Assembly (NCBI GenBank): GCA_964505635.1
Contig: CAZDIP010000002.1
Coordinates: forward strand, 37,736-101,735
Source of the DNA: an uncultured Candidatus Saccharibacteria bacterium
GTDB taxonomy: Bacteria > Patescibacteriota > Doudnabacteria > UBA920
DNA: 64,000 nucleotides
Reading direction: 5' to 3'
Shown: positions 1-64,000 of the stretch, piece by piece
Layout of the letters: each line of letters starts with the position of its first letter
Position numbering within the stretch: the stretch's first letter is position 1
Program-made: the position numbers and the translations under genes
Notes under the pieces: model-generated
What the model saw: only the letters and a program-made list of their open reading frames with translations
Told to the model about the DNA's origin: nothing
Database searches by the model: none

Positions 1-926
1 ATTTTAACCTCAATATCTCCGTCCAAAGTTTTAACAATAACCTTTGCGCCCAAAGCTGCCTGAGTAAAACCAACCGGCAAATCTTTAAGCAAATTAAAGC
101 CGTCTCTTAAAAAATCTTTAGAAGTTTTTACTCTTATATTTAAATACAAATCCCCGGGGCTACTACCCCGATAACCGGCTTCCCCCTCTCCGGGAATCCT
201 AACCCTCTGACCATTGTCTATTCCGGCAGGAATTTTAACTGAAATGGTTTTATTTTGCCTTTTTATGCCCCTGCCACTGCAGCTTTTACAAGGAATTTCC
301 GGCACTTGGCCAATTCCTTCACAACGATCACAGGCTGTAGAAGAAGCCACGGCACCAAAAATAGTTTGTCTGGTAACCCGAATCTGACCCTGGCCATGGC
401 ATTTTGGACAAGTAGCAATTTTAGTACCCTCCGAAGCGCCGCTACCATTGCAAACCTGACACTTGTCCTGTTTTTCCAAATTAATAGTTTTTTCCACGCC
501 AAAAACTGCCTCTTCAAATGCAATCTCCAAACCCATTTCCAAGTCTATACCCTTATTTCGCCTGGAAGCACGCTCCTGGCGGCCGCCAAAAAAGTCACTG
601 AACATATCGCCTAAATCAAACTCAACTCCGTTGTTGCCAAAACCTCCAAAATCAAACCCTTCAAAAGGACTCCCGCCTGCGCCATACTTAAAACCGCCTG
701 CGCCATGGTTGGACGCAGCCTCCCAATTGCTTCCATAAGTATCGTAAGCTTTGCGTTTTTGCTCATCGCTTAAAACCTGGTACGCCTCGTTAACTTCCTT
801 GAATTTAGCCTCATTGCCAGCGCCTTTATCCGGATGAAACTCGTGAGCCTTTTTCCGAAAAGCTTTTTTTATTTCATCAGCTGTCGCTGCTTTACTTACG
901 CCTAATATTTGATAATAATCTTTCAT
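1..926 (-). CDS. dnaJ: Molecular chaperone DnaJ (C-terminal end truncated by window edge; start codon at 926)
   Basis: Reverse-strand translation starts [34 protein letters not shown] (J domain), followed by a G/F-rich region and a four-repeat CxxCxGxG zinc finger (CQVCNGSG...CPKCHGQG...CDRCEGIG...CKSCSGRG); the ORF runs off the window, so it is absent from the ORF track. Confidence 0.9.
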
Positions 927-942
927 AGAAAAAACTAGAGGC

Positions 943-1239
943 TTATTCGGTTCTAAAACCAATTTTTTGGTCGGGCACTACCGCTAAACTAATAGTTCCA
1001 TATTGTTGTTCGTATTTTTGTATGCTTTCTAAAATTGCCTTGCTTAAACGCTTCATATGGCTGGGCGAAACCATGACTCTGGCATTAACAATTCCGGCCG
1101 GGGGCAAAACATTCATAAAATCCATTACAAACTCCTCAGCGGTATGACCTATTTGCACATGCGTGGCATAAGCTCCTTTTAAAGTTTCGTCCGTAATTTT
1201 TACCTGTATGGATTGATTTTCGTTCTGAGTTTTTTCCAT
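943..1239 (-). CDS. DUF3467-like small protein
   Basis: 98 aa; motif [18 protein letters not shown] resembles the DUF3467 family; sits between dnaK and dnaJ. Confidence 0.5.
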
Positions 1240-1240
1240 A

Positions 1241-1990
1241 TTAATTGGCCTGTAGCCTTAATTTTATATTTTTTAACTGTTGCTGCTCTTCCGTGCAAAA
1301 ATCCTGCGGGCTCGCCTGGCCGTAAAAATTAAAAATTTTTCCGGAAATACCCCTGCTCTGACTCATGATGCAATTTTCATTTTGGTTTAAAGGCAAGCCC
1401 AACTGCAAACCAAGTTCATGCAATAAAGCTGAACGCGCGTAATCGTTAAAGGCATTGTAATTACTTCCGGTAAGATCCCTAATTGCCTTAGTAGAAATAA
1501 CAATTCCAAACTCCTTAAAGGACCTGCTTATTTCAGTTTCCGCTCTAGGCTTGTAATCGTTGACAACCATAATAAATAAATTCGGTTGACCGGTTAAATA
1601 ATGCCTGCGTTTGTCTTCCACAATACTGCCAAGACCTTGTTCCGTAAATGTATCGTTGTTAATTTTGTCTATGTTAAACACACTAACCTGTTTACCCAAA
1701 TATTCCCTGACTTTGTCAGAAAAATTATTTACGACTTCATCGCTTACACCATATGAGTCAGACTGAACAAACTCAACAACCACCGGACTGCCCCCAAAAA
1801 AATATTCTGCTCTGGCATCTCCCGGTTTATGTAAACTAAACAAGCCTCTTAAAGTGGGGTATTTACCCAAAGTAAATCTAGTAGTTTGGTTAAAATTACT
1901 GTTCAAAGATCCCATTACGGAAACTTTGACATAAACCACAGAAGTAACCAAGGCAATAACAATAACAACTAGCAGTGTTTTAAAAGTCAT
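1241..1990 (-). CDS. Membrane-anchored protein with degenerate metzincin-like motif (HELGLQLGL)
   Basis: 249 aa, N-terminal transmembrane helix; SALLHELGLQLGLPL resembles HExxHxxGxxH of zinc metalloproteases but both downstream His are replaced. Confidence 0.45.
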   Translation of the reverse strand: MTFKTLLVVIVIALVTSVVYVKVSVMGSLNSNFNQTTRFTLGKYPTLRGLFSLHKPGDARAEYFFGGSPVVVEFVQSDSYGVSDEVVNNFSDKVREYLGKQVSVFNIDKINNDTFTEQGLGSIVEDKRRHYLTGQPNLFIMVVNDYKPRAETEISRSFKEFGIVISTKAIRDLTGSNYNAFNDYARSALLHELGLQLGLPLNQNENCIMSQSRGISGKIFNFYGQASPQDFCTEEQQQLKNIKLRLQAN

Positions 1991-2023
1991 GAATTTGTTG
2001 CTTTTTATTTATTTTTAATGCAA

Positions 2024-3931
2024 CTATTTATTTGAGTTAACTTCCTTGTACTCCGCGTCCACCGGGCCTTTGTCAGAATTTGGATTTTGCCCGCCTGGCG
2101 AAGCATTTTGCTCAGGCGCAGATGAACTTTCCGAAGCTTTAGCGGAGTCCGCCGTAGCTTCAGCGGAGGAGGAATACATAGCCGCCCCTACCTTCTGCAC
2201 GGCTTCGCTTAAAGCATCCATAGCTTTCTTTATTGCTTCCACGTCGTCTTTGTCTTTAACTTCCTTTAAAGCTTTAATTTTTTCTTCAACCTGGGTTTTA
2301 TCTTCGACTTTAGCTTTGTCGCCGGCGTCTTTCAAAGTTTTTTCAGATACGCTAATAAGCGTATCGGCTTGGTTTCGCATATCCACGGTTTCTTTGCGTT
2401 TCCTGTCTTCCGCGGCGTGGCTTTCTGCTTCCTTTTTCATTCTTTCCACATCTTCCTTGGAAAGATTGGAAGAACCCTGAATGGTAATTTTGTTTTCCTT
2501 GTTGGTCGCCTTGTCTTTGGCCTTTACAGTAAGTATACCATTAGCGTCTATATCAAAGGTAACTTCAACTTGAGGAATACCTCTTGGAGCCGGCGGAATG
2601 CCGTCTAATATAAAATGGCCTAAAGATTTGTTGTCTTTGGCAAATTCGCGTTCACCCTGAAGCACGTGGACTTCTACACTGGTCTGGTTGTCAGCCGCGG
2701 TGGAAAAGGTTTGTGACTTAGAAGTAGGGATAGTGGTGTTACGGTCTATAAGCGGAGTGCGTATACCGCCCAAAGTTTCAAGCCCTAAGGTTAAAGGCGT
2801 AACGTCTAAAAGCAAAATTTCCTTGCCTTGCACGTCGCCACCCAAAACTCCGGCCTGCACAGCCGCGCCTTTAGCCACGGCTTCCATTGGGTCAATACCG
2901 CCTTCTACGGCTTTACCAATATAGTCTTCTACAAACTTTTTAACCGAAGGCATTCTGGTCGGCCCGCCAATTAAAATAATTTTGTCTATATTTTGCGGGG
3001 TAAGTTTGGCGTCACTAATAGCCTGCTCTACCGGCTTTCTCATTTTTTCTATAAGCGGCTTAACCAGTTCTTCTAACTTAGCGCGGGTGATTTTAATCTG
3101 TAAGTGCTTGGGCCCGCTGGCATCTGCGGTTATAAACGGCAGGTTAATATCGGTTTCCAAAGTGGTGGAAAGTTCAATTTTGGCCTTTTCCGCGGCTTCT
3201 CTGACACGGTTCATAGCCATTTTGTCGCCTGTAATATCTACGCCATTTGCCGCTTTAAAGTCGGAAGTTATAAAGTTTATAATTGCCGCGTCCATATCTT
3301 TTCCGCCTAATTGCGTGTCGCCCGAAGTGGACATAACTTCAAAAGTTGCCTGGCCTTCGTGCTCGCCAAAGTCCATTATTGTCACGTCCAAAGTTCCACC
3401 ACCCAAATCGAATACAAGGATTTTTTGGTCTTTGGCGCCGGTTTTGTCCAGGCCATAAGCAAAAGCCGCGGCTGTTGGTTCGTTAATTACGCGCACTACT
3501 TCAAGTCCCGCAATTTCGCCGGCGTTTTTAGTGGCCTGCCTTTGGCTGTCATCAAAATAAGCCGGTACCGTAATAACCGCCTTTTGTACTGGCTGGCCCA
3601 AAAAAGTTTCCGCGTCTTTTTTAATTTTCTGCAATATAAAAGCACTAATCTGCTCCGGGGTGTATTCCTTGCCGTTTATGCTGTACTTAAACGTTGTGCC
3701 CATTTTTCTTTTGGCTTCAAAAATGGTGCCTTCGGGGTTAGTCACCGCTTGCCTTCTGGCCGGCTCACCAACTAATAATTGTCCTTCTTTGGTAAAAGCC
3801 ACATACGATGGGAATGCTTTTCCCCCGAGTGACGCCCCTTCCGCTGCCGGAATAATAACGGGCGTACCGCCTTCCATAACCGAAGCGGCAGAATTACTTG
3901 TACCCAAATCTATACCTATAATTTTTGCCAT
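2024..3931 (-). CDS. dnaK: Molecular chaperone DnaK (Hsp70)
   Basis: 635 aa; [44 protein letters not shown] signatures; C-terminal lid and acidic tail. Confidence 0.97.
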
Positions 3932-3983
3932 AATATTTTCTCCTTAATTAATACTCTGAAAGTAATTTTTAACAAATTACTGC

Positions 3984-4250
3984 TTAATTTGTTGCTAATA
4001 AAACTGCTATAAATATCAACGGGATAACAACAATAAATACTAGGATATTAGAAATTAACTTAAACCATATTTTATTTGTGCTATAGCTATTATTAAATAA
4101 CAAACTTACCGCAACAGATAATGCCAGCATCACAAAAGTGAAAAAAGAATCTAAATGACTCTTAAAGTAGCTATCATTTACCGAAAAAGTCCAAATAAAT
4201 CCGGTTAAATATACTATTCCTGAAACTATAGCAATGAATTTTTGAATCAT
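3984..4250 (-). CDS. Small integral membrane protein (hypothetical)
   Basis: 88 aa, two to three hydrophobic helices; lies between grpE and dnaK. Confidence 0.35.
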   Translation of the reverse strand: MIQKFIAIVSGIVYLTGFIWTFSVNDSYFKSHLDSFFTFVMLALSVAVSLLFNNSYSTNKIWFKLISNILVFIVVIPLIFIAVLLATN

Positions 4251-4260
4251 GTTTTTATTA

Positions 4261-4554
4261 CTACAAACTCTCTATCTCCATTTCCTTAAACTGATTCAAG
4301 GTGAAGCCTAAAATATTTTTACTTGCTAAGAGTTTTTTGGAAGTTGCGAATTCTTTAGAAAATTCCTCTTTTAACTTAACAAAAACATTGCCTTCGCTTC
4401 CGTCACTTTTACGCTTTAGGTGTAAAATTATTTTATTCTTGTTCAAAATCTTACTTACTATGGTGCAGTCATCCGCCGTTAAAACTTTTATGGCGCTGGC
4501 TTTATCTTCCCACTCCATTATTTTTCCTACTTCAAACCAGTCTTTAATTTTCAC
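4261..4554 (-). CDS. Hypothetical protein
   Basis: 97 aa ORF inside the heat-shock gene cluster; no recognisable motif. Confidence 0.35.
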   Translation of the reverse strand: MKIKDWFEVGKIMEWEDKASAIKVLTADDCTIVSKILNKNKIILHLKRKSDGSEGNVFVKLKEEFSKEFATSKKLLASKNILGFTLNQFKEMEIESL

Positions 4555-4691
4555 TTGGTATATTGCTTTCTCCGTATCCGCCTAAACACGTTAAACGAAA
4601 ACAGCTATTACTTTTCCTAAACTTAACCCATGTCTCCTTTAAAAAAATTTCTGCTGGGTTATAATTATTATTCAACCTCATAAATCAAAAA

Positions 4692-5201
4692 TTATTGTCG
4701 CTTATTTATTATTACCTGGCTCGGACGAATTACTTTTCCGTTCAATTCAAATCCGCTTTGAAGTTCTTCCACCACCATCCCATCATCTTCCCCTTCCACC
4801 TCTCTTACCGCTTCGTGGAAATTGGGGTCAAACTTTTTTCCAACCGCTTCTATTTTCTTTACGCCCAATTCGCCCAAAGTTTTGTCTAGCTGGGAAAGAA
4901 TGCCGTTCATCCCGGTAAACCAGTTATCATACTGTTTCCAAAACTCATCTTCGCCCTTAGCCCTTAGCCCTTCACCCTTTGGCAAATGCTTTAAAGCTTG
5001 CGCTAACGCGTCCAGCGTGGGCAAAAGCTTGGCTACGGTTACTTCGCGCGCGAATTCCACCAATTCCTTGTTTTCCGCTTCCTTCCTGCGCTTATAATTT
5101 TCAAAGTCAGCTAACGTACGTTTCCATTTTTCGGTAATATCGTCTAAATCGGTTTGCAGCTGGTCTAGGTTTTGGGAATCTTGTTGATTATCCTCATTCA
5201 T
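4692..5201 (-). CDS. grpE: Nucleotide exchange factor GrpE
   Basis: 169 aa; KRTLADFENYKRRKEAE and LLPTLDALAQAL match the GrpE core. Confidence 0.9.
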   Translation of the reverse strand: MNEDNQQDSQNLDQLQTDLDDITEKWKRTLADFENYKRRKEAENKELVEFAREVTVAKLLPTLDALAQALKHLPKGEGLRAKGEDEFWKQYDNWFTGMNGILSQLDKTLGELGVKKIEAVGKKFDPNFHEAVREVEGEDDGMVVEELQSGFELNGKVIRPSQVIINKRQ

Positions 5202-5319
5202 AAATTCGAAATTCTAATATCGAAATCCGAAACAATAATTAAATTATAAATTTTAAACATTTGAATTTGGAAATTCGATTTTGTTTCGAATTTCATGCTT
5301 CGTATTTCGGATTTAAACT

Positions 5320-6075
5320 TTATTTAATCATAAAAAATATAAAAATCGCAGCGCCTCCCCCAATTAACTTAGATATATATTCAAGCAGACTCATATTCTT
5401 CTCGTACTTCATACTCTTAGGCCCCACCACGCCAATTACGCCTTTTTTGCCGCTTGGCAATTGCAAACCTGAAACTACCATAGAGTAATCGCTATTTTTA
5501 GACAATGTAATTTCTTTTCCTATTTTGGCTTCCGGGCCCTTACCTGTATATTCCTGCATCATTTTTTCCGCGTGTTCGTCCAAATGGTCAAAAAACTGGG
5601 CAATCTCCTTTGCGTCTTCGGCCGGCAAATTCGGACTGTTTAAAATATTGGAAATTCCCACGGAAGAAACTTCGTCCGGGAAAAGCGCGAAACCTCCGGC
5701 TCCTGAATGTTCAGAAACCAACTTAGCCAAACGCCTGCCCATTTCCATATGAACTACCTGCAATTTAGCCAACTCCCTCTTAAGCCTATCCTGTTCCTGC
5801 AAAGTCAGTTTAACTTTATCCATTAACTGGTTTACAAAATACCGAAAACCTTTGTCGGTCGGGATACGGCCGGCAGAAGTATGCGGCTGCTGAATATACC
5901 CCATTTTTTCCAATTCCTGCATTTCGTTCCGAATGGTCGGCGCGGAAATGCCAAAATGGTACTTTTCAGCAAGCTCCTTACTGCCTACCGGTTCGCTGTT
6001 TTCGCAGTGCTCTTTAACAATAGCAGCCAGTATTTTTGCCTGCCTTTGGGATAATTTATTATCACTGTCTTGCAT
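5320..6075 (-). CDS. hrcA: Heat-inducible transcription repressor HrcA (short form)
   Basis: 251 aa; N-terminal winged-helix segment LSQRQAKILAAIVKEHCENSEPVGSKELAEKYHFGISAPTIRNEMQELEKMGYI is typical of HrcA; leads the grpE-dnaK-dnaJ cluster. Confidence 0.85.
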   Translation of the reverse strand: MQDSDNKLSQRQAKILAAIVKEHCENSEPVGSKELAEKYHFGISAPTIRNEMQELEKMGYIQQPHTSAGRIPTDKGFRYFVNQLMDKVKLTLQEQDRLKRELAKLQVVHMEMGRRLAKLVSEHSGAGGFALFPDEVSSVGISNILNSPNLPAEDAKEIAQFFDHLDEHAEKMMQEYTGKGPEAKIGKEITLSKNSDYSMVVSGLQLPSGKKGVIGVVGPKSMKYEKNMSLLEYISKLIGGGAAIFIFFMIK

Positions 6076-6076
6076 G

Positions 6077-6117
6077 AAGTGATAATACTATTATCACTCA
6101 AAGCTGTCAAGTGATAA
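6077..6117. promoter_or_regulatory. CIRCE-like operator: TTATCACTC-N9-AAGTGATAA (6091-6117) plus an extra AAGTGATAA half-site (6077-6085), immediately upstream of the hrcA start
   Basis: Compare canonical CIRCE TTAGCACTC-N9-GAGTGCTAA; each half-site differs at 1-2 positions and the 9-nt spacer is conserved. Confidence 0.5.
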
Positions 6118-6163
6118 CCCCATCTAACTAAAAAAATTAAATGTAAAGTATACTTGACATTAA

Positions 6164-6192
6164 AAAATATCTGTCATATTATTGTCCTATTA
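6164..6192 (+). promoter_or_regulatory. Sigma-70-like promoter (TTGACA-17nt-TATTAT) for the thioredoxin-like gene
   Basis: -35 at 6164-6169, -10 at 6187-6192, 17-nt spacer, about 45 nt upstream of the ATG at 6236. Confidence 0.45.
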
Positions 6193-6235
6193 AGACTTAT
6201 TAGTCCTAAGCAGGACAACAAAGGAAACAAACACT

Positions 6236-6847
6236 ATGAACAAAACTATTTGGATAATTCTTGCCGCGGTTATAATACTTGGCGGCGGGATAGCGCTTTA
6301 TGCCAATCAAAATTCAGGCAACAAGACTCAAACTAAAAATGACGTCATGATGCAAGATGACAGCGCTATGCAAAAAAAAGATGATGCTATGGTGAAAGAA
6401 GAAGGAATGATGGACAAAAAAGACGAAAGCATGATGGAAAACAAAGACTCAATGACAAAAGATGAAAGTGCGATGATGAAAGAAGATGATAAAATGTCCC
6501 CTAAAGCGGGATCCGCCTCCGGCGAAATGGAAGCAAAACCAGGACTTTACACAGACTACTCCTCCTCAAAACTTGCCGAAGCCAGCGCAAACGGCAAAGC
6601 TGTATTGTTCTTTTGGGCTAGCTGGTGCCCCTTTTGCAAAGCCGCCAACGAAGCGTTTTTGTCCCGCGCCTCAGAAATCCCTTCCGGCGTAACCGTGCTT
6701 AAAACCAACTATGATACGGAAAAAGATCTTAAAGCCAAATACGGCGTAACTTACCAGCATACTTTTGTGCAAGTGGATGCACAAGGCAATATGCTTAGCA
6801 AATGGAACGGCGGGGACATTGATTCGCTAAAAGCGAATTTAAAATAA
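6236..6847 (+). CDS. Membrane-anchored thioredoxin-like protein with Met/Asp/Lys-rich low-complexity linker
   Basis: 203 aa; N-terminal transmembrane helix; linker MMQDDSAMQKKDDAMVKEEGMMDKKDESMMENKD...; thioredoxin fold with WCPFC active site. Confidence 0.8.
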   Translation: MNKTIWIILAAVIILGGGIALYANQNSGNKTQTKNDVMMQDDSAMQKKDDAMVKEEGMMDKKDESMMENKDSMTKDESAMMKEDDKMSPKAGSASGEMEAKPGLYTDYSSSKLAEASANGKAVLFFWASWCPFCKAANEAFLSRASEIPSGVTVLKTNYDTEKDLKAKYGVTYQHTFVQVDAQGNMLSKWNGGDIDSLKANLK

Positions 6848-6918
6848 ATATTGTTCGAGCGAAGTCGAGAACCAATAAAAAATTTTCTTCTCCACTTTGG
6901 TCGAAAACTAAAATTTTT

Positions 6919-7632
6919 ATGCTACAACTTTTATTTGCTGTACTTGCCGGCATGCTCACTGTGGGCGCGCCATGCATACTCCCCCTCCTCCCAATTCTTT
7001 TGGGCGCCAGCGTAGGCCAAAACAGCAAGACCAGGCCATTATTTATAGCCTTTGGATTCATATTTACTTTTTCATTGGCAGGCTTGTTTTTATCAGCCCT
7101 AGTGCAAAGTTTTATGATAGCGCCCGACGCCTTAAGAAATGCCGCAGTTTTTATGCTCGGCCTATTCGGCTTACTGCTTTTATGGCAAACGCCTTTTAAA
7201 AAACTGGCTGTTTATTTATCCGGCGCCGTTACCAGCGCAAGCTCGGCCGCAGGGCAAGCAGGCAGCGGAAACTTGGGGGGATTTGTTTTAGGAGCGCTCT
7301 TAGGCATAATTTGGACGCCTTGCGCCGGGCCGGTTTTAGGAAGCATATTAACTTTAATAGCCACTCAAGCCGACCAGGTCCGCGCGACTATATTAATAGT
7401 CGCTTACGCGCTTGGAGCGGGAATTCCAATGGTTTTAATTGCCTACGGCGGCCAATATATTACCCAAAAAGTCAGATGGCTGGCCAATTACTCGGAAGCT
7501 TTGCAAAGAATTTTTGGAAGTCTTATTATTGCCCTGGCCATAGCCATGTACTTTCAGTACGACTTAATTTTGCAGGCGAAATTATTGGAATTTTTTCCTG
7601 CCTGGAATTTAGCTAACCTAATTAAACTTTAA
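6919..7632 (+). CDS. ccdA: Cytochrome c biogenesis / disulfide-electron transporter CcdA (DsbD family transmembrane domain)
   Basis: 237 aa polytopic protein; conserved Cys pair in transmembrane helices (GAPCILPLLP ... TPCAGPVLG). Confidence 0.85.
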   Translation: MLQLLFAVLAGMLTVGAPCILPLLPILLGASVGQNSKTRPLFIAFGFIFTFSLAGLFLSALVQSFMIAPDALRNAAVFMLGLFGLLLLWQTPFKKLAVYLSGAVTSASSAAGQAGSGNLGGFVLGALLGIIWTPCAGPVLGSILTLIATQADQVRATILIVAYALGAGIPMVLIAYGGQYITQKVRWLANYSEALQRIFGSLIIALAIAMYFQYDLILQAKLLEFFPAWNLANLIKL

Positions 7633-7751
7633 AAATAAATATACATGAGTCCCAAAACTTCCCATTTCGAGTGAAACGAGAAATCCCTTAAAGCTTAAGC
7701 CCGTATGTTTAAGCGATTCCTCACTACGTTCGGAATGGTTTACACGGATTT

Positions 7752-8801
7752 TTGGACCCATGTAAATATAGAATGAAATATTTACCATACATATTAATTG
7801 CTTTAGTGATTTTTTTAGCCGCCGGTTTTTATTTAGACCGAGCTAACCGCTATACAGAGCCAGTCCCGCTTACCATTGATTCCAGTTCAAACAATATAAA
7901 TAAACTTATGCCCACGGAGTTAAAAAATTATGGCCCGGCGCCTGAATTTAAAGGCATCACCAAATGGCTTAATAGTGACCCGTTAACCCTTGAAGACTTA
8001 AAAGGCAAAGTTGTTTTAGTAGATTTTTGGACATACTCATGCATAAACTGCATTCGCACCTTGCCTTACGTAACCAAATGGTACGACACTTATAAAGACC
8101 AGGGCCTGGTAATTGTAGGCGTGCACACTCCTGAATTCGCTTTTGAAAAAGTAACCGAGAACGTGCAAACGGCAATAAAAAGATTTAACATAAATTACCC
8201 GGTAGCGCAGGACAATGACTTTCAAACCTGGAATGCCTACTCAAACCGCTATTGGCCCGCGCATTATTTAATAGATAAAGAAGGCAACGTAGTTTATACG
8301 CATTTTGGCGAAGGCAATTACGGTATTACCGAAAACAATATCCGCTATTTGCTCGGCCTAAATTCCCCCGCAAATACCAAAAATCCGACCTTCGGAAAAG
8401 TGGGAAGCCCTGAAATGTATTTTGGCTTAAGCCGCTTGGAAAATTTGAGTTCAAAACAAACAGCCTCGTCTCACCCAAATATTTATAATTTTCCCGATCA
8501 TTTAAAATTAAATGAATTCGCTTTAAACGGAGAATGGAAATTTGAAAACGAAAAAACCGTACTAACAAAAGGATCGGGAATTATTCGCTTAAAATTTAAA
8601 GCCGGCAAACTGCATATGGTAGCCTCGTCAGACAAGCCGCAAGACTTAAAAATTACTGTTGATGGAAAAATTAAGGCAGCTGTGAAAGTTCAGATGTCCG
8701 AGCTTTATACCTTATTTGATTCCAACGATTATTCGGAGCATACTATAGATATAGAAATTCCCGAAGCCGGTTTTGAGGCGTTTACTTTTACATTCGGATA
8801 G
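7752..8801 (+). CDS. TlpA/ResA-like thiol-disulfide oxidoreductase with about 140-aa C-terminal extension (DipZ C-terminal-like); likely true start at the Met near 7773
   Basis: Transmembrane anchor; VVLVDFWTYSCINCIRTLPYV (CxxC redoxin); the CcdA + redoxin + C-terminal domain architecture mirrors mycobacterial DipZ split into two genes. Confidence 0.8.
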   Translation: MDPCKYRMKYLPYILIALVIFLAAGFYLDRANRYTEPVPLTIDSSSNNINKLMPTELKNYGPAPEFKGITKWLNSDPLTLEDLKGKVVLVDFWTYSCINCIRTLPYVTKWYDTYKDQGLVIVGVHTPEFAFEKVTENVQTAIKRFNINYPVAQDNDFQTWNAYSNRYWPAHYLIDKEGNVVYTHFGEGNYGITENNIRYLLGLNSPANTKNPTFGKVGSPEMYFGLSRLENLSSKQTASSHPNIYNFPDHLKLNEFALNGEWKFENEKTVLTKGSGIIRLKFKAGKLHMVASSDKPQDLKITVDGKIKAAVKVQMSELYTLFDSNDYSEHTIDIEIPEAGFEAFTFTFG

Positions 8802-8890
8802 TTCTTTGAAAAGGACAAACCTAGCGGTTTTTCCTTTTCAATACTTATCCTTTTCCCTATAATTGTCTCCTCGGCCAGCAAATAAATTAC

Positions 8891-9103
8891 TTGGCCTCGG
8901 ATCTAAAAATGATTTTAAACAACATTCGCAAATTCAGGGAAGAAAAAAGCCTTACCCAGGAAGAACTGGCCAAGGCGGTTTTTGTTTCCAGGCAAACCAT
9001 TAACGCTATGGAAAAAGGCAATTACGAACCAAGCTTGGGACTAGCCTTAAAAATTGCCGGTTTTTTTAAAATGCCGATTGAAGAAATTTTTAAAATAAGA
9101 TAG
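8891..9103 (+). CDS. XRE-family helix-turn-helix transcriptional regulator
   Basis: 70 aa; LTQEELAKAVFVSRQTINAMEKG helix-turn-helix. Confidence 0.8.
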   Translation: MASDLKMILNNIRKFREEKSLTQEELAKAVFVSRQTINAMEKGNYEPSLGLALKIAGFFKMPIEEIFKIR

Positions 9104-9158
9104 TCAATGCTTGTTAAAATGTTAGTATGTTATTATGATTAAATGTTAAAATGATTAT

Positions 9159-9521
9159 ATGAAATCTATCATCTACTACCTTTTGCTTTTAATACTTATT
9201 GCGCTTACGGCCGGGTTTATGCTGTCTGAACCTATGGATAAAATGACTATGCCGCAAATGCTTTCGGTCAGCGTAGTTTTAGTCATATATTCAATCGCTA
9301 TTTCCTTAGTCGGCGAAACTAACAACCAAGACGAACGCGATATTATGCATAGAAATTTGGCCAACCGCTATGCTTTAATTTCAGGTACTGTGGTATTTTC
9401 TTTGGGACTGATTTATCAAATGTTTATAACCCACGCTTTAGACTGGTGGCTTTTGGCAGGACTTATTACCATAAACCTTACAAAAATTATTAGCTTAATA
9501 TATTTTAACTACAGAAAATAG
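9159..9521 (+). CDS. Small membrane protein paired with the XRE regulator
   Basis: 120 aa, three to four transmembrane helices, 55 nt downstream of the XRE gene. Confidence 0.5.
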   Translation: MKSIIYYLLLLILIALTAGFMLSEPMDKMTMPQMLSVSVVLVIYSIAISLVGETNNQDERDIMHRNLANRYALISGTVVFSLGLIYQMFITHALDWWLLAGLITINLTKIISLIYFNYRK

Positions 9522-9529
9522 TTTTCTGA

Positions 9530-11500
9530 TTAATTTTTCACTCTTTTCAAAGACATGTAAATTACGCCGAACAATAAAATTAAAACCCCAGGATAAATAA
9601 TCATTCTAAAATCCCGGGATTTTTGTATTTGTCCTGCATTTAAATTTGAATAACTCTCCGACAAATCCGAATTTTGTTTATCTGTTTGGCTTAAAGCTAA
9701 AATTTGAGTCTGTAAATCCGCCAAAACAGATTGCATCTCCAAAATTTTTGCCTGTAAATCTTTTACCTGATTAATCAACTGACCAGCTTGACTGCGACTC
9801 AAAATTGACTGGCTCTTGTCAGTGTTTGTTATATTTTCTTCTAACAAAGCCTTTTCCTCTTCATCGGTAGTGGCAGACAAAACCAACGCATTTGGCTCTT
9901 GTGGGGTCAGCTGGGTTGTCCAAGCATATTTTTCACCGTCCAGACTAGCATACGACATGCCGGCTTTGGCCACCGGATAGCTCACCTCAAAAACCAATCG
10001 GCCAAAAGCATCAAATAACTTCAAAGTTTGTCCGGCATTGCTTAAACGAGCAGGCAAGTCATCTTCATAAACGACAAAGTAAGCTTTGCCCGGCAAAATT
10101 GTGCCTTGATGAAAAACTTTTTTCCTCCCGCCCAAAGTTAGGGTCATACCTTCCAAATCTATATTTTGATCAGTCAGATTATAAAATTCCACAAATTCTT
10201 CCTGTTCGCCTTCAGGTCTCGGCAAAATTTCACTAATTACTATTTTGCTTATTTCAGAAACTTGATCGTTCGGCAAATTGCGAGTCGGAATGCCCCAACT
10301 CCACTTATTATCTTTATTTTTTATCCAGGACAAATTTTCTTCGGCATCTTCATAAATTACAGAATCCAGCATTTTTTTCTGCGGAGAAAAAAGTTTCAGC
10401 CTTTCCTGTCCGCTGTTATTTAAAATTAGAGACTCTTTAGGGAAGTCTATTGCCAAAACTCCCATTGGCGGGATCAAAAAGCCTTCCGGCACCGCCCATG
10501 CGGATTCAGTAAAATCATCTTTAATGCCATCGGCAAAATAATACCCGCTTAAAGTTACCGTCGCGTAACCGGGATTATAAACTTCCGCCCATTCCCTGCC
10601 CTGGTCTTCGCCCAAAGGATTGGGAAAAATTTCGTTAATTTGCAAAAAATTACTGCTTTGTAAAGTTTCGGGTGCAGAACCGCTAAAGGAAGACCCGCCA
10701 CCCCCGCCGGAATTGGAAAAATTTCTTATCGGAGGCTGCCAAACTCCGTTAACCAGCTCAAAAATCCCGTCATCATAAGCTTCGGCCAAATACGCCGCCT
10801 GGTCTGCAAGGCTGCTGTCTGAAAAATATAAATTAACTTCATCACCGCCAGTATTGTTCAAAGCAAATGCCTCGGCGGGTAAAATAATTTTTTTAGTCTC
10901 TCCCGGCAAAATACTGCCTGACAAAATATAGGCGCTGCTGCCCGGCCCTGTGCCGGTATTTTTGTCGTCAATAATCCAGCCGTTTAGCAGCACCGGTTTT
11001 TCTTCGCTGCTTTTTATTTCCACCCATTCATTACCTTCATCTGATCCGGTTGGATTGGGTAAAAATCTAAAAATTTTAATATTCATACTTGTTGTTAAAA
11101 ATTCAGGCTGAGCCGGAACCGATGCATTAATGGTAAAAACTCCTTCATTTAAGTCGGAATAGCAAAAACTTTTTCTGGCTGTTCCCAAAGCCATGGTCAA
11201 TACCGGATTTTCCAACAAACTCCCGCAGGGAGCTGTAGCCGGAGAAGAATAAAACTGTCCGCTTACAGAAGACGAAAGCAAACTGACCCGGGTGGTGGTA
11301 ACTGCATTGAATTTCAGACCTTCGTCAGTCTGCAATTCTACGGTAAACACCTCCGACATAGTTTCAGGTTTTACTTTTTGAGGCTCAGATATAATTTTTA
11401 TCTTTACAGCCTCCGTTGTCTGGGTCGTAAAATAAATCGCCGCAAACGCAAAGAAAACCAAAAGCCCGCGCATTTTGGAAATATCCTTTTTAATATTCAT
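9530..11500 (-). CDS. Secreted, C-terminally membrane-anchored surface protein with three lamin-tail domains (LTD)
   Basis: 656 aa; signal peptide; LTD signatures FLPNPTGSDEGNEWVEI, INEIFPNPLGEDQGREWAEVYN, ISEILPRPEGEQEEFVEFYN; coiled-coil; C-terminal transmembrane helix. Confidence 0.75.
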   Translation of the reverse strand: MNIKKDISKMRGLLVFFAFAAIYFTTQTTEAVKIKIISEPQKVKPETMSEVFTVELQTDEGLKFNAVTTTRVSLLSSSVSGQFYSSPATAPCGSLLENPVLTMALGTARKSFCYSDLNEGVFTINASVPAQPEFLTTSMNIKIFRFLPNPTGSDEGNEWVEIKSSEEKPVLLNGWIIDDKNTGTGPGSSAYILSGSILPGETKKIILPAEAFALNNTGGDEVNLYFSDSSLADQAAYLAEAYDDGIFELVNGVWQPPIRNFSNSGGGGGSSFSGSAPETLQSSNFLQINEIFPNPLGEDQGREWAEVYNPGYATVTLSGYYFADGIKDDFTESAWAVPEGFLIPPMGVLAIDFPKESLILNNSGQERLKLFSPQKKMLDSVIYEDAEENLSWIKNKDNKWSWGIPTRNLPNDQVSEISKIVISEILPRPEGEQEEFVEFYNLTDQNIDLEGMTLTLGGRKKVFHQGTILPGKAYFVVYEDDLPARLSNAGQTLKLFDAFGRLVFEVSYPVAKAGMSYASLDGEKYAWTTQLTPQEPNALVLSATTDEEEKALLEENITNTDKSQSILSRSQAGQLINQVKDLQAKILEMQSVLADLQTQILALSQTDKQNSDLSESYSNLNAGQIQKSRDFRMIIYPGVLILLFGVIYMSLKRVKN

Positions 11501-11573
11501 ATGTTTTTTGTTTCTTGCTAAGTAAGCTAACTATAAATAGTATGGCTCTAAAATCATGGTCGGTCAAATCAAA

Positions 11574-12161
11574 TTATTCCAAAAGCTCTGCCCTTACAAT
11601 ATAACGTTTCAATGCAGTTCCCAAAGGCCAGGAAGTCTGCAAAGTTAAAATTTTCTTATCTTCCGTATCCTGACTAAGTAAGTAAGTATCTTGCGAGGAA
11701 GCAATAAATTTTTCCTTAACTTCATAAGTAAAAATTTGCCCCGATTCGCTGCTTACAATAATTTTTGCGCCCAATTCTACTCTGGGCAAAAGCGCAAAAA
11801 CCGTCTTGTATTCGCCGGGCGAAACTTTTAAATCCGAGGAGTGGCCGAAAATATAGGAATTTCCGGTTTCACCAAACTTGGCGGTGTTCGGATAGTGTAC
11901 CACGCCATACCTTAAGGCCGATTGAAACAAATTTTCATTTACCGCATCTACATATACCACGGGTGCCTCTATGCCCAAGGTTGGTATTAAAAGACTGTTG
12001 GATAAAATTTTATCTTTTTCTGAAAGTAAAATTTCCGGCTTGAGACTATGCGGTCGCAAACTATGTTTTAAATTCAAAAATACAAATTGCCAGTTGAGTA
12101 ACAGAACCAGCAAAATTAAAAAGCCAAAGATTATAACAAGTTTTTTTAAAACTACCTTCAT
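11574..12161 (-). CDS. Sortase-family protein with Ser at the catalytic Cys position (TLQTSWP instead of TLxTC)
   Basis: 195 aa; transmembrane anchor; sortase His motif NSYIFGHSS, 70 residues later LTLQTSWP (codon TCC), then KRYIVRAEL (conserved Arg); LIPTLGIEAPVV β-strand typical of sortases. Confidence 0.65.
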   Translation of the reverse strand: MKVVLKKLVIIFGFLILLVLLLNWQFVFLNLKHSLRPHSLKPEILLSEKDKILSNSLLIPTLGIEAPVVYVDAVNENLFQSALRYGVVHYPNTAKFGETGNSYIFGHSSDLKVSPGEYKTVFALLPRVELGAKIIVSSESGQIFTYEVKEKFIASSQDTYLLSQDTEDKKILTLQTSWPLGTALKRYIVRAELLE

Positions 12162-12193
12162 TAAATCCCTTTCAATTACAGCACAGGCAGTTT

Positions 12194-13741
12194 CTAAAGT
12201 TTGCTGTTAAATTTATATGGTAAATTTACCATTAAAATAACAACTAAAAAAACTACTAGCAGGGCACCTGCGCTCACGCCGGTTCTGGGCAATTGCGTAG
12301 CCTGGCCTAACACCATAGGCTTGTTTTCCGGCAAACCGAAATTTGCCGCGCCCGGTTGGTTGGTAAAATCTCCTGCCACCTGTCCGCTTAGCGGCACAAA
12401 AGTACTGCCGCCGCTCCCCCCAGACCCTCCGCCGCCGGATCCGCCGCCGCCCTCATCTAAGCTGCTCGTGCAAATCTGTCCTTGGGGACAAACAACCTGA
12501 ATTTGAACGCCAGATGTATTATTGGACAAATTCGGATCAGCCTCGGCTGACTGAACTGTAGCCGTATTTACAATACTGGTTCCAACTGAGACACTACTTT
12601 TAACTTCGGCCAAAATGGTTAAACTTGCGCTGCTCCCACTTGCCAAATTGCCGACTGTCCAGACATTGGGAACAAAACCACCTTGTGTGGAAGTGGAAGA
12701 AATAAACAAAAGTTCTGGGGGTAATACATCTGTCATTATTACGTTTTCTGCTGTATTAGGACCACTGTTAGACACGCTAAAAGTATAAATTAAAGTTGAG
12801 CTGGCTGTGCTAGTAGGAGCGCTGACCGTTTTCAACAAACTTAGATCAGCTACACCACCGCTCCCACCGCCGCCAGACGAACACTCCCCGTCCGTACACC
12901 CGCCTGACCCTTCCACAAAACGATTGCCAAAATTTATATCTTCGGCTGTAAAATTGTCAACAAAAACTTCATATTTATAGCCTGCTCCGGCTCCTGGTAA
13001 AGTCTGCTGCCAATTGTTCTGCAAAACTTCCCGTACTGTGTAATTTCCAGCCGGCAAAAATTCAAACTCGTAAAATCCAGTGGTGGTGGCAGTGGTGGTA
13101 ATTTTTTCTCCAAAATCATAAATAGCATTGCTGTTCTGGTCAATGTAGATTTGCCAGCCGCCAAGGCCTATTTCCGAGTTATTTTTTACGCCGTCGCCGT
13201 TTAAATCGTTAAACTTAATGCCCTGTATAAAACCCTCGCCAAAAACTTCCACCGTATTGGTCGTAACTGTAATTTTGCACTCATAATCCCCGCCCTTAAC
13301 CACTATGCCGCCGTCATGAGCCTGGGCCAGCTGCCCGGAAATTCCAGGCACATTTAACTTTACCCGCCAGTTATCCGCATTATCTAAAATAGAACTTAAA
13401 CTTGAAGTGGCCAGTGTGTCAGGCTCATTGGGCAAATCAATGTTTTTTATTTCCAAAAACGGACATAAATTCTCTTTACCTCCGACTGCCTCTAAGACGG
13501 TGTTATAAGTCGCTTGCTTAGAAGAAGTATCCAGCTGGACAGTATATGTTCTGCTTAAATTCTCACCCGGGTAAACGTTGCCAAAAGGAATCGCGGTGTC
13601 TGAAACCAAAAGCACCTGCAAAGCCGCGTTAACTTTCAAAATATTGCTCTGCAGCAGGCTTAAAACTGCTATCAAAACAACACTGGCAATTGCTGCCGAC
13701 AGCTTAACCAAATATTTAGTTTTCATATTTAACTGTCTCAT
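12194..13741 (-). CDS. Cell-surface protein with LPRTG sorting signal, DUF11 and SdrD-B-like repeat domains and Gly/Ser linkers
   Basis: 515 aa; N-terminal signal; FGNVYPGENL TasA/camelysin-like motif; DUF11-like (NSGPNTAENVIMTDVLP); SdrD B-like (FNDLNGDGVKN); C-terminus TQLPRTGVSAGALLVVFLVVIL + KFNSKL. Confidence 0.75.
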   Translation of the reverse strand: MRQLNMKTKYLVKLSAAIASVVLIAVLSLLQSNILKVNAALQVLLVSDTAIPFGNVYPGENLSRTYTVQLDTSSKQATYNTVLEAVGGKENLCPFLEIKNIDLPNEPDTLATSSLSSILDNADNWRVKLNVPGISGQLAQAHDGGIVVKGGDYECKITVTTNTVEVFGEGFIQGIKFNDLNGDGVKNNSEIGLGGWQIYIDQNSNAIYDFGEKITTTATTTGFYEFEFLPAGNYTVREVLQNNWQQTLPGAGAGYKYEVFVDNFTAEDINFGNRFVEGSGGCTDGECSSGGGGSGGVADLSLLKTVSAPTSTASSTLIYTFSVSNSGPNTAENVIMTDVLPPELLFISSTSTQGGFVPNVWTVGNLASGSSASLTILAEVKSSVSVGTSIVNTATVQSAEADPNLSNNTSGVQIQVVCPQGQICTSSLDEGGGGSGGGGSGGSGGSTFVPLSGQVAGDFTNQPGAANFGLPENKPMVLGQATQLPRTGVSAGALLVVFLVVILMVNLPYKFNSKL

Positions 13742-13744
13742 AAT

Positions 13745-16582
13745 CTAGTTGGAAATTGGCGCTTCCGAAACCAACTGGTTGTCGGGGTTTTGTTCCGGCT
13801 CTTTTGCCGCGGAAACCTCGTCCAGGGGTTTTTCTGGAGACTCTTCTATTTTAACCGGCTCATCCGGTTTGGGCGCTTTAGGTGTGTTTGGCTCCTCCTC
13901 GGTTAAGGCTGGTTTTTGAGCGTCTTGTGTTAAATCAGAAGCAACGGTTTCTTCATCTGCCGCCTTTGTGTCAATAATTTCTGGCTCAGCCGGCTCTGTA
14001 GCTGGCTCTTGGTTTAAAGCCGGCTCTAAACTTATGTCAGGCACAGCGCTTGCCATAACCTCTTCTTCCGAAGGCTCAGAGTCAAACACAATGCTGACGC
14101 TGGGCGCGGTATTTGAATCTATAAATTCGTCGTTGCTTTCCCCGGGGCTGGGATCGGGGTCTATCCAATTATTTGTTCCGTCAGGCATGCGGGTAAAAGA
14201 TTTGTTATCAGGCACGGATGCGCCGTAGTCGTAAGTTCTTTGGTCCACCAAAGAAGCTCCTTGCCAAAAATGTCCGTTGTAAAGCTTAACGGTATCGGTA
14301 CCGTCGTTGTCTAAATCAAAATCAGTGTCGCCCTCCCGATAAACAACCAAAAAACCGCCAGGTGCCACAGTTGTCGTGCCGGTATTGGTGTTTTCGGGTT
14401 TAATAAACAACTCATGGTAATTGTACAGGTTATAAGTAGCGCTTAAGCTGTCCAAACGCGCGTTATGCAAAGCGTCAGCACGAGTAAAAATAGCCTGCCA
14501 TTTTAAATACCTGCTATCCGGCAAGCCGGCAGCATTTAAATCCATGCCGCTTATATCGTCGCAAGCGCTAAAAGCGGAAAAATTCACCCCGTCGTTGGAG
14601 GTTGCGGCCTGAATGCAGACGTTACCGCTTAGGGAATTGCTTTCCGTCCAGGTTAAATTCTGCCAGTCAGCCCGATTGCCCTCGCCCGCGTCCAAAACCG
14701 TTTCTAAAGTACCGCTGCCAACCCCGCTTGAAAAAACCACGCTGCTTGAGCTGATTCCCAAATTAGAGGTTAAGCTGCTGCTCGCAAAATCCGAGTTGCT
14801 GGTCCAGGTTTTATTTTGTGCACTTCCCGGAGGTAGAAAATCATCGTACAAAACATAACCTTCCAAACTGAGCGGAGTGGAAGATCCATTATAAATTTCT
14901 ACAAATTCACCATCTAAACTGCCGCCAACACTACCTTGATCTGAGCCTGAAGGATTAGGTAAAAATTCATTTATCAACAACTGGTTTAAAGGGGAAAATA
15001 CCGGGCCGCAAGAAATAACTGAAGGTAATGGCCTGAAATTTACGGTCACGTTGCTGTCTAAGTCAATTGCGGGGCCGGTTAACGAAGTGCCTTCTTTTGC
15101 ATAAATTGCCAAAAGCGTACGGTTGGAATTAATATGCACATCCCCGCTTTGAGCGAAAAGTACCACGTCCCCAAGGTCAGAATTATTGCTTTCTGTTTCA
15201 ATGGCTGCGTCGTCGCCCGATTTGGGCAAAGAAGTGGAAATGAGCAAAAAAGTCCCTTTAGTGCCCGCGCCGTTAAATGCCACGTTGGCGCGGATGTCAA
15301 TTACCCCCTCCACAATAATTACGCCAAAGCTGTCGGCAAAAGCAGGATCCTGATTTATAACCACGTTGCTGTCTATTTTTAGATTACCATGCACATACAA
15401 AGTACCGTGCACATTTACTATATTATTGTTGCCAATTTCCAGGTTTCCCATAATTTCCGAAGGTCCCAAGTCTATAATTCCGCTGCTGCCTGGTATAACC
15501 AAACTTCCTAAAACCGTACCGCCGTCGTTGGCTTTGTCCTGCCAAAAAGCATTGTTAATTACCGGCAAGTCCTGGGCGGCTGACCCTGTGTTCGCACTCC
15601 CCGAAATAGTAAAGTTGCTGCTTTCTATGCTGCCGGAAACCGTCACGTCCCCGTTTATGTTTCGGTTTGCGCCTCCTCCGTTGGCTTCTAAATTATGATT
15701 GCCTTTTACTTGCCCGTTCACCGTAACATTAGCGGAAACATAAATATCGCCAAAGCTGTCGTTTGGTCCCGCAGCCATTAATGCTGTGTTTTCCGGGAAA
15801 TCAATATTTATTGGCTCGCACAAATCCGCCTGGGCAAACTGGTAAATTTTTATGTTAATCAGGCTAAAATGGCTGCCCACGCTGTCGCCGTCACAAGCCA
15901 CAGCCTTAACCACGCTGGTTTGGCTTACGGGCAAAGGCGGAATGGAATTTTTAAGGCCGCCGTTAGGGCCGCCGCAGTAAGGGTCGGAAAATACGTCCGG
16001 ATCAGTGCCTAAACCAACTGTATAAAAAATATGCGTGGCGTCTGAATCGCTGTCGCTAAATTCCACGTTAATGGAACTTGCGTAATTACCGCCGTCAGTA
16101 TTGTTCCAGCCAATATCCCCGGGCGGGGTTAAAACCGGCGGATCTATTTGCGCTAACGCGGCAGTGGTATTAATAATGTGCGCCTCAAAAGCCTGGAACA
16201 AAGGCAATAAAACCAAAACCGGAATTAATACCACGGCGGTATTATAAACGGTTTTAGATAAAAACTTTTTGAACAATGGTGGTTTTACCGTATTGGCCTG
16301 CGGCTTTAGTCCGTGGCGTTCGAAAATTTCCGCTTTTAAAACAGCCTCATTTACCACCCGCACCGGCACCCTCACTGCTTTTGGTTTTACTCTGCTAATT
16401 ACAAAGGGACTTACAATGCTTTTGTTATTTTTTGTCCTTACAATCTTTTTTACCACAGGCTTACCAACAAAAGTTTTTAAAGCCGCTGATTTTCGCTTTG
16501 CGGTCTTTGCCCGCGCCAAAACCAGACTTTTTTTCAAAGTCCTTGTTTTAACAACTTTTAATTGTTTGTCTTTTGCGGGCAT
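13745..16582 (-). CDS. Giant surface protein (945 aa): Lys-rich N-terminal tail, SipW-cognate-like signal/anchor, β-helix-like repeats, LTD domain, acidic Pro/Glu-rich C-terminus
   Basis: N-terminal roughly 100 aa Lys/Ala-rich; hydrophobic segment with FQAFEAHIINTTAALAQI (matching AFSAFEAHVINVTAR of the neighbouring genes); LTD motif INEFLPNPSGSDQG...EFVEIYN. Confidence 0.7.
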   Translation of the reverse strand: MPAKDKQLKVVKTRTLKKSLVLARAKTAKRKSAALKTFVGKPVVKKIVRTKNNKSIVSPFVISRVKPKAVRVPVRVVNEAVLKAEIFERHGLKPQANTVKPPLFKKFLSKTVYNTAVVLIPVLVLLPLFQAFEAHIINTTAALAQIDPPVLTPPGDIGWNNTDGGNYASSINVEFSDSDSDATHIFYTVGLGTDPDVFSDPYCGGPNGGLKNSIPPLPVSQTSVVKAVACDGDSVGSHFSLINIKIYQFAQADLCEPINIDFPENTALMAAGPNDSFGDIYVSANVTVNGQVKGNHNLEANGGGANRNINGDVTVSGSIESSNFTISGSANTGSAAQDLPVINNAFWQDKANDGGTVLGSLVIPGSSGIIDLGPSEIMGNLEIGNNNIVNVHGTLYVHGNLKIDSNVVINQDPAFADSFGVIIVEGVIDIRANVAFNGAGTKGTFLLISTSLPKSGDDAAIETESNNSDLGDVVLFAQSGDVHINSNRTLLAIYAKEGTSLTGPAIDLDSNVTVNFRPLPSVISCGPVFSPLNQLLINEFLPNPSGSDQGSVGGSLDGEFVEIYNGSSTPLSLEGYVLYDDFLPPGSAQNKTWTSNSDFASSSLTSNLGISSSSVVFSSGVGSGTLETVLDAGEGNRADWQNLTWTESNSLSGNVCIQAATSNDGVNFSAFSACDDISGMDLNAAGLPDSRYLKWQAIFTRADALHNARLDSLSATYNLYNYHELFIKPENTNTGTTTVAPGGFLVVYREGDTDFDLDNDGTDTVKLYNGHFWQGASLVDQRTYDYGASVPDNKSFTRMPDGTNNWIDPDPSPGESNDEFIDSNTAPSVSIVFDSEPSEEEVMASAVPDISLEPALNQEPATEPAEPEIIDTKAADEETVASDLTQDAQKPALTEEEPNTPKAPKPDEPVKIEESPEKPLDEVSAAKEPEQNPDNQLVSEAPISN

Positions 16583-16591
16583 GTAATAAAA

Positions 16592-17035
16592 TTATTTTTC
16601 TATATTTTGCAGTTTGGGCCCGAGGCTTCTGGCAATAACTCCGAAAAACGGAATTCTGAAAGGTTTGTCTTTTATGTAAACCATCCGTCCAACCACGTCT
16701 TTCGGGTTTACAGGCGCGTCTTCGGAATTGTTGGCGTCTCCTTTGGTAATCAGCATGCTGCCCTGTCTCCTTATAAGCCTGTGAATAGTAAAGCCCTGAG
16801 CGTTTTTATAAATAATTATTTGCCCCACTTTCGCTTCTTCTCCGCTTATGCCTTTCATTAAAATTAAGTCGTTGACTTTCAGCTGCGGCCACATGGAACC
16901 GGAAGTAATGGTGGCCAAAGGGTATGGAGTTTTTAAATAATGCGACAAAATTTTCGGGGTGTAATAAACAGCCAAACCGACAAATGCCAAATAAATAATA
17001 ATTTTTAAAACTCCTATCGCGATCTTTTGTAACAT
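16592..17035 (-). CDS. Type I signal peptidase, SipW/archaeal-ER type (S26B)
   Basis: 147 aa; transmembrane helix then ITSGSMWPQL (catalytic Ser in SGSMxP), conserved His in FTIHRLI, GDANNSED box; short single-domain form typical of SipW. Confidence 0.85.
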   Translation of the reverse strand: MLQKIAIGVLKIIIYLAFVGLAVYYTPKILSHYLKTPYPLATITSGSMWPQLKVNDLILMKGISGEEAKVGQIIIYKNAQGFTIHRLIRRQGSMLITKGDANNSEDAPVNPKDVVGRMVYIKDKPFRIPFFGVIARSLGPKLQNIEK

Positions 17036-17068
17036 TTGCTTATGAACGGGATTAAAAATTTTTAATTT

Positions 17069-17587
17069 CTACCATGGCTTGGGAATTTGGAAAACTATAA
17101 CTTTACCCCGATAGTAGCGGTATTCGGCAGAATTGGGAGTGCGGACAGTAAACTCCAGCTTTTCTCCCTGCCCGGATTTTAGCGTAAAATAATTTTTATC
17201 AACTTTCATTAAATCGCCAATCTCGCCGAATTTCCATACCATAATGTAACTGGAAACTTTGTACGGGCTTTGGTTGACCAAACTGACCGTCCTAACCGCG
17301 GTTTTGTCTTTGGGCAAGTCCCCAAAATCCAAACGCTCGCCGGTAGGGTTAACCCCTATTTTATCCGAATCAACCACCTGCACCAAAGCATCGTATTTTT
17401 CCGCGTTAACATACTGCACGGCCAGAAAAATAAACGCCAAAACCAGAATTATCCAAGCGGCCACGCGTTTTTTTGGCCTGGGTCTGGTTATCTCAGATTT
17501 TAATTCCGACAAAAATCCCCGCTGTTGCTCCCTTTCCATAACAGCCTTAGGCTTCATATGGCTGGGCATGTTTTCAAATGGATCCAT
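17069..17587 (-). CDS. Type II membrane-anchored accessory protein (hypothetical), immediately upstream of sipW-like
   Basis: 172 aa; cytoplasmic N-terminus, one transmembrane helix, about 110-aa extracytoplasmic β-rich domain; position analogous to TapA in tapA-sipW-tasA. Confidence 0.45.
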   Translation of the reverse strand: MDPFENMPSHMKPKAVMEREQQRGFLSELKSEITRPRPKKRVAAWIILVLAFIFLAVQYVNAEKYDALVQVVDSDKIGVNPTGERLDFGDLPKDKTAVRTVSLVNQSPYKVSSYIMVWKFGEIGDLMKVDKNYFTLKSGQGEKLEFTVRTPNSAEYRYYRGKVIVFQIPKPW

Positions 17588-17689
17588 AAATTTATATTGT
17601 TAAATAAAATTTGAAATTATTTGACAGGGTTAGCGTGCTTTCATCCCTCATCCCTGGCCCCAAAACAGGGCCAAAGGAAGCTATGAAAG

Positions 17690-19126
17690 CTAATTATTCT
17701 CGCAAACTGCCAAGCTGGCCAGTACGCTTTGCAGCAAAGTAAAGTCTGACGCGCTGTAGTAGTAAGAGGGCGCTGAGGCAACGGTGTTTTTTAAGAAGTC
17801 TTCAGTGCCCGCGGTTACGCCTACCCCGACCACATAAATCTTAATGCCGGCTGCTTTGGCCGCGGCGGCTGCCGCAGCTGCGTCGCCGCCCGCTGTGGGC
17901 TGGCCGTCGGTAATTAAGACTATAAAGTCAGGCGAGGTCGCGTCGTTACGGTCGCGCGCGCTCGCTAATTCAGCCGAGGCTGTATCCAAAGCCTGTTGCA
18001 AATTGGTCAAGCCGCCGGCTAAAAGAGCGTCTATGGCTGTATGAAGCGGCGTAGAAGAGCCGGTTAACTGCACGTCCAAAGTCGCGTCAGTGGAAAAACT
18101 GACCTGTGCGCCGTGAGGGCCAGTGTCGCTTAAACCCAAAGCCGTGACAAAGGCGTGAGCCGCTGTCTTCATGGTATTAAGTTCGGTGTCGCTTATGCTG
18201 CCGCTACGGTCTATAACCAAAGCTAAATCCAGCTGGTCGCTGCAAAGACCGCCGCCGGGCAAAGAAATGCCGGCCACTTCCACCCACAAATCACAGCCAA
18301 ACACTTTGTGTTCATTTTCTATAGGCTGGGTAAAAGCATTAGCCTGTTCCAAGGTGGTGTCTAAATTGCCGGTTTCCCTGCGGACAAAGTCCAGCCAGTC
18401 CTGGGCGCAATAGCCGCCAAAGCATGGTACGGCCAAATCTATCACCCACTTGTCCTGCGTATCCTGGTCTTGTTTGGACAAACGCCCCTTAGTGTCCAGC
18501 CAGGAAACCGTGCTGGTTCCCACCACAAAAGGCGTGTGGAAAGACTTGGTTACTTGGTCTACGGAAAGAGGTCCGTCTATATCCAGTTTTTCCCCGTCTT
18601 TGGAAATGTAGGGGCACAAGTTAGGCAGCAAACCCCAGCTTTCTGCTTCGTTTATATTAACTGTCTGAGTGTCGTCTACAGCTAAAACTCTGGGCGCTTC
18701 CCCGCAATCCCAGTAATAGCTTTCAACCACTTCGTTAGTGGAAGGGTCATCGCCGAATTTTACATGCGCGGTGCGCGTGTACATATGCGCGCCGTCCGGA
18801 CCTACTGAGTTGTCAAACGAACCGCCGTTGTTGGTGGTTATGGCGCACTTGGGTTTTTGGCGGATAAAGTATTCCACGTCGTCTACGCGGTTTTCCGCGA
18901 GGAAAGACGCGGACAAATTCACGTCAATGGTTTTTTCCAAATGCTCCTGCGGAAACACGGTGCCAAAATCCAAAAACTTGACCGGCACGTTAAGCGCGTT
19001 TTCTATCCTGGCCGTTACGTTTATAACGTGCGCTTCAAAAGCGCTGAAGGCCGCGGCGCCGGCGAGTATAACACCCAAAGTCCCGACGCCCAATATTAAT
19101 TTGTTGAGTATTTTTTTCATGTTCAA
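17690..19126 (-). CDS. Secreted vWA-domain protein with SipW-cognate-like signal peptide and Cys-containing N-domain
   Basis: 478 aa; LGVILAGAAAFSAFEAHVINVTARIENAL; FGTVFPQEHL motif; N-domain shared with the 19339-20181 paralogue; C-terminal vWA with MIDAS DRSGSIS and ITDGQPT. Confidence 0.8.
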   Translation of the reverse strand: MNMKKILNKLILGVGTLGVILAGAAAFSAFEAHVINVTARIENALNVPVKFLDFGTVFPQEHLEKTIDVNLSASFLAENRVDDVEYFIRQKPKCAITTNNGGSFDNSVGPDGAHMYTRTAHVKFGDDPSTNEVVESYYWDCGEAPRVLAVDDTQTVNINEAESWGLLPNLCPYISKDGEKLDIDGPLSVDQVTKSFHTPFVVGTSTVSWLDTKGRLSKQDQDTQDKWVIDLAVPCFGGYCAQDWLDFVRRETGNLDTTLEQANAFTQPIENEHKVFGCDLWVEVAGISLPGGGLCSDQLDLALVIDRSGSISDTELNTMKTAAHAFVTALGLSDTGPHGAQVSFSTDATLDVQLTGSSTPLHTAIDALLAGGLTNLQQALDTASAELASARDRNDATSPDFIVLITDGQPTAGGDAAAAAAAAKAAGIKIYVVGVGVTAGTEDFLKNTVASAPSYYYSASDFTLLQSVLASLAVCENN

Positions 19127-19167
19127 TCTTTTAAATAATTTACTTTTCTTAATTTTCCTTTCTTTCC

Positions 19168-19195
19168 CACTATATTACTAGATAGTAATATAGTG
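19168..19195. repeat. 28-bp perfect palindrome CACTATATTACTAGATAGTAATATAGTG (copy 1 of 3)
   Basis: 13-bp inverted arms with a 2-nt spacer; identical copies at 23796-23823 and 24318-24345; lies about 45 bp upstream of the vWA gene start. Confidence 0.9.
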
Positions 19196-19338
19196 TCGAC
19201 CTTTGCCCGGTTAAGCCGGATTTTTTACTTTACATTCAGCCTCCTAATATAAATGTCACCTTGCATAAAATTAATCCCTCTTTCCCTCGCCCCTCCTTTC
19301 CCTTAAAAAGGAAGAGCGAGGTATAAGAAAAATTAATC

Positions 19339-20181
19339 TTATTCTGCTGTGGGGGTGCTAGTTACACCATTTACTTCTACCCACAAATCACAGCCAAAAA
19401 TTTTGTGTTCGTTCTCTATTGGCTGAGTATATTCAGACGGATTAGCTTCCGGATTAACACCTTTTACAAAGTTTTCCCAATCCTGAGCGCAGTAGCCGCC
19501 AAAGCACGGCACAGCCAGGTCTATTACCCAGTTGTCAGTTGTGTCATTTGGTTTAGACACAGTTCCGCCGACATCTGTCCAATCAATTGTCTGATTTTGT
19601 GCATCCAATACCCAAGGTTTATGGAAAGACGCCAATGCTCCATCTTCGTAAGTTAAAGGTTCTCTGGAAACAATTTCAGAATGCTTGGACAAATACGGGC
19701 AAAGATTTGGTAAAACACCCCAAACCGCCTGAGAAAGTTCAGCATTTTCAGTTGGGGTTACAGGTCTTGTACCGCAATCAACATAGACATTATCTGCCTG
19801 TTCAACTGTTTCTGTGGCTGGATTATCACCAAACTTTATATGACCTGTCGCAGTGTATTCATGTCCATAAAAAGTCTGTCCATCCGGGCTGGTCAAAGCA
19901 CATTTTGGCTTTTGGCGGATAAAATAACTTACCGTGTCAACTCGATTTTGGTCATCAGCCAAAAACGAACCTGACAAAGTCACAGCTAAAGGCTTTTCCA
20001 GTTTTTCCTGCGGAAAAACCGTGCCGAATTCTATAAAATCAATCGGCACATTCAAAGCATTTTCTATCCTGGCCGTTACGTTTATAACGTGCGCTTCAAA
20101 AGCGCTGAAGGCCGCGGCGCCGGCGACTATTACGCCCAAGGTACCTAGCGAAAGTGTAATTCTATTTAGTATTTTTTTCAT
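19339..20181 (-). CDS. Secreted paralogue of the vWA protein N-domain (SipW-cognate-like signal, no vWA domain)
   Basis: 280 aa; N-terminal about 60 aa nearly identical to the 17690-19126 product; conserved YFIRQKPKCA, VPCFGGYCAQDW, TQPIENEHKIFGCDLWVEV. Confidence 0.7.
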   Translation of the reverse strand: MKKILNRITLSLGTLGVIVAGAAAFSAFEAHVINVTARIENALNVPIDFIEFGTVFPQEKLEKPLAVTLSGSFLADDQNRVDTVSYFIRQKPKCALTSPDGQTFYGHEYTATGHIKFGDNPATETVEQADNVYVDCGTRPVTPTENAELSQAVWGVLPNLCPYLSKHSEIVSREPLTYEDGALASFHKPWVLDAQNQTIDWTDVGGTVSKPNDTTDNWVIDLAVPCFGGYCAQDWENFVKGVNPEANPSEYTQPIENEHKIFGCDLWVEVNGVTSTPTAE

Positions 20182-20699
20182 AGTTATTCCCTCCGCATAA
20201 ACATTTTACAAATGCTAAATGTTTATGGGATTAATTATTTTTTCTTTTACTTTAATGTTCGGTGCCCAAAAATTGGAACTATTGCGCCCCCCTCTTGGAA
20301 GCACATCCCCTTGCTCCCAAGATGGGGGCCTGGGAACATTAAAATTATGCATTACTGCCGCTTGGCGGCCTCGACCTTTTTAATGCATGCCCTTTCCCAT
20401 AAAGATTTAAAATTTATGGTTTATGGAAAAAAGCGCAAATTAAAAAACCAAGCTAAAAGCTTGGGTCCTACATAGGGCTCAGGTTGTGTTTTAAACAATG
20501 TCCCTGAATTGGTTTCATAAGTTTTGTTTTGGTAAATAAAAAAGTCATTTTTTTCAAAATGGCCCGGAAATGACTATAAAATTTTGTTTTTATTATCCAC
20601 TACCAGTATAGTCAGCCATTTATTCAAACGCAAGTCAATTTTTTCCCTTAATTTTAAGGCGCTATGTGGATAATCTGTTGAGTATAAAGAGGTTTAATT

Positions 20700-20744
20700 G
20701 GGGAAAAACAGCCTGCTGCTTCCCTGCCTAAAAACAGCAGGCTG
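20700..20744 (-). terminator. Rho-independent terminator (10-bp stem CAGCCTGCTG/CAGCAGGCTG + T-run on the minus strand)
   Basis: Lies downstream of the minus-strand PEP-CTERM gene 20963-21529. Confidence 0.6.
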
Positions 20745-20962
20745 CCAAAACCCGAGAATTAGCTCTAAAAACCGTAAATACTAGTTATTTTCTTCATTAC
20801 TGTTACAATTAATCCTATTTAATAAATCGTTTAATGCTTGCATGCATTATATAACGCGTAATAAATAAAAATGTTGCTCTTAAATTTTTATGTACAAAGA
20901 AAAGCGGCCCACACCCCCGAAAGGATGTGAGCCGCCGCCGTGTTCGCCCGGTTAGGGGCGCT

Positions 20963-21529
20963 TTAGGCTTGGTTGTTGCGATTGCTGCGAAGTCGCCCGA
21001 TCGCGATCAGCGAGAGGCCGATGAAGGCGAGCGCGGCGGTGTAGGGTTCAGGAACATCTTGATCTGGTACCCTATCGCCATACAAACGAAACTGCATGTT
21101 CGCGTTGGCGTTGGTTGCAGTACCAGCAAAAACAGCCGAAACCGCAACATTGAAGTTGCTTTGGAAATTGGCCACATAGTCAACCACCGAGATGGCGATT
21201 TGACCTGTTGATCCGTTGAGCGGCCGGTTCACATCGTTGACCACGAGACCGCTCAAATCCCACGGCAGCAATGGCGAATCCAGAGCGAAGGTCGCTGACC
21301 CGGGCGGATTGAAGGGGTCATATGTCACATCCAACGCGTAGTTGAGCTCAATGGTCAAATTCGTAAACCCGACCGCTGAACCCAGCCCGGTGCAAGTCGT
21401 TGAACCATTCGGAGGCACGTTGGTAGCTGTGCAGGAAGACGACGAGATCATCGCTCCTTGCGCCGGAAGAGCAAGTGTCGCGACGGCCATGAGAAGGCCC
21501 GCGAGAAACGAACACACTTTCTTACGCAA
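20963..21529 (-). CDS. PEP-CTERM sorting-domain secreted protein (GC-rich)
   Basis: 188 aa; signal peptide; C-terminus VPEPYTAALAFIGLSLIAIGRLRSNRNNQA (PEP motif, transmembrane helix, basic tail); about 60% GC. Confidence 0.75.
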   Translation of the reverse strand: MRKKVCSFLAGLLMAVATLALPAQGAMISSSSCTATNVPPNGSTTCTGLGSAVGFTNLTIELNYALDVTYDPFNPPGSATFALDSPLLPWDLSGLVVNDVNRPLNGSTGQIAISVVDYVANFQSNFNVAVSAVFAGTATNANANMQFRLYGDRVPDQDVPEPYTAALAFIGLSLIAIGRLRSNRNNQA

Positions 21530-21630
21530 TCTTTTTTCCTCTTATATTTTTTTCACGAGCAAGCCATCAGCCTGCCCGACGAAACTTTGACCTAAGGGCA
21601 TGGATATCCATGTCTGCCCTCAAATCAAAA

Positions 21631-21660
21631 CAGTCGCCCGAAGGCGGCTGTTTTTGTTTG
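21631..21660. terminator. Bidirectional hairpin terminator (CAGTCGCC-CGAA-GGCGGCTG + T-run)
   Basis: Stem-loop flanked by A-runs and T-runs between the two minus-strand PEP-CTERM genes. Confidence 0.55.
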
Positions 21661-21859
21661 CGTATACATACTATAATATATTTTTTTAAAAAAAGCAAGT
21701 AGTTTGTATAAATTTTTATGGCTTATTTATGCCTTTTTAAAGGCTCACATGGACTGAGCCTTTAAAAAATCCAAAAAAAATAAAAGCAGCTCCCTAGAAT
21801 CCTTTGTCAGGACCTAAGGAGCCGCAGAGTGCGCTAGTCTGCCTTCTTGTTAGAAGACG

Positions 21860-22555
21860 CTAGCTATTACGGGTAGGGCGACGGAGCCGCCAGTGGGCTC
21901 CAAGAGCGAAAAGTGAAGCGCCGATAACGGCGAAAGTGCCGGGCTCCGGCACACCTTCGTCGTTTGGGGGTGGCACGGTGGCCACCACCGGCTGAGTTCC
22001 AAACCCCAGCGCCACGTACGTCAAAGTCGTGTCCACCGTTGCGCCTGGGATATTGTAAACCAACTGAACTGAGCCCTGAGCGAACGGGTTATGAGGCCCG
22101 TTCCCCAAAATGGATGCATTCCCGGTGTACACGCCGCCCGGGCCGGGTTGACCAATGAGCACATCGTCCGGTCCCGAAGACCCAAGCGCGGTCGTGAGAA
22201 ACCCAGGCCCGGACTGGTACCAGTCCGGATTTCCCAAGACAACGACGAAGGTGCCATCGCTGGCTACGTCTATCATGGTACCAGTGACAGACGAGAGCGT
22301 GCCCACCAGGCCGCCCAAGACCGTGAAGTTCAGTTGCGAAACGCCGCCCATGACGCTGGGCGGATCAGCCAAGTTGTTCGTCAACGACAACGTCAACGTG
22401 TTCGCGCTGAACGTGTAGTTGATTGTCACGTCCTGCGCCTGCCCACCGACCGTTTGGGTGAAGTTGATCGTTGCCGCCTGTGCCGGCAAAGACGCCAGCA
22501 ACAGGAAGACGATGATTACGGCCATCGCCAGCCGCTTGCCCTTATGCTTTCGCAT
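21860..22555 (-). CDS. PEP-CTERM sorting-domain secreted protein (GC-rich)
   Basis: 231 aa; signal peptide MRKHKGKRLAMAVIIVFLLLASLPAQA; C-terminus VPEPGTFAVIGASLFALGAHWRLRRPTRNS. Confidence 0.75.
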   Translation of the reverse strand: MRKHKGKRLAMAVIIVFLLLASLPAQAATINFTQTVGGQAQDVTINYTFSANTLTLSLTNNLADPPSVMGGVSQLNFTVLGGLVGTLSSVTGTMIDVASDGTFVVVLGNPDWYQSGPGFLTTALGSSGPDDVLIGQPGPGGVYTGNASILGNGPHNPFAQGSVQLVYNIPGATVDTTLTYVALGFGTQPVVATVPPPNDEGVPEPGTFAVIGASLFALGAHWRLRRPTRNS

Positions 22556-22852
22556 TAGGCCTCCTTCAAACTAACACGATTTGCCGCTTGCCTCCGGGCA
22601 GACTCGAGTTCTGCATACCCTGCCCAGAAGGCAAACAAAAGCTGCCTCTTGTTAGAAAACAGCCTTAAAGCATGTAAATTATACATAATTATAAACAAAA
22701 AATCAATCCTTGCCTTGACTAAGCGGCTCACATAAGTTACAATATAACGTTCAAAAAGGAGGAAACTAGCGAAATCTAGGAACTCGTTTTTGTCGTTCTG
22801 CCCCGCAGCGAGCAGGGCATACCAGAAACCAGAAAAAACAGGAGACACTCAA

Positions 22853-23686
22853 ATGAAGGCTTTTGCCTTTTTTATTTCTGTACTCGCGCTGGCGGTCACG
22901 CTCAGTGCTGCGCCTACAATCATGGTGGAAACCACCCTGGCACCCAATGCGTTTGGAAGCCCAAGCTATCCGGCCTGGGAAACCAACGCGGTCAACGCTA
23001 TGATTGGCGGCCTTACGAGCAATGGGACACCCGGCACCCCCACGTACTTCCAAACCCTGGGAGGACCCGTTCCGGCCTCCTGGTTGACTGTGACGTCCTT
23101 CCCATCCTGGCTCGGAACCGCCGACCCAGGAACTACCTTCGGACCGGCATTTGCAAGTGAACTCGGTAACAGAGGCGCGTTCCCACTCTACATCAACGGC
23201 AACGGAACACAATTCTCCATCAGCCAGCTCGCCTTCAACGCATTCAGCACCGACCCCGGCAATCTGCTCGGGTTCAGCTTTGCGGTTGGTTCGTACAACT
23301 ACGGAACTGGCTACGTCGGTATTCTGAAGGGTGGTGACAACACCCTCGGAACCGGTGACGACACCTTCATTACCGCCGGTCCCAATACGCAGATGGTCGA
23401 TGCACTTGCCGGAAGGGGAAGCGGCAACGCGCTCTGGCCGTGTGGACCGGGGGATCTCTCCCCCTGCGCCACAACCGCGGAACGCCAAGCTGCAATCGAT
23501 AGCATGGCAGCTAATATGGCAGGCTACTCCTTCACGGGCACCTACACGCTGATGGGTGCGACTGGCGGCGAGCTCGCAAGTGCGAGCGCAACCATCTACA
23601 CCGACGGAGAGGTTCCCGAGCCAGCCACTATGGGACTCATCGGTACCGCGCTCATCGGCCTCGCTCTGGTGCGCCGCCGCTCCTAA
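22853..23686 (+). CDS. PEP-CTERM sorting-domain secreted protein (GC-rich); start set at MKAFAFF, which is preceded by AGGAG
   Basis: Signal peptide MKAFAFFISVLALAVTLSAAP; C-terminus VPEPATMGLIGTALIGLALVRRRS; the ORF track's longer ORF begins at 22790. Confidence 0.75.
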   Translation: MKAFAFFISVLALAVTLSAAPTIMVETTLAPNAFGSPSYPAWETNAVNAMIGGLTSNGTPGTPTYFQTLGGPVPASWLTVTSFPSWLGTADPGTTFGPAFASELGNRGAFPLYINGNGTQFSISQLAFNAFSTDPGNLLGFSFAVGSYNYGTGYVGILKGGDNTLGTGDDTFITAGPNTQMVDALAGRGSGNALWPCGPGDLSPCATTAERQAAIDSMAANMAGYSFTGTYTLMGATGGELASASATIYTDGEVPEPATMGLIGTALIGLALVRRRS

Positions 23687-23795
23687 GCTGCATCAACGGA
23701 GATTTCGCTCAACCAACACAAAAGGCCGGACGCCCAACAAGCGCCCGGCCTTTTTACAACAAACAACACACAAAGAACAAAGCCACCCTTTCCCC

Positions 23796-23823
23796 CACTA
23801 TATTACTAGATAGTAATATAGTG
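23796..23823. repeat. 28-bp perfect palindrome (copy 2 of 3), abutting the stop codon of the YerC-like gene
   Basis: Identical to 19168-19195. Confidence 0.9.
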
Positions 23824-24315
23824 CTATTGATCCAACATCTTCTTTGCCGAATTTTCCGAATATTTTTTTAAAAGCTTTTTGTCCAAAGCTGCTATCCCCG
23901 CCTTTAACAAAACGCCGGCTACTGTCTTACGCTTCGTTTTGTTTAAAACTGGATTTTCAAAACTCTTTATAATTTCTCTTTGCTTTTTTAACTTAGCTCC
24001 GGCTAAACGTTCTAGGCTTTCATAAGCCTTACGTAGACCGTCGCCTTTTTCCATTAGAATATTATTAATTTTAGCGACTGTGCTGGGTGTAACTTTTACT
24101 TCTTGTTGAATTTGTTCGTAACTCTGGCCGCTTAAAAGCCTGTGGGAAATTTCCAAACGTTTAGCGAACATTTTATATTCCGTATGAGTAAATAAATCCT
24201 TAAACAACAACCTAATATCTTCTTTACTGTTTAATACAGTAAAAACCGCCCATAAATTGTTTATATACAGGCCAAATTCTTTGGGATCCAATTTTCTCCT
24301 GGAAATTTTTGTCAT
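23824..24315 (-). CDS. TrpR/YerC/YecD-like DNA-binding protein with C-terminal extension
   Basis: 163 aa; LFKDLFTHTEYKMFAKRLEISHRLLSGQSYEQIQQEVKVTPSTVAKINNIL matches the Trp-repressor-like YerC/YecD helix-turn-helix pattern; ORF bracketed within 1-2 nt by palindrome copies 2 and 3. Confidence 0.6.
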   Translation of the reverse strand: MTKISRRKLDPKEFGLYINNLWAVFTVLNSKEDIRLLFKDLFTHTEYKMFAKRLEISHRLLSGQSYEQIQQEVKVTPSTVAKINNILMEKGDGLRKAYESLERLAGAKLKKQREIIKSFENPVLNKTKRKTVAGVLLKAGIAALDKKLLKKYSENSAKKMLDQ

Positions 24316-24317
24316 AC

Positions 24318-24345
24318 CACTATATTACTAGATAGTAATATAGTG
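24318..24345. repeat. 28-bp perfect palindrome (copy 3 of 3), 2 nt upstream of the YerC-like start codon
   Basis: Identical to 19168-19195. Confidence 0.9.
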
Positions 24346-24437
24346 TCAAGCTTCAAGCCTATGTAATATGTGCAGCAAATCGGAAAACTAAAACACCGTC
24401 TTTCAGACAATGCTAAACGGTGTTTTGGCTTTAACGC

Positions 24438-27293
24438 TTATAAAATCTTTTTTAAATACTGCCCGGTGTAACTGGCTTTAACTTTGGCCACGTCTTCGGG
24501 CGTGCCTATTGCCACCAGCTCCCCGCCCTTGTCCCCGCCTTCGGGGCCTAAGTCTATTAGCCAGTCCGCGGTTTTAATCATATCCAAATTATGTTCAATT
24601 ACGACCACGCTGTTGCCTTTGTCCACCAATTTGTTTAAAACATGCACCAGGCGTTTAACGTCCGCAAAGTGCAGCCCGGTAGTCGGCTCGTCCAGCAAAT
24701 ACAAAGTCCGACCCGTGCTGGCGCGCGAAAGTTCGGTGGCCAATTTAATCCTCTGCGCTTCCCCGCCGGACAAAGTCGTGGCATTTTGCCCAAGGCGCAT
24801 ATAGCCCAGCCCCACCTGCGACAAAGTTTCCAATTTTCTATAAAGCAAAGGCAGGCTGGCAAAAAAAGCCTTGGCTTCGTCCACGGTCATTTCCAAAACA
24901 TCGGAAATGGTTTTGCCTTTATAATGGATTTCCAAAGCCTCGCGGTTATAACGCTTGCCGTTGCAGTCTTCGCAGGTTATGTAAACGTCGGGCAGAAAAT
25001 TCATCTCTACTTTTATTACCCCGTCGCCAGCGCACTTTTCACACCTGCCGCCTTTGACATTAAAGCTAAAGCGCCCCGCCTGATAGCCGCGCATTTTAGC
25101 TTCTTTGGTTTCCGCATACAGCTCGCGGATAGGTGTAAATAAACCCGTGTAGGTAGCCGGGTTGGAACGCGGCGTGCGGCCTATGGGACTTTGGTCTATG
25201 TTAATAACCTTGTCTAAATGGTCTATGCCCAAAAGTTTTTTGTGCCTGCCCGGTTCTTCCTTGCTGTTATAAAAATATTTATACAGCGCCCGAGCCAAAA
25301 TGTCGTTAAACAAAGTAGACTTGCCCGAGCCGGAAACGCCGGTTACGCACACCAGCTTGCCCAAAGGGATTTCCACATTTAAATTTTTTAGGTTAAATTC
25401 TTCGGCGCCGAAAATCTGCAATTTTTTACCGTTGCCGGGGCGGCGGCGCTTGGGAGTTTCTATAAATTCCTTGCCGGACAAATACTGACCGGTCAAACTT
25501 TTTTGGCTTTTTTCTATGTCTTTGGGGCTGCCCTCAGCCACCAGTTCACCGCCATGCTTGCCCGCACCCGGGCCTATGTCTACCACCCAGTCCGCTTCCC
25601 GAATAGTTTCCTCATCATGCTCCACCACAATTACGGTATTACCCAAATCCCTTAAATCTTTTAAAGTTTTTAGCAATTTGCCGTTATCGCGCTGGTGCAG
25701 CCCAATGGAGGGCTCGTCTAAAATATAGAGCACGCCGGTTAAACCGCTGCCAATTTGAGTCGCAAGGCGTATGCGCTGCGCTTCCCCGCCTGACAAAGTG
25801 TCCGCGGTTCTGTCCAAAGACAAATAGGACAAGCCTACGTTTAGCAAAAACGACAAACGCGCGTTGATTTCCTTTAAAACCTGTTTGGCAATGCTTAAAT
25901 CCTTTTGCGAAAGTTTTTTTACAAGCTCTTCAAAAAATTTAAACGCCGCTTCTATGCTCTGGCCGGAAACTTCCACAATACCCTTGTCTCCCACGGTCAC
26001 GGCCAAAACTTCCGGCTTTAGCCTTTTGCCCTGGCAGGTTTGGCACTGGCGGACGCGCATATAATTTTCTATTTCTCCGCGCATATATTCGGAATCGGTC
26101 TCGCGGTAACGCCGCTCTAAATTTGGGATTACGCCTTCAAACACGGTGTTCATTTCAAACTCTCCGTCTCCGCTGCGAAACTCGCCGGATACGCGGATCT
26201 TTTTTTCCCCGGTACCGCGCAAAACCACCTCCAAAAATTTTTTTGGCAAATCTTTCACCGGCGTATTAACCGAAAACCCATACTCTTTCGCCACGGCTTC
26301 CAAAATCCTGGCATACCACGACAAACGGGAAGTAGTTTTGCTCCAGGGCCTGACCGCGCCTTCCGCCAAAGTCAATTTTTGGTTAGGGATTACCAAATCC
26401 GGCTCCACTGTCAGCTTGGTGCCCAGACCCTTGCAGTCTGTGCAGGCGCCATGGGGACTGTTAAAGGAAAAATCCCTCGGATCAAGCTCGGATAACTGGA
26501 TGTGGCCGTCCGGACAGGCAAAATGCTGGGAAAGCACCACGTCCGAAAAATTATTTTTCTCTTCCATTCTAACGGCATACACCACCCCGTCGCCCAAATC
26601 CAAAGCTTTTTCCAGACTCTCGCTAATCCTGCCCCGGTCTTCCTTGCTCACCAAAAGCCTGTCCACCACCACCTCTATAGAATGCTTCTTTTGCTTGTCC
26701 AGACGCAAATTCTGAGCCTCGTTTAAATCCATAACCGTGCCATCCACCCTGACCCGGGCAAAGCCCGCCTTTTTTACCTGCTCAAAAATATGCCTGTGTT
26801 CGCCTTTCTGGTCTTTTATAAAAGGCGCCAAAAGCATGAGTTTGGTGTTTAGAGGCAAATTTAAAAGTTGATCCACCATGGCGGAAATGGTTTGGCCCTG
26901 GATTTTTTTGCCGCAAACCGGGCAATGAGGCACGCCAATGCGCGCCCACAAAAGCCTCATGTAGTCGTAAATTTCAGTGACCGTTCCCACCGTGCTGCGA
27001 GGATTGTGGCTGGCGGATTTCTGGTCAATGGAAATAGCCGGCGAAAGGCCTTCTATTTTGTCCACGTCCGGCTTGTCCATAAGGCCTATAAACTGCCTTG
27101 CGTAGGCAGACAGGCTTTCCACATAACGGCGCTGGCCTTCGGCGTAAATGGTGTCAAAAGCCAATGAAGATTTGCCGCTGCCCGACAAACCGGTTAAAAC
27201 CACCAGCTTGTTTCTTGGCAAATCTACGTCAATATTTTTTAAATTATGCATCCGCGCTCCGCGGATGGAAATAACATCTTTCATAATTAACAC
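24438..27293 (-). CDS. uvrA: Excinuclease ABC subunit A
   Basis: 951 aa; two ABC ATPase modules ([27 protein letters not shown]), LSGGEAQRI signature repeated, zinc-finger Cys clusters. Confidence 0.97.
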
Positions 27294-27484
27294 TTAAAAA
27301 ATCAAAATGGAAAATTTATGAAGTTTTTGCAAAATAACAACACCTAAATTTTTCATTTCTCTATTTCAATTTTGAATTTATAAACAAACTAGTGACCATT
27401 CTACCATAAAAGTCAAGAAGCTACAAGGCTATTGGCACAGGCAATAAAATAGACTCTCTTTACCGGCTCTTATATAATTATGTT

Positions 27485-29386
27485 ATGAATTTAAAAACTG
27501 AGGCTTTAAATCTTAAATCCAAAATCAACAGCTTTCCTTCCTCTCCCGGCGTTTACCGCTTTTTAAACAAGGACAACGACGTTTTGTACATTGGCAAAGC
27601 CAAAAATTTGCGCGCGCGGGTAAAACAGTATTTTCAAAACCATGACGAACGCCCGCAAATTCCTTTTTTAATTGCCGAAGCCAAAAACATTGACTATACA
27701 GTGGTAAAAAATGAATTGGAAAGCCTCTACCTAGAGCGCACCTTAATTCAAAAAGACAAGCCTAAATATAATATTCAATTAAGAGACGATAAATCTTACA
27801 CTTTTATTGCGTTTGATTATTCCACAGAAATTCCTCAAATACTCATAACCCGCAGGCTGGGTGATAATAAATTTGAACAAAGACAATTCCGTGATGAAAA
27901 ATCCTCATCTTCCGCTGCCCACCCCTCACTGTTCACTAACCACTATTTCGGCCCCTACGCTGCCGCCTACAAAGTACGTGAACTTTTAAAAACCGTGCGC
28001 TACATTTTTCCCTACTGCACCAACAACAAAATTTCCCAAAAACCATGTTTTTACTATCACCTGCACCGCTGTCCAGGCGTTTGCATTGCCCAAATTTCTT
28101 TGGAAGAATATAAACAGCACTTGGAAAAAATCAAATTATTTTTAAAAGGCGATGTCAAAACTGTAAAAAAACAGCTGCAAAATGAAATGCGGGCAGCCAG
28201 CCAAAAAAAACTTTTTGAAAAAGCCGCGAGATTCAGAAACCAGCTTAAGGCTTTGGAAATAGTGGAAAACAAACAAAGCGTGATTATTCCTAAAAAAGTG
28301 GCCTGGGACGTAATTGGCTCCAAACAAACGAATAATAATATTTGCGTTACGCTCTTAAAAGTCAGGGAAGGAAAATTAACAGATAAAGAAAACTTTATAT
28401 ACACCGATCCGAACCTGCGAATGAATCCGAATGACCCGAAAATTTTAGAAAAATTTTTAGAGGACTACTATTTACAAACCAGCGACCCTCCTCAAAAAAT
28501 CTACTTGCCAAACAAAGTAGATAATTCAAATTTAATTGGACAAGTATTAAAAGAACGCTTTGAAAAAAAAGTCCAAATTATTCAGGCCACCCAAAAGCAG
28601 CCGCTGAATTTGATAAAAATTGCGCGAGACAATGCTTACGAATATTTAAGGCAGGAAGAAATAAAAAACGCGGGCGATTTGGACAAAATAAACGCCGCGC
28701 TACAGCAGTTAAAAGACATACTGAATTTGCCGGCTACGCCAAAACGCATAGAATGCTACGACATTTCCAATATTCAAGGAACTAACGCGGTTGGCAGCAT
28801 GGTGGTTTTTGTTGATGGCAAGCCTTTAAAAGGCCAATACAGAAAATTCAAAATTCGGGGAAAAAACACGCCTGACGACTTTGCCATGATGCGCGAAATG
28901 CTTTCGCGCCGAATGGCACGTTCGTTAAATGATAAAGGCCAAATGTCAGCCGTCAATTATTGGCCCATGCCGGATTTGCTTGTTATTGACGGCGGCAAAG
29001 GCCAGCTCTCTGCAGCGATTGAAATACTTACAGCTTACAACTTACAACTCACAATTCCAGTCATCGGGCTTGCTAAGCGAATAGAAGAAATTTTTGTGCC
29101 AAACAACCCAGTGCCAATAGTTTTGAGCCACGACCAGCCTGCCCTGCAACTACTCCAGCGCCTGCGCGACGAAGCTCACCGTTTTGGCATAACATTTCAC
29201 AGGCAGCTTAGAAGCAAACAGGCCGTAAAATCCGCCTTAGATGAAATTCCCGGTTTGGGGCCAAAGACTAAAAAACTTCTAAAGCAAAAAGTTGGCACGG
29301 TGGCCGATATAAAAAAGACAAGTTTGGAACAGTTGGCAAAAATTACAGGCCAAAAAATGGCGGAAAAAATAAAACAGCTCCTTTAA
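27485..29386 (+). CDS. uvrC: Excinuclease ABC subunit C
   Basis: 633 aa; N-terminal GIY-YIG (SSPGVYRFLNKDNDVLYIGKAKNLRARV), UvrBC-interacting and RNase H-like endonuclease regions, C-terminal helix-hairpin-helix. Confidence 0.95.
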   Translation: MNLKTEALNLKSKINSFPSSPGVYRFLNKDNDVLYIGKAKNLRARVKQYFQNHDERPQIPFLIAEAKNIDYTVVKNELESLYLERTLIQKDKPKYNIQLRDDKSYTFIAFDYSTEIPQILITRRLGDNKFEQRQFRDEKSSSSAAHPSLFTNHYFGPYAAAYKVRELLKTVRYIFPYCTNNKISQKPCFYYHLHRCPGVCIAQISLEEYKQHLEKIKLFLKGDVKTVKKQLQNEMRAASQKKLFEKAARFRNQLKALEIVENKQSVIIPKKVAWDVIGSKQTNNNICVTLLKVREGKLTDKENFIYTDPNLRMNPNDPKILEKFLEDYYLQTSDPPQKIYLPNKVDNSNLIGQVLKERFEKKVQIIQATQKQPLNLIKIARDNAYEYLRQEEIKNAGDLDKINAALQQLKDILNLPATPKRIECYDISNIQGTNAVGSMVVFVDGKPLKGQYRKFKIRGKNTPDDFAMMREMLSRRMARSLNDKGQMSAVNYWPMPDLLVIDGGKGQLSAAIEILTAYNLQLTIPVIGLAKRIEEIFVPNNPVPIVLSHDQPALQLLQRLRDEAHRFGITFHRQLRSKQAVKSALDEIPGLGPKTKKLLKQKVGTVADIKKTSLEQLAKITGQKMAEKIKQLL

Positions 29387-29424
29387 ATAATTTCCCTGCC
29401 CCTCTTTGATCCCTTGACTAAATT

Positions 29425-29453
29425 AGGCAATCTTTGTACAATAATCGGGACTT
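29425..29453 (+). promoter_or_regulatory. Sigma-70-like promoter TTGACT-17nt-TACAAT upstream of secG
   Basis: -35 at 29425-29430, -10 at 29448-29453. Confidence 0.4.
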
Positions 29454-29480
29454 TAAAAAACCAACCAATCTAATCAAAAC

Positions 29481-29696
29481 ATGCGTCAAATCATACAATT
29501 TGCCAATATCCTGGTCATGGTGTTATTGATTACTGTTATTGCGCTCCAAAACAAATCTTCCGGACTTTCAAATATTTTTGGAGGGGCGGGCAATATTGTA
29601 TCCACCCGGCGTGGTTTTGAAAAATGGCTATTTTACGCAACCATTGCCTTAGGCGTTCTGTTTGTGGCAATTAACATCTCTTTCCTGTTTATTTAA
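29481..29696 (+). CDS. secG: Preprotein translocase subunit SecG
   Basis: 71 aa, two transmembrane helices with central Gly-rich segment NIFGGAGNIVSTRRG typical of SecG. Confidence 0.75.
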   Translation: MRQIIQFANILVMVLLITVIALQNKSSGLSNIFGGAGNIVSTRRGFEKWLFYATIALGVLFVAINISFLFI

Positions 29697-29722
29697 AAAA
29701 ACGCCTGGCCAGCCTGGCTGAC

Positions 29723-31456
29723 ATGAATGGTATTTTAGAAAATTCAACGACTTACGCGAGGCAAATTTTTGCCGGCGTAAAAGAAATAAAGCGCCTCAAC
29801 CTTTCCCGCATACGGAAAGTTTTTTCATTAATGGGCAAAAATGAAAAAAGAACGGTACTTGGCTTGGGATTACTGGCCGCTGCCAGCCTAACATGGTCTG
29901 CCTTAAACTTTTATTTAGAGCACACCGAACCGGGGGCAGGGATAGGCGGCAGTTACAAAGAAGCGCTAATAGGACAACCCGTGTACTTAAACCCTTTATT
30001 AGCCCACACCGAAACAGACCTAAGTTTAAGCAAGCTGATTTTTTCCGGCCTATATAAATATGACGGGCAGGGGCAATTAATTCCCGACTTAGCCGAGGGT
30101 ATGCCTCAAATTTCTGAAGACCAAAAAAACTACACAATTAACCTAAAACGTAACGCCAAATGGCACAATGACCAACCGGTAACGGCCGATGACATAATTT
30201 TTACCTTCCAAACCCTCAAAAATCCTGAATACAAAAGTCCGTTAAAAAATCTTTGGCAGTCTACGAACATTGAGAAGCTGAGCGATTACAGCATAAAATT
30301 CACAACTAAAGATATTTCCGGGCCCTTTATATACAATCTTACTCAAGGAATTTTGCCCAAAAATGTTTGGGAAAAAATAGAGCCTCAAAACTTCCTGTTG
30401 TTTCAGGGTAATTTAGAAGCTGTTGGCAGCGGGCAGTATGCCATTAGGGAGATAAAAAAATTAGCCAGCGGCAAAGTTCAAAGCATTAAACTAAAATCTT
30501 ACAGCAATTTCTACGGCGGAAAGCCAAAAATTGAGGAAATAACCTTTGACTTTTACGATACCGAGGAAGATGTTTTAAATGCCCTCCATAGCCGGGAAGT
30601 TACGGCATACGGCTTTATGCCTTTGGGAAGCGAGTTATATTTAGACAAAAACCAGGCTAACTTAAAAATTTATTCCTTACCGCTTCCTCAATACCAGGTT
30701 GCTTTCTTTAACCTTACCAAACCCGTTATCAGCGAAGAAGCGGTACGCAAAGCCTTGGAAAAAGCAGTTGACCGTCAAAAAATTATAGATAAAATTTTTA
30801 AAGGCGACGGGCTTTTACCAAGCTCGCCTTTAAACCCGGAAAATAAAGCCGGTGACTTTGAACCTGAACTGGCCGCGCAAATGCTTGATAAAGCCGGCTG
30901 GAAAATTGACCCCCAAACCAACATACGCAGCAAGCGCAATAGCCAATTGGAAATTACTATTGCCACTAACGACTCTCCGGCCAATGCCAAAGCCGCTGAA
31001 ATGCTGGCTGACGGATGGCGGCAACTGGGCATAAAAGTTAGCCTTAATATCCTTCCAACCAAAACGTTAACTGACGGCGTTATTAGACCAAGAAATTTTG
31101 ATGTCTTAATTTTTCCTCAAAAATTCGGACCTGACCCTGACCCTTTTGTCTTTTGGCATTCCAGTCAAGTCAAAGACCCGGGATTAAACCTGACCGGCTT
31201 TAATTCACCGGATGCGGACAAACTTATAACCCAAGCCCGTTCCACCACCCAAACCCAAATAAGACAAGCTAAATACCGTGAATTAGATAGCCTAATTTCA
31301 GGAACAGTTCCGGTAATCTACCTAAATCAAATGGTATTTTTATACGCTTTAGACGGCCAGATAAAAAATGTCAGCTTAAGCCATCTGTATGAACAGAACT
31401 ATAGGTTTTACGATGTTGGCAATTGGTATATAAATACCCGACGAGTTTGGAAATAG
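29723..31456 (+). CDS. ABC transporter substrate-binding protein, family 5 (oligopeptide/nickel type), membrane-anchored
   Basis: 577 aa; N-terminal transmembrane anchor; family-5 substrate-binding-protein core (ADDIIFTFQTLKNPEY, FDVLIFPQKFGPDPDPF). Confidence 0.85.
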   Translation: MNGILENSTTYARQIFAGVKEIKRLNLSRIRKVFSLMGKNEKRTVLGLGLLAAASLTWSALNFYLEHTEPGAGIGGSYKEALIGQPVYLNPLLAHTETDLSLSKLIFSGLYKYDGQGQLIPDLAEGMPQISEDQKNYTINLKRNAKWHNDQPVTADDIIFTFQTLKNPEYKSPLKNLWQSTNIEKLSDYSIKFTTKDISGPFIYNLTQGILPKNVWEKIEPQNFLLFQGNLEAVGSGQYAIREIKKLASGKVQSIKLKSYSNFYGGKPKIEEITFDFYDTEEDVLNALHSREVTAYGFMPLGSELYLDKNQANLKIYSLPLPQYQVAFFNLTKPVISEEAVRKALEKAVDRQKIIDKIFKGDGLLPSSPLNPENKAGDFEPELAAQMLDKAGWKIDPQTNIRSKRNSQLEITIATNDSPANAKAAEMLADGWRQLGIKVSLNILPTKTLTDGVIRPRNFDVLIFPQKFGPDPDPFVFWHSSQVKDPGLNLTGFNSPDADKLITQARSTTQTQIRQAKYRELDSLISGTVPVIYLNQMVFLYALDGQIKNVSLSHLYEQNYRFYDVGNWYINTRRVWK

Positions 31457-31533
31457 GTTTAGGGATAAAAGCAAGTAACGATGACATCAAAACACCTTTA
31501 TGGCTTATACAAAATACTTTATACTACCTTTAT

Positions 31534-31804
31534 GCCGCGGTGGCGAAATTGACAGATTCACCCCGCACCATTTTCAAAAATATCATTCCTTGTTTAGGGC
31601 GAGTGGCGGAATTGGCATACGCGTACGTTTCAGGTACGTATGAGCGAAAGCTCGTGAGGGTTCAAGTCCCTCCTCGCCCACCAAAGTTAATTTGCCAATA
31701 AAATGGTGCGGGGCGCGTACGCTTTCCGCCTTAGTTAAAACATCGGCGGACAGGCAGGTGCGTACGACCGCAAGGTCATGAGAGTTCAAATCTCTCCCGC
31801 GGCA
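31534..31804 (+). ncRNA. Split tRNA-like sequence: 5' tRNA-like half and 3' half (T-arm + complementary 7-bp acceptor strand) separated by about 256 nt that contain tRNA-Leu(CAG) and a 14-bp long-range helix
   Basis: 5' GCCGCGGTGGCGAAATTGACAGA (31534-) resembles a class II tRNA start; 3' GAGAGTTCAAATCTCTC-CCGCGGC-A (31780-31804); CCCCGCACCATTTT (31561-31574) pairs with AAAATGGTGCGGGG (31700-31713). Confidence 0.3.
31597..31683 (+). tRNA. tRNA-Leu (anticodon CAG), CCA encoded
   Basis: Acceptor GGGCGAG/CTCGCCC; D-arm GCGG-AATTGGCATA-CGCG; anticodon stem TACGT/ACGTA with loop TTCAGGT; long variable arm; T-arm GAGGG-TTCAAGT-CCCTC; discriminator A + CCA. Confidence 0.85.
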
Positions 31805-31858
31805 TCAGTTATACCTCTAGCTTAAACGCCCTAAAGCGATTTTCTTATAATTTTAATC

Positions 31859-31887
31859 TCTTGACAAAAAAGTAAAAAAGGCGTATA
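31859..31887 (+). promoter_or_regulatory. Consensus sigma-70 promoter TTGACA-17nt-TATAAT, about 200 nt upstream of the RNase J gene (long leader)
   Basis: -35 at 31859-31864, -10 at 31882-31887. Confidence 0.55.
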
Positions 31888-32092
31888 ATTATATTGTTAT
31901 TTTAAGTCTAGCGAAACTAAAATTATCAAATTTCAAATAACATCTCTTTAATGATTTTATCTGTGATTTGCTAATTGCGAGCAAGTTTTAAATCCGGTCG
32001 GCCGAGTAGGCACTGGGTTAAAACGATCTTTTAGATCTTTATTTAATTTGGCCTCTACGCAAAGGGCCAGGAAAATTTATACGTAAGCAAGT

Positions 32093-34039
32093 GTGTTTGA
32101 GTTTTATGCAAACGACTCAATGACTCACGAGCAACAACTCAGTATGATTAAAAAAAATATGCCGCGGCGCTACGGACAGCACAAACCAACTTCCCATCAG
32201 CCGCACAGAAACCCAGGCGCTGCGCAACCACAGCGCCCGGTGGAATCCAAACCCGATCGTTTGGATATGCTTATTAACAAAGCAACCAGTTTGATTTCCG
32301 GTAATTTAGGCAGGCAAAACCAGGAAAATAATTTTTCCGGAAAACCCACCAGCCGCTATACCGCCTCCAGGCAAAACTTAAGGATTATTCCTATGGGAGG
32401 AGTGGAAGAAGTTGGTGAAAATATGACAGCCCTGGAATATGGCGATGACATTATTGTCATAGACATGGGTTTAGCTTTCCCCGACGACACCATGCCGGGC
32501 ATTGACTATATAATCCCGGACACCAAATGGCTGGAAGACAACAAACGCCGCATCCGCGGGGTTATAATTACCCACGGCCACTTAGACCACATAGGCGCGG
32601 TTCCCTACATTTTGCCTAAATTAGGCGACCCTCCGGTTTATACCATGGCTTTAACCGCCGGCTTTATAAAAAAACGCCTTGAAGAATTCGGGTTATTAGG
32701 CCGAAGCAAGTTAAATGTTTTAACCAAAGACGACGTATTGGCATTGGGTAATTTTAAGGTCAGATTTTTCAGGCTTAACCACTCCATTCCCGACAGTATG
32801 GGTCTTAGCATTGTCACGCCGGTAGGACAAATCATCTACGCTACAGACTGGAAATTTGACCACACCCCGGCAGACGGCAAACCCACGGAATTTGATAAAA
32901 TCGCGCGCTTTGGAGCGGAAGGCGTATTGCTTTTAATGTCCGACTCCACCAACGCGGTCAAGCCGGGCTACTGCGCTTCGGAGAGAGAAATAGGCCTAAC
33001 CATAGACAGGACTTTTTCTGACATAAAAGGAAGGGTAATTTTCGCCAACTTCTCCACCAACATTGCTCGCATTCAGCAAGTTTTTGATGCCGCGGCAAAA
33101 TACAACCGCAAAGTCATAGTTACCGGACGCAGCTTGGTAAATAATATAGAAATTGCCTTGTCTTTGGGTTATTTAAAAATCCAACCCAAAATTATTGTTA
33201 AGTCCGAACAGGCCAAAAAATTCCCCGACAACCAGATTGTAATTTTAACTACCGGCGCCCAAGGCGAAGAAGCCGCCGGCTTAGCCCGCATTGCCCGCGG
33301 CGACCATAAAACCGTTAAAATTAAAAAAGGCGATACCACCATTGTCTCCGCCTCCCCCATCCCGGGCAACGAGCGGGCCATTTCGGCCATGCTTTCCAAC
33401 CTTACCCGCTTAGGCAGCCATGTAATATACAACAAAACATTGGATATTCATACCTCCGGCCATGCCCACCAGGAAGAATTAAAGTTAATGATAGCCTTAA
33501 CCAAGCCTAAATATTTTATGCCTATTCACGGCGAACACCACATGATAGTCGCTCACGCCGAACTGGCAAAAACCATGGGCATCCCCCAGGAAAATATTTT
33601 TACTTTGGACAACGGACAAATTTTGGAAGTTGGCAGCGACCGCGTAGCCAAGCCCACCACAGACGAAAAAATTTCCTCGGGCTATGTCTTTATAGACGGC
33701 CTGGGAGTGGGTGATGTAGGCGAAGTGGTAATTCGCGACCGCCAGGTAATGGCGCAAGACGGCATGTTTGTAATAATTCTGACATTAGACCGCCGCAGCG
33801 GCAAACTAATAAACCAACCGGATATTATTTCCCGGGGCTTTATTTACATGAAAGGCAACGACGACCTAATTAGAGAAGTTAAGCATGAGGTAAGAAAGCT
33901 TACAGAAAACAAGGGTAAAGAAAAACTTGAGCCCAACTACGCTTACTTAAGAAATATTATCCGCGACGAAATCGGCGAATACCTCTACCAAAAAACCGAA
34001 AGACGCCCAATGATTTTGCCGGTCATAATTGAAATATAA
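32093..34039 (+). CDS. rnj: Ribonuclease J (metallo-β-lactamase / β-CASP) with about 100-aa basic/Gln/Pro-rich N-terminal extension; start uncertain (GTG at 32093 or a downstream ATG)
   Basis: LRIIPMGGVEEVGENM, VIITHGHLDHIGAVPY (HxHxDH), β-CASP and C-terminal domain collinear with RNase J. Confidence 0.9.
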   Translation: MFEFYANDSMTHEQQLSMIKKNMPRRYGQHKPTSHQPHRNPGAAQPQRPVESKPDRLDMLINKATSLISGNLGRQNQENNFSGKPTSRYTASRQNLRIIPMGGVEEVGENMTALEYGDDIIVIDMGLAFPDDTMPGIDYIIPDTKWLEDNKRRIRGVIITHGHLDHIGAVPYILPKLGDPPVYTMALTAGFIKKRLEEFGLLGRSKLNVLTKDDVLALGNFKVRFFRLNHSIPDSMGLSIVTPVGQIIYATDWKFDHTPADGKPTEFDKIARFGAEGVLLLMSDSTNAVKPGYCASEREIGLTIDRTFSDIKGRVIFANFSTNIARIQQVFDAAAKYNRKVIVTGRSLVNNIEIALSLGYLKIQPKIIVKSEQAKKFPDNQIVILTTGAQGEEAAGLARIARGDHKTVKIKKGDTTIVSASPIPGNERAISAMLSNLTRLGSHVIYNKTLDIHTSGHAHQEELKLMIALTKPKYFMPIHGEHHMIVAHAELAKTMGIPQENIFTLDNGQILEVGSDRVAKPTTDEKISSGYVFIDGLGVGDVGEVVIRDRQVMAQDGMFVIILTLDRRSGKLINQPDIISRGFIYMKGNDDLIREVKHEVRKLTENKGKEKLEPNYAYLRNIIRDEIGEYLYQKTERRPMILPVIIEI

Positions 34040-34159
34040 TCAAAACTGACCCCGCCCTTAGTAAGGGCGGGGTCTTTAAATGTTAATTTCCATACCCAAA
34101 CTATAAAAACACGCGCCCGCGCGTTTTGTAAGTAAAAATGTTTTTGTTATAATAAATTT

Positions 34160-35137
34160 ATGAAAAAAGAAACTTATGTAGCAGGCTGCAGGGCAACAGG
34201 CAAGCTGCATGTCGGAAACTATTTAGGCTTAATAAAGGACCTATTAACAACCCAAGAAGCTCAAAACTTGGAGCGTTTTTATTTTATTGCCGATTTACAT
34301 GCTATAACCACCCCCTTTGAGCCAAAAGAATTAAAAAGCAACACCTTAGACCTGGCGGCCAGTTATTTGGCTGCCGGCATAGACCCAAGCAAAACTGTAT
34401 TTTTTGCCCAAAATCAGGTAATGGAGCACGCGTGGCTAACTTGGATATTTAATTGCCTAATTCCTCTGGGCGAACTGGAAAGAATGACGCAATATAAAGA
34501 CAAGGCCAAACAACATAACCAAAATATAAACGCAGGGCTTTTGATTTACCCAAGCTTAATGGCAGCTGACATTTTAATTTACAAACCCACCTCTATTCCC
34601 GTTGGCGAGGATCAAATCCAGCACGTAGAGCTATCCAGGATAATAGCCAGAAAATTCAACAACAAATTCGGCCAAACTTTTCCGGAACCGAAAACCTACC
34701 TTAGAAAACCGTTAAGGATAATGTCCTTAACCGACCCAACCAAAAAAATGAGCAAAACCGGAGACGAAGCTTTGTTGCTTGACGACGAACCAAAAGAAAT
34801 TGCCCGCAAATTAAAAAAAGCAGTTACGGCTTCTGAGCCAGGTAAAAAAAGCCCGGGCGAAGAAAATTTGATGCTTTTGCTTTCTCATTTCGGAAAAGAA
34901 GATTCTATAAGATATTTCACCGAAGCCCAAAATACCGGCAAATTAAAATACTCGGAACTAAAAGAAACACTGGCAGAAAGCATTTCCGGCTATTTTGCGG
35001 AATTTCGGGAAAAGAAAAAAGATCTGCTGGCCAAGCCGGACCACCTAGCCCAGGTTTTGGGAGACGGCGCACAAAAAGCGCGCGAAGTTGCCGGCCAAAC
35101 CTTAGTAGAAGTCAAACAAAAAATTGGTCTTTTATAA
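34160..35137 (+). CDS. trpS: Tryptophanyl-tRNA synthetase
   Basis: 325 aa class I aminoacyl-tRNA synthetase; HVGNYLG (HIGH-type) and KMSKTGDE (KMSKS); size typical of TrpRS. Confidence 0.9.
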   Translation: MKKETYVAGCRATGKLHVGNYLGLIKDLLTTQEAQNLERFYFIADLHAITTPFEPKELKSNTLDLAASYLAAGIDPSKTVFFAQNQVMEHAWLTWIFNCLIPLGELERMTQYKDKAKQHNQNINAGLLIYPSLMAADILIYKPTSIPVGEDQIQHVELSRIIARKFNNKFGQTFPEPKTYLRKPLRIMSLTDPTKKMSKTGDEALLLDDEPKEIARKLKKAVTASEPGKKSPGEENLMLLLSHFGKEDSIRYFTEAQNTGKLKYSELKETLAESISGYFAEFREKKKDLLAKPDHLAQVLGDGAQKAREVAGQTLVEVKQKIGLL

Positions 35138-35143
35138 ACACTA

Positions 35144-35171
35144 GCCCCCGCCTTTGCGGGGGTTTTTGTTT
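35144..35171 (+). terminator. Rho-independent terminator CCCCCGC-CTTT-GCGGGGG + TTTTTGTTT
   Basis: Immediately downstream of trpS. Confidence 0.75.
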
Positions 35172-35191
35172 ACAAAAGAAAGGAGGCTGCT

Positions 35192-35515
35192 ATGCCAAGT
35201 TGGGCAACGCAGTTTTTGGAAATTCATTTCCAGAAGCCCTGCGAAGCAGTACTTCTGGAACAACAAACACCAGATGTCTGGTGTGGATTAAATATCTGTC
35301 ACACTCGGCCTCACAGACACCATAACATTCTTATCTTGTTGGTTTATGGTGGTACATTTGACCCTTCCACAATACCTCCCTCAGTGACCATAATAAAAAA
35401 AGTAGAATTCAAGCAAAACGGTCACCTACCGAATTTTGAATGGCCTGACTGGAAACATAGTCAGCTACAAAAACCAGTCATTCTATTTGAAAGGAATTCA
35501 CATGCAAGAACTTGA
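35192..35515 (+). CDS. Hypothetical protein (His/Cys-containing, 107 aa)
   Basis: ORF preceded by AGGAGG-like GAAAGGAGG; no recognisable family. Confidence 0.3.
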   Translation: MPSWATQFLEIHFQKPCEAVLLEQQTPDVWCGLNICHTRPHRHHNILILLVYGGTFDPSTIPPSVTIIKKVEFKQNGHLPNFEWPDWKHSQLQKPVILFERNSHART

Positions 35516-35777
35516 GTTCGTGTATGAATTTCAAAAGCCAGAAGAAGCGCAGGCCGCGCTCGGCCACCTCTCGTGGCTGCAGTTTAACGGACACAACGTG
35601 TCCGGCTGCGCCGAAAACGGCTCTTCCGTCACCATCACGGTCTGGTTTCGCCGCCACGACCCAGATCAAGTAGAAGAGCTCCGCAACGAGCTCGGCGCCT
35701 TAAGCGCCACCCCCGCCCAACCGACGCAAAACGACGATCGCCCCCAAGCGACCGCCGTTTTCATTTTGTTTACTTAA
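35502..35777 (+). CDS. Hypothetical small protein, GC-rich (about 60%)
   Basis: 91 aa starting MQELEFVYEF; strong GC shift relative to neighbours; overlaps the 3' end of the upstream ORF. Confidence 0.3.
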   Translation: MQELEFVYEFQKPEEAQAALGHLSWLQFNGHNVSGCAENGSSVTITVWFRRHDPDQVEELRNELGALSATPAQPTQNDDRPQATAVFILFT

Positions 35778-37125
35778 ATTTTTCTATCTGTTCCGTGACT
35801 TCCTTGGTTTTATTTTCAAGCAAATCCTTACTGCTCGCCTCAACGTTCAGCCTAATTAACGGTTCAGTGTTGGAGGCGCGCAAATTAAATCTCCACTCCG
35901 GGTAATTAAAATCCACGCCGTCAATCTCATCTATTTTAGCATCGGCATAAAAACTTTTAATGCCCGCTAAAGTTTGTTTTAAATCTCTAACTTTAAAATT
36001 TATTTCCTCTGAAATAAAAAATTTCTCTCTAAGCGGAGCCAACACTTCCGAAAAAGCCCTGTCCGCCTGCGACAAAATATCCAAAACAGCCAAAAAAGGA
36101 ATCAGTCCGTTGTCCAAATAAAAATTTTCCTTAAAAAAATAATGCCCCGAAGTTTCGCAGCCAAATACCACATCTTCTTTTATCATCCGCTCTTTTATAA
36201 ACGAATGCCCGGCCTTGTTCATAACCGAAACACCTTTATTTTTTTCCACCAGATAATCTATAACCCTCACTACCCGTGTGTCGTGAAGTATTTTCCCGCC
36301 GGGGTATTTTTTTAAATAGTACTCGGCCAATAAAGCATTTATGTATGCCGGGGTAACAAACTCCCCTTTTTGGTCAAAACAAAAAAACCGGTCAGCATCC
36401 CCGTCCCAGGCCACGCCCAAGTCAGGCTTGTGTTCTTTTATAGCCTCTATAGTTTCTGCCCGGTTGGAAGGAAGCAAAGGATCGGAAGGACCTTTGGGAA
36501 AATTGCCGTCCAAATGGCCGTTTAAAACTTCCACAAATTCCACCGGCAAAATAGTTTTTAATTTTTCTATGGCCGGATTAATCATGCCGAAATTGGCGTT
36601 AGCCACAATCTTAAAAGGTTTAATGCGGCTAATATTAAAGCTTTTTAAGACATGATTGTAATACGCTTCGGTAATGTCCGCCTTTTCAACACTTCCCCTG
36701 TTTGGCAAATCTTCTAAAAGCTGGCCGGAAATGACCATATCCCGAATTTGGTAAATGCCGCTGTCTCCGGAAATTGGCCTGCCTTTTTCCCTGACCATTT
36801 TTAACCCGCCATATTCCTTGGGGTTGTGGCTGGCGGTAATTTGGATGCCCCCGTCAACCGGCAAAGTCGCAGCCGCAAAATACAGCTGGTCAGTGGACAC
36901 CAGGCCAATGTCTATAACATCAACACCGGTCTTAGTCAGACTGTCTATGGCTGCTGCCTTAAACTCAGCCCCGGAAAGCCTCATGTCACAACCCACCACA
37001 ACCTTTTTTGGCTTTAAAAAAGCCGCGTAAGCCCTGGCTATCTTATATACAATATCCGCATTGATTTGCGTAGGATATACCCCCCGAATGTCATAGGCCT
37101 TAAAAATACTTTGATCTATATTCAT
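35770..37125 (-). CDS. Phosphoglucomutase/phosphomannomutase (α-D-phosphohexomutase family)
   Basis: 451 aa; active-site TASHNPKEYGG, metal-binding DGDADR, four-domain layout. Confidence 0.9.
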   Translation of the reverse strand: MNIDQSIFKAYDIRGVYPTQINADIVYKIARAYAAFLKPKKVVVGCDMRLSGAEFKAAAIDSLTKTGVDVIDIGLVSTDQLYFAAATLPVDGGIQITASHNPKEYGGLKMVREKGRPISGDSGIYQIRDMVISGQLLEDLPNRGSVEKADITEAYYNHVLKSFNISRIKPFKIVANANFGMINPAIEKLKTILPVEFVEVLNGHLDGNFPKGPSDPLLPSNRAETIEAIKEHKPDLGVAWDGDADRFFCFDQKGEFVTPAYINALLAEYYLKKYPGGKILHDTRVVRVIDYLVEKNKGVSVMNKAGHSFIKERMIKEDVVFGCETSGHYFFKENFYLDNGLIPFLAVLDILSQADRAFSEVLAPLREKFFISEEINFKVRDLKQTLAGIKSFYADAKIDEIDGVDFNYPEWRFNLRASNTEPLIRLNVEASSKDLLENKTKEVTEQIEKFK

Positions 37126-37224
37126 AAACTTATTTTAACATAAAATACAACAGGCAGGCTTTGTCCTAAGGCACGCTCACGCGCCCCGAACAAAGCCTGC
37201 CCTGCAAAGATAATTCAATGAAGA

Positions 37225-37506
37225 TTACGCGTTATTGCGACTTGCGGCTTTTGACCACTCCGCGTAAGTCCCAAACACTGTCAGTTTCCCAACCTGCACC
37301 CGAATCTTCTTATGAGGCCCCACACCCTCACCCTGCGGACGAAAATGCCCATAAGATTCCACCGCGCGATGCAGCAGTCCGTTTTCACATTGAGAAATAT
37401 GAACGGGTTCTGGTTCGTGTCCCCTAGTCAACTTCTTTCGCAGTCTAGAGGGAAACACATCTCCATCCTCATCTCCAAGAGAATACATTCTCATACAATC
37501 CTCCAA
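37225..37506 (-). CDS. Hypothetical protein in GC-rich islet
   Basis: 93 aa ORF in about 50-58% GC DNA; no motif; weak call. Confidence 0.2.
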   Translation of the reverse strand: MEDCMRMYSLGDEDGDVFPSRLRKKLTRGHEPEPVHISQCENGLLHRAVESYGHFRPQGEGVGPHKKIRVQVGKLTVFGTYAEWSKAASRNNA

Positions 37507-37994
37507 CTGATTCTACACTAGATCAGCGCCCAAAGAGCGCTCAAACGTCTACTATTTTATTCCTATTCTCCCAAACCGTCAACAGTGGATAAATTGTCTT
37601 GCGCGGAAAAATAAACAGGAATATATTAAAAATGTTATGATCTACCGCACTGCTAAGATGCGCAACCTACTTTTTTGGCTACGGCGCCGCAGGGCGCCAG
37701 CAAGGAGGCTCACATGAGACACGCGAAAACCCCCTTTCGTGGGTAACTGAGGCAGTGAAAGTCTCGCCTAAATAATATATTCTACAAGGCGAGGCAAATA
37801 GCACTCTAACCCACGAAAGGGGGTGATCACAAGCAATACGGGGCAATCCCCGGGCGCACCGCTACCTTGTCGGTCGCGCCTTTTCTTTTTACCAAAATAA
37901 AAACCGCCTTTGGCGCGGATATCGGGCGGTTCCAAAGCGTTGGAACCGCCCCTCTTGCATCCTTACAGACGCTTATTTACTCCCGAGCTTCACC

Positions 37995-38768
37995 CTAGTT
38001 AGTCAGAGTAAAATTCACGTCTATTTGCGTAACCACCTCCACCGCTTCCCCGTTAAGGAGCGTGGGGCGGTAAACCCACTGCCTTACTGCGTCTATGGCA
38101 GCGGGCACAAGCAGCGCGTGGCCTGACACAAGCTTAAGCTCCGAAATGGTGCCGTCACGGCGAATTATAGCCGTAAGCCGCACTAATCCCGAAACCCTGC
38201 TTGCTTTGGCCAATGCCGGGTACAATGGTTTTGGCTGAAAAACAAGCTGCGCGGCCATTACCTCGCCTCCCCTTTTAACCCTTACGGGTTCTTCGAAAGG
38301 CTTAGGTTTTGGCTGTGCTACAACCTGCTCTTTTGGCGGGGACGGAATACCTGCAACATTCCCGCATACCGCCTCGGGACAAAAAGGAACGCTGCCGCTG
38401 CCAGGACTGGTTGCGTGCCCGTAAACCAATTCCGGTGCTCCAAGCTCCCGGTCATTAATTTCCGCCACTTGAGCGGGAATTCTTGACGGAGCCGTAAACA
38501 CCTTAGTCGGCCTAACTGCAACAACCTGCTCCTGGTTTGAGCTGTTTGGACTCCTCGCCCCGTCTTGCTTTACAGTCTCCGGTTTTTGCGCCGGCAACTG
38601 CGTCAGCTCAACAGGGAGAAAAATCCTTTCCTTCTGTCTTGCGGGCTTAACCGCGCCCTTAACGCTGCTGGCCAAAACCAACAACGCCAAAACAGCCATT
38701 ACCACTACCACAGCCATTGGAAAACTCCACCGGCTGCCTGTTTTGTACGACAAATTGTTTTCGAACAT
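37995..38768 (-). CDS. TonB C-terminal-domain protein (energy-transducer TonB-like), GC-rich
   Basis: 257 aa; N-terminal transmembrane anchor, Pro-rich linker; C-terminal KPLYPALAKASRVSGLVRLTAIIRRDGTISELKLVSGHALLVPAAIDAVRQWVYRP matches the TonB-C fold signature. Confidence 0.7.
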   Translation of the reverse strand: MFENNLSYKTGSRWSFPMAVVVVMAVLALLVLASSVKGAVKPARQKERIFLPVELTQLPAQKPETVKQDGARSPNSSNQEQVVAVRPTKVFTAPSRIPAQVAEINDRELGAPELVYGHATSPGSGSVPFCPEAVCGNVAGIPSPPKEQVVAQPKPKPFEEPVRVKRGGEVMAAQLVFQPKPLYPALAKASRVSGLVRLTAIIRRDGTISELKLVSGHALLVPAAIDAVRQWVYRPTLLNGEAVEVVTQIDVNFTLTN

Positions 38769-39042
38769 CTTCTTAACCCTCCTAACAGGTTTTAAAGATG
38801 CCCACTTCAGGCCAGCTGTTCCACCTCTATACTCCTCTAGGCGCTCAGTGCTTTAAGGATACCGTTTCTGCCGGTGAGAGGATGGCCTTAGCCCAAAGTT
38901 TGCGCAGGGGGTGTTTAGCCCCGTAGCTTTCTTTAATTTAAGAATACACCCGTTATATTTTTAGTCAAATAAATGCCAAAATAATACTTGGCTAAACTGA
39001 TTTTGTGTTTTATACTATTCACTGATCATTAAACACTAGAAC

Positions 39043-40125
39043 ATGTCCTTCAAAATCGGCATTGTCGGTCTGCCTAATGTAGGCAAAAGTACCCTCTTTA
39101 ACGCCATTACCAAAAGCAAAGTAGAAGCAGCCAATTACCCGTTTGCAACCATAGACCCAAACGTGGGCGTGGTTGCTGTGCCTGACGAAAGACTAGCTAA
39201 ATTAGCTGAGTTAGAAAAGTCGGAAAAAGTCGTGCCTACCACAATTGAATTCGTAGACATAGCAGGCTTGGTTAAAGGCGCCTCAACTGGCGAGGGTTTG
39301 GGTAATAAATTCCTTTCCCATATACGCGAAGTGGACGCTATAATGGAAGTAGTGCGGTTTTTTGAAAACAAGGACATTATTCATGTAAACGGCAACGTAG
39401 ACCCAAAAAGGGATATGGAAACCATTGGCATAGAACTTCAGCTTGCAGATTTGCAGAACGTTGATAACCGCCTTTCATCTATTTCCCGCCAAGCCAAAGC
39501 CGGCGAAAGGGACGCGGTTATAAAAAAACAGGTTTTAGAAAAATACAAAGCTGCTTTGGAAAAAGGCGAAATGGCTAATACGGTTATATTAACCGATGAA
39601 GAAAAAGAACACAGCAAAGACATTCAGCTTTTAACCACCAAACCGTTTTTATTTGTGGCCAACAGCGAATACGATATGGCAAATAAGTCATACAAGACCG
39701 ACGCGTCATATAAGTCCTATTTGCTCGACGCAATTTTAATAGATGCGCAAATAGAAAGCGAACTGGCTGAACTTAGTGATACTGATCGCGAGGAATATTT
39801 AAAAGAGCTCGGCCTGCCGGAGTCAGGCTTAGACAAAATTATAAAAACCGCATACAAAACTTTAGGCCTTATAACCTTTATAACCGCCGGGCCAAAAGAA
39901 AGCAAAGCCTGGACATGCACAAAGGGAAGCAAAGCTCCCCAGGCAGCAGGAAAAATACACACTGATTTTGAAAAAGGTTTTATACGCGCGGAAGTTATAC
40001 AATGGAATAAGCTTTTGGAAGCAAATGGCTACGGCGGAGCCAGGGCAAAAGGCTGGCTCAGGACTGAAGGCAAGGAGTATGCGGTACAAGATGGGGACGT
40101 GGTGCACTTTTTGTTTACCCCGTAG
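39043..40125 (+). CDS. ychF: Ribosome-binding ATPase YchF (Obg-family)
   Basis: 360 aa; GIVGLPNVGKSTLFNA P-loop, DIAGLVKGAS, C-terminal TGS domain. Confidence 0.95.
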   Translation: MSFKIGIVGLPNVGKSTLFNAITKSKVEAANYPFATIDPNVGVVAVPDERLAKLAELEKSEKVVPTTIEFVDIAGLVKGASTGEGLGNKFLSHIREVDAIMEVVRFFENKDIIHVNGNVDPKRDMETIGIELQLADLQNVDNRLSSISRQAKAGERDAVIKKQVLEKYKAALEKGEMANTVILTDEEKEHSKDIQLLTTKPFLFVANSEYDMANKSYKTDASYKSYLLDAILIDAQIESELAELSDTDREEYLKELGLPESGLDKIIKTAYKTLGLITFITAGPKESKAWTCTKGSKAPQAAGKIHTDFEKGFIRAEVIQWNKLLEANGYGGARAKGWLRTEGKEYAVQDGDVVHFLFTP

Positions 40126-40169
40126 ATTTATTGTACGGGGTTTAATGTATAACTGACCAAAAAACACGC

Positions 40170-40204
40170 GATCCCCCAAAGTTCATTCTGAACTTTGGGG
40201 GATC
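40170..40204. terminator. Perfect 14-bp hairpin GATCCCCCAAAGTT/AACTTTGGGGGATC shared between convergent genes
   Basis: Lies between the ychF stop (40125, +) and the 40221-40652 (-) stop; T-run on the minus strand. Confidence 0.6.
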
Positions 40205-40220
40205 TCTGCTATTGGCTAAC

Positions 40221-40652
40221 TCACTTCCTGGGAGACGTTGGCGGTGCGGCCTTCTTCGCCTCCACCTGAGTTTGCTGATGGTACTCACTGTACCAAATCA
40301 GCCCAGCGCAGGCCAATAAAAGCGTAGAAGACAGCGCGATGCTCAAAACCGAAACAGGAAGCAACCCACCGGCGTCGCCACCCACATACTTGCTTTGAGT
40401 CTGTAGACACTGAGAGACAACAAACGAGCAGCCCCCAGTAACGCAAAGCAGAATCAACGAGTGTTCCATGTCGGTGCCGTAAAGCACCAGGCTCCATACA
40501 AAGGGACCAAAACACAACACAACACCGACCGCGCCCCTTATTAAATCTTTGCCAGGATCGTTCTTCCGAAGACCGTTTTGAAAAAACAGCCAGCCCGCAA
40601 GAAGCCCGCAAAAAACAACAGCGAGCGAAAGCAAGCCAAGATTAGTTGGCAT
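40221..40652 (-). CDS. Hypothetical polytopic membrane protein, GC-rich (about 55%)
   Basis: 143 aa, four hydrophobic helices, Pro/Lys-rich C-terminal tail. Confidence 0.45.
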   Translation of the reverse strand: MPTNLGLLSLAVVFCGLLAGWLFFQNGLRKNDPGKDLIRGAVGVVLCFGPFVWSLVLYGTDMEHSLILLCVTGGCSFVVSQCLQTQSKYVGGDAGGLLPVSVLSIALSSTLLLACAGLIWYSEYHQQTQVEAKKAAPPTSPRK

Positions 40653-40895
40653 AATCTCTCCTTCTCGTTTTACTCCACCAAAAATCTAACCCCGTCACCA
40701 AACGGGGCCAAAACTACTAAGAAAGATTTTACTTTATTTCAATAAAACTGTCTATGGTTAGACAGATATTATAGCATATTTTTATAAAAAAGTCAATAGA
40801 CAATTAGCCTTCATTTTTGCTATAATTTAGTAACAAATTAATCAATATCATATTCCCTACTCCTTTTGTGAATAGGGATAGAAAGGAATCTTTCT

Positions 40896-41402
40896 ATGCC
40901 GCGATATGAGCTTATGTACCTGTTAGGCTCGCAAGTAGCCGACACAGACGTACCAGCCATTACTGCCCAAGTCTTAAAATTCGTAGAAGACTTTGGCGGT
41001 ACGGACGTAGTAGAAGAACAGTTAGGCAAAAAAAAGTTAGCCTACCCCATAAAAAAAACCCGCAACGGCCATTATGTTGTGGTGGCTTTTACCATGGATG
41101 GGCAAAAAGTTAACCAGTTAGACGCCCGCATCCGAGCCCAGGATCAGAGCATCATCCGTTATTTACTGGTCAATTTAGACGAACACTTGGCAAAAAAGGC
41201 CAAAGACGAAGCTTTGGCTGCCAAAAACCCCAGGCGCCAGCCAGAAGAAGACGCGCCCGCAAAAACCGCTGTTTTGGAAAAGGAAGAAAAGCCCGTAAAA
41301 ATAGAAAAGAAAGAAAAAGCCGCGCCTAAATTAGTGGAACTGGACGAAAAGGCTTTAGATGAAAAAATTGAAGCCGCTTTGTCCGAAGATTTAACAAAAT
41401 AG
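40896..41402 (+). CDS. rpsF: 30S ribosomal protein S6 with Lys/Glu/Ala-rich C-terminal extension
   Basis: MPRYELMYLL...YPIKKTRNGHYVVVAF core; starts the rpsF-ssb-rpsR operon. Confidence 0.9.
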   Translation: MPRYELMYLLGSQVADTDVPAITAQVLKFVEDFGGTDVVEEQLGKKKLAYPIKKTRNGHYVVVAFTMDGQKVNQLDARIRAQDQSIIRYLLVNLDEHLAKKAKDEALAAKNPRRQPEEDAPAKTAVLEKEEKPVKIEKKEKAAPKLVELDEKALDEKIEAALSEDLTK

Positions 41403-41486
41403 TGCCTAGTGAACAGTGTACAGTGACTAGGCACTGACCACTGACCACTAATCACTGTTTAAAATTTAACATTAAATTTTAAACTT

Positions 41487-41981
41487 ATGGACTTAAATAA
41501 AGTCATGATAATAGGCCGCCTAACCCGCGACCCGGAATTAAGAACCACCCCTTCGGGCGCCAATGTCTGCACTTTGGGCATAGCCACCAACTATGTTTAT
41601 ACCAACCAGCAAACCGGACAAAAAGTTGAACAGGTGGAATACCACAACGTAGTACTATGGAGAAAACTGGCCGATATTGCCCACCAGTACATGAAAAAAG
41701 GCCGCCGGGTTTATATAGAAGGTCGCTTGCAAACCCGCTCCTGGGACGGACAGGACGGCCAAAAAAAGAGCCGCACGGAAATTATTGCCGACAATATGAT
41801 CATGCTAGACAGCGGCCAGGCCGGAGGCCAAAACAGCGGCTATAACAGCCCTTACCAAAAGCCTTCAAACAACCAAGCGCCTAAAAACGAAACCGCGGTT
41901 GAATCCCCCGCCCGGCAAGCCGAAGAACTGCCTACTATTGTACAGGGCGAGGACATTAACGTGGAAGATATTCCATTTTAA
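41487..41981 (+). CDS. ssb: Single-stranded DNA-binding protein
   Basis: 164 aa; OB fold (VMIIGRLTRDPELR...NVVLWRKLADIA), Gly/Gln-rich tail ending DIPF. Confidence 0.93.
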   Translation: MDLNKVMIIGRLTRDPELRTTPSGANVCTLGIATNYVYTNQQTGQKVEQVEYHNVVLWRKLADIAHQYMKKGRRVYIEGRLQTRSWDGQDGQKKSRTEIIADNMIMLDSGQAGGQNSGYNSPYQKPSNNQAPKNETAVESPARQAEELPTIVQGEDINVEDIPF

Positions 41982-42029
41982 TTAACTGAGTTAAATAAAT
42001 TAATTTTACAAACACCTATCAACCACATT

Positions 42030-42266
42030 ATGAGACCTAATAACCGAGATACCCAACCGGCGCAAAAAAAACAATGCTATTTTTGCTCCAATAAACTAAC
42101 CACGGTAGATTACAAAGACACACAAATGCTGCGCCGCTTTATGTCACCGCATGCCAAAATTATGAACCGCGGGCGCACCGGCACCTGCCCCAAACACCAG
42201 CGCGTGGTAGCCACGGCATTAAAGCGCGCACGCCATATGGCGCTTTTGCCTTTCGTCGCGGCATAG
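42030..42266 (+). CDS. rpsR: 30S ribosomal protein S18
   Basis: 78 aa; CYFCSNKLTTVDYKDTQMLRRFMSPHAKIMNRGRTGTCPKHQR. Confidence 0.92.
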   Translation: MRPNNRDTQPAQKKQCYFCSNKLTTVDYKDTQMLRRFMSPHAKIMNRGRTGTCPKHQRVVATALKRARHMALLPFVAA

Positions 42267-42361
42267 CCTAAGACTGAAAGGCAAAATAAACCAATAACTG
42301 ATAATTTATAACTCATGACAGTTATCAGTTATTTATTATTAGTTATTAGTTAAATACTACT

Positions 42362-42922
42362 ATGGATTTAAACGATTTAAAAATTGGTACTATTATTCTC
42401 TGGGAAAACCAGCCTGTGCAGGTAATCTGGTCTAACCGCATGCGCACCGCGCAAAGAAAACCGGTGATGCAAACCAAATTGCGCAATGTAATAACCGGCA
42501 AAGTCTATGAATATTCTTTTAAGTTTGGCGAAAGCATTAAAGAAGCAGACGTTGTTCGAGAAAAAGCCGGATTTTTGTATGCCGACGAGAGCGGAACCCA
42601 TTTTATGAATCAGGAAAACTTTGAAACCGTAGATATTGCCAAAGAAGTTACCAAGGAGCAGGAAAAATTTTTGAAGGAAGGCATGGAAGTCAGTATTTTA
42701 AAATTCAACGGCCAGCCTGTATCCATAGAACTGCCAATAAAAGTTGAGCTTAAAGTAACCGAAGCTCCGCCGGATACCAAAGGCAATAGCGGAGGCAACG
42801 TAACCAAACCGGTTACTTTGGAAACCGGGCTTGTGGTAGACGCTCCCATGTTTATAAAAGAAGGCGATGTCTTACGGGTAGACACCCGCACCGGAGAATA
42901 CGTAGAACGCGCCGCTCAATAA
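42362..42922 (+). CDS. efp: Elongation factor P
   Basis: 186 aa; three-domain EF-P with KOW-like N-domain (IILWENQPVQVIWSN...KLRNVITGKVYE). Confidence 0.93.
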   Translation: MDLNDLKIGTIILWENQPVQVIWSNRMRTAQRKPVMQTKLRNVITGKVYEYSFKFGESIKEADVVREKAGFLYADESGTHFMNQENFETVDIAKEVTKEQEKFLKEGMEVSILKFNGQPVSIELPIKVELKVTEAPPDTKGNSGGNVTKPVTLETGLVVDAPMFIKEGDVLRVDTRTGEYVERAAQ

Positions 42923-42937
42923 TCTTTCTGGACAATT

Positions 42938-42974
42938 TAAAAGCCCTCCCGCCTTAAGGCGGGAGGGCTTTTAA
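42938..42974. terminator. Bidirectional rho-independent terminator AAGCCCTCCCGCC-TTAA-GGCGGGAGGGCTT
   Basis: 13-bp perfect stem between convergent efp (+) and the 782-aa repeat protein (-), with flanking A and T runs. Confidence 0.8.
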
Positions 42975-42985
42975 TATGCTTAAAC

Positions 42986-45334
42986 TTACCTTAAACGAGG
43001 ATCGTTGTATTCCATAACGGACAGAATAGGTCTTTGGAAATCATAAATATTAGCCGGAACAATATTCCCGCTCTCTCCGCCGTTGTTAACAAACACTTCC
43101 CAGGAAGAAATGGGTATTAAACCCAGTTCATGAGCAAAATAAATGGTGTTGCCGCTTTTTAACCAACTGCCCCAAGGATGAGCAATTTTAGTTGAATTAA
43201 CCACATAGCCACTGTCTACCAAACCGGTATCATAAACGCTTGCTACGTTGGAGGATTTATAGCCAAGCCCCCAAAACACGCTCATGTTCTTAAAGCCGGA
43301 TTTGGTATTTTTATAAACTATGTAAATAGTGGCGCCTTCCTTAATTAATTTGCCGTTTTTATAGGTTGTCTGGCCCAGCACGCCGCTTCCGTAAATGACA
43401 AAACTGGAAATAGCAGAGCGGCCGAAATTGTCATAAGCCCTGACGGAAAAAGTTGAAGTATTCGCGGACTGAGGAGTGCCGTAAAGCTGGCCTTGCGGAC
43501 TTAAATTAATGCCCAAAGGCAGCTGCCCTGACACAAGCTGAAAACTGTACGGAGGATTACCGCCGTAAACAGAAAGCTGGTGGTTGTAATATTGGCCTAT
43601 TGTCATAGCCGGCAAAGAAGCCGTGGAAAAAGTAAGGCTGCCGTTATAATTAGTGCCTGATCCGACGCTAACGTAAATAGTCCCACACAAATTTTGATAA
43701 TTCTGGCAAATAGTCAAATTTCCGCTGCCCGAAGACAATCCGTAAATATTAACGCTATTGCCGCTAATGCTGGCGGAAAAAGCATTTTGGTTGCTGCCCG
43801 AAGAAACATAATAATTGCCGCTGCCATATATATTAATGCTTACATTTTGACCCTGTTGAAGGCTTACATTATTCTGGCTAAAACTTAAATTGCCCCCATA
43901 AGAGTTGCCGTAAACTACGGCAGTTAAGTTTCCACAGACCGAGCTGTTGCCGGACTGGCAGACCGTTATGTTAGCCGTACCTGAACTCTTGGCAGTTAAG
44001 GTCATTTGATTGCCGGAGACCGAAGTACTCACCGCAAAGGTGTTGCTGTTGGAAGAAACATAATAATTGCCGTTGTAAGCGTTGGAAGAATAAATGCTTA
44101 AAGTCATGGTTTGACCTGAATATAAGGTAATGCTGCTTGGACTAAACCACACGCTGCCGCTACCAGAACCGCTGACTGTGACATAAACGCTGGCGCAGCC
44201 GCTGTTATTGTTCTGACAGACGGAAATAGTGCTGTTACCATAATTTTGGGCGGTTAGATACAAACTACTCCCGCTTATGCTGGCTGCCACGGCGTTGGAA
44301 TTAGAGTTGCTGGAAATATAATAACCACCCAAGGAAGCGTTGCTGCTGTAAATGCTTAAAGTGGAGTTTTGCCCGTAACCCAATGAAAGAGTGGTTTGAC
44401 TTAAAGACACATTGCCATAATTGCCGCTACCGCTGACTGTCACATACAAACTGCCGCAAAAACCTAAAGAAGAATGGCAAACGCTAATAGTAGCATTGCC
44501 GTTTTGGTTGGCATAAAGATTAAGTACGCTCCCGCTTATGCTGGCGGACACCGCGTTTGAGTTGCTGTTGCTGGAAATATAATAATAATTGCTGGTGTAA
44601 GAACTTACTGTGGCGCTGCTGTTTATAGATACAGCCAAACTTTGCCCGACATAAAGGCTTGGATTTTGCGGACTGAACCACACATTACCATAATTACTGC
44701 CTCCGCTAACCGTGACATACAAATTACCGCAGGTTCCGGAATTATTTTGACAAACGCTTAAAGTGCTGGAGCCTGAGCTTAAACCATAAAGATTAATGCT
44801 GCTGCCGCTTATGCTGGCGGAAACCACGCTGGAATTGGAGTTACTGGAAATATAATATGTGCCGTAATAAAAGTAAGGCTGATTTATGGTAACCGACAAA
44901 TTTTGGCCTACATTTAAACTGGGGTTTTGCGGACTAAACGTAATACCACCCACGCAACCATAGCCGGAATTACAACCGCCGCTGCCGTACAGGTAAGCGG
45001 TATTGGAAGAAACATTATTTACCTGAGCATAAAATTCGCTTAAGCCCGTACCCAAATATGTGCTTATATTCAAATAGCCGTTTTGGTCTGTCTGGCCGAT
45101 TGGGTCTACTACCGTTGACCAAATGCTGGAATTAGTCGACCTGGCATACAAAACAACCCTGGCATAAGAATCGGCATTGCTGACATTCACCCTAAAAGTG
45201 CCGTCATAACCTTCCTGGCTAACGGAAAGGCTGGGAGTCCTTCCGTAATAATACTGCGCGGCAGCAAAAGGAGCCGCTGTGGTTACCGCTGTCGCCAAAA
45301 CAGCCAAAAGTAAGCCAATTTTTATTAATTTCAT
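42986..45334 (-). CDS. Large secreted repeat protein (782 aa) with about 7 tandem roughly 75-aa Ser/Asn/Gly/Tyr-rich Ig-like repeats, each with a Cys pair, and a distinct C-terminal domain
   Basis: Signal peptide; repeats like SASISGSSINLYGLSSGSSTLSVCQNNSGTCGNLYVTVSG; putative Ig/cadherin-like PLGINLSPQGQLYGTP; no sorting signal. Confidence 0.7.
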   Translation of the reverse strand: MKLIKIGLLLAVLATAVTTAAPFAAAQYYYGRTPSLSVSQEGYDGTFRVNVSNADSYARVVLYARSTNSSIWSTVVDPIGQTDQNGYLNISTYLGTGLSEFYAQVNNVSSNTAYLYGSGGCNSGYGCVGGITFSPQNPSLNVGQNLSVTINQPYFYYGTYYISSNSNSSVVSASISGSSINLYGLSSGSSTLSVCQNNSGTCGNLYVTVSGGSNYGNVWFSPQNPSLYVGQSLAVSINSSATVSSYTSNYYYISSNSNSNAVSASISGSVLNLYANQNGNATISVCHSSLGFCGSLYVTVSGSGNYGNVSLSQTTLSLGYGQNSTLSIYSSNASLGGYYISSNSNSNAVAASISGSSLYLTAQNYGNSTISVCQNNNSGCASVYVTVSGSGSGSVWFSPSSITLYSGQTMTLSIYSSNAYNGNYYVSSNSNTFAVSTSVSGNQMTLTAKSSGTANITVCQSGNSSVCGNLTAVVYGNSYGGNLSFSQNNVSLQQGQNVSINIYGSGNYYVSSGSNQNAFSASISGNSVNIYGLSSGSGNLTICQNYQNLCGTIYVSVGSGTNYNGSLTFSTASLPAMTIGQYYNHQLSVYGGNPPYSFQLVSGQLPLGINLSPQGQLYGTPQSANTSTFSVRAYDNFGRSAISSFVIYGSGVLGQTTYKNGKLIKEGATIYIVYKNTKSGFKNMSVFWGLGYKSSNVASVYDTGLVDSGYVVNSTKIAHPWGSWLKSGNTIYFAHELGLIPISSWEVFVNNGGESGNIVPANIYDFQRPILSVMEYNDPRLR
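43400..45000 (-). repeat. Tandem in-frame roughly 225-240-bp coding repeats (about 7 copies) inside the 782-aa gene; boundaries approximate
   Basis: Repeated DNA blocks encoding ...YISSNSNSNAVSASISGS..LYA..NGN.TISVC...CGSLYVTVSGSGNYGNV..S. Confidence 0.6.
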
Positions 45335-45394
45335 AAGTTTAAATATTTAATTGTTTAGCATTATATTATGGTCTAACTAAAAGCTTTTGTCAAC

Positions 45395-46153
45395 ATGGCT
45401 TATTTCCTTTCTTTACAGAAAATTTCAAAGATACTAAAATTAATAAATTGCAATAACTTGCATGCCTCTGCTACGGCAGAGTATCCCTCCCTTCGCGGGA
45501 GTACACCAAGGAGTGACAAGATGGAGTTTACGATCCGTTGTCTGGAAACTCGCGAGAGCGTCAAGATAGATGAGGCCGTGCTCAAACTCGTAACAGTGCT
45601 GGTAGACGAAAAAAAGGTTGATTGCGAGAACCCTCTCCGCCTGACAGCGCATTACGCAAACGGTGGGAACAAGCCTTTCATCGGGTTTGCTTGGGACTAC
45701 CCACAAACCTTCCGTTATAGACAGAAAGGCGCTTGGCCAACACGGTTTCACGCAGCGGTGCCTGTTGCAAAAGGCACAAACGCTATAGATCTGATGCTGC
45801 TTGTTTATTACAGGCTCTCTGCAATGCTCGTCATGCACGGAATCCATTTCAGCTACAGGTACGACACCTGCTGGTGGTTCCGGGTCGACACGTCTGGTTT
45901 TTCTCGCAATGTTCTACTTGCGCCGATTGAAGAACTCGAGCTCCGAGAAGAGACTCTGGCCGCCGTCAAAGAAAAATTCCTTGTTACAACTGCAAGGGAT
46001 CTAGCTATGGTAACCCAAATCGAGCTTGAAGTGGCCGGTCTCACCGAGACTGCCCTGAAAAACCTGCAATATGCGCTTGGTCAGGTGGGGCTTTGGTTGG
46101 GTATGACCCAATGGCAGCTTGATCACTTCATTCCACCCGAGCGCTTTAGCTAG
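45395..46153 (+). CDS. Hypothetical protein (moderately GC-rich); possible true start at MEFTIRC (about 45521)
   Basis: 252-aa ORF; no recognisable motif; followed by a strong terminator. Confidence 0.4.
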   Translation: MAYFLSLQKISKILKLINCNNLHASATAEYPSLRGSTPRSDKMEFTIRCLETRESVKIDEAVLKLVTVLVDEKKVDCENPLRLTAHYANGGNKPFIGFAWDYPQTFRYRQKGAWPTRFHAAVPVAKGTNAIDLMLLVYYRLSAMLVMHGIHFSYRYDTCWWFRVDTSGFSRNVLLAPIEELELREETLAAVKEKFLVTTARDLAMVTQIELEVAGLTETALKNLQYALGQVGLWLGMTQWQLDHFIPPERFS

Positions 46154-46183
46154 TAAGTAAAACAAATCCTAAACTTTTTAGGT

Positions 46184-46221
46184 CAGTCTGGAGACGAAAG
46201 TGCTCCAGACTGTTTTTTTAT
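46184..46221 (+). terminator. Rho-independent terminator CAGTCTGGAG-loop-CTCCAGACTG + TTTTTTT
   Basis: 10-bp perfect stem with a 7-T run. Confidence 0.75.
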
Positions 46222-46257
46222 ATTTGATTTTATTTTAATGCACTAAATTAGTTAGAC

Positions 46258-46761
46258 TTATTCTTTATACCTGCCAATACATTCCACTGCCTTAAATCCT
46301 TCACCAATTAAAACTTCAGTGCTAAAACTCTGCTCCCATGTTGACTGTCCAACAGCCCAAATTCCCGGCACCGAAGTTTTCTGTTCAAAATCTACTTTAA
46401 TTTTTCCGTTAGATTTTTTCTGAATCAGTTTGTCAAAATCTAAATCTTCACCGTTAGTCGCGATTAAAATGGTTTTCCCATAATAAAACTTTCCGCTCTT
46501 TGTTTCCGCGCTAAAACTGACAATATTTTTTTCTAAATTAATCACCTCGGCTTTTTCAAACTCCACGAGACGCTGTTTTATTATTTGCTGAAATTGTTCT
46601 GCTAATTTGTGCAGGTCAACAAATCCAAAGGTAGATTTTTGGATCGATGGCGTTTGGGGTAGTTCTTTAGCGATTACTAAAGTATTTAATTTTTTCTGCG
46701 CCGCGGCCACCGCTGCCCCCATCCCCGCTGCTGTGGCGCCGATTATAATTACATCGTACAT
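46258..46761 (-). CDS. Short FAD-binding oxidoreductase-like protein (TrxB-like N- and C-terminal FAD segments without the NADPH domain)
   Basis: 167 aa; YDVIIIGATAAGMGAAV (GxGxxG FAD motif) and C-terminal TSVPGIWAVGQ (compare GIFAAGD) but no second dinucleotide-binding domain or CxxC. Confidence 0.5.
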   Translation of the reverse strand: MYDVIIIGATAAGMGAAVAAAQKKLNTLVIAKELPQTPSIQKSTFGFVDLHKLAEQFQQIIKQRLVEFEKAEVINLEKNIVSFSAETKSGKFYYGKTILIATNGEDLDFDKLIQKKSNGKIKVDFEQKTSVPGIWAVGQSTWEQSFSTEVLIGEGFKAVECIGRYKE

Positions 46762-46870
46762 AAAAAATGGTATTACGAATTAAGTATATAAGACATTAAA
46801 AAATAAAAAAAGCCTCTTGACCAAAAGGTTTTTGAGTCGTATTATACCTCAATCTTAAAAGGAGGCTGAT

Positions 46871-47545
46871 ATGAAAGTCAGCAAGCGGTATTTTTGGCTG
46901 CTGGCGCTTGTGTCAGCAGTCCCCCCCGGCGCCGGCCAGACCCCGGCGCAGCTGGATGTCCGCTTTCGGGACACCCCAAAAGCGGAAAACCAGAAACAAG
47001 AGTTCGTCCGTTTTACCATGCTGCCTGGCGCATGGTTTGTGGATGCAATCCACGTGCGGAACGGAAATGAGTTTTCTGCCCGCTACGCAGCAGGCCCCAG
47101 AGTTGTGAAAACTACAACCTGGGATTTATACCTGGCAGGCAGCGTTTCGCCGGGCGCCAACAAGTCTTTATTTCTCGGGCAAGGCCTACAGGCCTACTGG
47201 GTAAAAAAATCCGGCCGGTTGCCAGTCATGAAGCTGGCAGCCCCGGTTCTGGAATTCTACCAGGACAGGGGCAAAAACCAGCAGGCAAAACTTGGTCTAA
47301 AAGAAAACGAACAGCTGTTCGTTTTTATAACACCAAGGTTTGCCGTCAGCCAGGAGACGTTCATTAACAAGCCCTTTGGGGCTAAAGTGAACGGCTACTA
47401 CGCCCTGGCGGCTAATGCCTGGCCTGACAACAAGTTAATGCTGGAAGCAGGTGCTTTTCGTTCGCTGAAAGGCGAATGGATGCTGCGCGTGCGTCTGGTG
47501 TTCAACTTTTCCCTCGGCCGCAACGCGGCCTCGCTGACCAACTAA
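46871..47545 (+). CDS. Secreted hypothetical protein, GC-rich (about 55%), possibly β-rich
   Basis: 224 aa; signal peptide MKVSKRYFWLLALVSAVPPGAG; AGGAGG-like GGAGG 8 nt upstream; alternating hydrophobic pattern toward the C-terminus. Confidence 0.45.
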   Translation: MKVSKRYFWLLALVSAVPPGAGQTPAQLDVRFRDTPKAENQKQEFVRFTMLPGAWFVDAIHVRNGNEFSARYAAGPRVVKTTTWDLYLAGSVSPGANKSLFLGQGLQAYWVKKSGRLPVMKLAAPVLEFYQDRGKNQQAKLGLKENEQLFVFITPRFAVSQETFINKPFGAKVNGYYALAANAWPDNKLMLEAGAFRSLKGEWMLRVRLVFNFSLGRNAASLTN

Positions 47546-47594
47546 AAACCGCTCTCCGCGAAAAGCTGAGGACGGTTTTTGATTTTAAACAAAA

Positions 47595-48818
47595 CTATTT
47601 CATTTTTTTTATAATCCTCTCTGCTGCCAATATGTAAGCCGCGTTTCTAAAAGTAGTGTTGTATTTTTCCTTTTTACCCAACACATCCGCGAAGGCTTGT
47701 TTAATTTGTTTTTCCAGTTTTTCCAAAACTTCTTTTTTCCCCCATTTCTCGTTATTCATATTTTGATACCATTCGTAATAAGAAACGCATACGCCGCCGC
47801 TGTTCGCCAAAATATCCGGAACAACTGTTGTGTTATTTTTTACAAAAATTTCATCTGCCTCAGGCGTGGTTGGACCGTTGGCCATTTCTAAAATCAGTCT
47901 AGCTCTAATATTTTCCGCATTCTTTTCAGTTAATACACTTTCCAAAGCCGCCGGAACCAATATATCCACCGGCAATTCAAGCAAAGATTCATTGCTAACA
48001 TCTTTGCTGCCCAAAAAACCTTTTAAAACACCGGTTGCTTTTTTATGCGCCAAAACTTTTTCAACGTCCAGGCCGCTTTCGTCATATATGCCGCCTTTAG
48101 AGTCGGACAAAGCCGCAATCTTATAGCCTTTTTCAGCAGCCATTTTTGCAAAAAAAGTCGCGACATTGCCAAACCCTTGTATTGCGATACTGCTGCCTGG
48201 TTTAATATCCAGCCTATTAGCCACTTCTTCTAAAACATAAAACCCGCCAAATCCCGTGGCCTCTTCCCTGCCCTCACTGCCGCCTTTATCCACCGGCTTG
48301 CCGGTAAAGACAGCTTCTGACTTTTCATTGCCAGTAATGTTTTTATATTCATCTACCATCCAGTTCATAATTTGACCGTTGGTATTAACATCCGGCGCCG
48401 GCACATCAAAATTAGGCCCTAAAACCGGGTACATTTTTTTTACCCAGCCGCGGGAAAGCTTTTCCAATTCGGCTTCAGACAGTTGTTTAGGATCAACAAT
48501 AATTCCGCCTTTGCCTCCGCCAAAAGGAACATTCACCACCGCGTTTTTAAACGACATCCAAAAGCTTAAAGCGCGCACTTCGTCTAAGCTGACGTCATGG
48601 TGATAGCGTATGCCGCCTTTGTAAGGCCCGCGGGCATTACTGTGCTGGCTGCGGAAGCCGATAAAAACTTTTTGTTCTCCATTGTCCATAACAACCGGAA
48701 TACTAACTTCTATGTATCTATCCGGCTGCATTAGCTGTTGGATTTTTTTCACATCAAGCTCCGCAATTTTTGCCGCAGTTTGTAATTGTCGCTGGGCGTT
48801 TTTAAAAGGATTATTCAT
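47595..48818 (-). CDS. gdhA: NAD(P)-dependent glutamate dehydrogenase
   Basis: 407 aa; Glu/Leu/Phe/Val dehydrogenase signatures KGGIRYHHDVSLDEVRALSFWMSFKNAVVNVPFGGGKGG and Rossmann GFGNVATFFA. Confidence 0.88.
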   Translation of the reverse strand: MNNPFKNAQRQLQTAAKIAELDVKKIQQLMQPDRYIEVSIPVVMDNGEQKVFIGFRSQHSNARGPYKGGIRYHHDVSLDEVRALSFWMSFKNAVVNVPFGGGKGGIIVDPKQLSEAELEKLSRGWVKKMYPVLGPNFDVPAPDVNTNGQIMNWMVDEYKNITGNEKSEAVFTGKPVDKGGSEGREEATGFGGFYVLEEVANRLDIKPGSSIAIQGFGNVATFFAKMAAEKGYKIAALSDSKGGIYDESGLDVEKVLAHKKATGVLKGFLGSKDVSNESLLELPVDILVPAALESVLTEKNAENIRARLILEMANGPTTPEADEIFVKNNTTVVPDILANSGGVCVSYYEWYQNMNNEKWGKKEVLEKLEKQIKQAFADVLGKKEKYNTTFRNAAYILAAERIIKKMK

Positions 48819-48830
48819 GCTAAAGATAGT

Positions 48831-49769
48831 TTATTTTTCCTGGTTAACCTTATTTTCCCGGGTGCTTAAAACCGACAGGCTGGTAACCGAAGCAAGCAGC
48901 AACAACGCGCCAAAAATTTGCCATGCGGTCAAGGTAATCCCTAAAAATTTCCAGTTAATCAAAGTCAAAGCCAGCGGATAGCCTAACTCCATTAAAGTGG
49001 CTATAGAAGCCTTAGTCTGCCTTAGCCCATAATAATAAATCAACAGGGCAAAAAATCCGGTCATTAAGGCAATAATTAAAGTGTTTTGCCAATAAAAAGG
49101 CGTCATTGCAAAAAACTGCATTTTTTCATAAAGCAGGACGTAAAAAAACAAAAACACCAAACCAAAAACAAAGCGCATGCCGGTCACAAATTTAAAATCC
49201 AAGTCAGAAAGCAAAGCGCGGCCGACCACCGTACCCCCGGCCCACAGCAAAGCAGCCAAAATAGCCAGTAAAGGACCCAGTAAGCTTATATTGGTGGCTG
49301 AAGCGAAAAGCGCGGAAGGCACGGTAATACCAAAAGACACCAAATAAGCACCGAAAAGCGCCGCGATGGCAAGTAACCAAAACTTTGCATAAATTTTTTC
49401 TTTTAAAAAAAACGCGGCTAAAAAAATCGCAAAAAGCGGCTGAAACTTTTGAAGTAGCGCGGCAACGGTAAAATTGTAATTCATTACCGTAGCGCCCTTA
49501 ACAAACAAAATTGCGGCTAAAGCAGAGGCAAACGCGCCGACGTAAATTAAGCCCAGCCATTTCTGTAAACTTAATTTTTTAAAATCCGCCCGCGCTTTTA
49601 TAAGCCCGGGCAAAGCCGCCAGGCTGTTTAACAAATGTTCCAAAAACGCAATAAAGCCCGTGCCTAAACCGGCTATTAGCAGAGGTTTTCTAAAAGGCGC
49701 GTCTGCCGCCCAAAGCAGAGAAGCTAAAAAAATTACCAAAGATCCAAATTTTTTTTTCATATTACTCAA
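48831..49769 (-). CDS. DMT-superfamily (EamA-like) transporter
   Basis: 312 aa, about 10 transmembrane helices, duplicated EamA-type halves. Confidence 0.75.
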   Translation of the reverse strand: MSNMKKKFGSLVIFLASLLWAADAPFRKPLLIAGLGTGFIAFLEHLLNSLAALPGLIKARADFKKLSLQKWLGLIYVGAFASALAAILFVKGATVMNYNFTVAALLQKFQPLFAIFLAAFFLKEKIYAKFWLLAIAALFGAYLVSFGITVPSALFASATNISLLGPLLAILAALLWAGGTVVGRALLSDLDFKFVTGMRFVFGLVFLFFYVLLYEKMQFFAMTPFYWQNTLIIALMTGFFALLIYYYGLRQTKASIATLMELGYPLALTLINWKFLGITLTAWQIFGALLLLASVTSLSVLSTRENKVNQEK

Positions 49770-49980
49770 GCTCAGAAATTAAGTCTTCAGTTCTTTGCAT
49801 GGCTGTCCTTAAATGTTTGCGCATATCTGCCCGCTGGTAACTTTCCTCTTCTTCGTTGTCCGGGTAGCGCCCATAATTATATTCAATAATATCTCTGGTT
49901 ATGCCGTCCCGAAGGCGCTGGACGTCCCTTATTAAGTTGTCTAGCTGCGTTTTTGCAGCCTGTTGGTCAAAATTGGGCAT
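49762..49980 (-). CDS. Hypothetical small acidic protein
   Basis: 72-aa ORF overlapping neighbours by 8-14 nt (operon-like); no motif. Confidence 0.3.
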   Translation of the reverse strand: MPNFDQQAAKTQLDNLIRDVQRLRDGITRDIIEYNYGRYPDNEEEESYQRADMRKHLRTAMQRTEDLISELE

Positions 49981-50368
49981 TTTTTACCTTTTTAATGTCT
50001 AAGTTAATTTGTTTTTTTAATAATGCCTCGCTTTTATATTTTTTAAACGGCCTTAGGTAAGTAATTAAGTACGTAATTAAATACTTGCCATACAAATTAC
50101 CCCTAAATCCAAGCAAGTGCGCTTCTATTTTGGGCAAGCCGGTTTTGTCTATTGGCCCTATTACAATTGCCGCTTTATATTTTTTTGGGGGTTGGGTCTT
50201 GGATTTTGGATATTGTTTCGGATTTATAAATACATTACCCGCCCAAATACCCATTTTTGGTTTTTTCCTGAGCCTGGTCCAATGCCGCCTATCCAAATTA
50301 GCCGTAGGAAAACCCAAAATCCTGCCCAAGCCCTGACCTTTAATAACCGTGCCGCTGATTTTTTTCAT
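49967..50368 (-). CDS. Riboflavin kinase (monofunctional RibF C-domain-like)
   Basis: 133 aa; GTVIKGQGLGRILGFPTANL matches the flavokinase GxGxGxxxGFPTAN motif; internal YLITYLITYL from a short DNA duplication. Confidence 0.7.
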   Translation of the reverse strand: MKKISGTVIKGQGLGRILGFPTANLDRRHWTRLRKKPKMGIWAGNVFINPKQYPKSKTQPPKKYKAAIVIGPIDKTGLPKIEAHLLGFRGNLYGKYLITYLITYLRPFKKYKSEALLKKQINLDIKKVKNAQF

Positions 50369-50369
50369 A

Positions 50370-50783
50370 TTAACGCTTTACGATCCTGTATGGCAAACCA
50401 AAAAAATCTTTGCCTAAAAACGATTCAATATCTTTCCGTGCTTTGTTGCTGAAATACTCCACCACCACCTCAGCCTTGTTGGTGTATTTTGCGTCTGTCC
50501 AGCCCGGGCAAATGACTTTTTCTAAATTTACAGAAAAACCGCCCAAACCCTCTATTTTTTCAGTTGCGCCTTTATGTTCAAAAAAAATTTTTTCTGCCTG
50601 CACATAAAAAGGCAGGTCGTAGCAGGACAAAAAATGTTCCCGGCTGCCAAAGAACGCGCTGGCATACCAAATTTTAAAAGCCCTTTGGCCAGCCAAAGTG
50701 TATCCGGCAAAAAAAGCCAGCCCGGCAACCATAACGGCGGCAATTACCTTTAATATTCGTAGCCAGGAAAATCCGTTATTCAT
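50370..50783 (-). CDS. Membrane-anchored hypothetical protein
   Basis: 137 aa with N-terminal transmembrane helix; start overlaps the trxB stop. Confidence 0.4.
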   Translation of the reverse strand: MNNGFSWLRILKVIAAVMVAGLAFFAGYTLAGQRAFKIWYASAFFGSREHFLSCYDLPFYVQAEKIFFEHKGATEKIEGLGGFSVNLEKVICPGWTDAKYTNKAEVVVEYFSNKARKDIESFLGKDFFGLPYRIVKR

Positions 50784-51720
50784 GCTCGGTCAAATATTTT
50801 TCCACATCAAGCGCAGCCATGCAGCCCATGCCGGCCGCGGTAATAGCCTGCCTATAGCGCGGGTCATTAACATCGCCTGCAACAAACACCCCTTCAATGT
50901 TCGTCTGAGTATTATTTTTTACTTTAATGTAACCTTTCTGATCCAATTCAATACCCGCTTCCCTAAAAATTTTTGTATTGGGAGTGTGCCCAATGGCCAC
51001 AAAAAACCCGCCAGCCGAAATTACTTCTTCCTGACCCGACTGGTTATGTTTGATTTTGACGCCTTCTACTTTTGTTTCACCCACGATTTCCGCAATTGTC
51101 GCGTCGGTCACAAACTTGATTTTTGGATTTTCCTGAGCTCTTTTAAGCATGATTTTAGAAGCTTTGAATTCATTGCGCCTATGAACGATAGTTACTTTGC
51201 TTGCGAATTTAGTCAAAAAATTCGCCTCCTCCATGGCGCTATCCCCGCCGCCGGCCACCACAATTTCCTGGTTTTTAAAGAAAAAACCATCACAGGTTGC
51301 GCAGGCGGAAACCCCCTTGCCCCGAAGTCTTTGTTCGCTCTCCAAATTCAGCCAATTGGCTGTCGCTCCGGTTGCAATAATAACGGTCTTGGCTAAATAT
51401 TCCTTTTTAGCGGTCTTTATTCTAAACGGCTTTTGGGAAAAATCCACTGCTGTTGAATTTTCTAAAACCACTTCGGTTCCAAAACGTTCTACCTGCTTTT
51501 GCATGTTGTCCATTAACTCGGGCCCCATTATACCGTGAGGAAAACCGGGAAAATTTTCCACTTCAGTGGTTTGCATCAGCTGGCCACCCGGCTCAAGACC
51601 GGCAATAAGCAAGGGTTTTAATTCCGCCCGGGACGCATATAAAGCCGCGGTTAACCCGGCCGGTCCGCTGCCAATAATAACAAGATTATAAATATTTTTT
51701 TCCATTTCCATAGTATTCAA
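50776..51720 (-). CDS. trxB: Thioredoxin-disulfide reductase
   Basis: 314 aa; NLVIIGSGPAG (FAD), CATCDG redox-active disulfide, VVAGGGDSAMEEA (NADPH), GVFVAGDV. Confidence 0.93.
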   Translation of the reverse strand: MNTMEMEKNIYNLVIIGSGPAGLTAALYASRAELKPLLIAGLEPGGQLMQTTEVENFPGFPHGIMGPELMDNMQKQVERFGTEVVLENSTAVDFSQKPFRIKTAKKEYLAKTVIIATGATANWLNLESEQRLRGKGVSACATCDGFFFKNQEIVVAGGGDSAMEEANFLTKFASKVTIVHRRNEFKASKIMLKRAQENPKIKFVTDATIAEIVGETKVEGVKIKHNQSGQEEVISAGGFFVAIGHTPNTKIFREAGIELDQKGYIKVKNNTQTNIEGVFVAGDVNDPRYRQAITAAGMGCMAALDVEKYLTEHE

Positions 51721-51762
51721 AAATTAAAAACCATATTAACTATTCTACTTTATAAGCCCTAT

Positions 51763-51791
51763 CTTGACAAATTTGCCAAAAAAACCTATAC
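51763..51791 (+). promoter_or_regulatory. Sigma-70-like promoter TTGACA-17nt-TATACT for the small GC-rich membrane protein gene
   Basis: -35 at 51763-51768, -10 at 51786-51791; followed by AAGGAGGGGG Shine-Dalgarno at about 51842-51851. Confidence 0.5.
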
Positions 51792-51863
51792 TGGGCGGTC
51801 CTCCCGCAGCTTTATTGCCTCGGTTTGAGGAAAGCATTAAAAAGGAGGGGGAAAGGAACCTTA

Positions 51864-52132
51864 TGGGTATTCCTTTGTTCCTGATGCTAGGGGTTGCGGC
51901 CGTAGCGCTGGCAAGCGCGCAAAAGAGCACCAACCGGCTAAGAAGTAAGCTGGTAAAAAAAGCTCCGGCCAAACGCCTGCATCTGACCCTGACCGCTCTT
52001 ATTTTAACCGCGCAAGTTTCCGAACTGGTTAAAATGATTGAGCACCTGTCAGTGGTCACCGTGGTTTCAGCGCTGTTTGTGTTAGCCTTAGCGCTGGCAA
52101 CCACGTCGGGAACAGAGGGAGAACTGCATTGA
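51864..52132 (+). CDS. Small two-transmembrane-helix membrane protein, GC-rich (about 55%)
   Basis: 89 aa from ATG 51864 (MGIPLFLMLGVAAVALASA...), 7 nt after a strong Shine-Dalgarno; preferred over the antisense ORF 51745-52104 because of promoter and Shine-Dalgarno. Confidence 0.45.
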
Positions 52133-52198
52133 CCCTTTTGGTTCCCAAAAGTTTAAGCGCCCGCAAAGTTTTTCAACTTTACGGGCTCTTTTCAAACT

Positions 52199-53272
52199 TT
52201 ACTCATACTTAGTCAAGATAACCGGAACGCTTAACTCCTGGTTGTCCCTAAAAATCGTCAAAAACACCTGATCCCCCGGTCGATATCTGGTAATAACTGA
52301 GTCAAATTCATTTTTTTCAGTTAATTTTTCTAAGTTTACTTTCAAAACAATATCACCGGCGAGTAATCCGGCAGACTGTGCGGGCGAACCCTTAACCACA
52401 AAAGTTACCAACGCCCCATAATTTACTTTAAGTTGCCTGACAGCCTGCACCGCTTTATTTATAGTCAAAAAACCCAACCCCACATACGGCCTGCTTAAGA
52501 CTCCTCCAATTTTAAGTTCCGCGACTGACTGCTTGATTGTATTAACCGGCACGGCAAACCCTACCCCCCGCGCCCCGGTATCTATTAAAGTGTTCATGCC
52601 AACCACTTCCCCCGCCATATTGATAAGCGGGCCGCCGCTATTGCCCGGGTTAATAGCCGCATCAGTTTGAACTAAATTTTGCAAGCGGGGCTGCGGATTG
52701 TCTTCGTCCCCCAAGCCGACCGCGCGAGAGAGACCCGAAACCACGCCTTTAGTAACCGTATTTTGGTATATACCCAAAGAATTTCCTATGGCAAAAACCG
52801 TTTGTCCGGTTTCCAACTGGCTGCTGTCGCCAAGTTTAACAACCGGCAAATTTCTAGCTTCAATTTTAAGCAAAGCCACGTCGTTTAATTTATCCTGCCC
52901 AACCACTTTTGCTTCGTACTGGCTGCCGTCTAAAAGCTCTACATAAAATTTAATATTCGGATCTTCCAAAACATGGCTGTTGGTCACAATTAAACCGTCA
53001 GCTTCCAAAATAAACCCCGTCCCATTCACGGTATTTAAACCCGTGGCAGAAGTGGTTAAAGACTTTACCACCCGGCTGCCCGAAATACTAACCACGCTAG
53101 GCTTAACGTTACGCACAGCTAAAATACCCTGTTGCTCGTCAGTTAAAGCCTTGTTGCTTATTGGTTTAATTGGATTTAACTTAACATTCTGCCCGACAAC
53201 CTGAAAAGAAAAAGTCATGGCAATACCAATAAATACCAGGGCTAAACTTTTTAAAATTTTGAGTCTACGCAT
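52199..53272 (-). CDS. htrA: HtrA/DegP-family periplasmic serine protease with PDZ domain
   Basis: 357 aa; signal/anchor; trypsin-like TNSHV, D, GNSGGPLIN catalytic triad context; C-terminal PDZ. Confidence 0.9.
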   Translation of the reverse strand: MRRLKILKSLALVFIGIAMTFSFQVVGQNVKLNPIKPISNKALTDEQQGILAVRNVKPSVVSISGSRVVKSLTTSATGLNTVNGTGFILEADGLIVTNSHVLEDPNIKFYVELLDGSQYEAKVVGQDKLNDVALLKIEARNLPVVKLGDSSQLETGQTVFAIGNSLGIYQNTVTKGVVSGLSRAVGLGDEDNPQPRLQNLVQTDAAINPGNSGGPLINMAGEVVGMNTLIDTGARGVGFAVPVNTIKQSVAELKIGGVLSRPYVGLGFLTINKAVQAVRQLKVNYGALVTFVVKGSPAQSAGLLAGDIVLKVNLEKLTEKNEFDSVITRYRPGDQVFLTIFRDNQELSVPVILTKYE

Positions 53273-53312
53273 AAATATAAATTAATATTTTACTATTATT
53301 GTAATATATACT

Positions 53313-54107
53313 CTACTGAATGTTGCTGTCTTTCAGTTCCGTTAAAACCTGGCTGGTGGCCAAAAGCCAGTTTTGATTACAAGGCTGGACATAAACCCCG
53401 CACATTTCCTTAAGCGTCCAGTCCTTATATCTCCGTTCTAAAAGCTTATTAAAATCAACGATCCACTCGTCATAGCTAGGATATTTCCGCCATAATTTAT
53501 GCCCTGGCTCCACGCCAATATTACTGCAATTATTATCCACGCAATTTTTACCCCAACTGCTTTCCGCGAAGGCTATGGCTAAAATAATCCGCCAATGGCT
53601 TTGTCGGGCAATGGTTAAAGCCGAGCCTGACCACGGCGATTTTTTTTCCTGTAAATAATTTTTAATTTTTTCAGCGCGGCTTTGAAAAAGAGCTTCGGTC
53701 ATTTCAGCCCGCTTTTTCTCAAACAACGCCTCCAGACTTTCAAGCGGCATGGAAAAAAGGTCGTCTTCAGTTTGTTTTAAAATTAAATGCCCGAGCCCAT
53801 AAGCCTCAACTACTTTTAAAGGCTGGCTTTGCTCCTGCAATTTTTCCGTAATTTTCTGTTCCTGAATCTCTGCCTGGGTTTTCGGCGTGTTAAGCACCAA
53901 CCAGGCGCCCGCAAAAAAACTAGCCAACATAATTAAAACCGCGGCAATCACCGTCAACTGGCGCCTAAAATCAAGGCTGGCAATTTTTTTTCTTTTGGGT
54001 AAAACCAAGTAAGAATGCACAACCGGGCCATAGAAAAGCTTTTTTTGGAACTTTAAAACGGCTGGCGCATGTTTTTTCCCTTGTTTTGTATTTAAAATAC
54101 TATCCAT
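53313..54107 (-). CDS. Membrane-anchored peptidoglycan hydrolase-like protein (GH73 glucosaminidase-like C-domain)
   Basis: 264 aa; transmembrane anchor; C-terminal ILAIAFAESSWGKN resembles the GH73 catalytic motif A(L/I)xESxWG. Confidence 0.55.
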   Translation of the reverse strand: MDSILNTKQGKKHAPAVLKFQKKLFYGPVVHSYLVLPKRKKIASLDFRRQLTVIAAVLIMLASFFAGAWLVLNTPKTQAEIQEQKITEKLQEQSQPLKVVEAYGLGHLILKQTEDDLFSMPLESLEALFEKKRAEMTEALFQSRAEKIKNYLQEKKSPWSGSALTIARQSHWRIILAIAFAESSWGKNCVDNNCSNIGVEPGHKLWRKYPSYDEWIVDFNKLLERRYKDWTLKEMCGVYVQPCNQNWLLATSQVLTELKDSNIQ

Positions 54108-54205
54108 AAACCTATTTTAGCAAAAAAGCCCGGTAGTCAAAAGCCTCCAAACCAATTAAAATATAATTGAAATAAACTGAAAGGATTTTTGTATATATTT
54201 TAGTT

Positions 54206-54766
54206 ATGACCGAACTTACGGACGAAGAAATCGCCAAACAGGTTCAAAACGGCAACGCTCAGGCGTTTGGGCTTTTAGTGGAACGGTATGAGGAAAAATT
54301 AAAAAGATACGCGAGAAGATTCCTGTTGTTTGATGACGCCGGGGACGTTTTGCAGGAAATTTTTTTAAAGGCCTACGCTAATTTAAAAGGATTTGACCCC
54401 AGCCGAAATTTTTCACCCTGGATTTATAGAATTGCCCACAACGAATTTATAAATTTTATAAAAAAGCGGGGAAAAGAACCGGTCCCCTTTTTTGACCCGG
54501 ATACCATATTTCCGCACCCTGTAGCCAAGGACAACCCTGTCCGGGAACTGCAAAACTCCGAAGCCAAGGTTATGATGGAAAAAGCGCTGTCAGAATTAAA
54601 CCCGAAATACCGCGAACCTCTTATTTTATACTTTTTTGAGGATATGCCTTACGAGAAAATTTCTGAGATTTTACAAATCCCAATTTCTACGGTGGGTGTA
54701 AGACTAAACCGCGGCAAACTCGCATTAAAAAATATTTACTACAAAATGTATGGAACCAACCAATAA
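54206..54766 (+). CDS. ECF-type RNA polymerase sigma factor (sigma-70 regions 2 and 4)
   Basis: 186 aa; region 2 DVLQEIFLKAYANLKGFDPSRNFSPWIYRIAHNEFINF; region 4 helix-turn-helix YEKISEILQIPISTVGVRLNRGK. Confidence 0.85.
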   Translation: MTELTDEEIAKQVQNGNAQAFGLLVERYEEKLKRYARRFLLFDDAGDVLQEIFLKAYANLKGFDPSRNFSPWIYRIAHNEFINFIKKRGKEPVPFFDPDTIFPHPVAKDNPVRELQNSEAKVMMEKALSELNPKYREPLILYFFEDMPYEKISEILQIPISTVGVRLNRGKLALKNIYYKMYGTNQ

Positions 54767-55478
54767 AAGCCTAAAAGACCAGGTGTTAACGGCCATTGAA
54801 ACCGGCCAAGTAAAAATGAAGCCTAAAAGCTATTTTGTGCTAAAAGGCTTGTTAATGGCTATAGGCACGGCCATTGTCTTTTTGGCGCTACTTTATTCTT
54901 TAAGTTTGGTAATTTTTATACTTAAACAAACCGGGGCAGGCTATGCTCCGGGCTTTGGAGCTCCTGGGTTTAAGCAACTTTTTTTCTCCTTACCCTGGTT
55001 GTTAATCCTGCTGTCTTTTGGCTTTATTGTTATTTTGGAAATTTTTGTAAATAGATATGAATTTACTCATAAAAAACCGCTTATTTATACCGCGACCGTG
55101 GTAATTATTTTTGTAATTTTAGGAAGTTATGCGGCACATTCAATGGCTTTGCATTCTATGTTAATGGAAAAAGCCTATAAAAACCAGGTACCCTTTGCCG
55201 GCGCTTTTTACAAAAACTGCTGCCAAAAACCGCATGGCCCGGCCTTTGTCGGACAAATTGTTGAATTTACCGAGTACGGCTATCTAACTCAAGATACGCG
55301 AGGCGACTTAATTAAAGTTTCAGTCACGCCAAAAACTATTTTTCCCTTTGGCAAAGATTTGATGCTCAATGACATAATAGTTGTTTTAGGCGAGCCTCAA
55401 GAAAACTTTATACAGGCTTTGGGAATTAAAGAATTACCGGCATTGCCCCGCGGGAAAATTTTAAGAAAAACGAGATGA
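54750..55478 (+). CDS. Putative membrane anti-sigma factor (hypothetical polytopic membrane protein overlapping the sigma-factor stop)
   Basis: 242 aa; four transmembrane helices; 17-nt overlap with the upstream ECF sigma gene. Confidence 0.4.
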   Translation: MEPTNKSLKDQVLTAIETGQVKMKPKSYFVLKGLLMAIGTAIVFLALLYSLSLVIFILKQTGAGYAPGFGAPGFKQLFFSLPWLLILLSFGFIVILEIFVNRYEFTHKKPLIYTATVVIIFVILGSYAAHSMALHSMLMEKAYKNQVPFAGAFYKNCCQKPHGPAFVGQIVEFTEYGYLTQDTRGDLIKVSVTPKTIFPFGKDLMLNDIIVVLGEPQENFIQALGIKELPALPRGKILRKTR

Positions 55479-55589
55479 AATATTTTTCCGCCTGGCCGGT
55501 AGTAACAATCAGCAAGCCCTAAGGCGACGGCTTTGGGGCCAAAGGTCGCAAATTCAGTCGACTGCCAATAAACATTAACTTAATAAAAT

Positions 55590-56030
55590 ATGAATAAAAA
55601 ATATATTGCTTACGCGATTTTACCGGTCATGGCTTTTGGACTTTTGGGAATAAGCCAGGCTTCTGCCCATGGATGGTTTAAAATGGGAGGCAACTTAACC
55701 CCCCAAGAAATAGCCGACAAACACCAGGCCATGTTCCAGGAGCAGGCTAGCCTGCTCGGACTTAGCATCGATGCCGTAAAAAATGCCTGGTCTGAAGGCA
55801 AAAGTTTAAAGCAACTGGCAAATGAGAATAATATTACCGATGAACAATTAAAAACCAAGTTGCAGGCCGCGGCTAAAGTAAAAATGGGCGAACACTTAAA
55901 AGCATTGGTTGATAAAGGCATAATTACCCAGGCTCAAGCTGACAAACGGCTGCAGCTCATGGAACAGAAAGTGCAGAATAAACAGGGCTTAGGGTTTAAA
56001 ATGGGTCGCCACATGAGTCTTGGTTTTTAA
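55590..56030 (+). CDS. Secreted hypothetical protein
   Basis: 146 aa; signal peptide MNKKYIAYAILPVMAFGLLGISQASA; helical, Lys/Gln-rich. Confidence 0.45.
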   Translation: MNKKYIAYAILPVMAFGLLGISQASAHGWFKMGGNLTPQEIADKHQAMFQEQASLLGLSIDAVKNAWSEGKSLKQLANENNITDEQLKTKLQAAAKVKMGEHLKALVDKGIITQAQADKRLQLMEQKVQNKQGLGFKMGRHMSLGF

Positions 56031-56095
56031 CCAATAATAATATTAAAAGCGCGTTATACCATAAATGCATAACGCGCTTTTAATTTGTCTATTCG

Positions 56096-56596
56096 CTATT
56101 TTTGAACCGTCAACTCTGCTCCCGGAAAATTGTCACAGTAAACTGGAAAGTCCCCTATTTGTTTGGCGGTTACCACTACAAAACCATAAGGCTTAAGACT
56201 AAAAGACTGCGCTCCCACCGCGTACTTATGTGACTTTTCATCGCTATTTTGCAATAACCATTGCGTATTTAATTTAACTACCAAACTGCCGGAAGATTGC
56301 CTGCCGGTGGAACCCCGGCAATTGTTAAAAATCAGACGGTTGGGATATTTTTTTATAGCTTGTTCCAGGGTTAAGGCAGAAGCAGAACCGCTCTTAGTTG
56401 TACTTTGAGTGCTCGTGCTTTCTTGCGGCGCCTTAGTAGGTTCTGGGGTTGTATTGGCCTGTTGTTCCTGGTTTTTTGAAATATTCTCCAAAGTCCGAGA
56501 ATCCTGTTTTTTGTTTTGCCAGACAGCTAGCCCCAGAACTAAAATCACAATCAACCCCACAGCTCCATAAGTATATTTTTTGTCTTTAATTTCCAT
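56096..56596 (-). CDS. Membrane-anchored hypothetical protein
   Basis: 166 aa; N-terminal transmembrane helix, Thr/Ser/Gln-rich linker, C-terminal globular part with Cys pair. Confidence 0.4.
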   Translation of the reverse strand: MEIKDKKYTYGAVGLIVILVLGLAVWQNKKQDSRTLENISKNQEQQANTTPEPTKAPQESTSTQSTTKSGSASALTLEQAIKKYPNRLIFNNCRGSTGRQSSGSLVVKLNTQWLLQNSDEKSHKYAVGAQSFSLKPYGFVVVTAKQIGDFPVYCDNFPGAELTVQK

Positions 56597-56710
56597 ATTT
56601 TTGCTTTAATTATAATCTTGTCTATATTTTAACATATAAAACGAAGCTGTTGATTTTTTCCCCGATTTATGTTAAAGTCATTCAGTATTTGGTATAAAAT
56701 TCGTAAATTA

Positions 56711-56736
56711 TAAATCTATAAATATGGCGCTATCGT
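56711..56736 (+). repeat. 26-bp direct repeat AAATCTATAAATATGGCGCTATCGTC (copy 1) upstream of the GIY-YIG ORF
   Basis: Identical copy at 57030-57055; the second copy spans the 5' end of tRNA-Glu. Confidence 0.85.
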
Positions 56737-56769
56737 CCCACCCTACGAGTGGTCACCCGAAGGGTGATA

Positions 56770-57063
56770 ATGTCTACTAATAAACATATGCATTACGTTT
56801 ACGTATTATGCAGTAGGAATAATAAGTGGATCTATATTGGCTGTACAGATGATTTAAAAAATAGATTTAAACAACACGAGAAAGGAGAAGTATTTTCAAC
56901 TAAAAGCCATAGACCCTTAAAACTAGTTTACTATGAAAGTTATGCCAATAAGGCCGATGCAAGAAGCAGAGAATATAAATTAAAACATCACGGTCAAACA
57001 AAAGAGCTTTTAGTTAAGCAAATAGAAAAATCTATAAATATGGCGCTATCGTCTAATGGTTAG
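56770..57063 (+). CDS. GIY-YIG nuclease-family small protein (start taken at MSTNKHM; the ORF track starts at 56749)
   Basis: HYVYVLCSRNNKWIYIGCTDDLKNRFKQHEKGE...KLVYYESY...REYKLKHHG (GIY...YIG, R, E); the last 11 codons are encoded by the second direct repeat and overlap tRNA-Glu. Confidence 0.7.
   Translation: MSTNKHMHYVYVLCSRNNKWIYIGCTDDLKNRFKQHEKGEVFSTKSHRPLKLVYYESYANKADARSREYKLKHHGQTKELLVKQIEKSINMALSSNG
57030..57055 (+). repeat. 26-bp direct repeat (copy 2) overlapping the GIY-YIG 3' end and the tRNA-Glu 5' end
   Basis: Identical to 56711-56736. Confidence 0.85.
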
Positions 57064-57116
57064 GACAAGTGGTTTTCATCCACTAAATCGGGGTTCGATT
57101 CCCCGTAGCGCTACCA
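57042..57116 (+). tRNA. tRNA-Glu (anticodon TTC), CCA encoded
   Basis: Acceptor GGCGCTA/TAGCGCT; D-arm TCGTCTAATGGTTAGGAC; anticodon stem AGTGG/CCACT with loop TTTTCAT; T-arm CGGGG-TTCGATT-CCCCG; A + CCA. Confidence 0.85.
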
Positions 57117-57236
57117 ATTAAATCCAAGATTACAAACCGCCCGTGGATCGGGCGGTTTTAAAGTTTTCAAAACCGAGGCCAAAGGCAACGGAAAACTTTT
57201 TTGTTAAATAAAAGCAGGTTGCGCTATAATAACGCC

Positions 57237-58127
57237 ATGAATAACAAAAACTACTGGCCTGACCTCTCTTTACTTTTGCTCCAGGTGCTTTGGGGGGCGA
57301 CTTTTTTTATTATCAAATATGCCCAGGATTATATTAGTCCTGTGACTTTATTAGCTTATCGTTTTTTACTTGGTGCAGTTTTAATGGCAGTGTTTCTATA
57401 TTTTATACAGCAGAAACCGTTATTTAAAAATTTCAAAGAAGGTTTTACTCTTGGGTTCATTCTTTGTCTTGCCTATGTTGCTCAAAGCACAGGCCTAGTT
57501 TATATTTCTGCTTCCAATTCAGGTTTCATTACAGGATTATTTGTCGTATTTGTTCCGTTGTTTTCCCTTTTATTTCTAAAAAAAATACCAAATGTAAAAA
57601 ATCTAATAGCCCTAGCTCTATCTGTAGCGGGTTTATGGATTCTGACTGGCGGTGTAGGCCAAATGAACAGAGGAGATCTGTTAACTTTAGTAACGGCGAT
57701 TACAATTGCCATTCATATTCTTTATACCAATAAGCTTATCAAAAATCAGACAGATCCTTATATCCTAAACTTTCAACAGTTATTTACAGTTGGAATTTTA
57801 TGTTTTATTGTTGTTTATATTTTTAAACTGCCATTAAGCATAGGAAGCACTAAGGCCATTTGGGCAATGCTATATTTATCAATTATTGCCGGAGTACTTG
57901 GATACATGATACAAAATTTGGCACAAAAATATGTACCACCTCTAAGAGTATCTTTAATTTTTACTATGGAATCCGTATTTGCAGCTATTTTTGCTTGGAC
58001 GTTGGGTCGTGAGAATTTTGTACCGATTCAAGCATTGGGCGGTTTATTGATTTTTATTGCTATGGTTTTGTCAGAGCTTCCTATAGAAGATTGGATTTTT
58101 AAAAAAAGGAGCGACAACCTTAACTAA
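57237..58127 (+). CDS. DMT-superfamily (EamA-like) transporter
   Basis: About 296 aa from MNNKNYW (ORF track starts at 57201); about 10 transmembrane helices in two EamA-like halves. Confidence 0.75.
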   Translation: MNNKNYWPDLSLLLLQVLWGATFFIIKYAQDYISPVTLLAYRFLLGAVLMAVFLYFIQQKPLFKNFKEGFTLGFILCLAYVAQSTGLVYISASNSGFITGLFVVFVPLFSLLFLKKIPNVKNLIALALSVAGLWILTGGVGQMNRGDLLTLVTAITIAIHILYTNKLIKNQTDPYILNFQQLFTVGILCFIVVYIFKLPLSIGSTKAIWAMLYLSIIAGVLGYMIQNLAQKYVPPLRVSLIFTMESVFAAIFAWTLGRENFVPIQALGGLLIFIAMVLSELPIEDWIFKKRSDNLN

Positions 58128-58279
58128 CTAATACCTGATTAGAAATTAAACTTAACTAAATCTCTTTACCAAAACCCTTTATCCCTCGCGCAAAGCTTGG
58201 TAAGGACATGGTCGGAAAGTCTACCATAAAAAATACTCCTAAAAAGGAGTATTTTTTATGGTAGAATGGAAATTGCCCA

Positions 58280-58585
58280 TTATTTTTGAATGCTAACAGC
58301 AATTAAAATTATTACACCTAAAGCCAGCCAGCCTAAGGTAAACAAAAAAAGTTTAACCGCCTCACTTTTTTGGTTATTTAAATACATTAAAACTGGCTTG
58401 CCTAAAACCAACCCGCCGGTGACGGCCGCGGAAAGCACAAACAGCATTAAAAATGCAATTGGGCCTGTTGCCTTGTCCATTTCGCCAAATATTTTTTCTG
58501 CGTTTTGCATAATAGTCGCGACGCCAGCTACATAAGCCGTGGTTCCTAAAGCGTTAAAAAAACTTCGCAAAATTAAATTATTCAT
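58280..58585 (-). CDS. Small membrane protein (hypothetical)
   Basis: 101 aa, three transmembrane helices. Confidence 0.4.
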   Translation of the reverse strand: MNNLILRSFFNALGTTAYVAGVATIMQNAEKIFGEMDKATGPIAFLMLFVLSAAVTGGLVLGKPVLMYLNNQKSEAVKLFLFTLGWLALGVIILIAVSIQK

Positions 58586-58641
58586 AGTTTGTCAATATAT
58601 TTTTATTAATAAATAACTAAATTGTTTTTATTGTGATACTT

Positions 58642-59448
58642 TTAATTTTGTTTATCTTTACCTTTTAGGCTTTCTTCTTGGCCGCGTTCTTTGAGTTTAA
58701 GATCCAGCCTTATTTTACTCTGTCCCCTAACCTCGCCTTCTTTACCCGACTCCTGTTTTTGAACCGATATATTTAAATCTTGATTAAAAGCGTCTTGGGT
58801 TAATTCCTGTATTTTTTTATTAGCATCTTCTGCTTGTTTCAACTTGCCTTTTTTTTCAAACAGCTCCCTCTCCCTGGTCAACGCCTCCAAAGCCCTGTTA
58901 ATTTGCGCTTCTACTTTTACTTTTAAATTTTGAGTCTGTACTTTTCTTTGCTCTGTTTTTATCTGAGTCTCAGTAAACACGGAACCAGTGGCAATTAAGG
59001 TGCTGGACGGGCCCAAAACTTGAGACGGGGTTATAGTAGGAACAGGTAGCGGTAAAAGGGAGTTATTTTGATTATTAAGCTTGGTAAACTCCGCCATTCT
59101 TGCTTTGGCGTGCCTTAATTCCAAATCGGCTTTTAACGACTGGGTCGGGGCAAGCCTTATTTCCACCTGCTCTTTAAAAATTTTAATGGGATACAACCTG
59201 TCACCCGGAAAAGTGCGCAAAGAGGCCAATACGGTTCCATTGACCATGAAAAATAGAGCCAATGCGCCGGAGGCGAAATAAAAAATTTTAGTATGCCAAA
59301 AACTCACCGAAGCTGCTTTTGGTATGGAAGAAATGCCACTTAGTACCAAAGATTTAATTCTGGCTTTCCGTTCCGCGCTTAAAACCCGTTCATTTTTTAA
59401 AACGGCCAGTTGTTTTATCTCAATCTCATACTTCTTTGTTGAAAACAT
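58642..59448 (-). CDS. Membrane-anchored protein downstream of an ECF sigma factor (putative anti-sigma or sigma-module partner)
   Basis: 268 aa; cytoplasmic N-segment, one transmembrane helix, coiled-coil and charged C-terminal region; 4-nt gap to the sigma-factor gene. Confidence 0.45.
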   Translation of the reverse strand: MFSTKKYEIEIKQLAVLKNERVLSAERKARIKSLVLSGISSIPKAASVSFWHTKIFYFASGALALFFMVNGTVLASLRTFPGDRLYPIKIFKEQVEIRLAPTQSLKADLELRHAKARMAEFTKLNNQNNSLLPLPVPTITPSQVLGPSSTLIATGSVFTETQIKTEQRKVQTQNLKVKVEAQINRALEALTRERELFEKKGKLKQAEDANKKIQELTQDAFNQDLNISVQKQESGKEGEVRGQSKIRLDLKLKERGQEESLKGKDKQN

Positions 59449-59452
59449 AACT

Positions 59453-59992
59453 TTAAACCAACCCCTTTAATTTTTTAAGCGCTCTATGCTGAAGCAGCCT
59501 GACTGACAAACTGCTTTTTTGCAAAATCTCAGCTGTTTCTTTTAAAGTAAAATCCTGTACAAACCTTAGCTCTAAAACTTCCCTGTATTGGGACGGCAAC
59601 AATTTGAGTTTTTTTCTTAATTCACCTATTGCCTGAATCTGATCCATTTGGCTTCCCGTATCCTCTGCAATAGTAATATTTAAATCCTCGTTTAATTCCA
59701 AATTTTGCGGCTGTCTCGCCGACTTGCGAAAGTAATCATAAACAGCATTGGTAGCAATTTTATAGAGCCAGGCCGAAAAATTCGCTTTTCTTAGGTCGAA
59801 GCCGCCAAGGCCGTTCCATGCTTTAATAAAAACAGTTTGCAAAAGATCTTCGGCTTCTTGCTCATGCCTGACCTTAATTAGAATGAAGCGAAAAATTCTA
59901 TCGGCAAACTGGTCATAAAGCCCAGCGAACGCATGCCGGTCGCCGGCTTTTGCCTGTTTGACTAAATCTTCAATTGTTGTTGATTCTGACAT
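59453..59992 (-). CDS. ECF-type RNA polymerase sigma factor
   Basis: 179 aa; region 2 DLLQTVFIKAWNGLGGFDLRKANFSAWLYKIATNAVYDYFRK; region 4 helix-turn-helix LKETAEILQKSSLSVRLLQHRALKKL. Confidence 0.85.
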   Translation of the reverse strand: MSESTTIEDLVKQAKAGDRHAFAGLYDQFADRIFRFILIKVRHEQEAEDLLQTVFIKAWNGLGGFDLRKANFSAWLYKIATNAVYDYFRKSARQPQNLELNEDLNITIAEDTGSQMDQIQAIGELRKKLKLLPSQYREVLELRFVQDFTLKETAEILQKSSLSVRLLQHRALKKLKGLV

Positions 59993-60139
59993 TATAACGA
60001 AATTTTCGGCCTATTGTTTCGGTTACTTTAAGTATATATGCTTACATAAAAAGCAGGAAGCTTGAAACTTAAGCCTGAAAAATGCTACTGTTACAATTAG
60101 CTAATAAAATTAGGTAAATTTGCGGTTTTTAAACATATA

Positions 60140-61192
60140 ATGAGACAAGGGTTGTTAAAAACAATTTTGGCAATAGAAACTTCCTGCGACGAGACAGCCG
60201 CCAGCGTTCTTGAATTTGATAAAGAAAAAGAAAACTTAAAAATTAAAACTCTGTCTTCAGTCGTCAAGTCTCAAATTTCCATTCATAAATCTTTTGGCGG
60301 GGTAGTGCCGGAAGCCGCTGCCAGGGCCCATGTTAAATATATTCGCCCGGTGGTAGAAAAAGCATTAACTTCTGCCCACTGCTCACTGAAGACTATCGAC
60401 TACATCGCGGTTACCCAAGGCCCGGGACTTTTACCGTCTTTAATGGTTGGGGTGGAATTCGCCAAAGCACTTTCCTTCGCGACCGGCAAACCAATGATTC
60501 CTGTTAACCATATGGCTGGACACCTTTATTCCCCTGTAGGGGGAATAAATTCGAAATTCGAAATTCGAAATTCGATTTTTCCACTGGTTTCACTAGTGGT
60601 GAGTGGTGGGCACACCATGATTGTATTAATGGAAAATACAAAAAAATATAGGGTCTTAGGGCAAACCTTGGACGATGCCGCTGGCGAAGCTTTTGACAAA
60701 GTGGCTAAAATGCTTAAGTTGCCTTATCCTGGCGGACCCGAGGTTTCAAAACTTGCTGCCTTAGGAGACCCGAACGCAATAAATTTCCCTCGGCCAATGC
60801 TAAACACTAAAGACTATAACTTTTCTTTCTCCGGCCTTAAAACCGCTGTACTTTACCACTTACGCGACAATCCGAACGTAAACAAGGCAGATTTATGTGC
60901 TAGTTTTCAAGCCGCAGCCGTAGATGTCCTAGTAACCAAAACCATGCGCGCGGTAAAAGAATTTGGCGCCAAATCTATTTCCCTTTCCGGCGGCGTAGCT
61001 GCAAATAAAGCCTTGCGTGAATCTTTAAATCTAAAATCTAAAATCTTAAATCTTAAATTCTCTGTTCCCCCTTTTAATCTCTGCACCGACAACGCGGAAA
61101 TGATAGGCCTAGCCGCAGCCTTTAAGCTCCATAATGGTTTTAAGCCGGTGAAATATAATAAGGTTGAAGCAGACCCAAACTTGAGCCTATAA
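60140..61192 (+). CDS. tsaD: tRNA N6-adenosine threonylcarbamoyltransferase TsaD (Kae1/YgjD family)
   Basis: 350 aa; ILAIETSCDETAASV, HMAGHL metal site, LVVSGGHT, DDAAGEAFDKVAKML, GGVAANKALRE, CTDNAEMIG; contains two heptanucleotide microsatellites in-frame. Confidence 0.92.
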   Translation: MRQGLLKTILAIETSCDETAASVLEFDKEKENLKIKTLSSVVKSQISIHKSFGGVVPEAAARAHVKYIRPVVEKALTSAHCSLKTIDYIAVTQGPGLLPSLMVGVEFAKALSFATGKPMIPVNHMAGHLYSPVGGINSKFEIRNSIFPLVSLVVSGGHTMIVLMENTKKYRVLGQTLDDAAGEAFDKVAKMLKLPYPGGPEVSKLAALGDPNAINFPRPMLNTKDYNFSFSGLKTAVLYHLRDNPNVNKADLCASFQAAAVDVLVTKTMRAVKEFGAKSISLSGGVAANKALRESLNLKSKILNLKFSVPPFNLCTDNAEMIGLAAAFKLHNGFKPVKYNKVEADPNLSL

Positions 61193-61330
61193 ATATCCAC
61201 TTTACAAATATACAAAGTAAGATAAAATAACTTTATGATCAAAAGCCGCTTACAATTCTTAACTAGCTTTTCTTCCTCTTCCTGCTCTACTCGCCCAGCG
61301 AGACGGCTTTTGTAGTGCTTAAAATTACAA

Positions 61331-61356
61331 AGCCCGCCTCGCCGGCGGGTTTTTTT
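61331..61356 (+). terminator. Rho-independent terminator CCCGCC-TCGCC-GGCGGG + TTTTTTTG after tsaD
   Basis: GC stem followed by an 8-T run. Confidence 0.7.
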
Positions 61357-61387
61357 GTTGGCCATGGATAAAATTTAGGAGTTATCC

Positions 61388-61612
61388 TTGGCTCGCAAAA
61401 TCGATATTGGAGGAAAGATGACTTTTTCATACAATAGCTATGAGGAATTTAGTGTGGCGTACCAAGCATTTCTCGCCGCGCGAACAAAACACGAAGCCTG
61501 GAATGGGGTTGATGTTTCAGCTTTTGACAGTTGGGCATCTAAGCCGACTAAAAAACCTGGCGAAACTTCATACATCATCCTGGGCATTAACTACCACGAG
61601 GAAACGTCGTAA
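61388..61612 (+). CDS. Hypothetical small protein
   Basis: 74-aa ORF followed by the GAAACGTC-GTAA-GACGTTTC hairpin; no motif. Confidence 0.3.
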   Translation: MARKIDIGGKMTFSYNSYEEFSVAYQAFLAARTKHEAWNGVDVSAFDSWASKPTKKPGETSYIILGINYHEETS

Positions 61613-61811
61613 GACGTTTCCTCGGCTTGATACTTTTTACTTGCTACTATATACTATATACAAGCTAATGCCCTGGCTGTCACCAGGGCAGCGTCAAAAG
61701 AACGTCGGTAATCGATAAGTAGAATTGGCCGGAGACCGCCCGTTAAAGCGGTAAAATTAAGTAAATTTCACGATGGTACCTCCGCCTTAGGCGGATTGTG
61801 AACACTCTATT

Positions 61812-62366
61812 TTGAGTGTTTTTATTTTTATGATTATATTTATTTCAGGCAATATTGGTTCGGGAAAAACTACATTGGCCAAAATGGCGGCAAAAAAATT
61901 TAATTTTTTTTATTTTGATGCCGACACGCTCAAACCAAAAGTTTACTCAAAAATAAAAAATTTTCAAGAAAGATTAAACCAAGGACAACCTGTTCCACCC
62001 TCGATTCGCGCCAATCTGTATAGAGAGATGCTGAAAAAGTTAAAGGTTATTTCAAAAAAACATATTAATGTAATAGTAGATGAAACTCTTTACACCCAAC
62101 AAGGCAGATTCGCTTTAATAAAGGAGTCTACAAAAATATTTAAAAAAAGTGCCGTCATTCTTGTAACAGCAAAATATAAAAATACAATAAAGCGGCTAAC
62201 CAAACATCGCAAAGGACACATGCTAAATAATCCAATAGCCTTACACAACGCTATGGAAAAAGTTAAAAAGCCTTTTAAAAAATATGACTTGATTTTAAAA
62301 AATAATTACAAAATAAATAAGTCTTTTAAAAAACTTTCTGACTATATTAAAACGTTAATACAATAG
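61812..62366 (+). CDS. P-loop nucleoside/nucleotide kinase-like protein (AAA-type Walker A)
   Basis: 184 aa; IFISGNIGSGKTTLAK Walker A near the N-terminus, size and layout like deoxynucleoside or (d)NMP kinases; substrate not assignable. Confidence 0.55.
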   Translation: MSVFIFMIIFISGNIGSGKTTLAKMAAKKFNFFYFDADTLKPKVYSKIKNFQERLNQGQPVPPSIRANLYREMLKKLKVISKKHINVIVDETLYTQQGRFALIKESTKIFKKSAVILVTAKYKNTIKRLTKHRKGHMLNNPIALHNAMEKVKKPFKKYDLILKNNYKINKSFKKLSDYIKTLIQ

Positions 62367-62376
62367 ATTTAATTTT

Positions 62377-64000
62377 ATGGAATTAGAAAAAGCCTACGAC
62401 CACTCTAAAGTGGAAGATAAAATTTACAAAATGTGGGAAGATTCAGGATTTTTTAATCCTGATAATCTTAAAGGGGAACCTTACACTATAATATTACCCC
62501 CTCCAAATGTAACCGGTACTTTGCATGTCGGGCATGCTTTAACAGCCACCATTGAAGACATTTTAATTCGCCACAAAAGAATGATGGGGTACAAAACCTT
62601 GTGGCTCCCAGGTACCGATCATGCGGCCATTGCCACCCAGTCAAAAGTAGAAAAATTGCTAGAAAAAGAAGAGGGTAAGAAAAAACGGGATTTAGGCAGG
62701 GAGGAATTCTTAAAACGGGTAGTAAAATTCGCCCAAAACAGCCACGACACAATCATTGCTCAGCTCAAAAGCATGGGAGCTTCTTTAGACTGGTCTAGAG
62801 AAGCTTTTACCTTGGACGAAAAACGAAACCTTAGCGTACGCACCGCTTTTAAAACCATGCATGACCTAGGGCTAATTTATAGAGGCTATAGAGTTATTAA
62901 TTGGGACGTTAAAGGCCAAACCACTATTTCCGACGACGAAATTGTCTACCAGGAAAGAACTGCCAAACTTTATACCTTTAAGTACTCAAAAGACTTTCCT
63001 ATTTCTATATCTACCACCAGACCGGAAACCAAGTTGGGCGATACCGCTGTAGCTGTCCACCCAGAGGACGAACGTTACGCTCAATTTGTGGACAAAGAGT
63101 ATGACTTAGAATTCGCGGGCGAAAAACTCCATATAAAAATTATCGTGGACGAAAGCGTGGACAAAGAATTTGGCACCGGCGCCTTGGGTGTTACCCCAGC
63201 TCATAGTATGATGGACTATGAAATTGCTCAAAGGCATAACTTGCCCTTAAAGCAAGTTATTAATGAATTTGGAAAAATGACCGCTGGGCTAGAAACAATT
63301 GCCGGCAAAAAAACCGAGGAAGCTCGTATGGCAGTGGCGGAATGGCTGGAAAAAAATAATTTATTGGAAAAAACAGAGGAAATAAAACAAAACGTAGGGA
63401 CTGCCGAAAGGACCGGCGGCATTATTGAGCCTTTACCCAAACTTCAATGGTTTATTGACGTTAATAAAAAATTTGACGCGCCTAATAAAAAAAATGTTTC
63501 TTTAAAAGAACTTATGCGTTCCGCCGTGGAGTCAGGCCAAATTAAAATAACGCCGGAACATTTTACTAAAACCTATTTTCACTGGATAGATAACCTAAGG
63601 GACTGGTGCATTAGTAGGCAAATTTGGTACGGCCACAGAATACCGGTTTGGTATAAAGGCGAAGAAATTCGCGTGGAAATACAAGACCCCAACGAACAAG
63701 GTTGGGCCCAAGATGAAGATACTTTAGACACCTGGTTTTCAACCGGACTTTGGACTTTCTCTACTTTAGGCTGGCCGGAAAAAACCAAAGACCTAGAGAC
63801 TTTTCATCCGACAGATGTGCTTGAAACCGGTTACGATATTTTGTTCTTTTGGGTAGCAAGAATGATTCTAATGACCACCGCCCTAACCGGACAAATTCCT
63901 TTTAAAAATGTTTACTTACATGGCATAATTCGCGACGCCAATAAACAAAAAATGTCTAAGAGCAAAGGTAACGTAATTGACCCGCTGGAAATGACTTCCA
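62377..64000 (+). CDS. valS: Valyl-tRNA synthetase (N-terminal about 540 aa; continues beyond window)
   Basis: PPPNVTGTLHVGHALTATIEDILIRHKRMMGYKTLWLPGTDHAAIATQ (HIGH region), editing-domain segments, KMSKSKGNVIDP at the window end; absent from the ORF track because it is open-ended. Confidence 0.92.
   Translation, partial: MELEKAYDHSKVEDKIYKMWEDSGFFNPDNLKGEPYTIILPPPNVTGTLHVGHALTATIEDILIRHKRMMGYKTLWLPGTDHAAIATQSKVEKLLEKEEGKKKRDLGREEFLKRVVKFAQNSHDTIIAQLKSMGASLDWSREAFTLDEKRNLSVRTAFKTMHDLGLIYRGYRVINWDVKGQTTISDDEIVYQERTAKLYTFKYSKDFPISISTTRPETKLGDTAVAVHPEDERYAQFVDKEYDLEFAGEKLHIKIIVDESVDKEFGTGALGVTPAHSMMDYEIAQRHNLPLKQVINEFGKMTAGLETIAGKKTEEARMAVAEWLEKNNLLEKTEEIKQNVGTAERTGGIIEPLPKLQWFIDVNKKFDAPNKKNVSLKELMRSAVESGQIKITPEHFTKTYFHWIDNLRDWCISRQIWYGHRIPVWYKGEEIRVEIQDPNEQGWAQDEDTLDTWFSTGLWTFSTLGWPEKTKDLETFHPTDVLETGYDILFFWVARMILMTTALTGQIPFKNVYLHGIIRDANKQKMSKSKGNVIDPLEMTS

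Follow-up and report, generated by a model that had tools for sequence, protein, structure and literature searches.

A TonB-family protein of Bryobacterales type in a Patescibacteria genome, with a possible use apart from the Ton motor

The TonB-ExbB-ExbD complex is taken to mark a diderm envelope, and the fact that CPR bacteria (Patescibacteria) do not have it is used to argue that they have no outer membrane. The three families are reported missing from CPR, whose cells are described as lacking an outer membrane, with microscopy suggesting no Gram-negative envelope (PMC6744442). What, then, is a gene for a TonB-like protein doing in the 64-kb stretch of CPR DNA analysed here (the window), and where did it come from? 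The host is a CPR genome of monoderm type, and the original prediction of a monoderm-like, sortase-bearing organism agrees with the sortase gene at 11574-12161 (minus strand), with the surface proteins of LPXTG-type context encoded in the same window and with the reported lack of Ton families cited above. The window also encodes PEP-CTERM proteins, a trait typical of diderms. Our search of the literature found no TonB described from either Saccharibacteria or CPR.

The TonB-like protein and the missing motor

The gene stands between pgm (35770-37125, minus strand) on one side and ychF (39043-40125, plus strand) on the other, as predicted, and its product is divided as follows.

37995..38768, minus strand: tonB-like coding sequence, 257 aa (ORF call and Pfam TonB_C)
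38661..38726, minus strand: N-terminal transmembrane (TM) helix, aa 15-36 (hydrophobic stretch; AF2 helix, pLDDT 81-93)
38253..38660, minus strand: disordered linker, aa 37-172 (AF2 pLDDT 41-66, secondary structure absent)
38364..38381, minus strand: cysteine pair C130-x4-C135 (CPEAVC) inside the linker (alignment)
37998..38252, minus strand: TonB C-terminal domain (CTD), aa 173-257 (Pfam, AF2 pLDDT 87-96, Foldseek)

Membership in the TonB family proved genuine. The Pfam model PF03544 (TonB_C) is matched over all its 79 positions by aa 179-255 (E=2.8e-15, 56.9 bits against a cutoff of 24.6), the NCBIfam model TIGR01352 scores 26.7 bits, marginally below its cutoff of 27.1, and sequence matches in the PDB include TonB2 (2k9k, E=2.5e-5) and E. 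coli TonB (1u07/2gsk). When the AF2 model was compared with the PDB by Foldseek, the top 16 matches were all TonB or FusB CTDs, the closest being 6i97_D (rmsd 1.4 A across 84 columns, TMt 0.83). The predicted helix at aa 15-36 would serve as the expected membrane anchor and aligns with the TM of the Bryobacterales TonB proteins treated below as donor type, whereas the spacer had been called Pro-rich and holds just 14% Pro, in runs never longer than 2.

The motor, on the other hand, was not seen, as the original prediction had said of the immediate surroundings. Pfam searches of the ~55 ORFs in the window found no ExbB (MotA_ExbB), no ExbD and no TonB-dependent receptor (PF00593/PF07715), and tblastn found no match to ExbB or ExbD in 13 CPR-type loci with a total of 176 kb; these searches covered 64 kb out of a 235-kb contig, in a genome that probably approaches 1 Mb, and a further ~110 kb from related loci. 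The protein itself differs at the sites where TonB meets its motor. The motor-binding element of TonB is the SHLS motif (PMC12204202), and here the TM helix reads S15-F-P-M-A19, with alanine in place of the polar residue of the SxxxH/Q motor-coupling motif. The pattern Sxxx[HQN] occurs in 0/8 CPR-type sequences vs 43/51 acidobacterial ones (as SxxxQ), the longest Pro run has a median of 3 in the former and 11 in the latter, and a Cx3-5C pair is found in 8/8 and 0/51 respectively, with C130 and C135 invariant in an alignment of seven CPR-type sequences. Loss of the polar TM residue, loss of the poly-Pro rod and gain of an invariant Cys pair are derived traits of the CPR copies. Because some substitutions at H20 are tolerated in E. 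coli TonB, the missing polar residue hints at motor uncoupling and does not prove it.

Acidobacterial origin and inheritance in CPR

Among 80 genome matches to the protein, 79 were of Acidobacteriota type, with CTDs 61-69% identical, and the one full-length close match is labelled Candidatus Saccharibacteria. The window TonB is homologous end to end with a ~250-aa TonB of Bryobacterales, at ~40% identity over the full length and 61-79% over the CTD, and both proteins begin with MFE, of which M1 and F2 are invariant. Judged by sequence, it belongs to the Bryobacterales-type ~250-aa TonB subfamily, being alignable over its full length with a CTD identity of at least 60%; the foreign origin first proposed for the gene can thus be narrowed, through homology and nearest relatives, to Bryobacterales-type Acidobacteriota. 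Each CPR-type CTD is closer to those of Bryobacterales (70-79%) than to other CPR-type CTDs (64-66%). In the donor the gene is part of an operon, confirmed by Pfam, with the order secD-secF-tonB-exbB-exbD-exbD; tonB is followed by exbB in 73 of 79 acidobacterial loci and in none of the 13 CPR-type loci. For a PEP-CTERM protein gene of the window, too, the nearest named relatives are acidobacterial.

We propose that an ancestor of a Saccharibacteria-like subclade of Patescibacteria took up tonB from a Bryobacterales-type soil acidobacterium, acquiring only this gene out of the tonB-exbB-exbD-exbD operon, and that tonB has since been passed on by vertical descent at the ychF-pgm/PMM locus. The window protein is a 100% match to a protein (P0001) on a 235-kb NCBI contig, and its orthologs are 36-78% identical. 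The ychF-tonB-pgm/PMM arrangement is shared by orthologs down to ~36-45% identity in independent assemblies, and the junctions ychF-leader-tonB and then pgm/PMM-trpS recur in ENA, NCBI, Logan and JGI assemblies of different samples. The tonB ORF is intact in all CPR-type lineages compared, with dN/dS of 0.12 for the CTD, 0.20 for the linker and 0.20-0.23 overall (full range 0.07-0.23). These ratios and the shared locus argue that tonB is conserved and kept under selection in a CPR lineage of single-membrane type. One further locus (L172) has a different gene context and keeps both SxxxQ and the poly-Pro stretch. Neighbor-joining bootstrap for monophyly of the CPR-type sequences was 27% at full length and 0% for the CTD alone, and with monophyly so weakly supported more than one acquisition of tonB by CPR-type lineages is possible. 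A metagenome scan with the CPR-type alignment returned, among the matches listed, acidobacterial CTDs and no new CPR-type loci. Viral contigs, and a phage collection searched for the 870-bp gap between tonB and pgm, held no relatives, so that nothing points to a phage vector or a mobile element.

The locus had been described as a GC-rich islet of 55-58% GC over ~1.6 kb. GC is indeed elevated, since 37140-38800 ranks within the top ~3% of same-size windows, but the stated level is too high: GC is 51.1% across this interval and 53.7% within the tonB ORF, against a window mean of 43.3%, and the highest 500-bp bin reaches 55%. The notion of a recently inserted islet did not hold, because tonB sits in one and the same ychF-tonB-pgm/PMM slot across at least seven diverged lineages and in independent assemblies, is under purifying selection and is compositionally unexceptional in a relative with 62% GC.

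The leader and the region towards pgm

Upstream of the coding sequence, the gene carries a promoter-like sequence and a leader of its own.

38941..38968, minus strand: sigma-70-like promoter TTGACT-16-TATTCT upstream of the leader (consensus scan; putative function)
38769..38936, minus strand: ultraconserved ~166-nt 5' leader of tonB (divergence comparison)
38763..38803, minus strand: predicted hairpin over the Shine-Dalgarno sequence (SD; AACCU/AGGGUU) and the start codon (GGGCAUCUU/AAGAUGUUC) (minimum free energy and consensus fold)

The TTGAC element is found at the same position in the related loci L001, L004 and L005 and is also present in L007, L089 and L170. Divergence of the leader from L171, L001, L004 and L005 is 1.8-6.6%, vs 23-24.5% for the coding sequence (binomial p about 1e-10). 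At its 3' end, the hairpin would occlude the SD and the start codon and so control the initiation of tonB translation. L007 has GUG as start codon, and in the 5' arm of its hairpin U is replaced by C in compensation; very few sequences underlie this covariation. A covariance model (CM) of the leader matched weakly, and by its 3' hairpin alone, in L089 (E=0.018) and L007 (E=0.24), and for the 'aptamer-like' part upstream the model gave no alignment with the distant leaders of L007, L089 and L170. The fold is no more stable than that of shuffled sequences (z = -1.6), and the CM search found the leader to be unique within the window. The gene has a good SD and a terminator as well. Its expression appears to be under leader-based translational control. 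As to known non-coding RNAs, Rfam at gathering thresholds found two tRNAs only in the whole window, and at E<=5 over 37000-39100, which spans the leader and the downstream element, it gave a spurious snoRNA match only; SRP, 6S, RNase P, tmRNA and riboswitches were considered for the gap and the leader, and none had a match in Rfam or ARAGORN.

Downstream, the gap between tonB and pgm holds four features.

37894..37951, minus strand: tonB terminator, a 12-bp perfect hairpin (37924-37951) followed by a small hairpin and a U-run (inverted repeat I4)
37650..37890, no strand assigned: strain-specific GC-rich structured element (inverted repeat I1, fold z-score)
37225..37506, minus strand: small ORF, 93 aa from TTG or 89 aa from the ATG at 37494 (hypervariable slot; plausible gene)
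37153..37201, minus strand: strong hairpin directly upstream of pgm, with a 12-bp core extended to ~20 bp and then a U-rich tail (inverted repeat I2)

These 870 bp had been described as untranslated and rich in strong hairpins. Strong structure is present (37640-37995 has a fold z-score of -7 on either strand, 37126-37240 one of -5.2), but the region is not simply untranslated, as 37225-37506 is a plausible small gene. It has a promoter-like TTGACG-17-TAAAAT at 37554-37582, a GGAGGA SD and a terminator hairpin, and its product has no match in Pfam or NCBIfam. In L171 the promoter and terminator are retained while the body of the ORF is replaced, and the two products (93 aa in the window, 90 aa in L171) share just a short C-terminal motif; the small ORFs found between tonB and pgm/PMM show no mutual homology at E<=1e-3. 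The tonB terminator hairpin keeps its position in L001 and L005, with altered stem and loop followed by a T-run, and the hairpin at 37153-37201 (-44.6 kcal/mol, z = -5.2) is conserved in L171. The structured element contains a 16-nt perfect inverted repeat (37729-37744 / 37809-37824), is absent from L171, where the flanks are 94-96% identical, and from L001 and L005, and has no Rfam or phage match and no second copy in the window. A reading of the inverted repeat as MITE or REP was rejected, there being no other copies in the window and no visible target-site duplication.

Possible function and comparison with known systems

With the polar TM residue lost, the poly-Pro rod gone and no motor genes nearby, the protein is most likely no longer a transducer of proton motive force in its recipients. 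With no motor partners in the loci searched and no motor-coupling residue, tonB has probably taken on another role, and we lean, with a modest preference, towards an exapted, motor-independent binding module tethered to the membrane. The N-terminal helix would anchor the protein, and the almost unchanged donor-type CTD would be held outside the cell by a flexible ~135-residue linker that carries the new Cys pair. Beta-strand addition is the typical binding mode of TonB CTDs, and by this mode the CTD would bind its partner, conceivably a Ton-box-like peptide or possibly peptidoglycan. Identity, fold, origin, synteny, selection, the motif losses and the lack of motor genes in the loci searched are observed; motor independence, surface display, binding mode, partner and the role of the leader are what we infer.

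Could the protein instead be a working transducer, with ExbB/ExbD and receptors encoded elsewhere in the genome and an outer membrane or equivalent second barrier around the cell? The CTD is highly conserved under strong purifying selection, the three-domain architecture is complete, diderm-typical PEP-CTERM proteins are encoded in the same window, and the window is a minor part of the genome. We nevertheless hold a canonical Ton system to be quite improbable, for neither the window (ExbB, ExbD and receptor) nor the 13 CPR-type loci (ExbB/ExbD) yielded components of one, the polar TM residue is missing in 8/8 CPR-type sequences along with the poly-Pro rod, the surface-protein context is one of sortase and LPXTG type, and the Ton families are reported missing from CPR, for which microscopy suggests no Gram-negative envelope (PMC6744442). 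A non-functional vestige, or neutral cargo of horizontal transfer, is less credible still. Incomplete Ton systems of the monoderm phyla Actinobacteria, Bacilli, Caldiserica and Dormibacteria are likely non-functional (PMC12204202) and the partners are missing from the loci searched here too, but an ORF that is intact in all lineages at dN/dS 0.07-0.23, held at one locus through divergence to ~36% identity and equipped with a good SD, a terminator and a leader far less diverged than its coding sequence (24%) does not look like debris. As for an acidobacterial fragment joined to a CPR contig in assembly or binning, which a GC content ~10 points above the flanks and acidobacterial closest outside relatives might suggest, it is effectively refuted by the same junctions in assemblies from four sources and different samples, by a best acidobacterial full-length identity of only ~40% and by the derived features that CPR-type copies have of their own.

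An alternative of another kind, which we regard as unlikely, is that the protein is directed at a host: an epibiont would display a host-type CTD that binds Ton boxes, whether on the TonB-dependent transporters or on other proteins of a Bryobacterales host, so as to attach to that host or to disturb or exploit its uptake. Saccharibacteria are episymbionts, the greater closeness of CPR-type CTDs to Bryobacterales CTDs than to each other suggests that the donor-type binding surface is preserved, and a PEP-CTERM protein with Acidobacteria as nearest named relatives is consistent with long cohabitation. Against this, Ton boxes face the host periplasm, so that a displayed CTD would need to cross the host outer membrane; the known hosts of cultured Saccharibacteria are Actinobacteria; and general constraints of the fold could also explain the preservation of the CTD. 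In its most specific form, which is a long shot, a clade of soil Saccharibacteria-like epibionts would have acquired the primary Bryobacterales TonB, removed its coupling to the motor, turned its still donor-like CTD into a 'molecular plug' for the Ton boxes of acidobacterial outer-membrane transporters and placed it under a new riboswitch-like leader. If this were true, the hosts of an uncultured CPR clade would be identified as Acidobacteria, and a new exploitation of the host Ton system would come to light.

Our preferred reading, the tethered binding module, would make the gene a tangible case of a force transducer converted to another purpose. The locus presents a TonB that looks clearly functional, being conserved, selected and apparently regulated on its own, in a lineage presumed to lack an outer membrane, and that is remodelled where TonB meets the motor; for an uncultured CPR clade it points to Bryobacterales as the specific donor and possibly as an ecological partner too, and it offers a small protein-leader pair open to testing. 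In genome surveys, a TonB_C match alone would be poor evidence of an outer membrane.

Among known systems, TolA (PF06519) has a related fold and architecture and a weak Pfam similarity at aa 202-236, but the score is 13.9 bits against a cutoff of 25, Foldseek matches to TolA have E>0.7, and the window protein has no helical domain II. With the TonB proteins of E. coli, Pseudomonas and Vibrio (1u07, 2gsk, 6i97_D, 2k9k) it shares the three-domain architecture, the YP motif, the full-model TonB_C match and the CTD fold (TM-score to target 0.67-0.83), whereas sequence identity is only ~20-25%; it lacks a His20 equivalent, an SHLS motif and a Pro-Glu/Pro-Lys rod, neither motor nor receptor genes were seen with it, and its host lineage is presumed to be without an outer membrane. 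Closest are the TonB proteins of Bryobacterales/Solibacteraceae (e.g., locus L011, 9530-10294), of ~250-258 aa, with the same MFE start, single TM, linker and CTD. These have SxxxQ in the TM where the window protein has SxxxA, and an 11-residue poly-Pro stretch and a Gly-rich GGVPGG where it has neither and carries the CX4C pair instead; their gene heads tonB-exbB-exbD-exbD after an upstream gap of 48 nt, whereas the window gene stands alone between ychF and pgm behind a conserved leader of ~166 nt. The incomplete or orphan Ton components of monoderm phyla are alike in being TonB-family genes of lineages that have neither a classical outer membrane nor a complete Ton system; their origin is described as unknown, and CPR are not included among them (PMC12204202). 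For the tonB of the window, in contrast, a donor clade can be named, and the gene is distinguished by its conservation across a clade, purifying selection, specific derived changes and a conserved leader of its own.

Identity and composition of the TonB-like gene

The 257-aa ORF expected between pgm and ychF is present, with neighbors as follows.

35770-37125, minus strand: pgm, with four PGM_PMM domains
37995-38768, minus strand: tonB-like CDS, an ORF of 257 aa between pgm and ychF
39043-40125, plus strand: ychF, neighbor of the tonB-like gene

The original prediction of a TonB C-terminal signature is borne out by Pfam, where TonB_C (PF03544) matched residues 179-255 over all 79 model positions with 56.9 bits (cutoff 24.6 bits; E=2.8e-15); the NCBIfam tonB_Cterm model, at 26.7 bits, stayed just under its cutoff of 27.1, and the TolA Pfam model fell far under threshold. 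The sequence of the C-terminal domain (CTD) also matched the solved TonB structures 2k9k, 1u07, 2gsk, and 1xx3. An AlphaFold2 model built on an input alignment of 59 sequences predicts a TM helix at residues 15-36, followed by a linker without structure (pLDDT 41-66), and models the CTD with confidence (pLDDT 87-96). Each of the top PDB matches of the model is the C-terminal domain of a TonB or FusB (6i97_D, rmsd 1.4 A, 84 columns). By descent and fold we class the protein with the TonB family, without taking it for a proven Ton system component.

The GC content of 55-58% over about 1.6 kb was overstated, as 37140-38800 has 51.1% and its richest 500-bp bin 55%, still among the top ~3% of same-size windows (ORF 53.7%, window mean 43.3%). 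The “Pro-rich spacer” has 14% Pro and a longest Pro run of two. In low-GC relatives the gene stands 10-15 GC points over its flanks; in L007, a syntenic locus from a 62% GC genome, it is not anomalous. Foreign origin therefore accounts for one part of the “islet”, and a composition rich in Ala/Pro/Gly/Val/Arg (GC12 0.53) for another. L007 (20.8 kb from a contig of GCA_964561365.1) has the order efp-rpsR-ssb-rpsF...ychF-tonB-pgm-trpS-RNase J, and its 62% GC vs. 41-45% in the other relatives is an unusually wide range for one syntenic CPR (candidate phyla radiation) group.

Two PEP-CTERM-type proteins, at 21860-22555 (minus strand) and 22790-23686 (plus strand), are encoded where the window is richest in GC (56-60%), inside a GC-rich stretch at ~20850-24025. 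The 298-aa PEP-CTERM protein has no close CPR orthologs and its nearest named relatives are Acidobacteria PEP-CTERM proteins (~50-58% identity), making it a second acidobacterial-type, diderm-associated envelope gene within the window.

Donor, retention, and remodeling

Apart from a few full-length relatives, the protein is closest to the ~250-aa TonB of Bryobacteraceae/Solibacteraceae (Acidobacteriota), with which it shares 61-70% identity over the last ~97 residues. The alignment with these donors runs end to end, from an invariant MF start, usually MFE(Q), through the last residue, and therefore the whole gene is of donor type, not the domain alone; it encodes a TonB-family protein of Bryobacterales type. 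The Bryobacterales gene order is secD-secF-tonB-exbB-exbD-exbD. Of 79 acidobacterial genome loci, 73 have an ExbB homolog after tonB, and the 13 CPR-type loci (176 kb, window included) yielded no ExbB or ExbD homolog at all, in agreement with the claim that no exbB/exbD lies nearby. TonB, ExbB, and ExbD families have been reported missing from CPR as a whole, which fits the absent outer membrane (PMC6744442). Because of the homolog distribution and this general absence, the transfer is read as directed into the CPR lineage. Many top-scoring library proteins (e.g., P0242, P0247, P0252) carry 3-6 tandem TonB_C-like stretches in 300-1,000 aa, and multi-CTD TonB-like architectures are seemingly common in donor-related diversity.

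Assemblies of different samples in ENA, NCBI, Logan, and JGI supplied full-length relatives (P0121, P0002, P0003, P0018, P0048, P0062, and P0073; 96, 78, 74, 45, and about 36-43% identity). Where flanks exist, the gene adjoins ychF and is followed by pgm or a HAD-type PMM, then by trpS and RNase J; a further member, P0289, adjoins rpsF-ssb, and the window itself has an rpsF-ssb-(rpsR)-efp cluster. A Candidatus Saccharibacteria MAG shows the same synteny, with a 78% identical TonB and ~78% nucleotide identity over ychF-tonB, and the named best matches of the adjacent YchF are “Patescibacteria group” and “Doudnabacteria” MAGs. On these grounds the genome belongs to CPR/Patescibacteria, and most probably to Saccharibacteria. 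The locus shared across independent assemblies rules out a chimeric assembly, and the chance that the gene neighborhood is an artefact is negligible; shared across diverged relatives, it indicates long vertical inheritance. Together with low dN/dS against the relatives L001 and L005 (CTD 0.12, linker about 0.20, overall 0.20-0.23), this speaks against a recently inserted islet. The gene is conserved and under selection, and a neutral relic is a very improbable reading of it.

In a NJ tree the CPR-type copies group weakly (support 27% at full length, none on the CTD alone), and each CPR CTD is 70-79% identical to Bryobacterales CTDs and 64-66% to other CPR CTDs. The pattern agrees with slow evolution in the donor family and long branches in the recipients, but more than one transfer is possible.

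Three derived features set all eight CPR-type sequences apart from 51 acidobacterial ones. Ser16-x3-His20 belongs to the SHLS motor-binding motif of TonB (PMC12204202), and its donor counterpart is a TM Ser-x3-Gln, present in 43/51 donors and 0/8 recipients (S15-F-P-M-A19 in the window protein); most of the full-length donor exceptions have Gln or Glu at that position. Neither the poly-Pro tract of the donors (median run 11) nor their Gly-rich GGVPGG segment survives in the recipients, which have instead a Cys-x3-5-Cys pair (8/8 vs. 0/51; C130-PEAV-C135 in the window). The recipients lack both the residue for motor coupling and the rigid poly-Pro rod, whereas the CTD is nearly unaltered.

The two cysteines of the linker may be joined by a disulfide. 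Genes of the thiol-disulfide type occur in the window, which also has CcdA-thioredoxin genes and codes for surface proteins of the LTD/DUF11/SdrD type, RNase J, and, from ORF analysis, the following.

11574-12161: sortase

Extracytoplasmic thiol-redox genes (thioredoxin-like, CcdA/DsbD_TM, AhpC/Redoxin-Thioredoxin_10) adjoin this sortase and large LTD/DUF11/SdrD_B surface proteins (6236-8801 and 9530-16582), a cluster that may bear on the Cys pair.

A TonB-like gene on a 36%-GC CPR-like contig (L172 244-1020, P0370; 49% GC vs. flanks 36%) lies beside a tRNA, a holA-like gene, polA, tsaE, and pilB. It keeps an SLLLQ TM motif and a poly-Pro tract and has a Cys pair too; it may represent an intermediate between donor and recipient forms, or else have been acquired separately.

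The leader and the downstream region

38769-38936, minus strand: leader of the tonB-like gene, ~166 nt, from conservation among relatives
38763-38803, minus strand: predicted hairpin over the SD and start codon
38941-38968: sigma-70-like promoter upstream of the leader

The leader differs by only 1.8-6.6% between the window and L171, L001, L004, and L005, whereas the adjoining CDS has diverged by 23-24.5% in the last three (binomial p about 1e-10) and the ychF-proximal half of the ychF-tonB spacer is unalignable. At the 3′ end of the predicted fold, AACCU pairs with the SD and GGGCAUCUU with AAGAUGUUC, start codon included. L007 has a GUG start and a matching U-to-C change in the hairpin, and L089 keeps the same arrangement; a leader covariance model recognized the hairpin alone in L089 and L007 (E=0.018 and 0.24). 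Among close relatives, two base pairs of a long-range helix are changed on both sides (G-C to A-U; U.G to A-U). Taken whole, the fold has no unusual stability (z = -1.6), and neither an Rfam match nor a second copy within the window was found. We read the leader as a dedicated cis-regulatory element for translation initiation, a candidate new cis-regulatory RNA, and infer that the gene is individually regulated.

Downstream, conservation ends beyond the tonB terminator.

37924-37951: hairpin (12 bp) of the tonB terminator, then a small hairpin and U-run
37650-37890: GC-rich, strongly structured element (z = -7) with a 16-nt perfect inverted repeat, arms 64 nt apart
37225-37506, minus strand: small ORF in a hypervariable slot (window 37201-37518 vs. 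L171 2619-2923)
37153-37201: terminator hairpin downstream of the small ORF, kept in L171

The tonB terminator hairpin keeps its position in L001 and L005 with altered stem and loop. The structured element has no counterpart in any relative, including L171 (flanks 94-96% identical); its flanks on the plus strand are a TG-extended -10-like promoter (37612-37641) and a terminator-like hairpin with T-run (about 37853-37890). In L171 the small-ORF body is swapped for an unrelated 90-aa ORF between the same promoter stretch and terminator hairpin, a C-terminal K.RV..VFGT..E[FW] motif being the sole common sequence, and other relatives have unrelated small ORFs (ORFans) in this slot.

Possible function and known Ton systems

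TonB CTDs bind Ton boxes through beta-strand addition, and the fold matches of our model include the complexes 2gsk, 2grx, and 6i97. In the reading we favor, the protein would need no ExbBD and would serve as a binding module tethered to the membrane and exposed outside the cytoplasm, its CTD engaging a partner by the same strand addition. It is unlikely that a canonical Ton system exists with its partners encoded elsewhere; motor or receptor genes were absent from every sequence inspected (window and related CPR-type loci). The same retained CTD could instead serve a host-directed Ton-box binder, an option to which we give little credence.

The nearest functional analogue of this putative binding module is the energy transducer TonB, from which it differs in lacking the defining SHLS-type motif; in the window and CPR-type loci the transducer's motor and clients were not found. 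Incomplete Ton systems occur occasionally in other monoderm phyla, where they were judged probably non-functional, and CPR is not among the phyla mentioned (PMC12204202). Orphan Ton parts in monoderms are already known in outline; new here are a CPR host with an identifiable donor and donor operon, and clade-wide retention under selection with specific remodeling and a conserved leader.

Follow-up and report, generated by a model that had tools for sequence, protein, structure and literature searches.

How can a nuclease gene lie across the start of a tRNA gene that nevertheless remains complete? The question is raised by a 64-kb window (the whole stretch of DNA analysed here) from a Doudnabacteria-like Patescibacteria chromosome. 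An exact 26-mer, AAATCTATAAATATGGCGCTATCGTC, occurs in exactly two copies in this window, at 56712–56737 and 57028–57053. The copies are 316 nt apart, start to start, and a GIY-YIG ORF is the only coding content of the 290 bp in between. Dinucleotide-preserving shuffled controls yielded no repeat of this type (0/100), with up to three mismatches permitted. A first-pass annotation of the window had already recognized two exact repeat copies bracketing the ORF; its coordinates, 56711–56736 and 57030–57055, require shifts of +1 and −2, respectively. The reading preferred here, with a probability of about 0.6, is that the locus holds a roughly 330-bp mobile, tRNA-targeting and target-restoring GIY-YIG selfish mini-element, lodged in the 5′ part of tRNA-Glu(UUC). 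The parts of the locus are as follows.

56691–56701, plus strand: candidate extended −10 promoter of the tRNA-Glu unit, TGGTATAAAAT, found by eye.
56704–56723, plus strand: 8-nt tandem tract, TAAATCTA × 2.6, directly 5′ of the stub (TRF, score 33).
56712–56737, plus strand: direct repeat copy 1, a 14-nt match to the ORF tail followed by tRNA-Glu nt 1–12 (repeat search).
56726–56737, plus strand: pseudo-tRNA-Glu stub, nt 1–12, GGCGCTATCGTC; the same stub is found in L001, L004–L009 and L099–L101.
56738–56767, no strand assigned: 30-nt double hairpin, CCACCC-TAC-GAGTGG then TCACCC-GAA-GGGTGA, between tRNA nt 12 and 13 (model R1).
56768–56772, plus strand: TAATG, pseudo-tRNA nt 13–17, 3′ of the hairpin; relatives carry TAATGG... 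at the same place.
56788–57063, plus strand: GIY-YIG nuclease ORF, 91 aa, a UPF0213-type bare catalytic domain by similarity (Pfam PF01541; PDB 1zg2).
57028–57053, plus strand: direct repeat copy 2, ORF codons K81–S88 and 2 nt, including tRNA nt 1–12 (repeat search).
57042–57116, plus strand: intact tRNA-Glu(UUC) (ARAGORN; Rfam RF00005, 65.4 bits).
57134–57158, plus strand: terminator-like hairpin, AAACCGCCCG / CGGGCGGTTT then TT, at the end of the unit (inverted repeat I20).

A 15-nt spacer separates stub nt 13–17 from the ORF, and the order on the plus strand is promoter and leader, repeat tract, stub nt 1–12, double hairpin, stub nt 13–17, spacer, ORF, tRNA-Glu and terminator-like hairpin. 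ARAGORN and Rfam agree on the tRNA. The locus labels refer to a comparison set of about 100 Patescibacteria loci, numbered from L001 onward. A motif resembling the candidate promoter, TTATGGTAAAAT, is conserved 5′ of tRNA-Glu in L002, L005, L086, L090 and L101. Strict consensus scans for sigma-70 promoters and for terminators made no call for the tRNA-Glu/ORF unit, and the −10 element is for that reason one that we infer. The terminator-like hairpin is kept 5′ of the EamA orthologue in L095. Comparable 7-nt tracts (TTCTAAN) occupy the place of the tandem tract in L099, L100, L101, L005 and L007; TRF scores are low, 25–40 over these five loci and the window.

The 26-mer is composite. Fourteen nucleotides are the ORF's own 3′ tail and 12 are tRNA-Glu nt 1–12. 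The ORF runs from ATG at 56788 to TAG at 57061–57063, and its last 22 nt, six codons and the stop, coincide with nt 1–22 of tRNA-Glu(UUC). This overlap exceeds the 14 nt first reported; repeat copy 2 holds 12 tRNA nucleotides and covers K81 to S88 plus 2 nt, not the last 11 ORF codons. The upstream copy is a tRNA-Glu stub, nt 1–17, interrupted by the hairpin. The first-pass annotation had interpreted it as a tRNA 5′ end left behind when the target was duplicated. A duplicated 5′ end is indeed present, and it extends past the overlooked hairpin to nt 17. The 26-mer is not a simple target duplication, as only 12 of the 26 nt are tRNA. That the stub is host DNA left in place is also doubtful: in L004 and L005 it mismatches the local tRNA, and L101 and L002 have either a left junction upstream of their stub or no stub at all, so that the left junction is not fixed.

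Partial and complete tRNA copies flank tRNA-targeting prophages, integrative and conjugative elements and islands, typically one of each per element (PMC9897764). Such a pair of end repeats is found here, which invites the reading of the 26-mers as attL and attR of an integrase-mediated element, or as a transposon target-site duplication. The duplicated tRNA part is however 5′, not 3′. The 290 bp between the repeats have no coding content besides the GIY-YIG ORF, and within 5 kb of the element the analysis found neither an integrase nor a transposase, the neighbours being a protease, sigma factors, EamA and TsaD. The repeat of nine relatives begins at tRNA +1, with 0–3 extra nt and without the ORF tail, and ends at the hairpin. 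Its length, 11–38 nt, is set by the place of the hairpin within the tRNA; lengths of 11, 12, 13, 15, 19, 26, 35 or 38 nt were seen. This variable length and the common start at +1 do not fit a transposon, whose target duplication has a fixed length whatever the target, and an att or target-site origin as a whole is very improbable.

The double hairpin is described by a covariance model built in this analysis, R1, which specifies two adjacent 6-bp stems with 3-nt loops. R1 scores the window hairpin at 40.0 bits on the plus and 40.2 bits on the minus strand (E about 1e-6). Other matches in the 64-kb window reach 15–17 bits (E 0.4–0.8), leaving 56738–56767 as the sole strong one. The window sequence alone does not fold exceptionally (z = −0.25 as RNA, −1.5 as DNA), and it is comparison across genomes that carries the case for the hairpins. 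An alignment of 12 relatives, selected by position, has 97.9% of its cells paired, against 35–51% for slid controls. Compensatory changes occur at four stem pairs, and 0/500 shuffles reach the covariation score. These alignments argue for a double hairpin with stems backed by compensatory change. A single long hairpin was rejected: in L001, L007b, L008b, L024, L025 and L044 the two stems differ from each other and each is self-complementary. The same property makes a palindromic protein operator less likely than a folded hairpin. P-nucleotide-like repair scars were ruled out, the palindromes being unrelated to the flanking tRNA sequence. Rfam searches of the region and four related loci matched tRNA, tmRNA and a riboswitch and nothing else; none of its families corresponded to the hairpin, the tRNA-Ser spacer or the structured leader.

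In partial tRNA copies the hairpin occupies D-, anticodon- or T-loop positions; 12|13, 17|18, 35|36 and the T-loop were observed. All examined loci but two, L017 and L024, have their R1 matches next to a partial tRNA copy or a GIY-YIG gene; in those two no tRNA-derived flank is evident. The hairpin class follows the ORF clade. Taken across genomes, the double hairpin appears as a conserved cis component, which could serve as a structure-specific nuclease substrate or as a 5′-UTR element.

Could the hairpin itself be the primary mobile unit? As a minimal palindromic element it would enter tRNA-gene loops and show itself only in partial copies that the cell can spare; the GIY-YIG protein would serve it, in cis or in trans, as a structure-specific nuclease (compare REP/RAYT), and the tRNA duplications would be repair by-products. 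ORF-less hairpin insertions do adjoin intact tRNAs (L010, L025, the L007 array and L008c). One pseudo-tRNA, in L013, contains two hairpins, and in L089 the hairpin is at 17|18 with the ORF starting about 14 nt further downstream. The motif is strand-symmetric, R1 scoring both strands alike, its stems covary, and the solved structure nearest to the nuclease is a UPF0213 protein. The Slx1 nucleases, which are related to UPF0213, are structure-specific. Copies within one genome nevertheless differ (L007a and b, L008a, b and c, L013a and b), unlike those of a recently active MITE family, and the 64-kb window has a single copy. None of the hairpins observed interrupts a tRNA that is otherwise intact and complete, and the strong matches in L017 and L024 fit poorly with strict targeting of tRNA loops. 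A hairpin-driven origin is on this balance unlikely.

What kind of protein does the mini-element encode? The 91-aa product matches Pfam PF01541 over residues 1–71 with 60.2 bits (cut-off 22.6, E = 2.4e-16), and no second Pfam domain was found in it. Y3, Y5, Y16, G18, R26, H30 and E62 are invariant among 27 homologues; they include the motif residues expected of the fold, namely the GIY tyrosine, the Tyr-x-Gly of YIG, Arg, His and Glu, whose catalytic roles are known from I-TevI and UvrC. Profile and conserved motif residues together place the protein in the GIY-YIG superfamily. The nearest solved structure is PDB 1zg2 (chain 1zg2_A, BH0048; E = 4.7e-8, residues 2–76), and its single domain, its similarity to BH0048 and its size, which falls in the range of about 80–110 aa typical of such proteins, point to the UPF0213/YhbQ type. 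Homologues begin at MHYVYVL, and S82 in the ORF tail (K-S-I-N) is invariant across the family. Exact-sequence look-ups returned no record for the protein (P0001) or for either flanking window protein. The wider UPF0213/COG2827 family numbers 5,704 clusters at 50% identity (E ≤ 1e-3).

No separate DNA-binding domain of the kind found in I-TevI or Seg proteins is recognizable in the 91-aa protein. Sequence-specific homing by a bare catalytic domain is, judging from its sequence, hard to picture. The core idea of the first-pass annotation, a selfish, homing-like GIY-YIG gene, has gained from the empty and occupied sites described below; its site-specific homing is what we infer, as the protein lacks the DNA-binding domain of a classical homing endonuclease. 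A group I intron was excluded: the Rfam scan of 55000–59000 was significant for tRNA only and the tRNA at 57042–57116 is uninterrupted. The NCBIfam group-I-intron endonuclease model gives the protein 19 bits, with a cut-off of 56.

The arrangement is not confined to the window. Of 94 related ORFs, 58 have a tRNA no more than 250 nt away, always on the same strand (58/58). Thirteen of the 25 ORFs that abut a tRNA are preceded by an exact copy, at least 9 nt long, of that tRNA's 5′ end, followed by hairpins; none of 25 control regions has such an upstream copy. The tRNAs concerned are those for Glu, Tyr, Ser and Asn. Nearest neighbours in the protein comparison share the tRNA type in 44 of 66 cases, with 19.8 expected and 0/300 shuffles reaching 44. 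The order stub, double hairpin, D-loop remainder, ORF and tRNA-Glu is common to L001, L004–L009, L013 and L099–L103. By this comparison, the design is that of a family recurring in dozens of related genomes and at several tRNA isotypes. Tandem or nested copies occur in L008, L013, L007 and L052, and contigs end at 17 of 80 loci.

Must such loci arise by insertion? The SegB endonuclease of phage T6 amplifies a tRNA-Tyr+segB unit via microhomology (PMC13096335). If the nuclease stimulated a SegB-like tandem duplication of an ORF+tRNA unit and the redundant upstream tRNA then decayed, a stub and a 26-nt repeat would be left with no insertion at all. The window repeat is exactly an ORF tail joined to a tRNA 5′ end, L007 is a tandem array with a period of 100, and ORFs and tRNAs alternate in runs in L020, L026 and L052. 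A complete upstream tRNA duplicate was found in none of about 100 loci, however, and nowhere among them do two complete same-anticodon tRNAs flank an ORF; this absence weakens a pure model of duplication and decay. The stub stops 5–14 nt past the hairpin wherever this could be read (seven loci: the window, L001, L018, L020, L032, L086 and L089). The repeats of the nine relatives, which start at +1, also lack the ORF tail that this origin would provide. Finally, comparison of L086 with L090 reveals a native leader that runs directly into a 5′ half-tRNA, a junction that indicates entry inside the gene. Duplication without insertion is, on these grounds, unlikely.

Insertion predicts empty as well as occupied targets, and the first-pass annotation had proposed comparing them at tRNA-Glu. 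The 75-nt tRNA-Glu of the window has identical counterparts at metagenome loci L086, L088, L089, L091 and L093. Identical genes lack any GIY-YIG gene in L088/L093 and L091, and are occupied at three different positions in the window, L089 and L086. One orthologous tRNA-Glu promoter exists in four states, empty in L090 and occupied in L086, L101 and L002. This amounts, at the level of sequence, to presence/absence polymorphism at identical or orthologous targets, as in homing endonuclease genes. The closest relatives found via the EamA neighbour have a different tRNA or none in the slot. They are not syntenic at this locus, and EamA synteny did not reveal an empty orthologue of the site occupied in the window. 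A conserved, syntenic feature with no empty sites, the pattern said to tell against the first-pass annotation, is not what was found, since empty identical and orthologous tRNA-Glu sites exist and synteny is lacking.

The age of these genes invites another view. The ORF shows pN of 0.17–0.27 and pS of 0.7–1.0, values that indicate strong purifying selection. Synonymous sites are saturated; the Glu-clade ORFs therefore appear anciently diverged, and long vertical residence with occasional loss could underlie part of the pattern. A host gene that had been domesticated, was inherited vertically and was co-transcribed with tRNAs, such as one for a nuclease that maintains or repairs tRNA loci, would be preserved in this way, with the stub and hairpin as a selected regulatory 5′ leader. 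Stub and hairpin are kept among the anciently diverged copies, and co-orientation with tRNAs is strict. The protein has no relatives in IMG/VR viral contigs and none in PHROGs, a result that also led us to reject a phage origin. Domestication does not account for empty identical tRNA-Glu genes and an empty orthologous promoter, or for entry positions that vary within the same tRNA. Several copies per locus or genome, contigs that break at these loci, closest relatives that are not syntenic, and degenerate loci such as the L008 'graveyard' also speak against it. A host function of this kind is quite unlikely.

A selfish mini-element could spread as follows. (i) The nuclease would break tRNA genes. 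(ii) The element would be copied in via repair anchored on conserved tRNA sequence. (iii) It would carry, or create, a duplicate of the tRNA from +1 to the entry point. Duplication of this segment would always regenerate an intact tRNA downstream and leave a dead stub upstream. (iv) The ORF and the tRNA would be co-transcribed from the tRNA's own promoter. (v) The regenerated target would permit re-entry, which would explain the nested and tandem copies elsewhere. An intact tRNA is regenerated downstream, and in the window this extends to the 14 nt that precede the tRNA. The occupied allele is then not immune, a departure from classical homing logic. As the window repeat reaches 14 nt into the ORF tail, the stub must itself once have followed the 3′ end of an element, as the outcome of a tandem, a re-insertion or gene conversion.

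A more speculative mechanism, to which we give little credence, is a structure-specific nuclease that acts on single-stranded, cloverleaf-folded tRNA-gene DNA and inserts at the loops. The displaced strand of a highly transcribed tRNA gene would be an example of such a substrate, the strand-symmetric hairpin pair would be the cis-acting end, and the duplicated 5′ tRNA segment, which starts exactly at the mature +1, would be the signature of the reaction. In a bolder variant, the stub-plus-hairpin transcript would be a guide-like RNA for the nuclease.

If the mini-element reading is correct, Patescibacteria hold an abundant family of mobile elements of about 0.3 kb. No prior description of tRNA-linked small GIY-YIG elements was found in the full-text literature searched, a body that mostly excludes subscription journals. 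Essential single-copy tRNA genes would be colonized and stay alive because the element duplicates their 5′ part. This would constitute a third safe entry into a conserved gene, besides self-splicing introns and inteins and integrase-borne replacement of tRNA 3′ ends, and its whole equipment would be one 91-aa nuclease domain with a 30-nt pair of hairpins. Such elements would account for the frequent breaks between contigs and the false calls of partial tRNAs in Patescibacteria metagenome-assembled genomes, and some members of the very large UPF0213/COG2827 family would thereby be assigned a function. The compact pair of nuclease and DNA structure would be directly testable in vitro.

Several known systems share features with this one. 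UPF0213, YhbQ and BH0048 (PDB 1zg2; COG2827) and the Slx1 catalytic domain resemble the nuclease in sequence membership, size and GIY-YIG residues; tRNA-linked mobile behaviour or a hairpin module was not described for UPF0213 in the literature searched. I-TevI-type intron endonucleases have the same catalytic fold and a gene in or next to a conserved gene. There is no intron here, however: the downstream tRNA is continuous, and the host gene is saved by duplication, not splicing. I-TevI binds a target-like operator and represses itself, and the upstream stub is possibly analogous to that operator. REP/RAYT and IS200/IS605 systems likewise have short GC-rich hairpins, structure conserved over sequence, and ORF-less beside ORF-linked copies. 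They use HUH/Y1 transposases and do not target tRNA loops, whereas the family here has a GIY-YIG protein, tRNA loops as sites, and hairpins that are paired, strand-symmetric and at one end only.

Within the same phylum-level hosts, rRNA genes of CPR bacteria hold sparse GIY-YIG-encoding insertion sequences, whose spread by homing the authors judge unlikely (PMC11270868). Those ORFs also lie inside stable-RNA genes and are not intron-like; they occupy rRNA genes, whereas the mini-element is at tRNA-Glu, and that study does not mention tRNA genes (PMC11270868).

The closest analogues, by arrangement, are phage SegB and the tRNA-integrating islands. Tyrosine-integrase elements share target-restoring logic, entry at tRNA loops and tandem accretion at the regenerated target (Williams 2002; PMC9897764). 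They span 9–120 kb, have an integrase gene and copy the 3′ portion of the tRNA; the mini-element, at about 0.3 kb, lacks a recombinase and copies the 5′ portion, starting at +1. SegB is roughly 220 aa and includes a DNA-binding part. [quoted passage not shown] In both cases a GIY-YIG gene lies beside tRNA genes, co-oriented with them, and the repeats join a tRNA 5′ end and a nuclease-gene 3′ end. SegB is phage-borne and has no hairpin-interrupted tRNA stub, whereas the element described here has a 91-aa UPF0213-type domain and resides in a bacterial chromosome. If the preferred reading holds, the relationship between SegB and tRNA genes would extend from phages to bacterial chromosomes.

The GIY-YIG gene of the window is bounded by two copies of a 26-nt direct repeat. 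The 64-kb window contains the 26-mer, AAATCTATAAATATGGCGCTATCGTC, at 56712–56737 and 57028–57053 and nowhere else; no such match arose in 100 dinucleotide-preserving shuffles. The repeats noted in the first-pass annotation are thus real, although their coordinates were 1–2 nt off; the ORF overlaps the tRNA-Glu by 22 nt, rather than by the 14 nt reported there. Nor is the 26-mer a plain target duplication: it comprises only tRNA nt 1–12, which are contained in the second copy, plus 14 nt of the ORF tail. In the window sequence, GGCGCTATCGTC in the first copy is followed by two adjoining GC-rich hairpins.

Features of the element in the window
56738–56767, double hairpin, CCACCC-TAC-GAGTGG, then TCACCC-GAA-GGGTGA
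56768–56772, TAATG, equal to tRNA nt 13–17, directly after the hairpins
56788 (ATG) to 57061–57063 (TAG), GIY-YIG ORF, 91 aa (Pfam GIY-YIG, E = 2.4e-16)
57042–57116, tRNA-Glu(UUC) (ARAGORN; Rfam 65.4 bits)

Because TAATG follows the hairpins, the upstream copy amounts to a stub of tRNA nt 1–17 into which 30 nt are inserted after nt 12. The original interpretation as a mobile-element footprint holds in substance but was incomplete, having missed the hairpin insert and stub nt 13–17. The window repeat is an exception among the loci. Its 14 extra nucleotides are identical to the ORF's own tail, and point to past tandem duplication, re-insertion or gene conversion at the locus. The K-S-I residues belong to the protein itself, given that relatives without an adjoining tRNA-Glu also have S82 without exception. 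The 5-kb surroundings are of housekeeping character (HtrA-like protease, two ECF sigma factors, EamA, TsaD); no integrase or transposase lies within 5 kb of the element in the window, and no internal plus-strand promoter was called in the 3' part of the ORF.

Tandem tracts of 7–8 nt (TTCTAAN or TAAATCTA, two to five units) are seen just upstream of the stub in the window (56704–56723) and in related loci L099, L100, L101, L005 and L007. These tracts resemble the ORF 3' tail, score low in TRF, and may have arisen from an old ORF tail by slippage or serve as binding sites. Downstream of the window tRNA, a terminator-like hairpin (57134–57158) is kept upstream of the EamA orthologue in L095 (~2950–2985). 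The tRNA in the L095 slot differs, and therefore the slot tRNA was exchanged with the flank in place.

The element is strictly linked to tRNA genes, in the same orientation. A common order of 12-nt tRNA-Glu stub, double hairpin, TAATGG..., spacer, ORF and intact tRNA-Glu is found in loci L001, L004 to L009, L013 and L099 to L103. In 80 genome loci collected by protein pattern alone, 58 of 94 GIY-YIG hits have a tRNA at most 250 nt away, on the same strand in 58/58. Among 25 ORFs with a tRNA directly after them, 13 have 9 nt or more of its 5' end exactly repeated within 220 nt upstream, against 0/25 control regions. The isotypes involved are Glu, Tyr, Ser and Asn, and GC-rich hairpin sequence directly follows each copy. 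The tRNA is duplicated from +1 to the hairpin: nine relatives carry a direct repeat with these limits (0–3 extra nt), of 11, 12, 12, 13, 15, 15, 19, 35 and 38 nt, with copies spaced 295–374 nt apart (92 nt in the ORF-less L010). In no locus is an ORF flanked by two complete tRNAs of the same anticodon. Stubs of L006, L007 and L009 co-vary with the local tRNA; those of L004 and L005 differ from it and would be unable to pair with its 3' acceptor strand. As to a host or an element origin of the stub, L008 points the other way. Protein relatedness tracks tRNA type and side, as nearest protein neighbours share the label in 44 of 66 cases against 19.8 expected, a value reached in 0/300 shuffles.

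A conserved, selected nuclease gene is combined with a cognate hairpin module. The solved structure nearest to the nuclease is UPF0213 protein BH0048 (1zg2; E = 4.7e-8), and the protein is therefore a bare catalytic domain. Residues Y3, Y5, Y16, G18, R26, H30 and E62 are invariant in 27 homologues. The annotation of homologues places them in Patescibacteria, Doudnabacteria and related groups, and the C-terminus of the closest ones, ...MALSSNG, is the translated 5' end of tRNA-Glu. In ORFs of the Glu clade, non-synonymous differences amount to 0.17–0.27 per site whereas synonymous differences are saturated at 0.7–1.0; divergence is therefore old and purifying selection strong. Clustered at 50%, the wider family comprises 5,704 clusters at E <= 1e-3, a number that falls to 454 at E <= 1e-10. 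IMG/VR and PHROGs yielded no relatives.

The hairpin motif is [TCNNCC-N3-GGNNGA] x2. Folding of the window sequence alone is not significant. In 12 copies picked by position, not structure, 97.9% of pair cells hold standard pairs, against 35–51% in slid controls; four pairs have changes on both sides, and the covariation score was reached by 0/500 shuffles. Within one element the sequences of the two stems are not the same, which favours two separate hairpins over one long one. In the window, a C-A mismatch of stem 1 on the plus strand is a G-T pair on the minus strand. A covariance model, R1, was trained on 18 copies. Strong matches (24.7–45.3 bits, E <= 0.0045) mostly adjoin partial tRNA copies or GIY-YIG genes; no flank derived from a tRNA is evident for those in L017 and L024. 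The window holds one strong match, 40 bits per strand, other matches reaching only 15–17 bits (E 0.4–0.8). Loops of class TNC then GNA characterize the window's clade, whose ORFs have 48% or more identity to that of the window, and purine-rich then TCN loops accompany ORFs 38–46% identical, so hairpin class follows ORF clade. Either class reads alike on both strands. Copies inside one genome are not identical, and ORF-less copies occur in L010, L025, the period-100 array of L007, and L008c.

Position of the hairpin in the partial tRNA
Between nt 12 and 13: window; L020 (tRNA-Ser); L025 (tRNA-Arg)
Between nt 17 and 18: L089
Between nt 35 and 36 or 34 and 35 (anticodon): L086, L007, L013, L010
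T-loop: L008; L095

Comparison of empty with occupied tRNA-Glu genes, as the first-pass annotation had proposed, reveals both states at identical genes and at one orthologous promoter, with several entry positions in one tRNA. Metagenome contigs were scanned with the 3' 48 nt of the window tRNA-Glu. Genes identical over 75 nt are empty in L088/L093 and L091, as is a variant with 2 nt differences in L087/L084 and L090. The identical gene is occupied in its anticodon loop in L086/L094 (ORF 46% identical to the window's) and, with a D-loop hairpin between nt 17 and 18, in L089 (ORF 38% identical). L092, the same locus as L002, is occupied between nt 12 and 13 of a variant differing from the window at three positions. 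One promoter, TTGAWAAA-N13-TTATGGTAAAAT-ATCAAAAGT, is common to five loci, four of which differ in arrangement.

Arrangement after the common promoter
L090: 130-nt structured leader, tRNA (empty)
L086: leader, tRNA nt 1–35, hairpin, ORF, tRNA
L101: first 25 nt of leader, heptamer repeats, nt 1–12, hairpin, ORF, tRNA
L002: 9 nt, hairpin, ORF, tRNA

The intact tRNA is the right junction in every case, and the left junction varies. The variation on the left fits recombination that has a single homologous anchor, the tRNA, and closes the other side by an illegitimate or microhomology join, or else a later deletion. The closest relatives by EamA neighbour (89% and 81% identity) have either another tRNA in the slot or no tRNA there. 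Nested or tandem copies are found in L008, L013, L007 and L052. The contig ends less than 500 nt from the GIY-YIG gene in 17 of 80 genome-contig loci (L004–L083), and the elements appear to break metagenome assemblies.

Several further observations concern related loci. AAAATCTAATTTT lies directly upstream of the empty tRNA-Glu in L088/L093, and might just be a footprint of precise loss. The leader of ~130 nt (CCCAAAAATYAGGAGCGCA...GGRTTTTTGGG) stands between conserved promoter and tRNA-Glu in several Patescibacteria (L090, reverse-complement coordinates 8916–9049; L086, 3105–3231; shortened in L101, 894–918); it has no Rfam match and may represent an undescribed small RNA or processing element. 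About 33 small GIY-YIG ORFs form a second, larger clade, 60–170 nt downstream of a same-strand tRNA-Ser (L035, 3936–4000; similarly L038, L042, L047, L049, L064, L072 and L081). Their spacer is conserved and GC-rich (CGCCTTCGCCTCGC...GGCGAGACAAAGTCCGC...GCGAAAGCGGG) and matches no Rfam family; a short tRNA 3'-end copy (CCGCCTTC) may recur after the ORF. In L007 (3619–4030), a tandem array of period 100 nt, with at least three units and an assembly gap within, directly follows an intact tRNA-Glu bracketed by inverted repeats ATCTTCCCAGAC and GTCTGGGAAGAT. Each unit comprises a 30-nt trailer, the double hairpin and the tRNA-Glu 3' half from the anticodon. L095, the window's closest relative by EamA neighbour (89%), carries tRNA-Arg(CCT), then a partial tRNA copy with a long GC hairpin in its T-loop and, further on, a different GIY-YIG gene between TGTCATTGCGAG...CTCGCAATGACA-type repeats (features at 2243–2420 and 5656–5946), which suggests that other family branches use other repeat modules. 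L008 (3900–4660) is a 'graveyard' tRNA-Glu locus where ARAGORN calls no tRNA. Its order is a stub with hairpin, a first GIY-YIG gene, a 5' half with anticodon-loop hairpin, a second GIY-YIG gene (38% identical), a tRNA-like copy with damaged D-arm, and a T-loop hairpin with duplicated 3' end.

A general model can be proposed. (i) The nuclease would break tRNA genes, and the element would be copied in by repair anchored on tRNA homology. (ii) The duplicate would keep the tRNA intact, so that an essential gene could be colonized without an intron. (iii) The tRNA promoter would be common to ORF and tRNA. (iv) The target would be regenerated, permitting re-entry, which would account for the pile-ups of copies. 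Direct repeats like those of the window would also permit precise loss. More speculatively, in copies whose stop codon falls within the tRNA, processing of a co-transcript by RNase P might yield a stop-less mRNA and could limit nuclease output. A mobile tRNA-targeting GIY-YIG element with target-restoring entry is given a probability of about 0.6; any specific mechanism of movement is considerably less secure.

Full-text literature searches returned no description of the stub, hairpin, GIY-YIG and tRNA arrangement, a silence that is no proof of novelty. Insertion sequences in rRNA genes of CPR bacteria carry sparse GIY-YIG ORFs, according to a survey in which tRNA is not mentioned (PMC11270868). 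Functionally, phage SegB comes nearest; this GIY-YIG endonuclease belongs to the T4/T6 tRNA cluster and cleaves the DNA of tRNA genes (PMC2330249). SegB leads to tandem amplification of a tRNA-Tyr and segB unit, in which the 5' end of the tRNA shows microhomology to the 3' end of segB (PMC13096335). Nearest in logic are integrase-borne elements, whose entry results in a complete tRNA copy alongside a partial one (PMC9897764). Unlike either, the present element is only ~0.3 kb, encodes a bare UPF0213-type domain, duplicates the 5' part of the tRNA from +1, carries a hairpin module and resides in another host. In overall kind, it is rated as uniting a free-standing nuclease of the homing type with integration at tRNA genes that restores the target.
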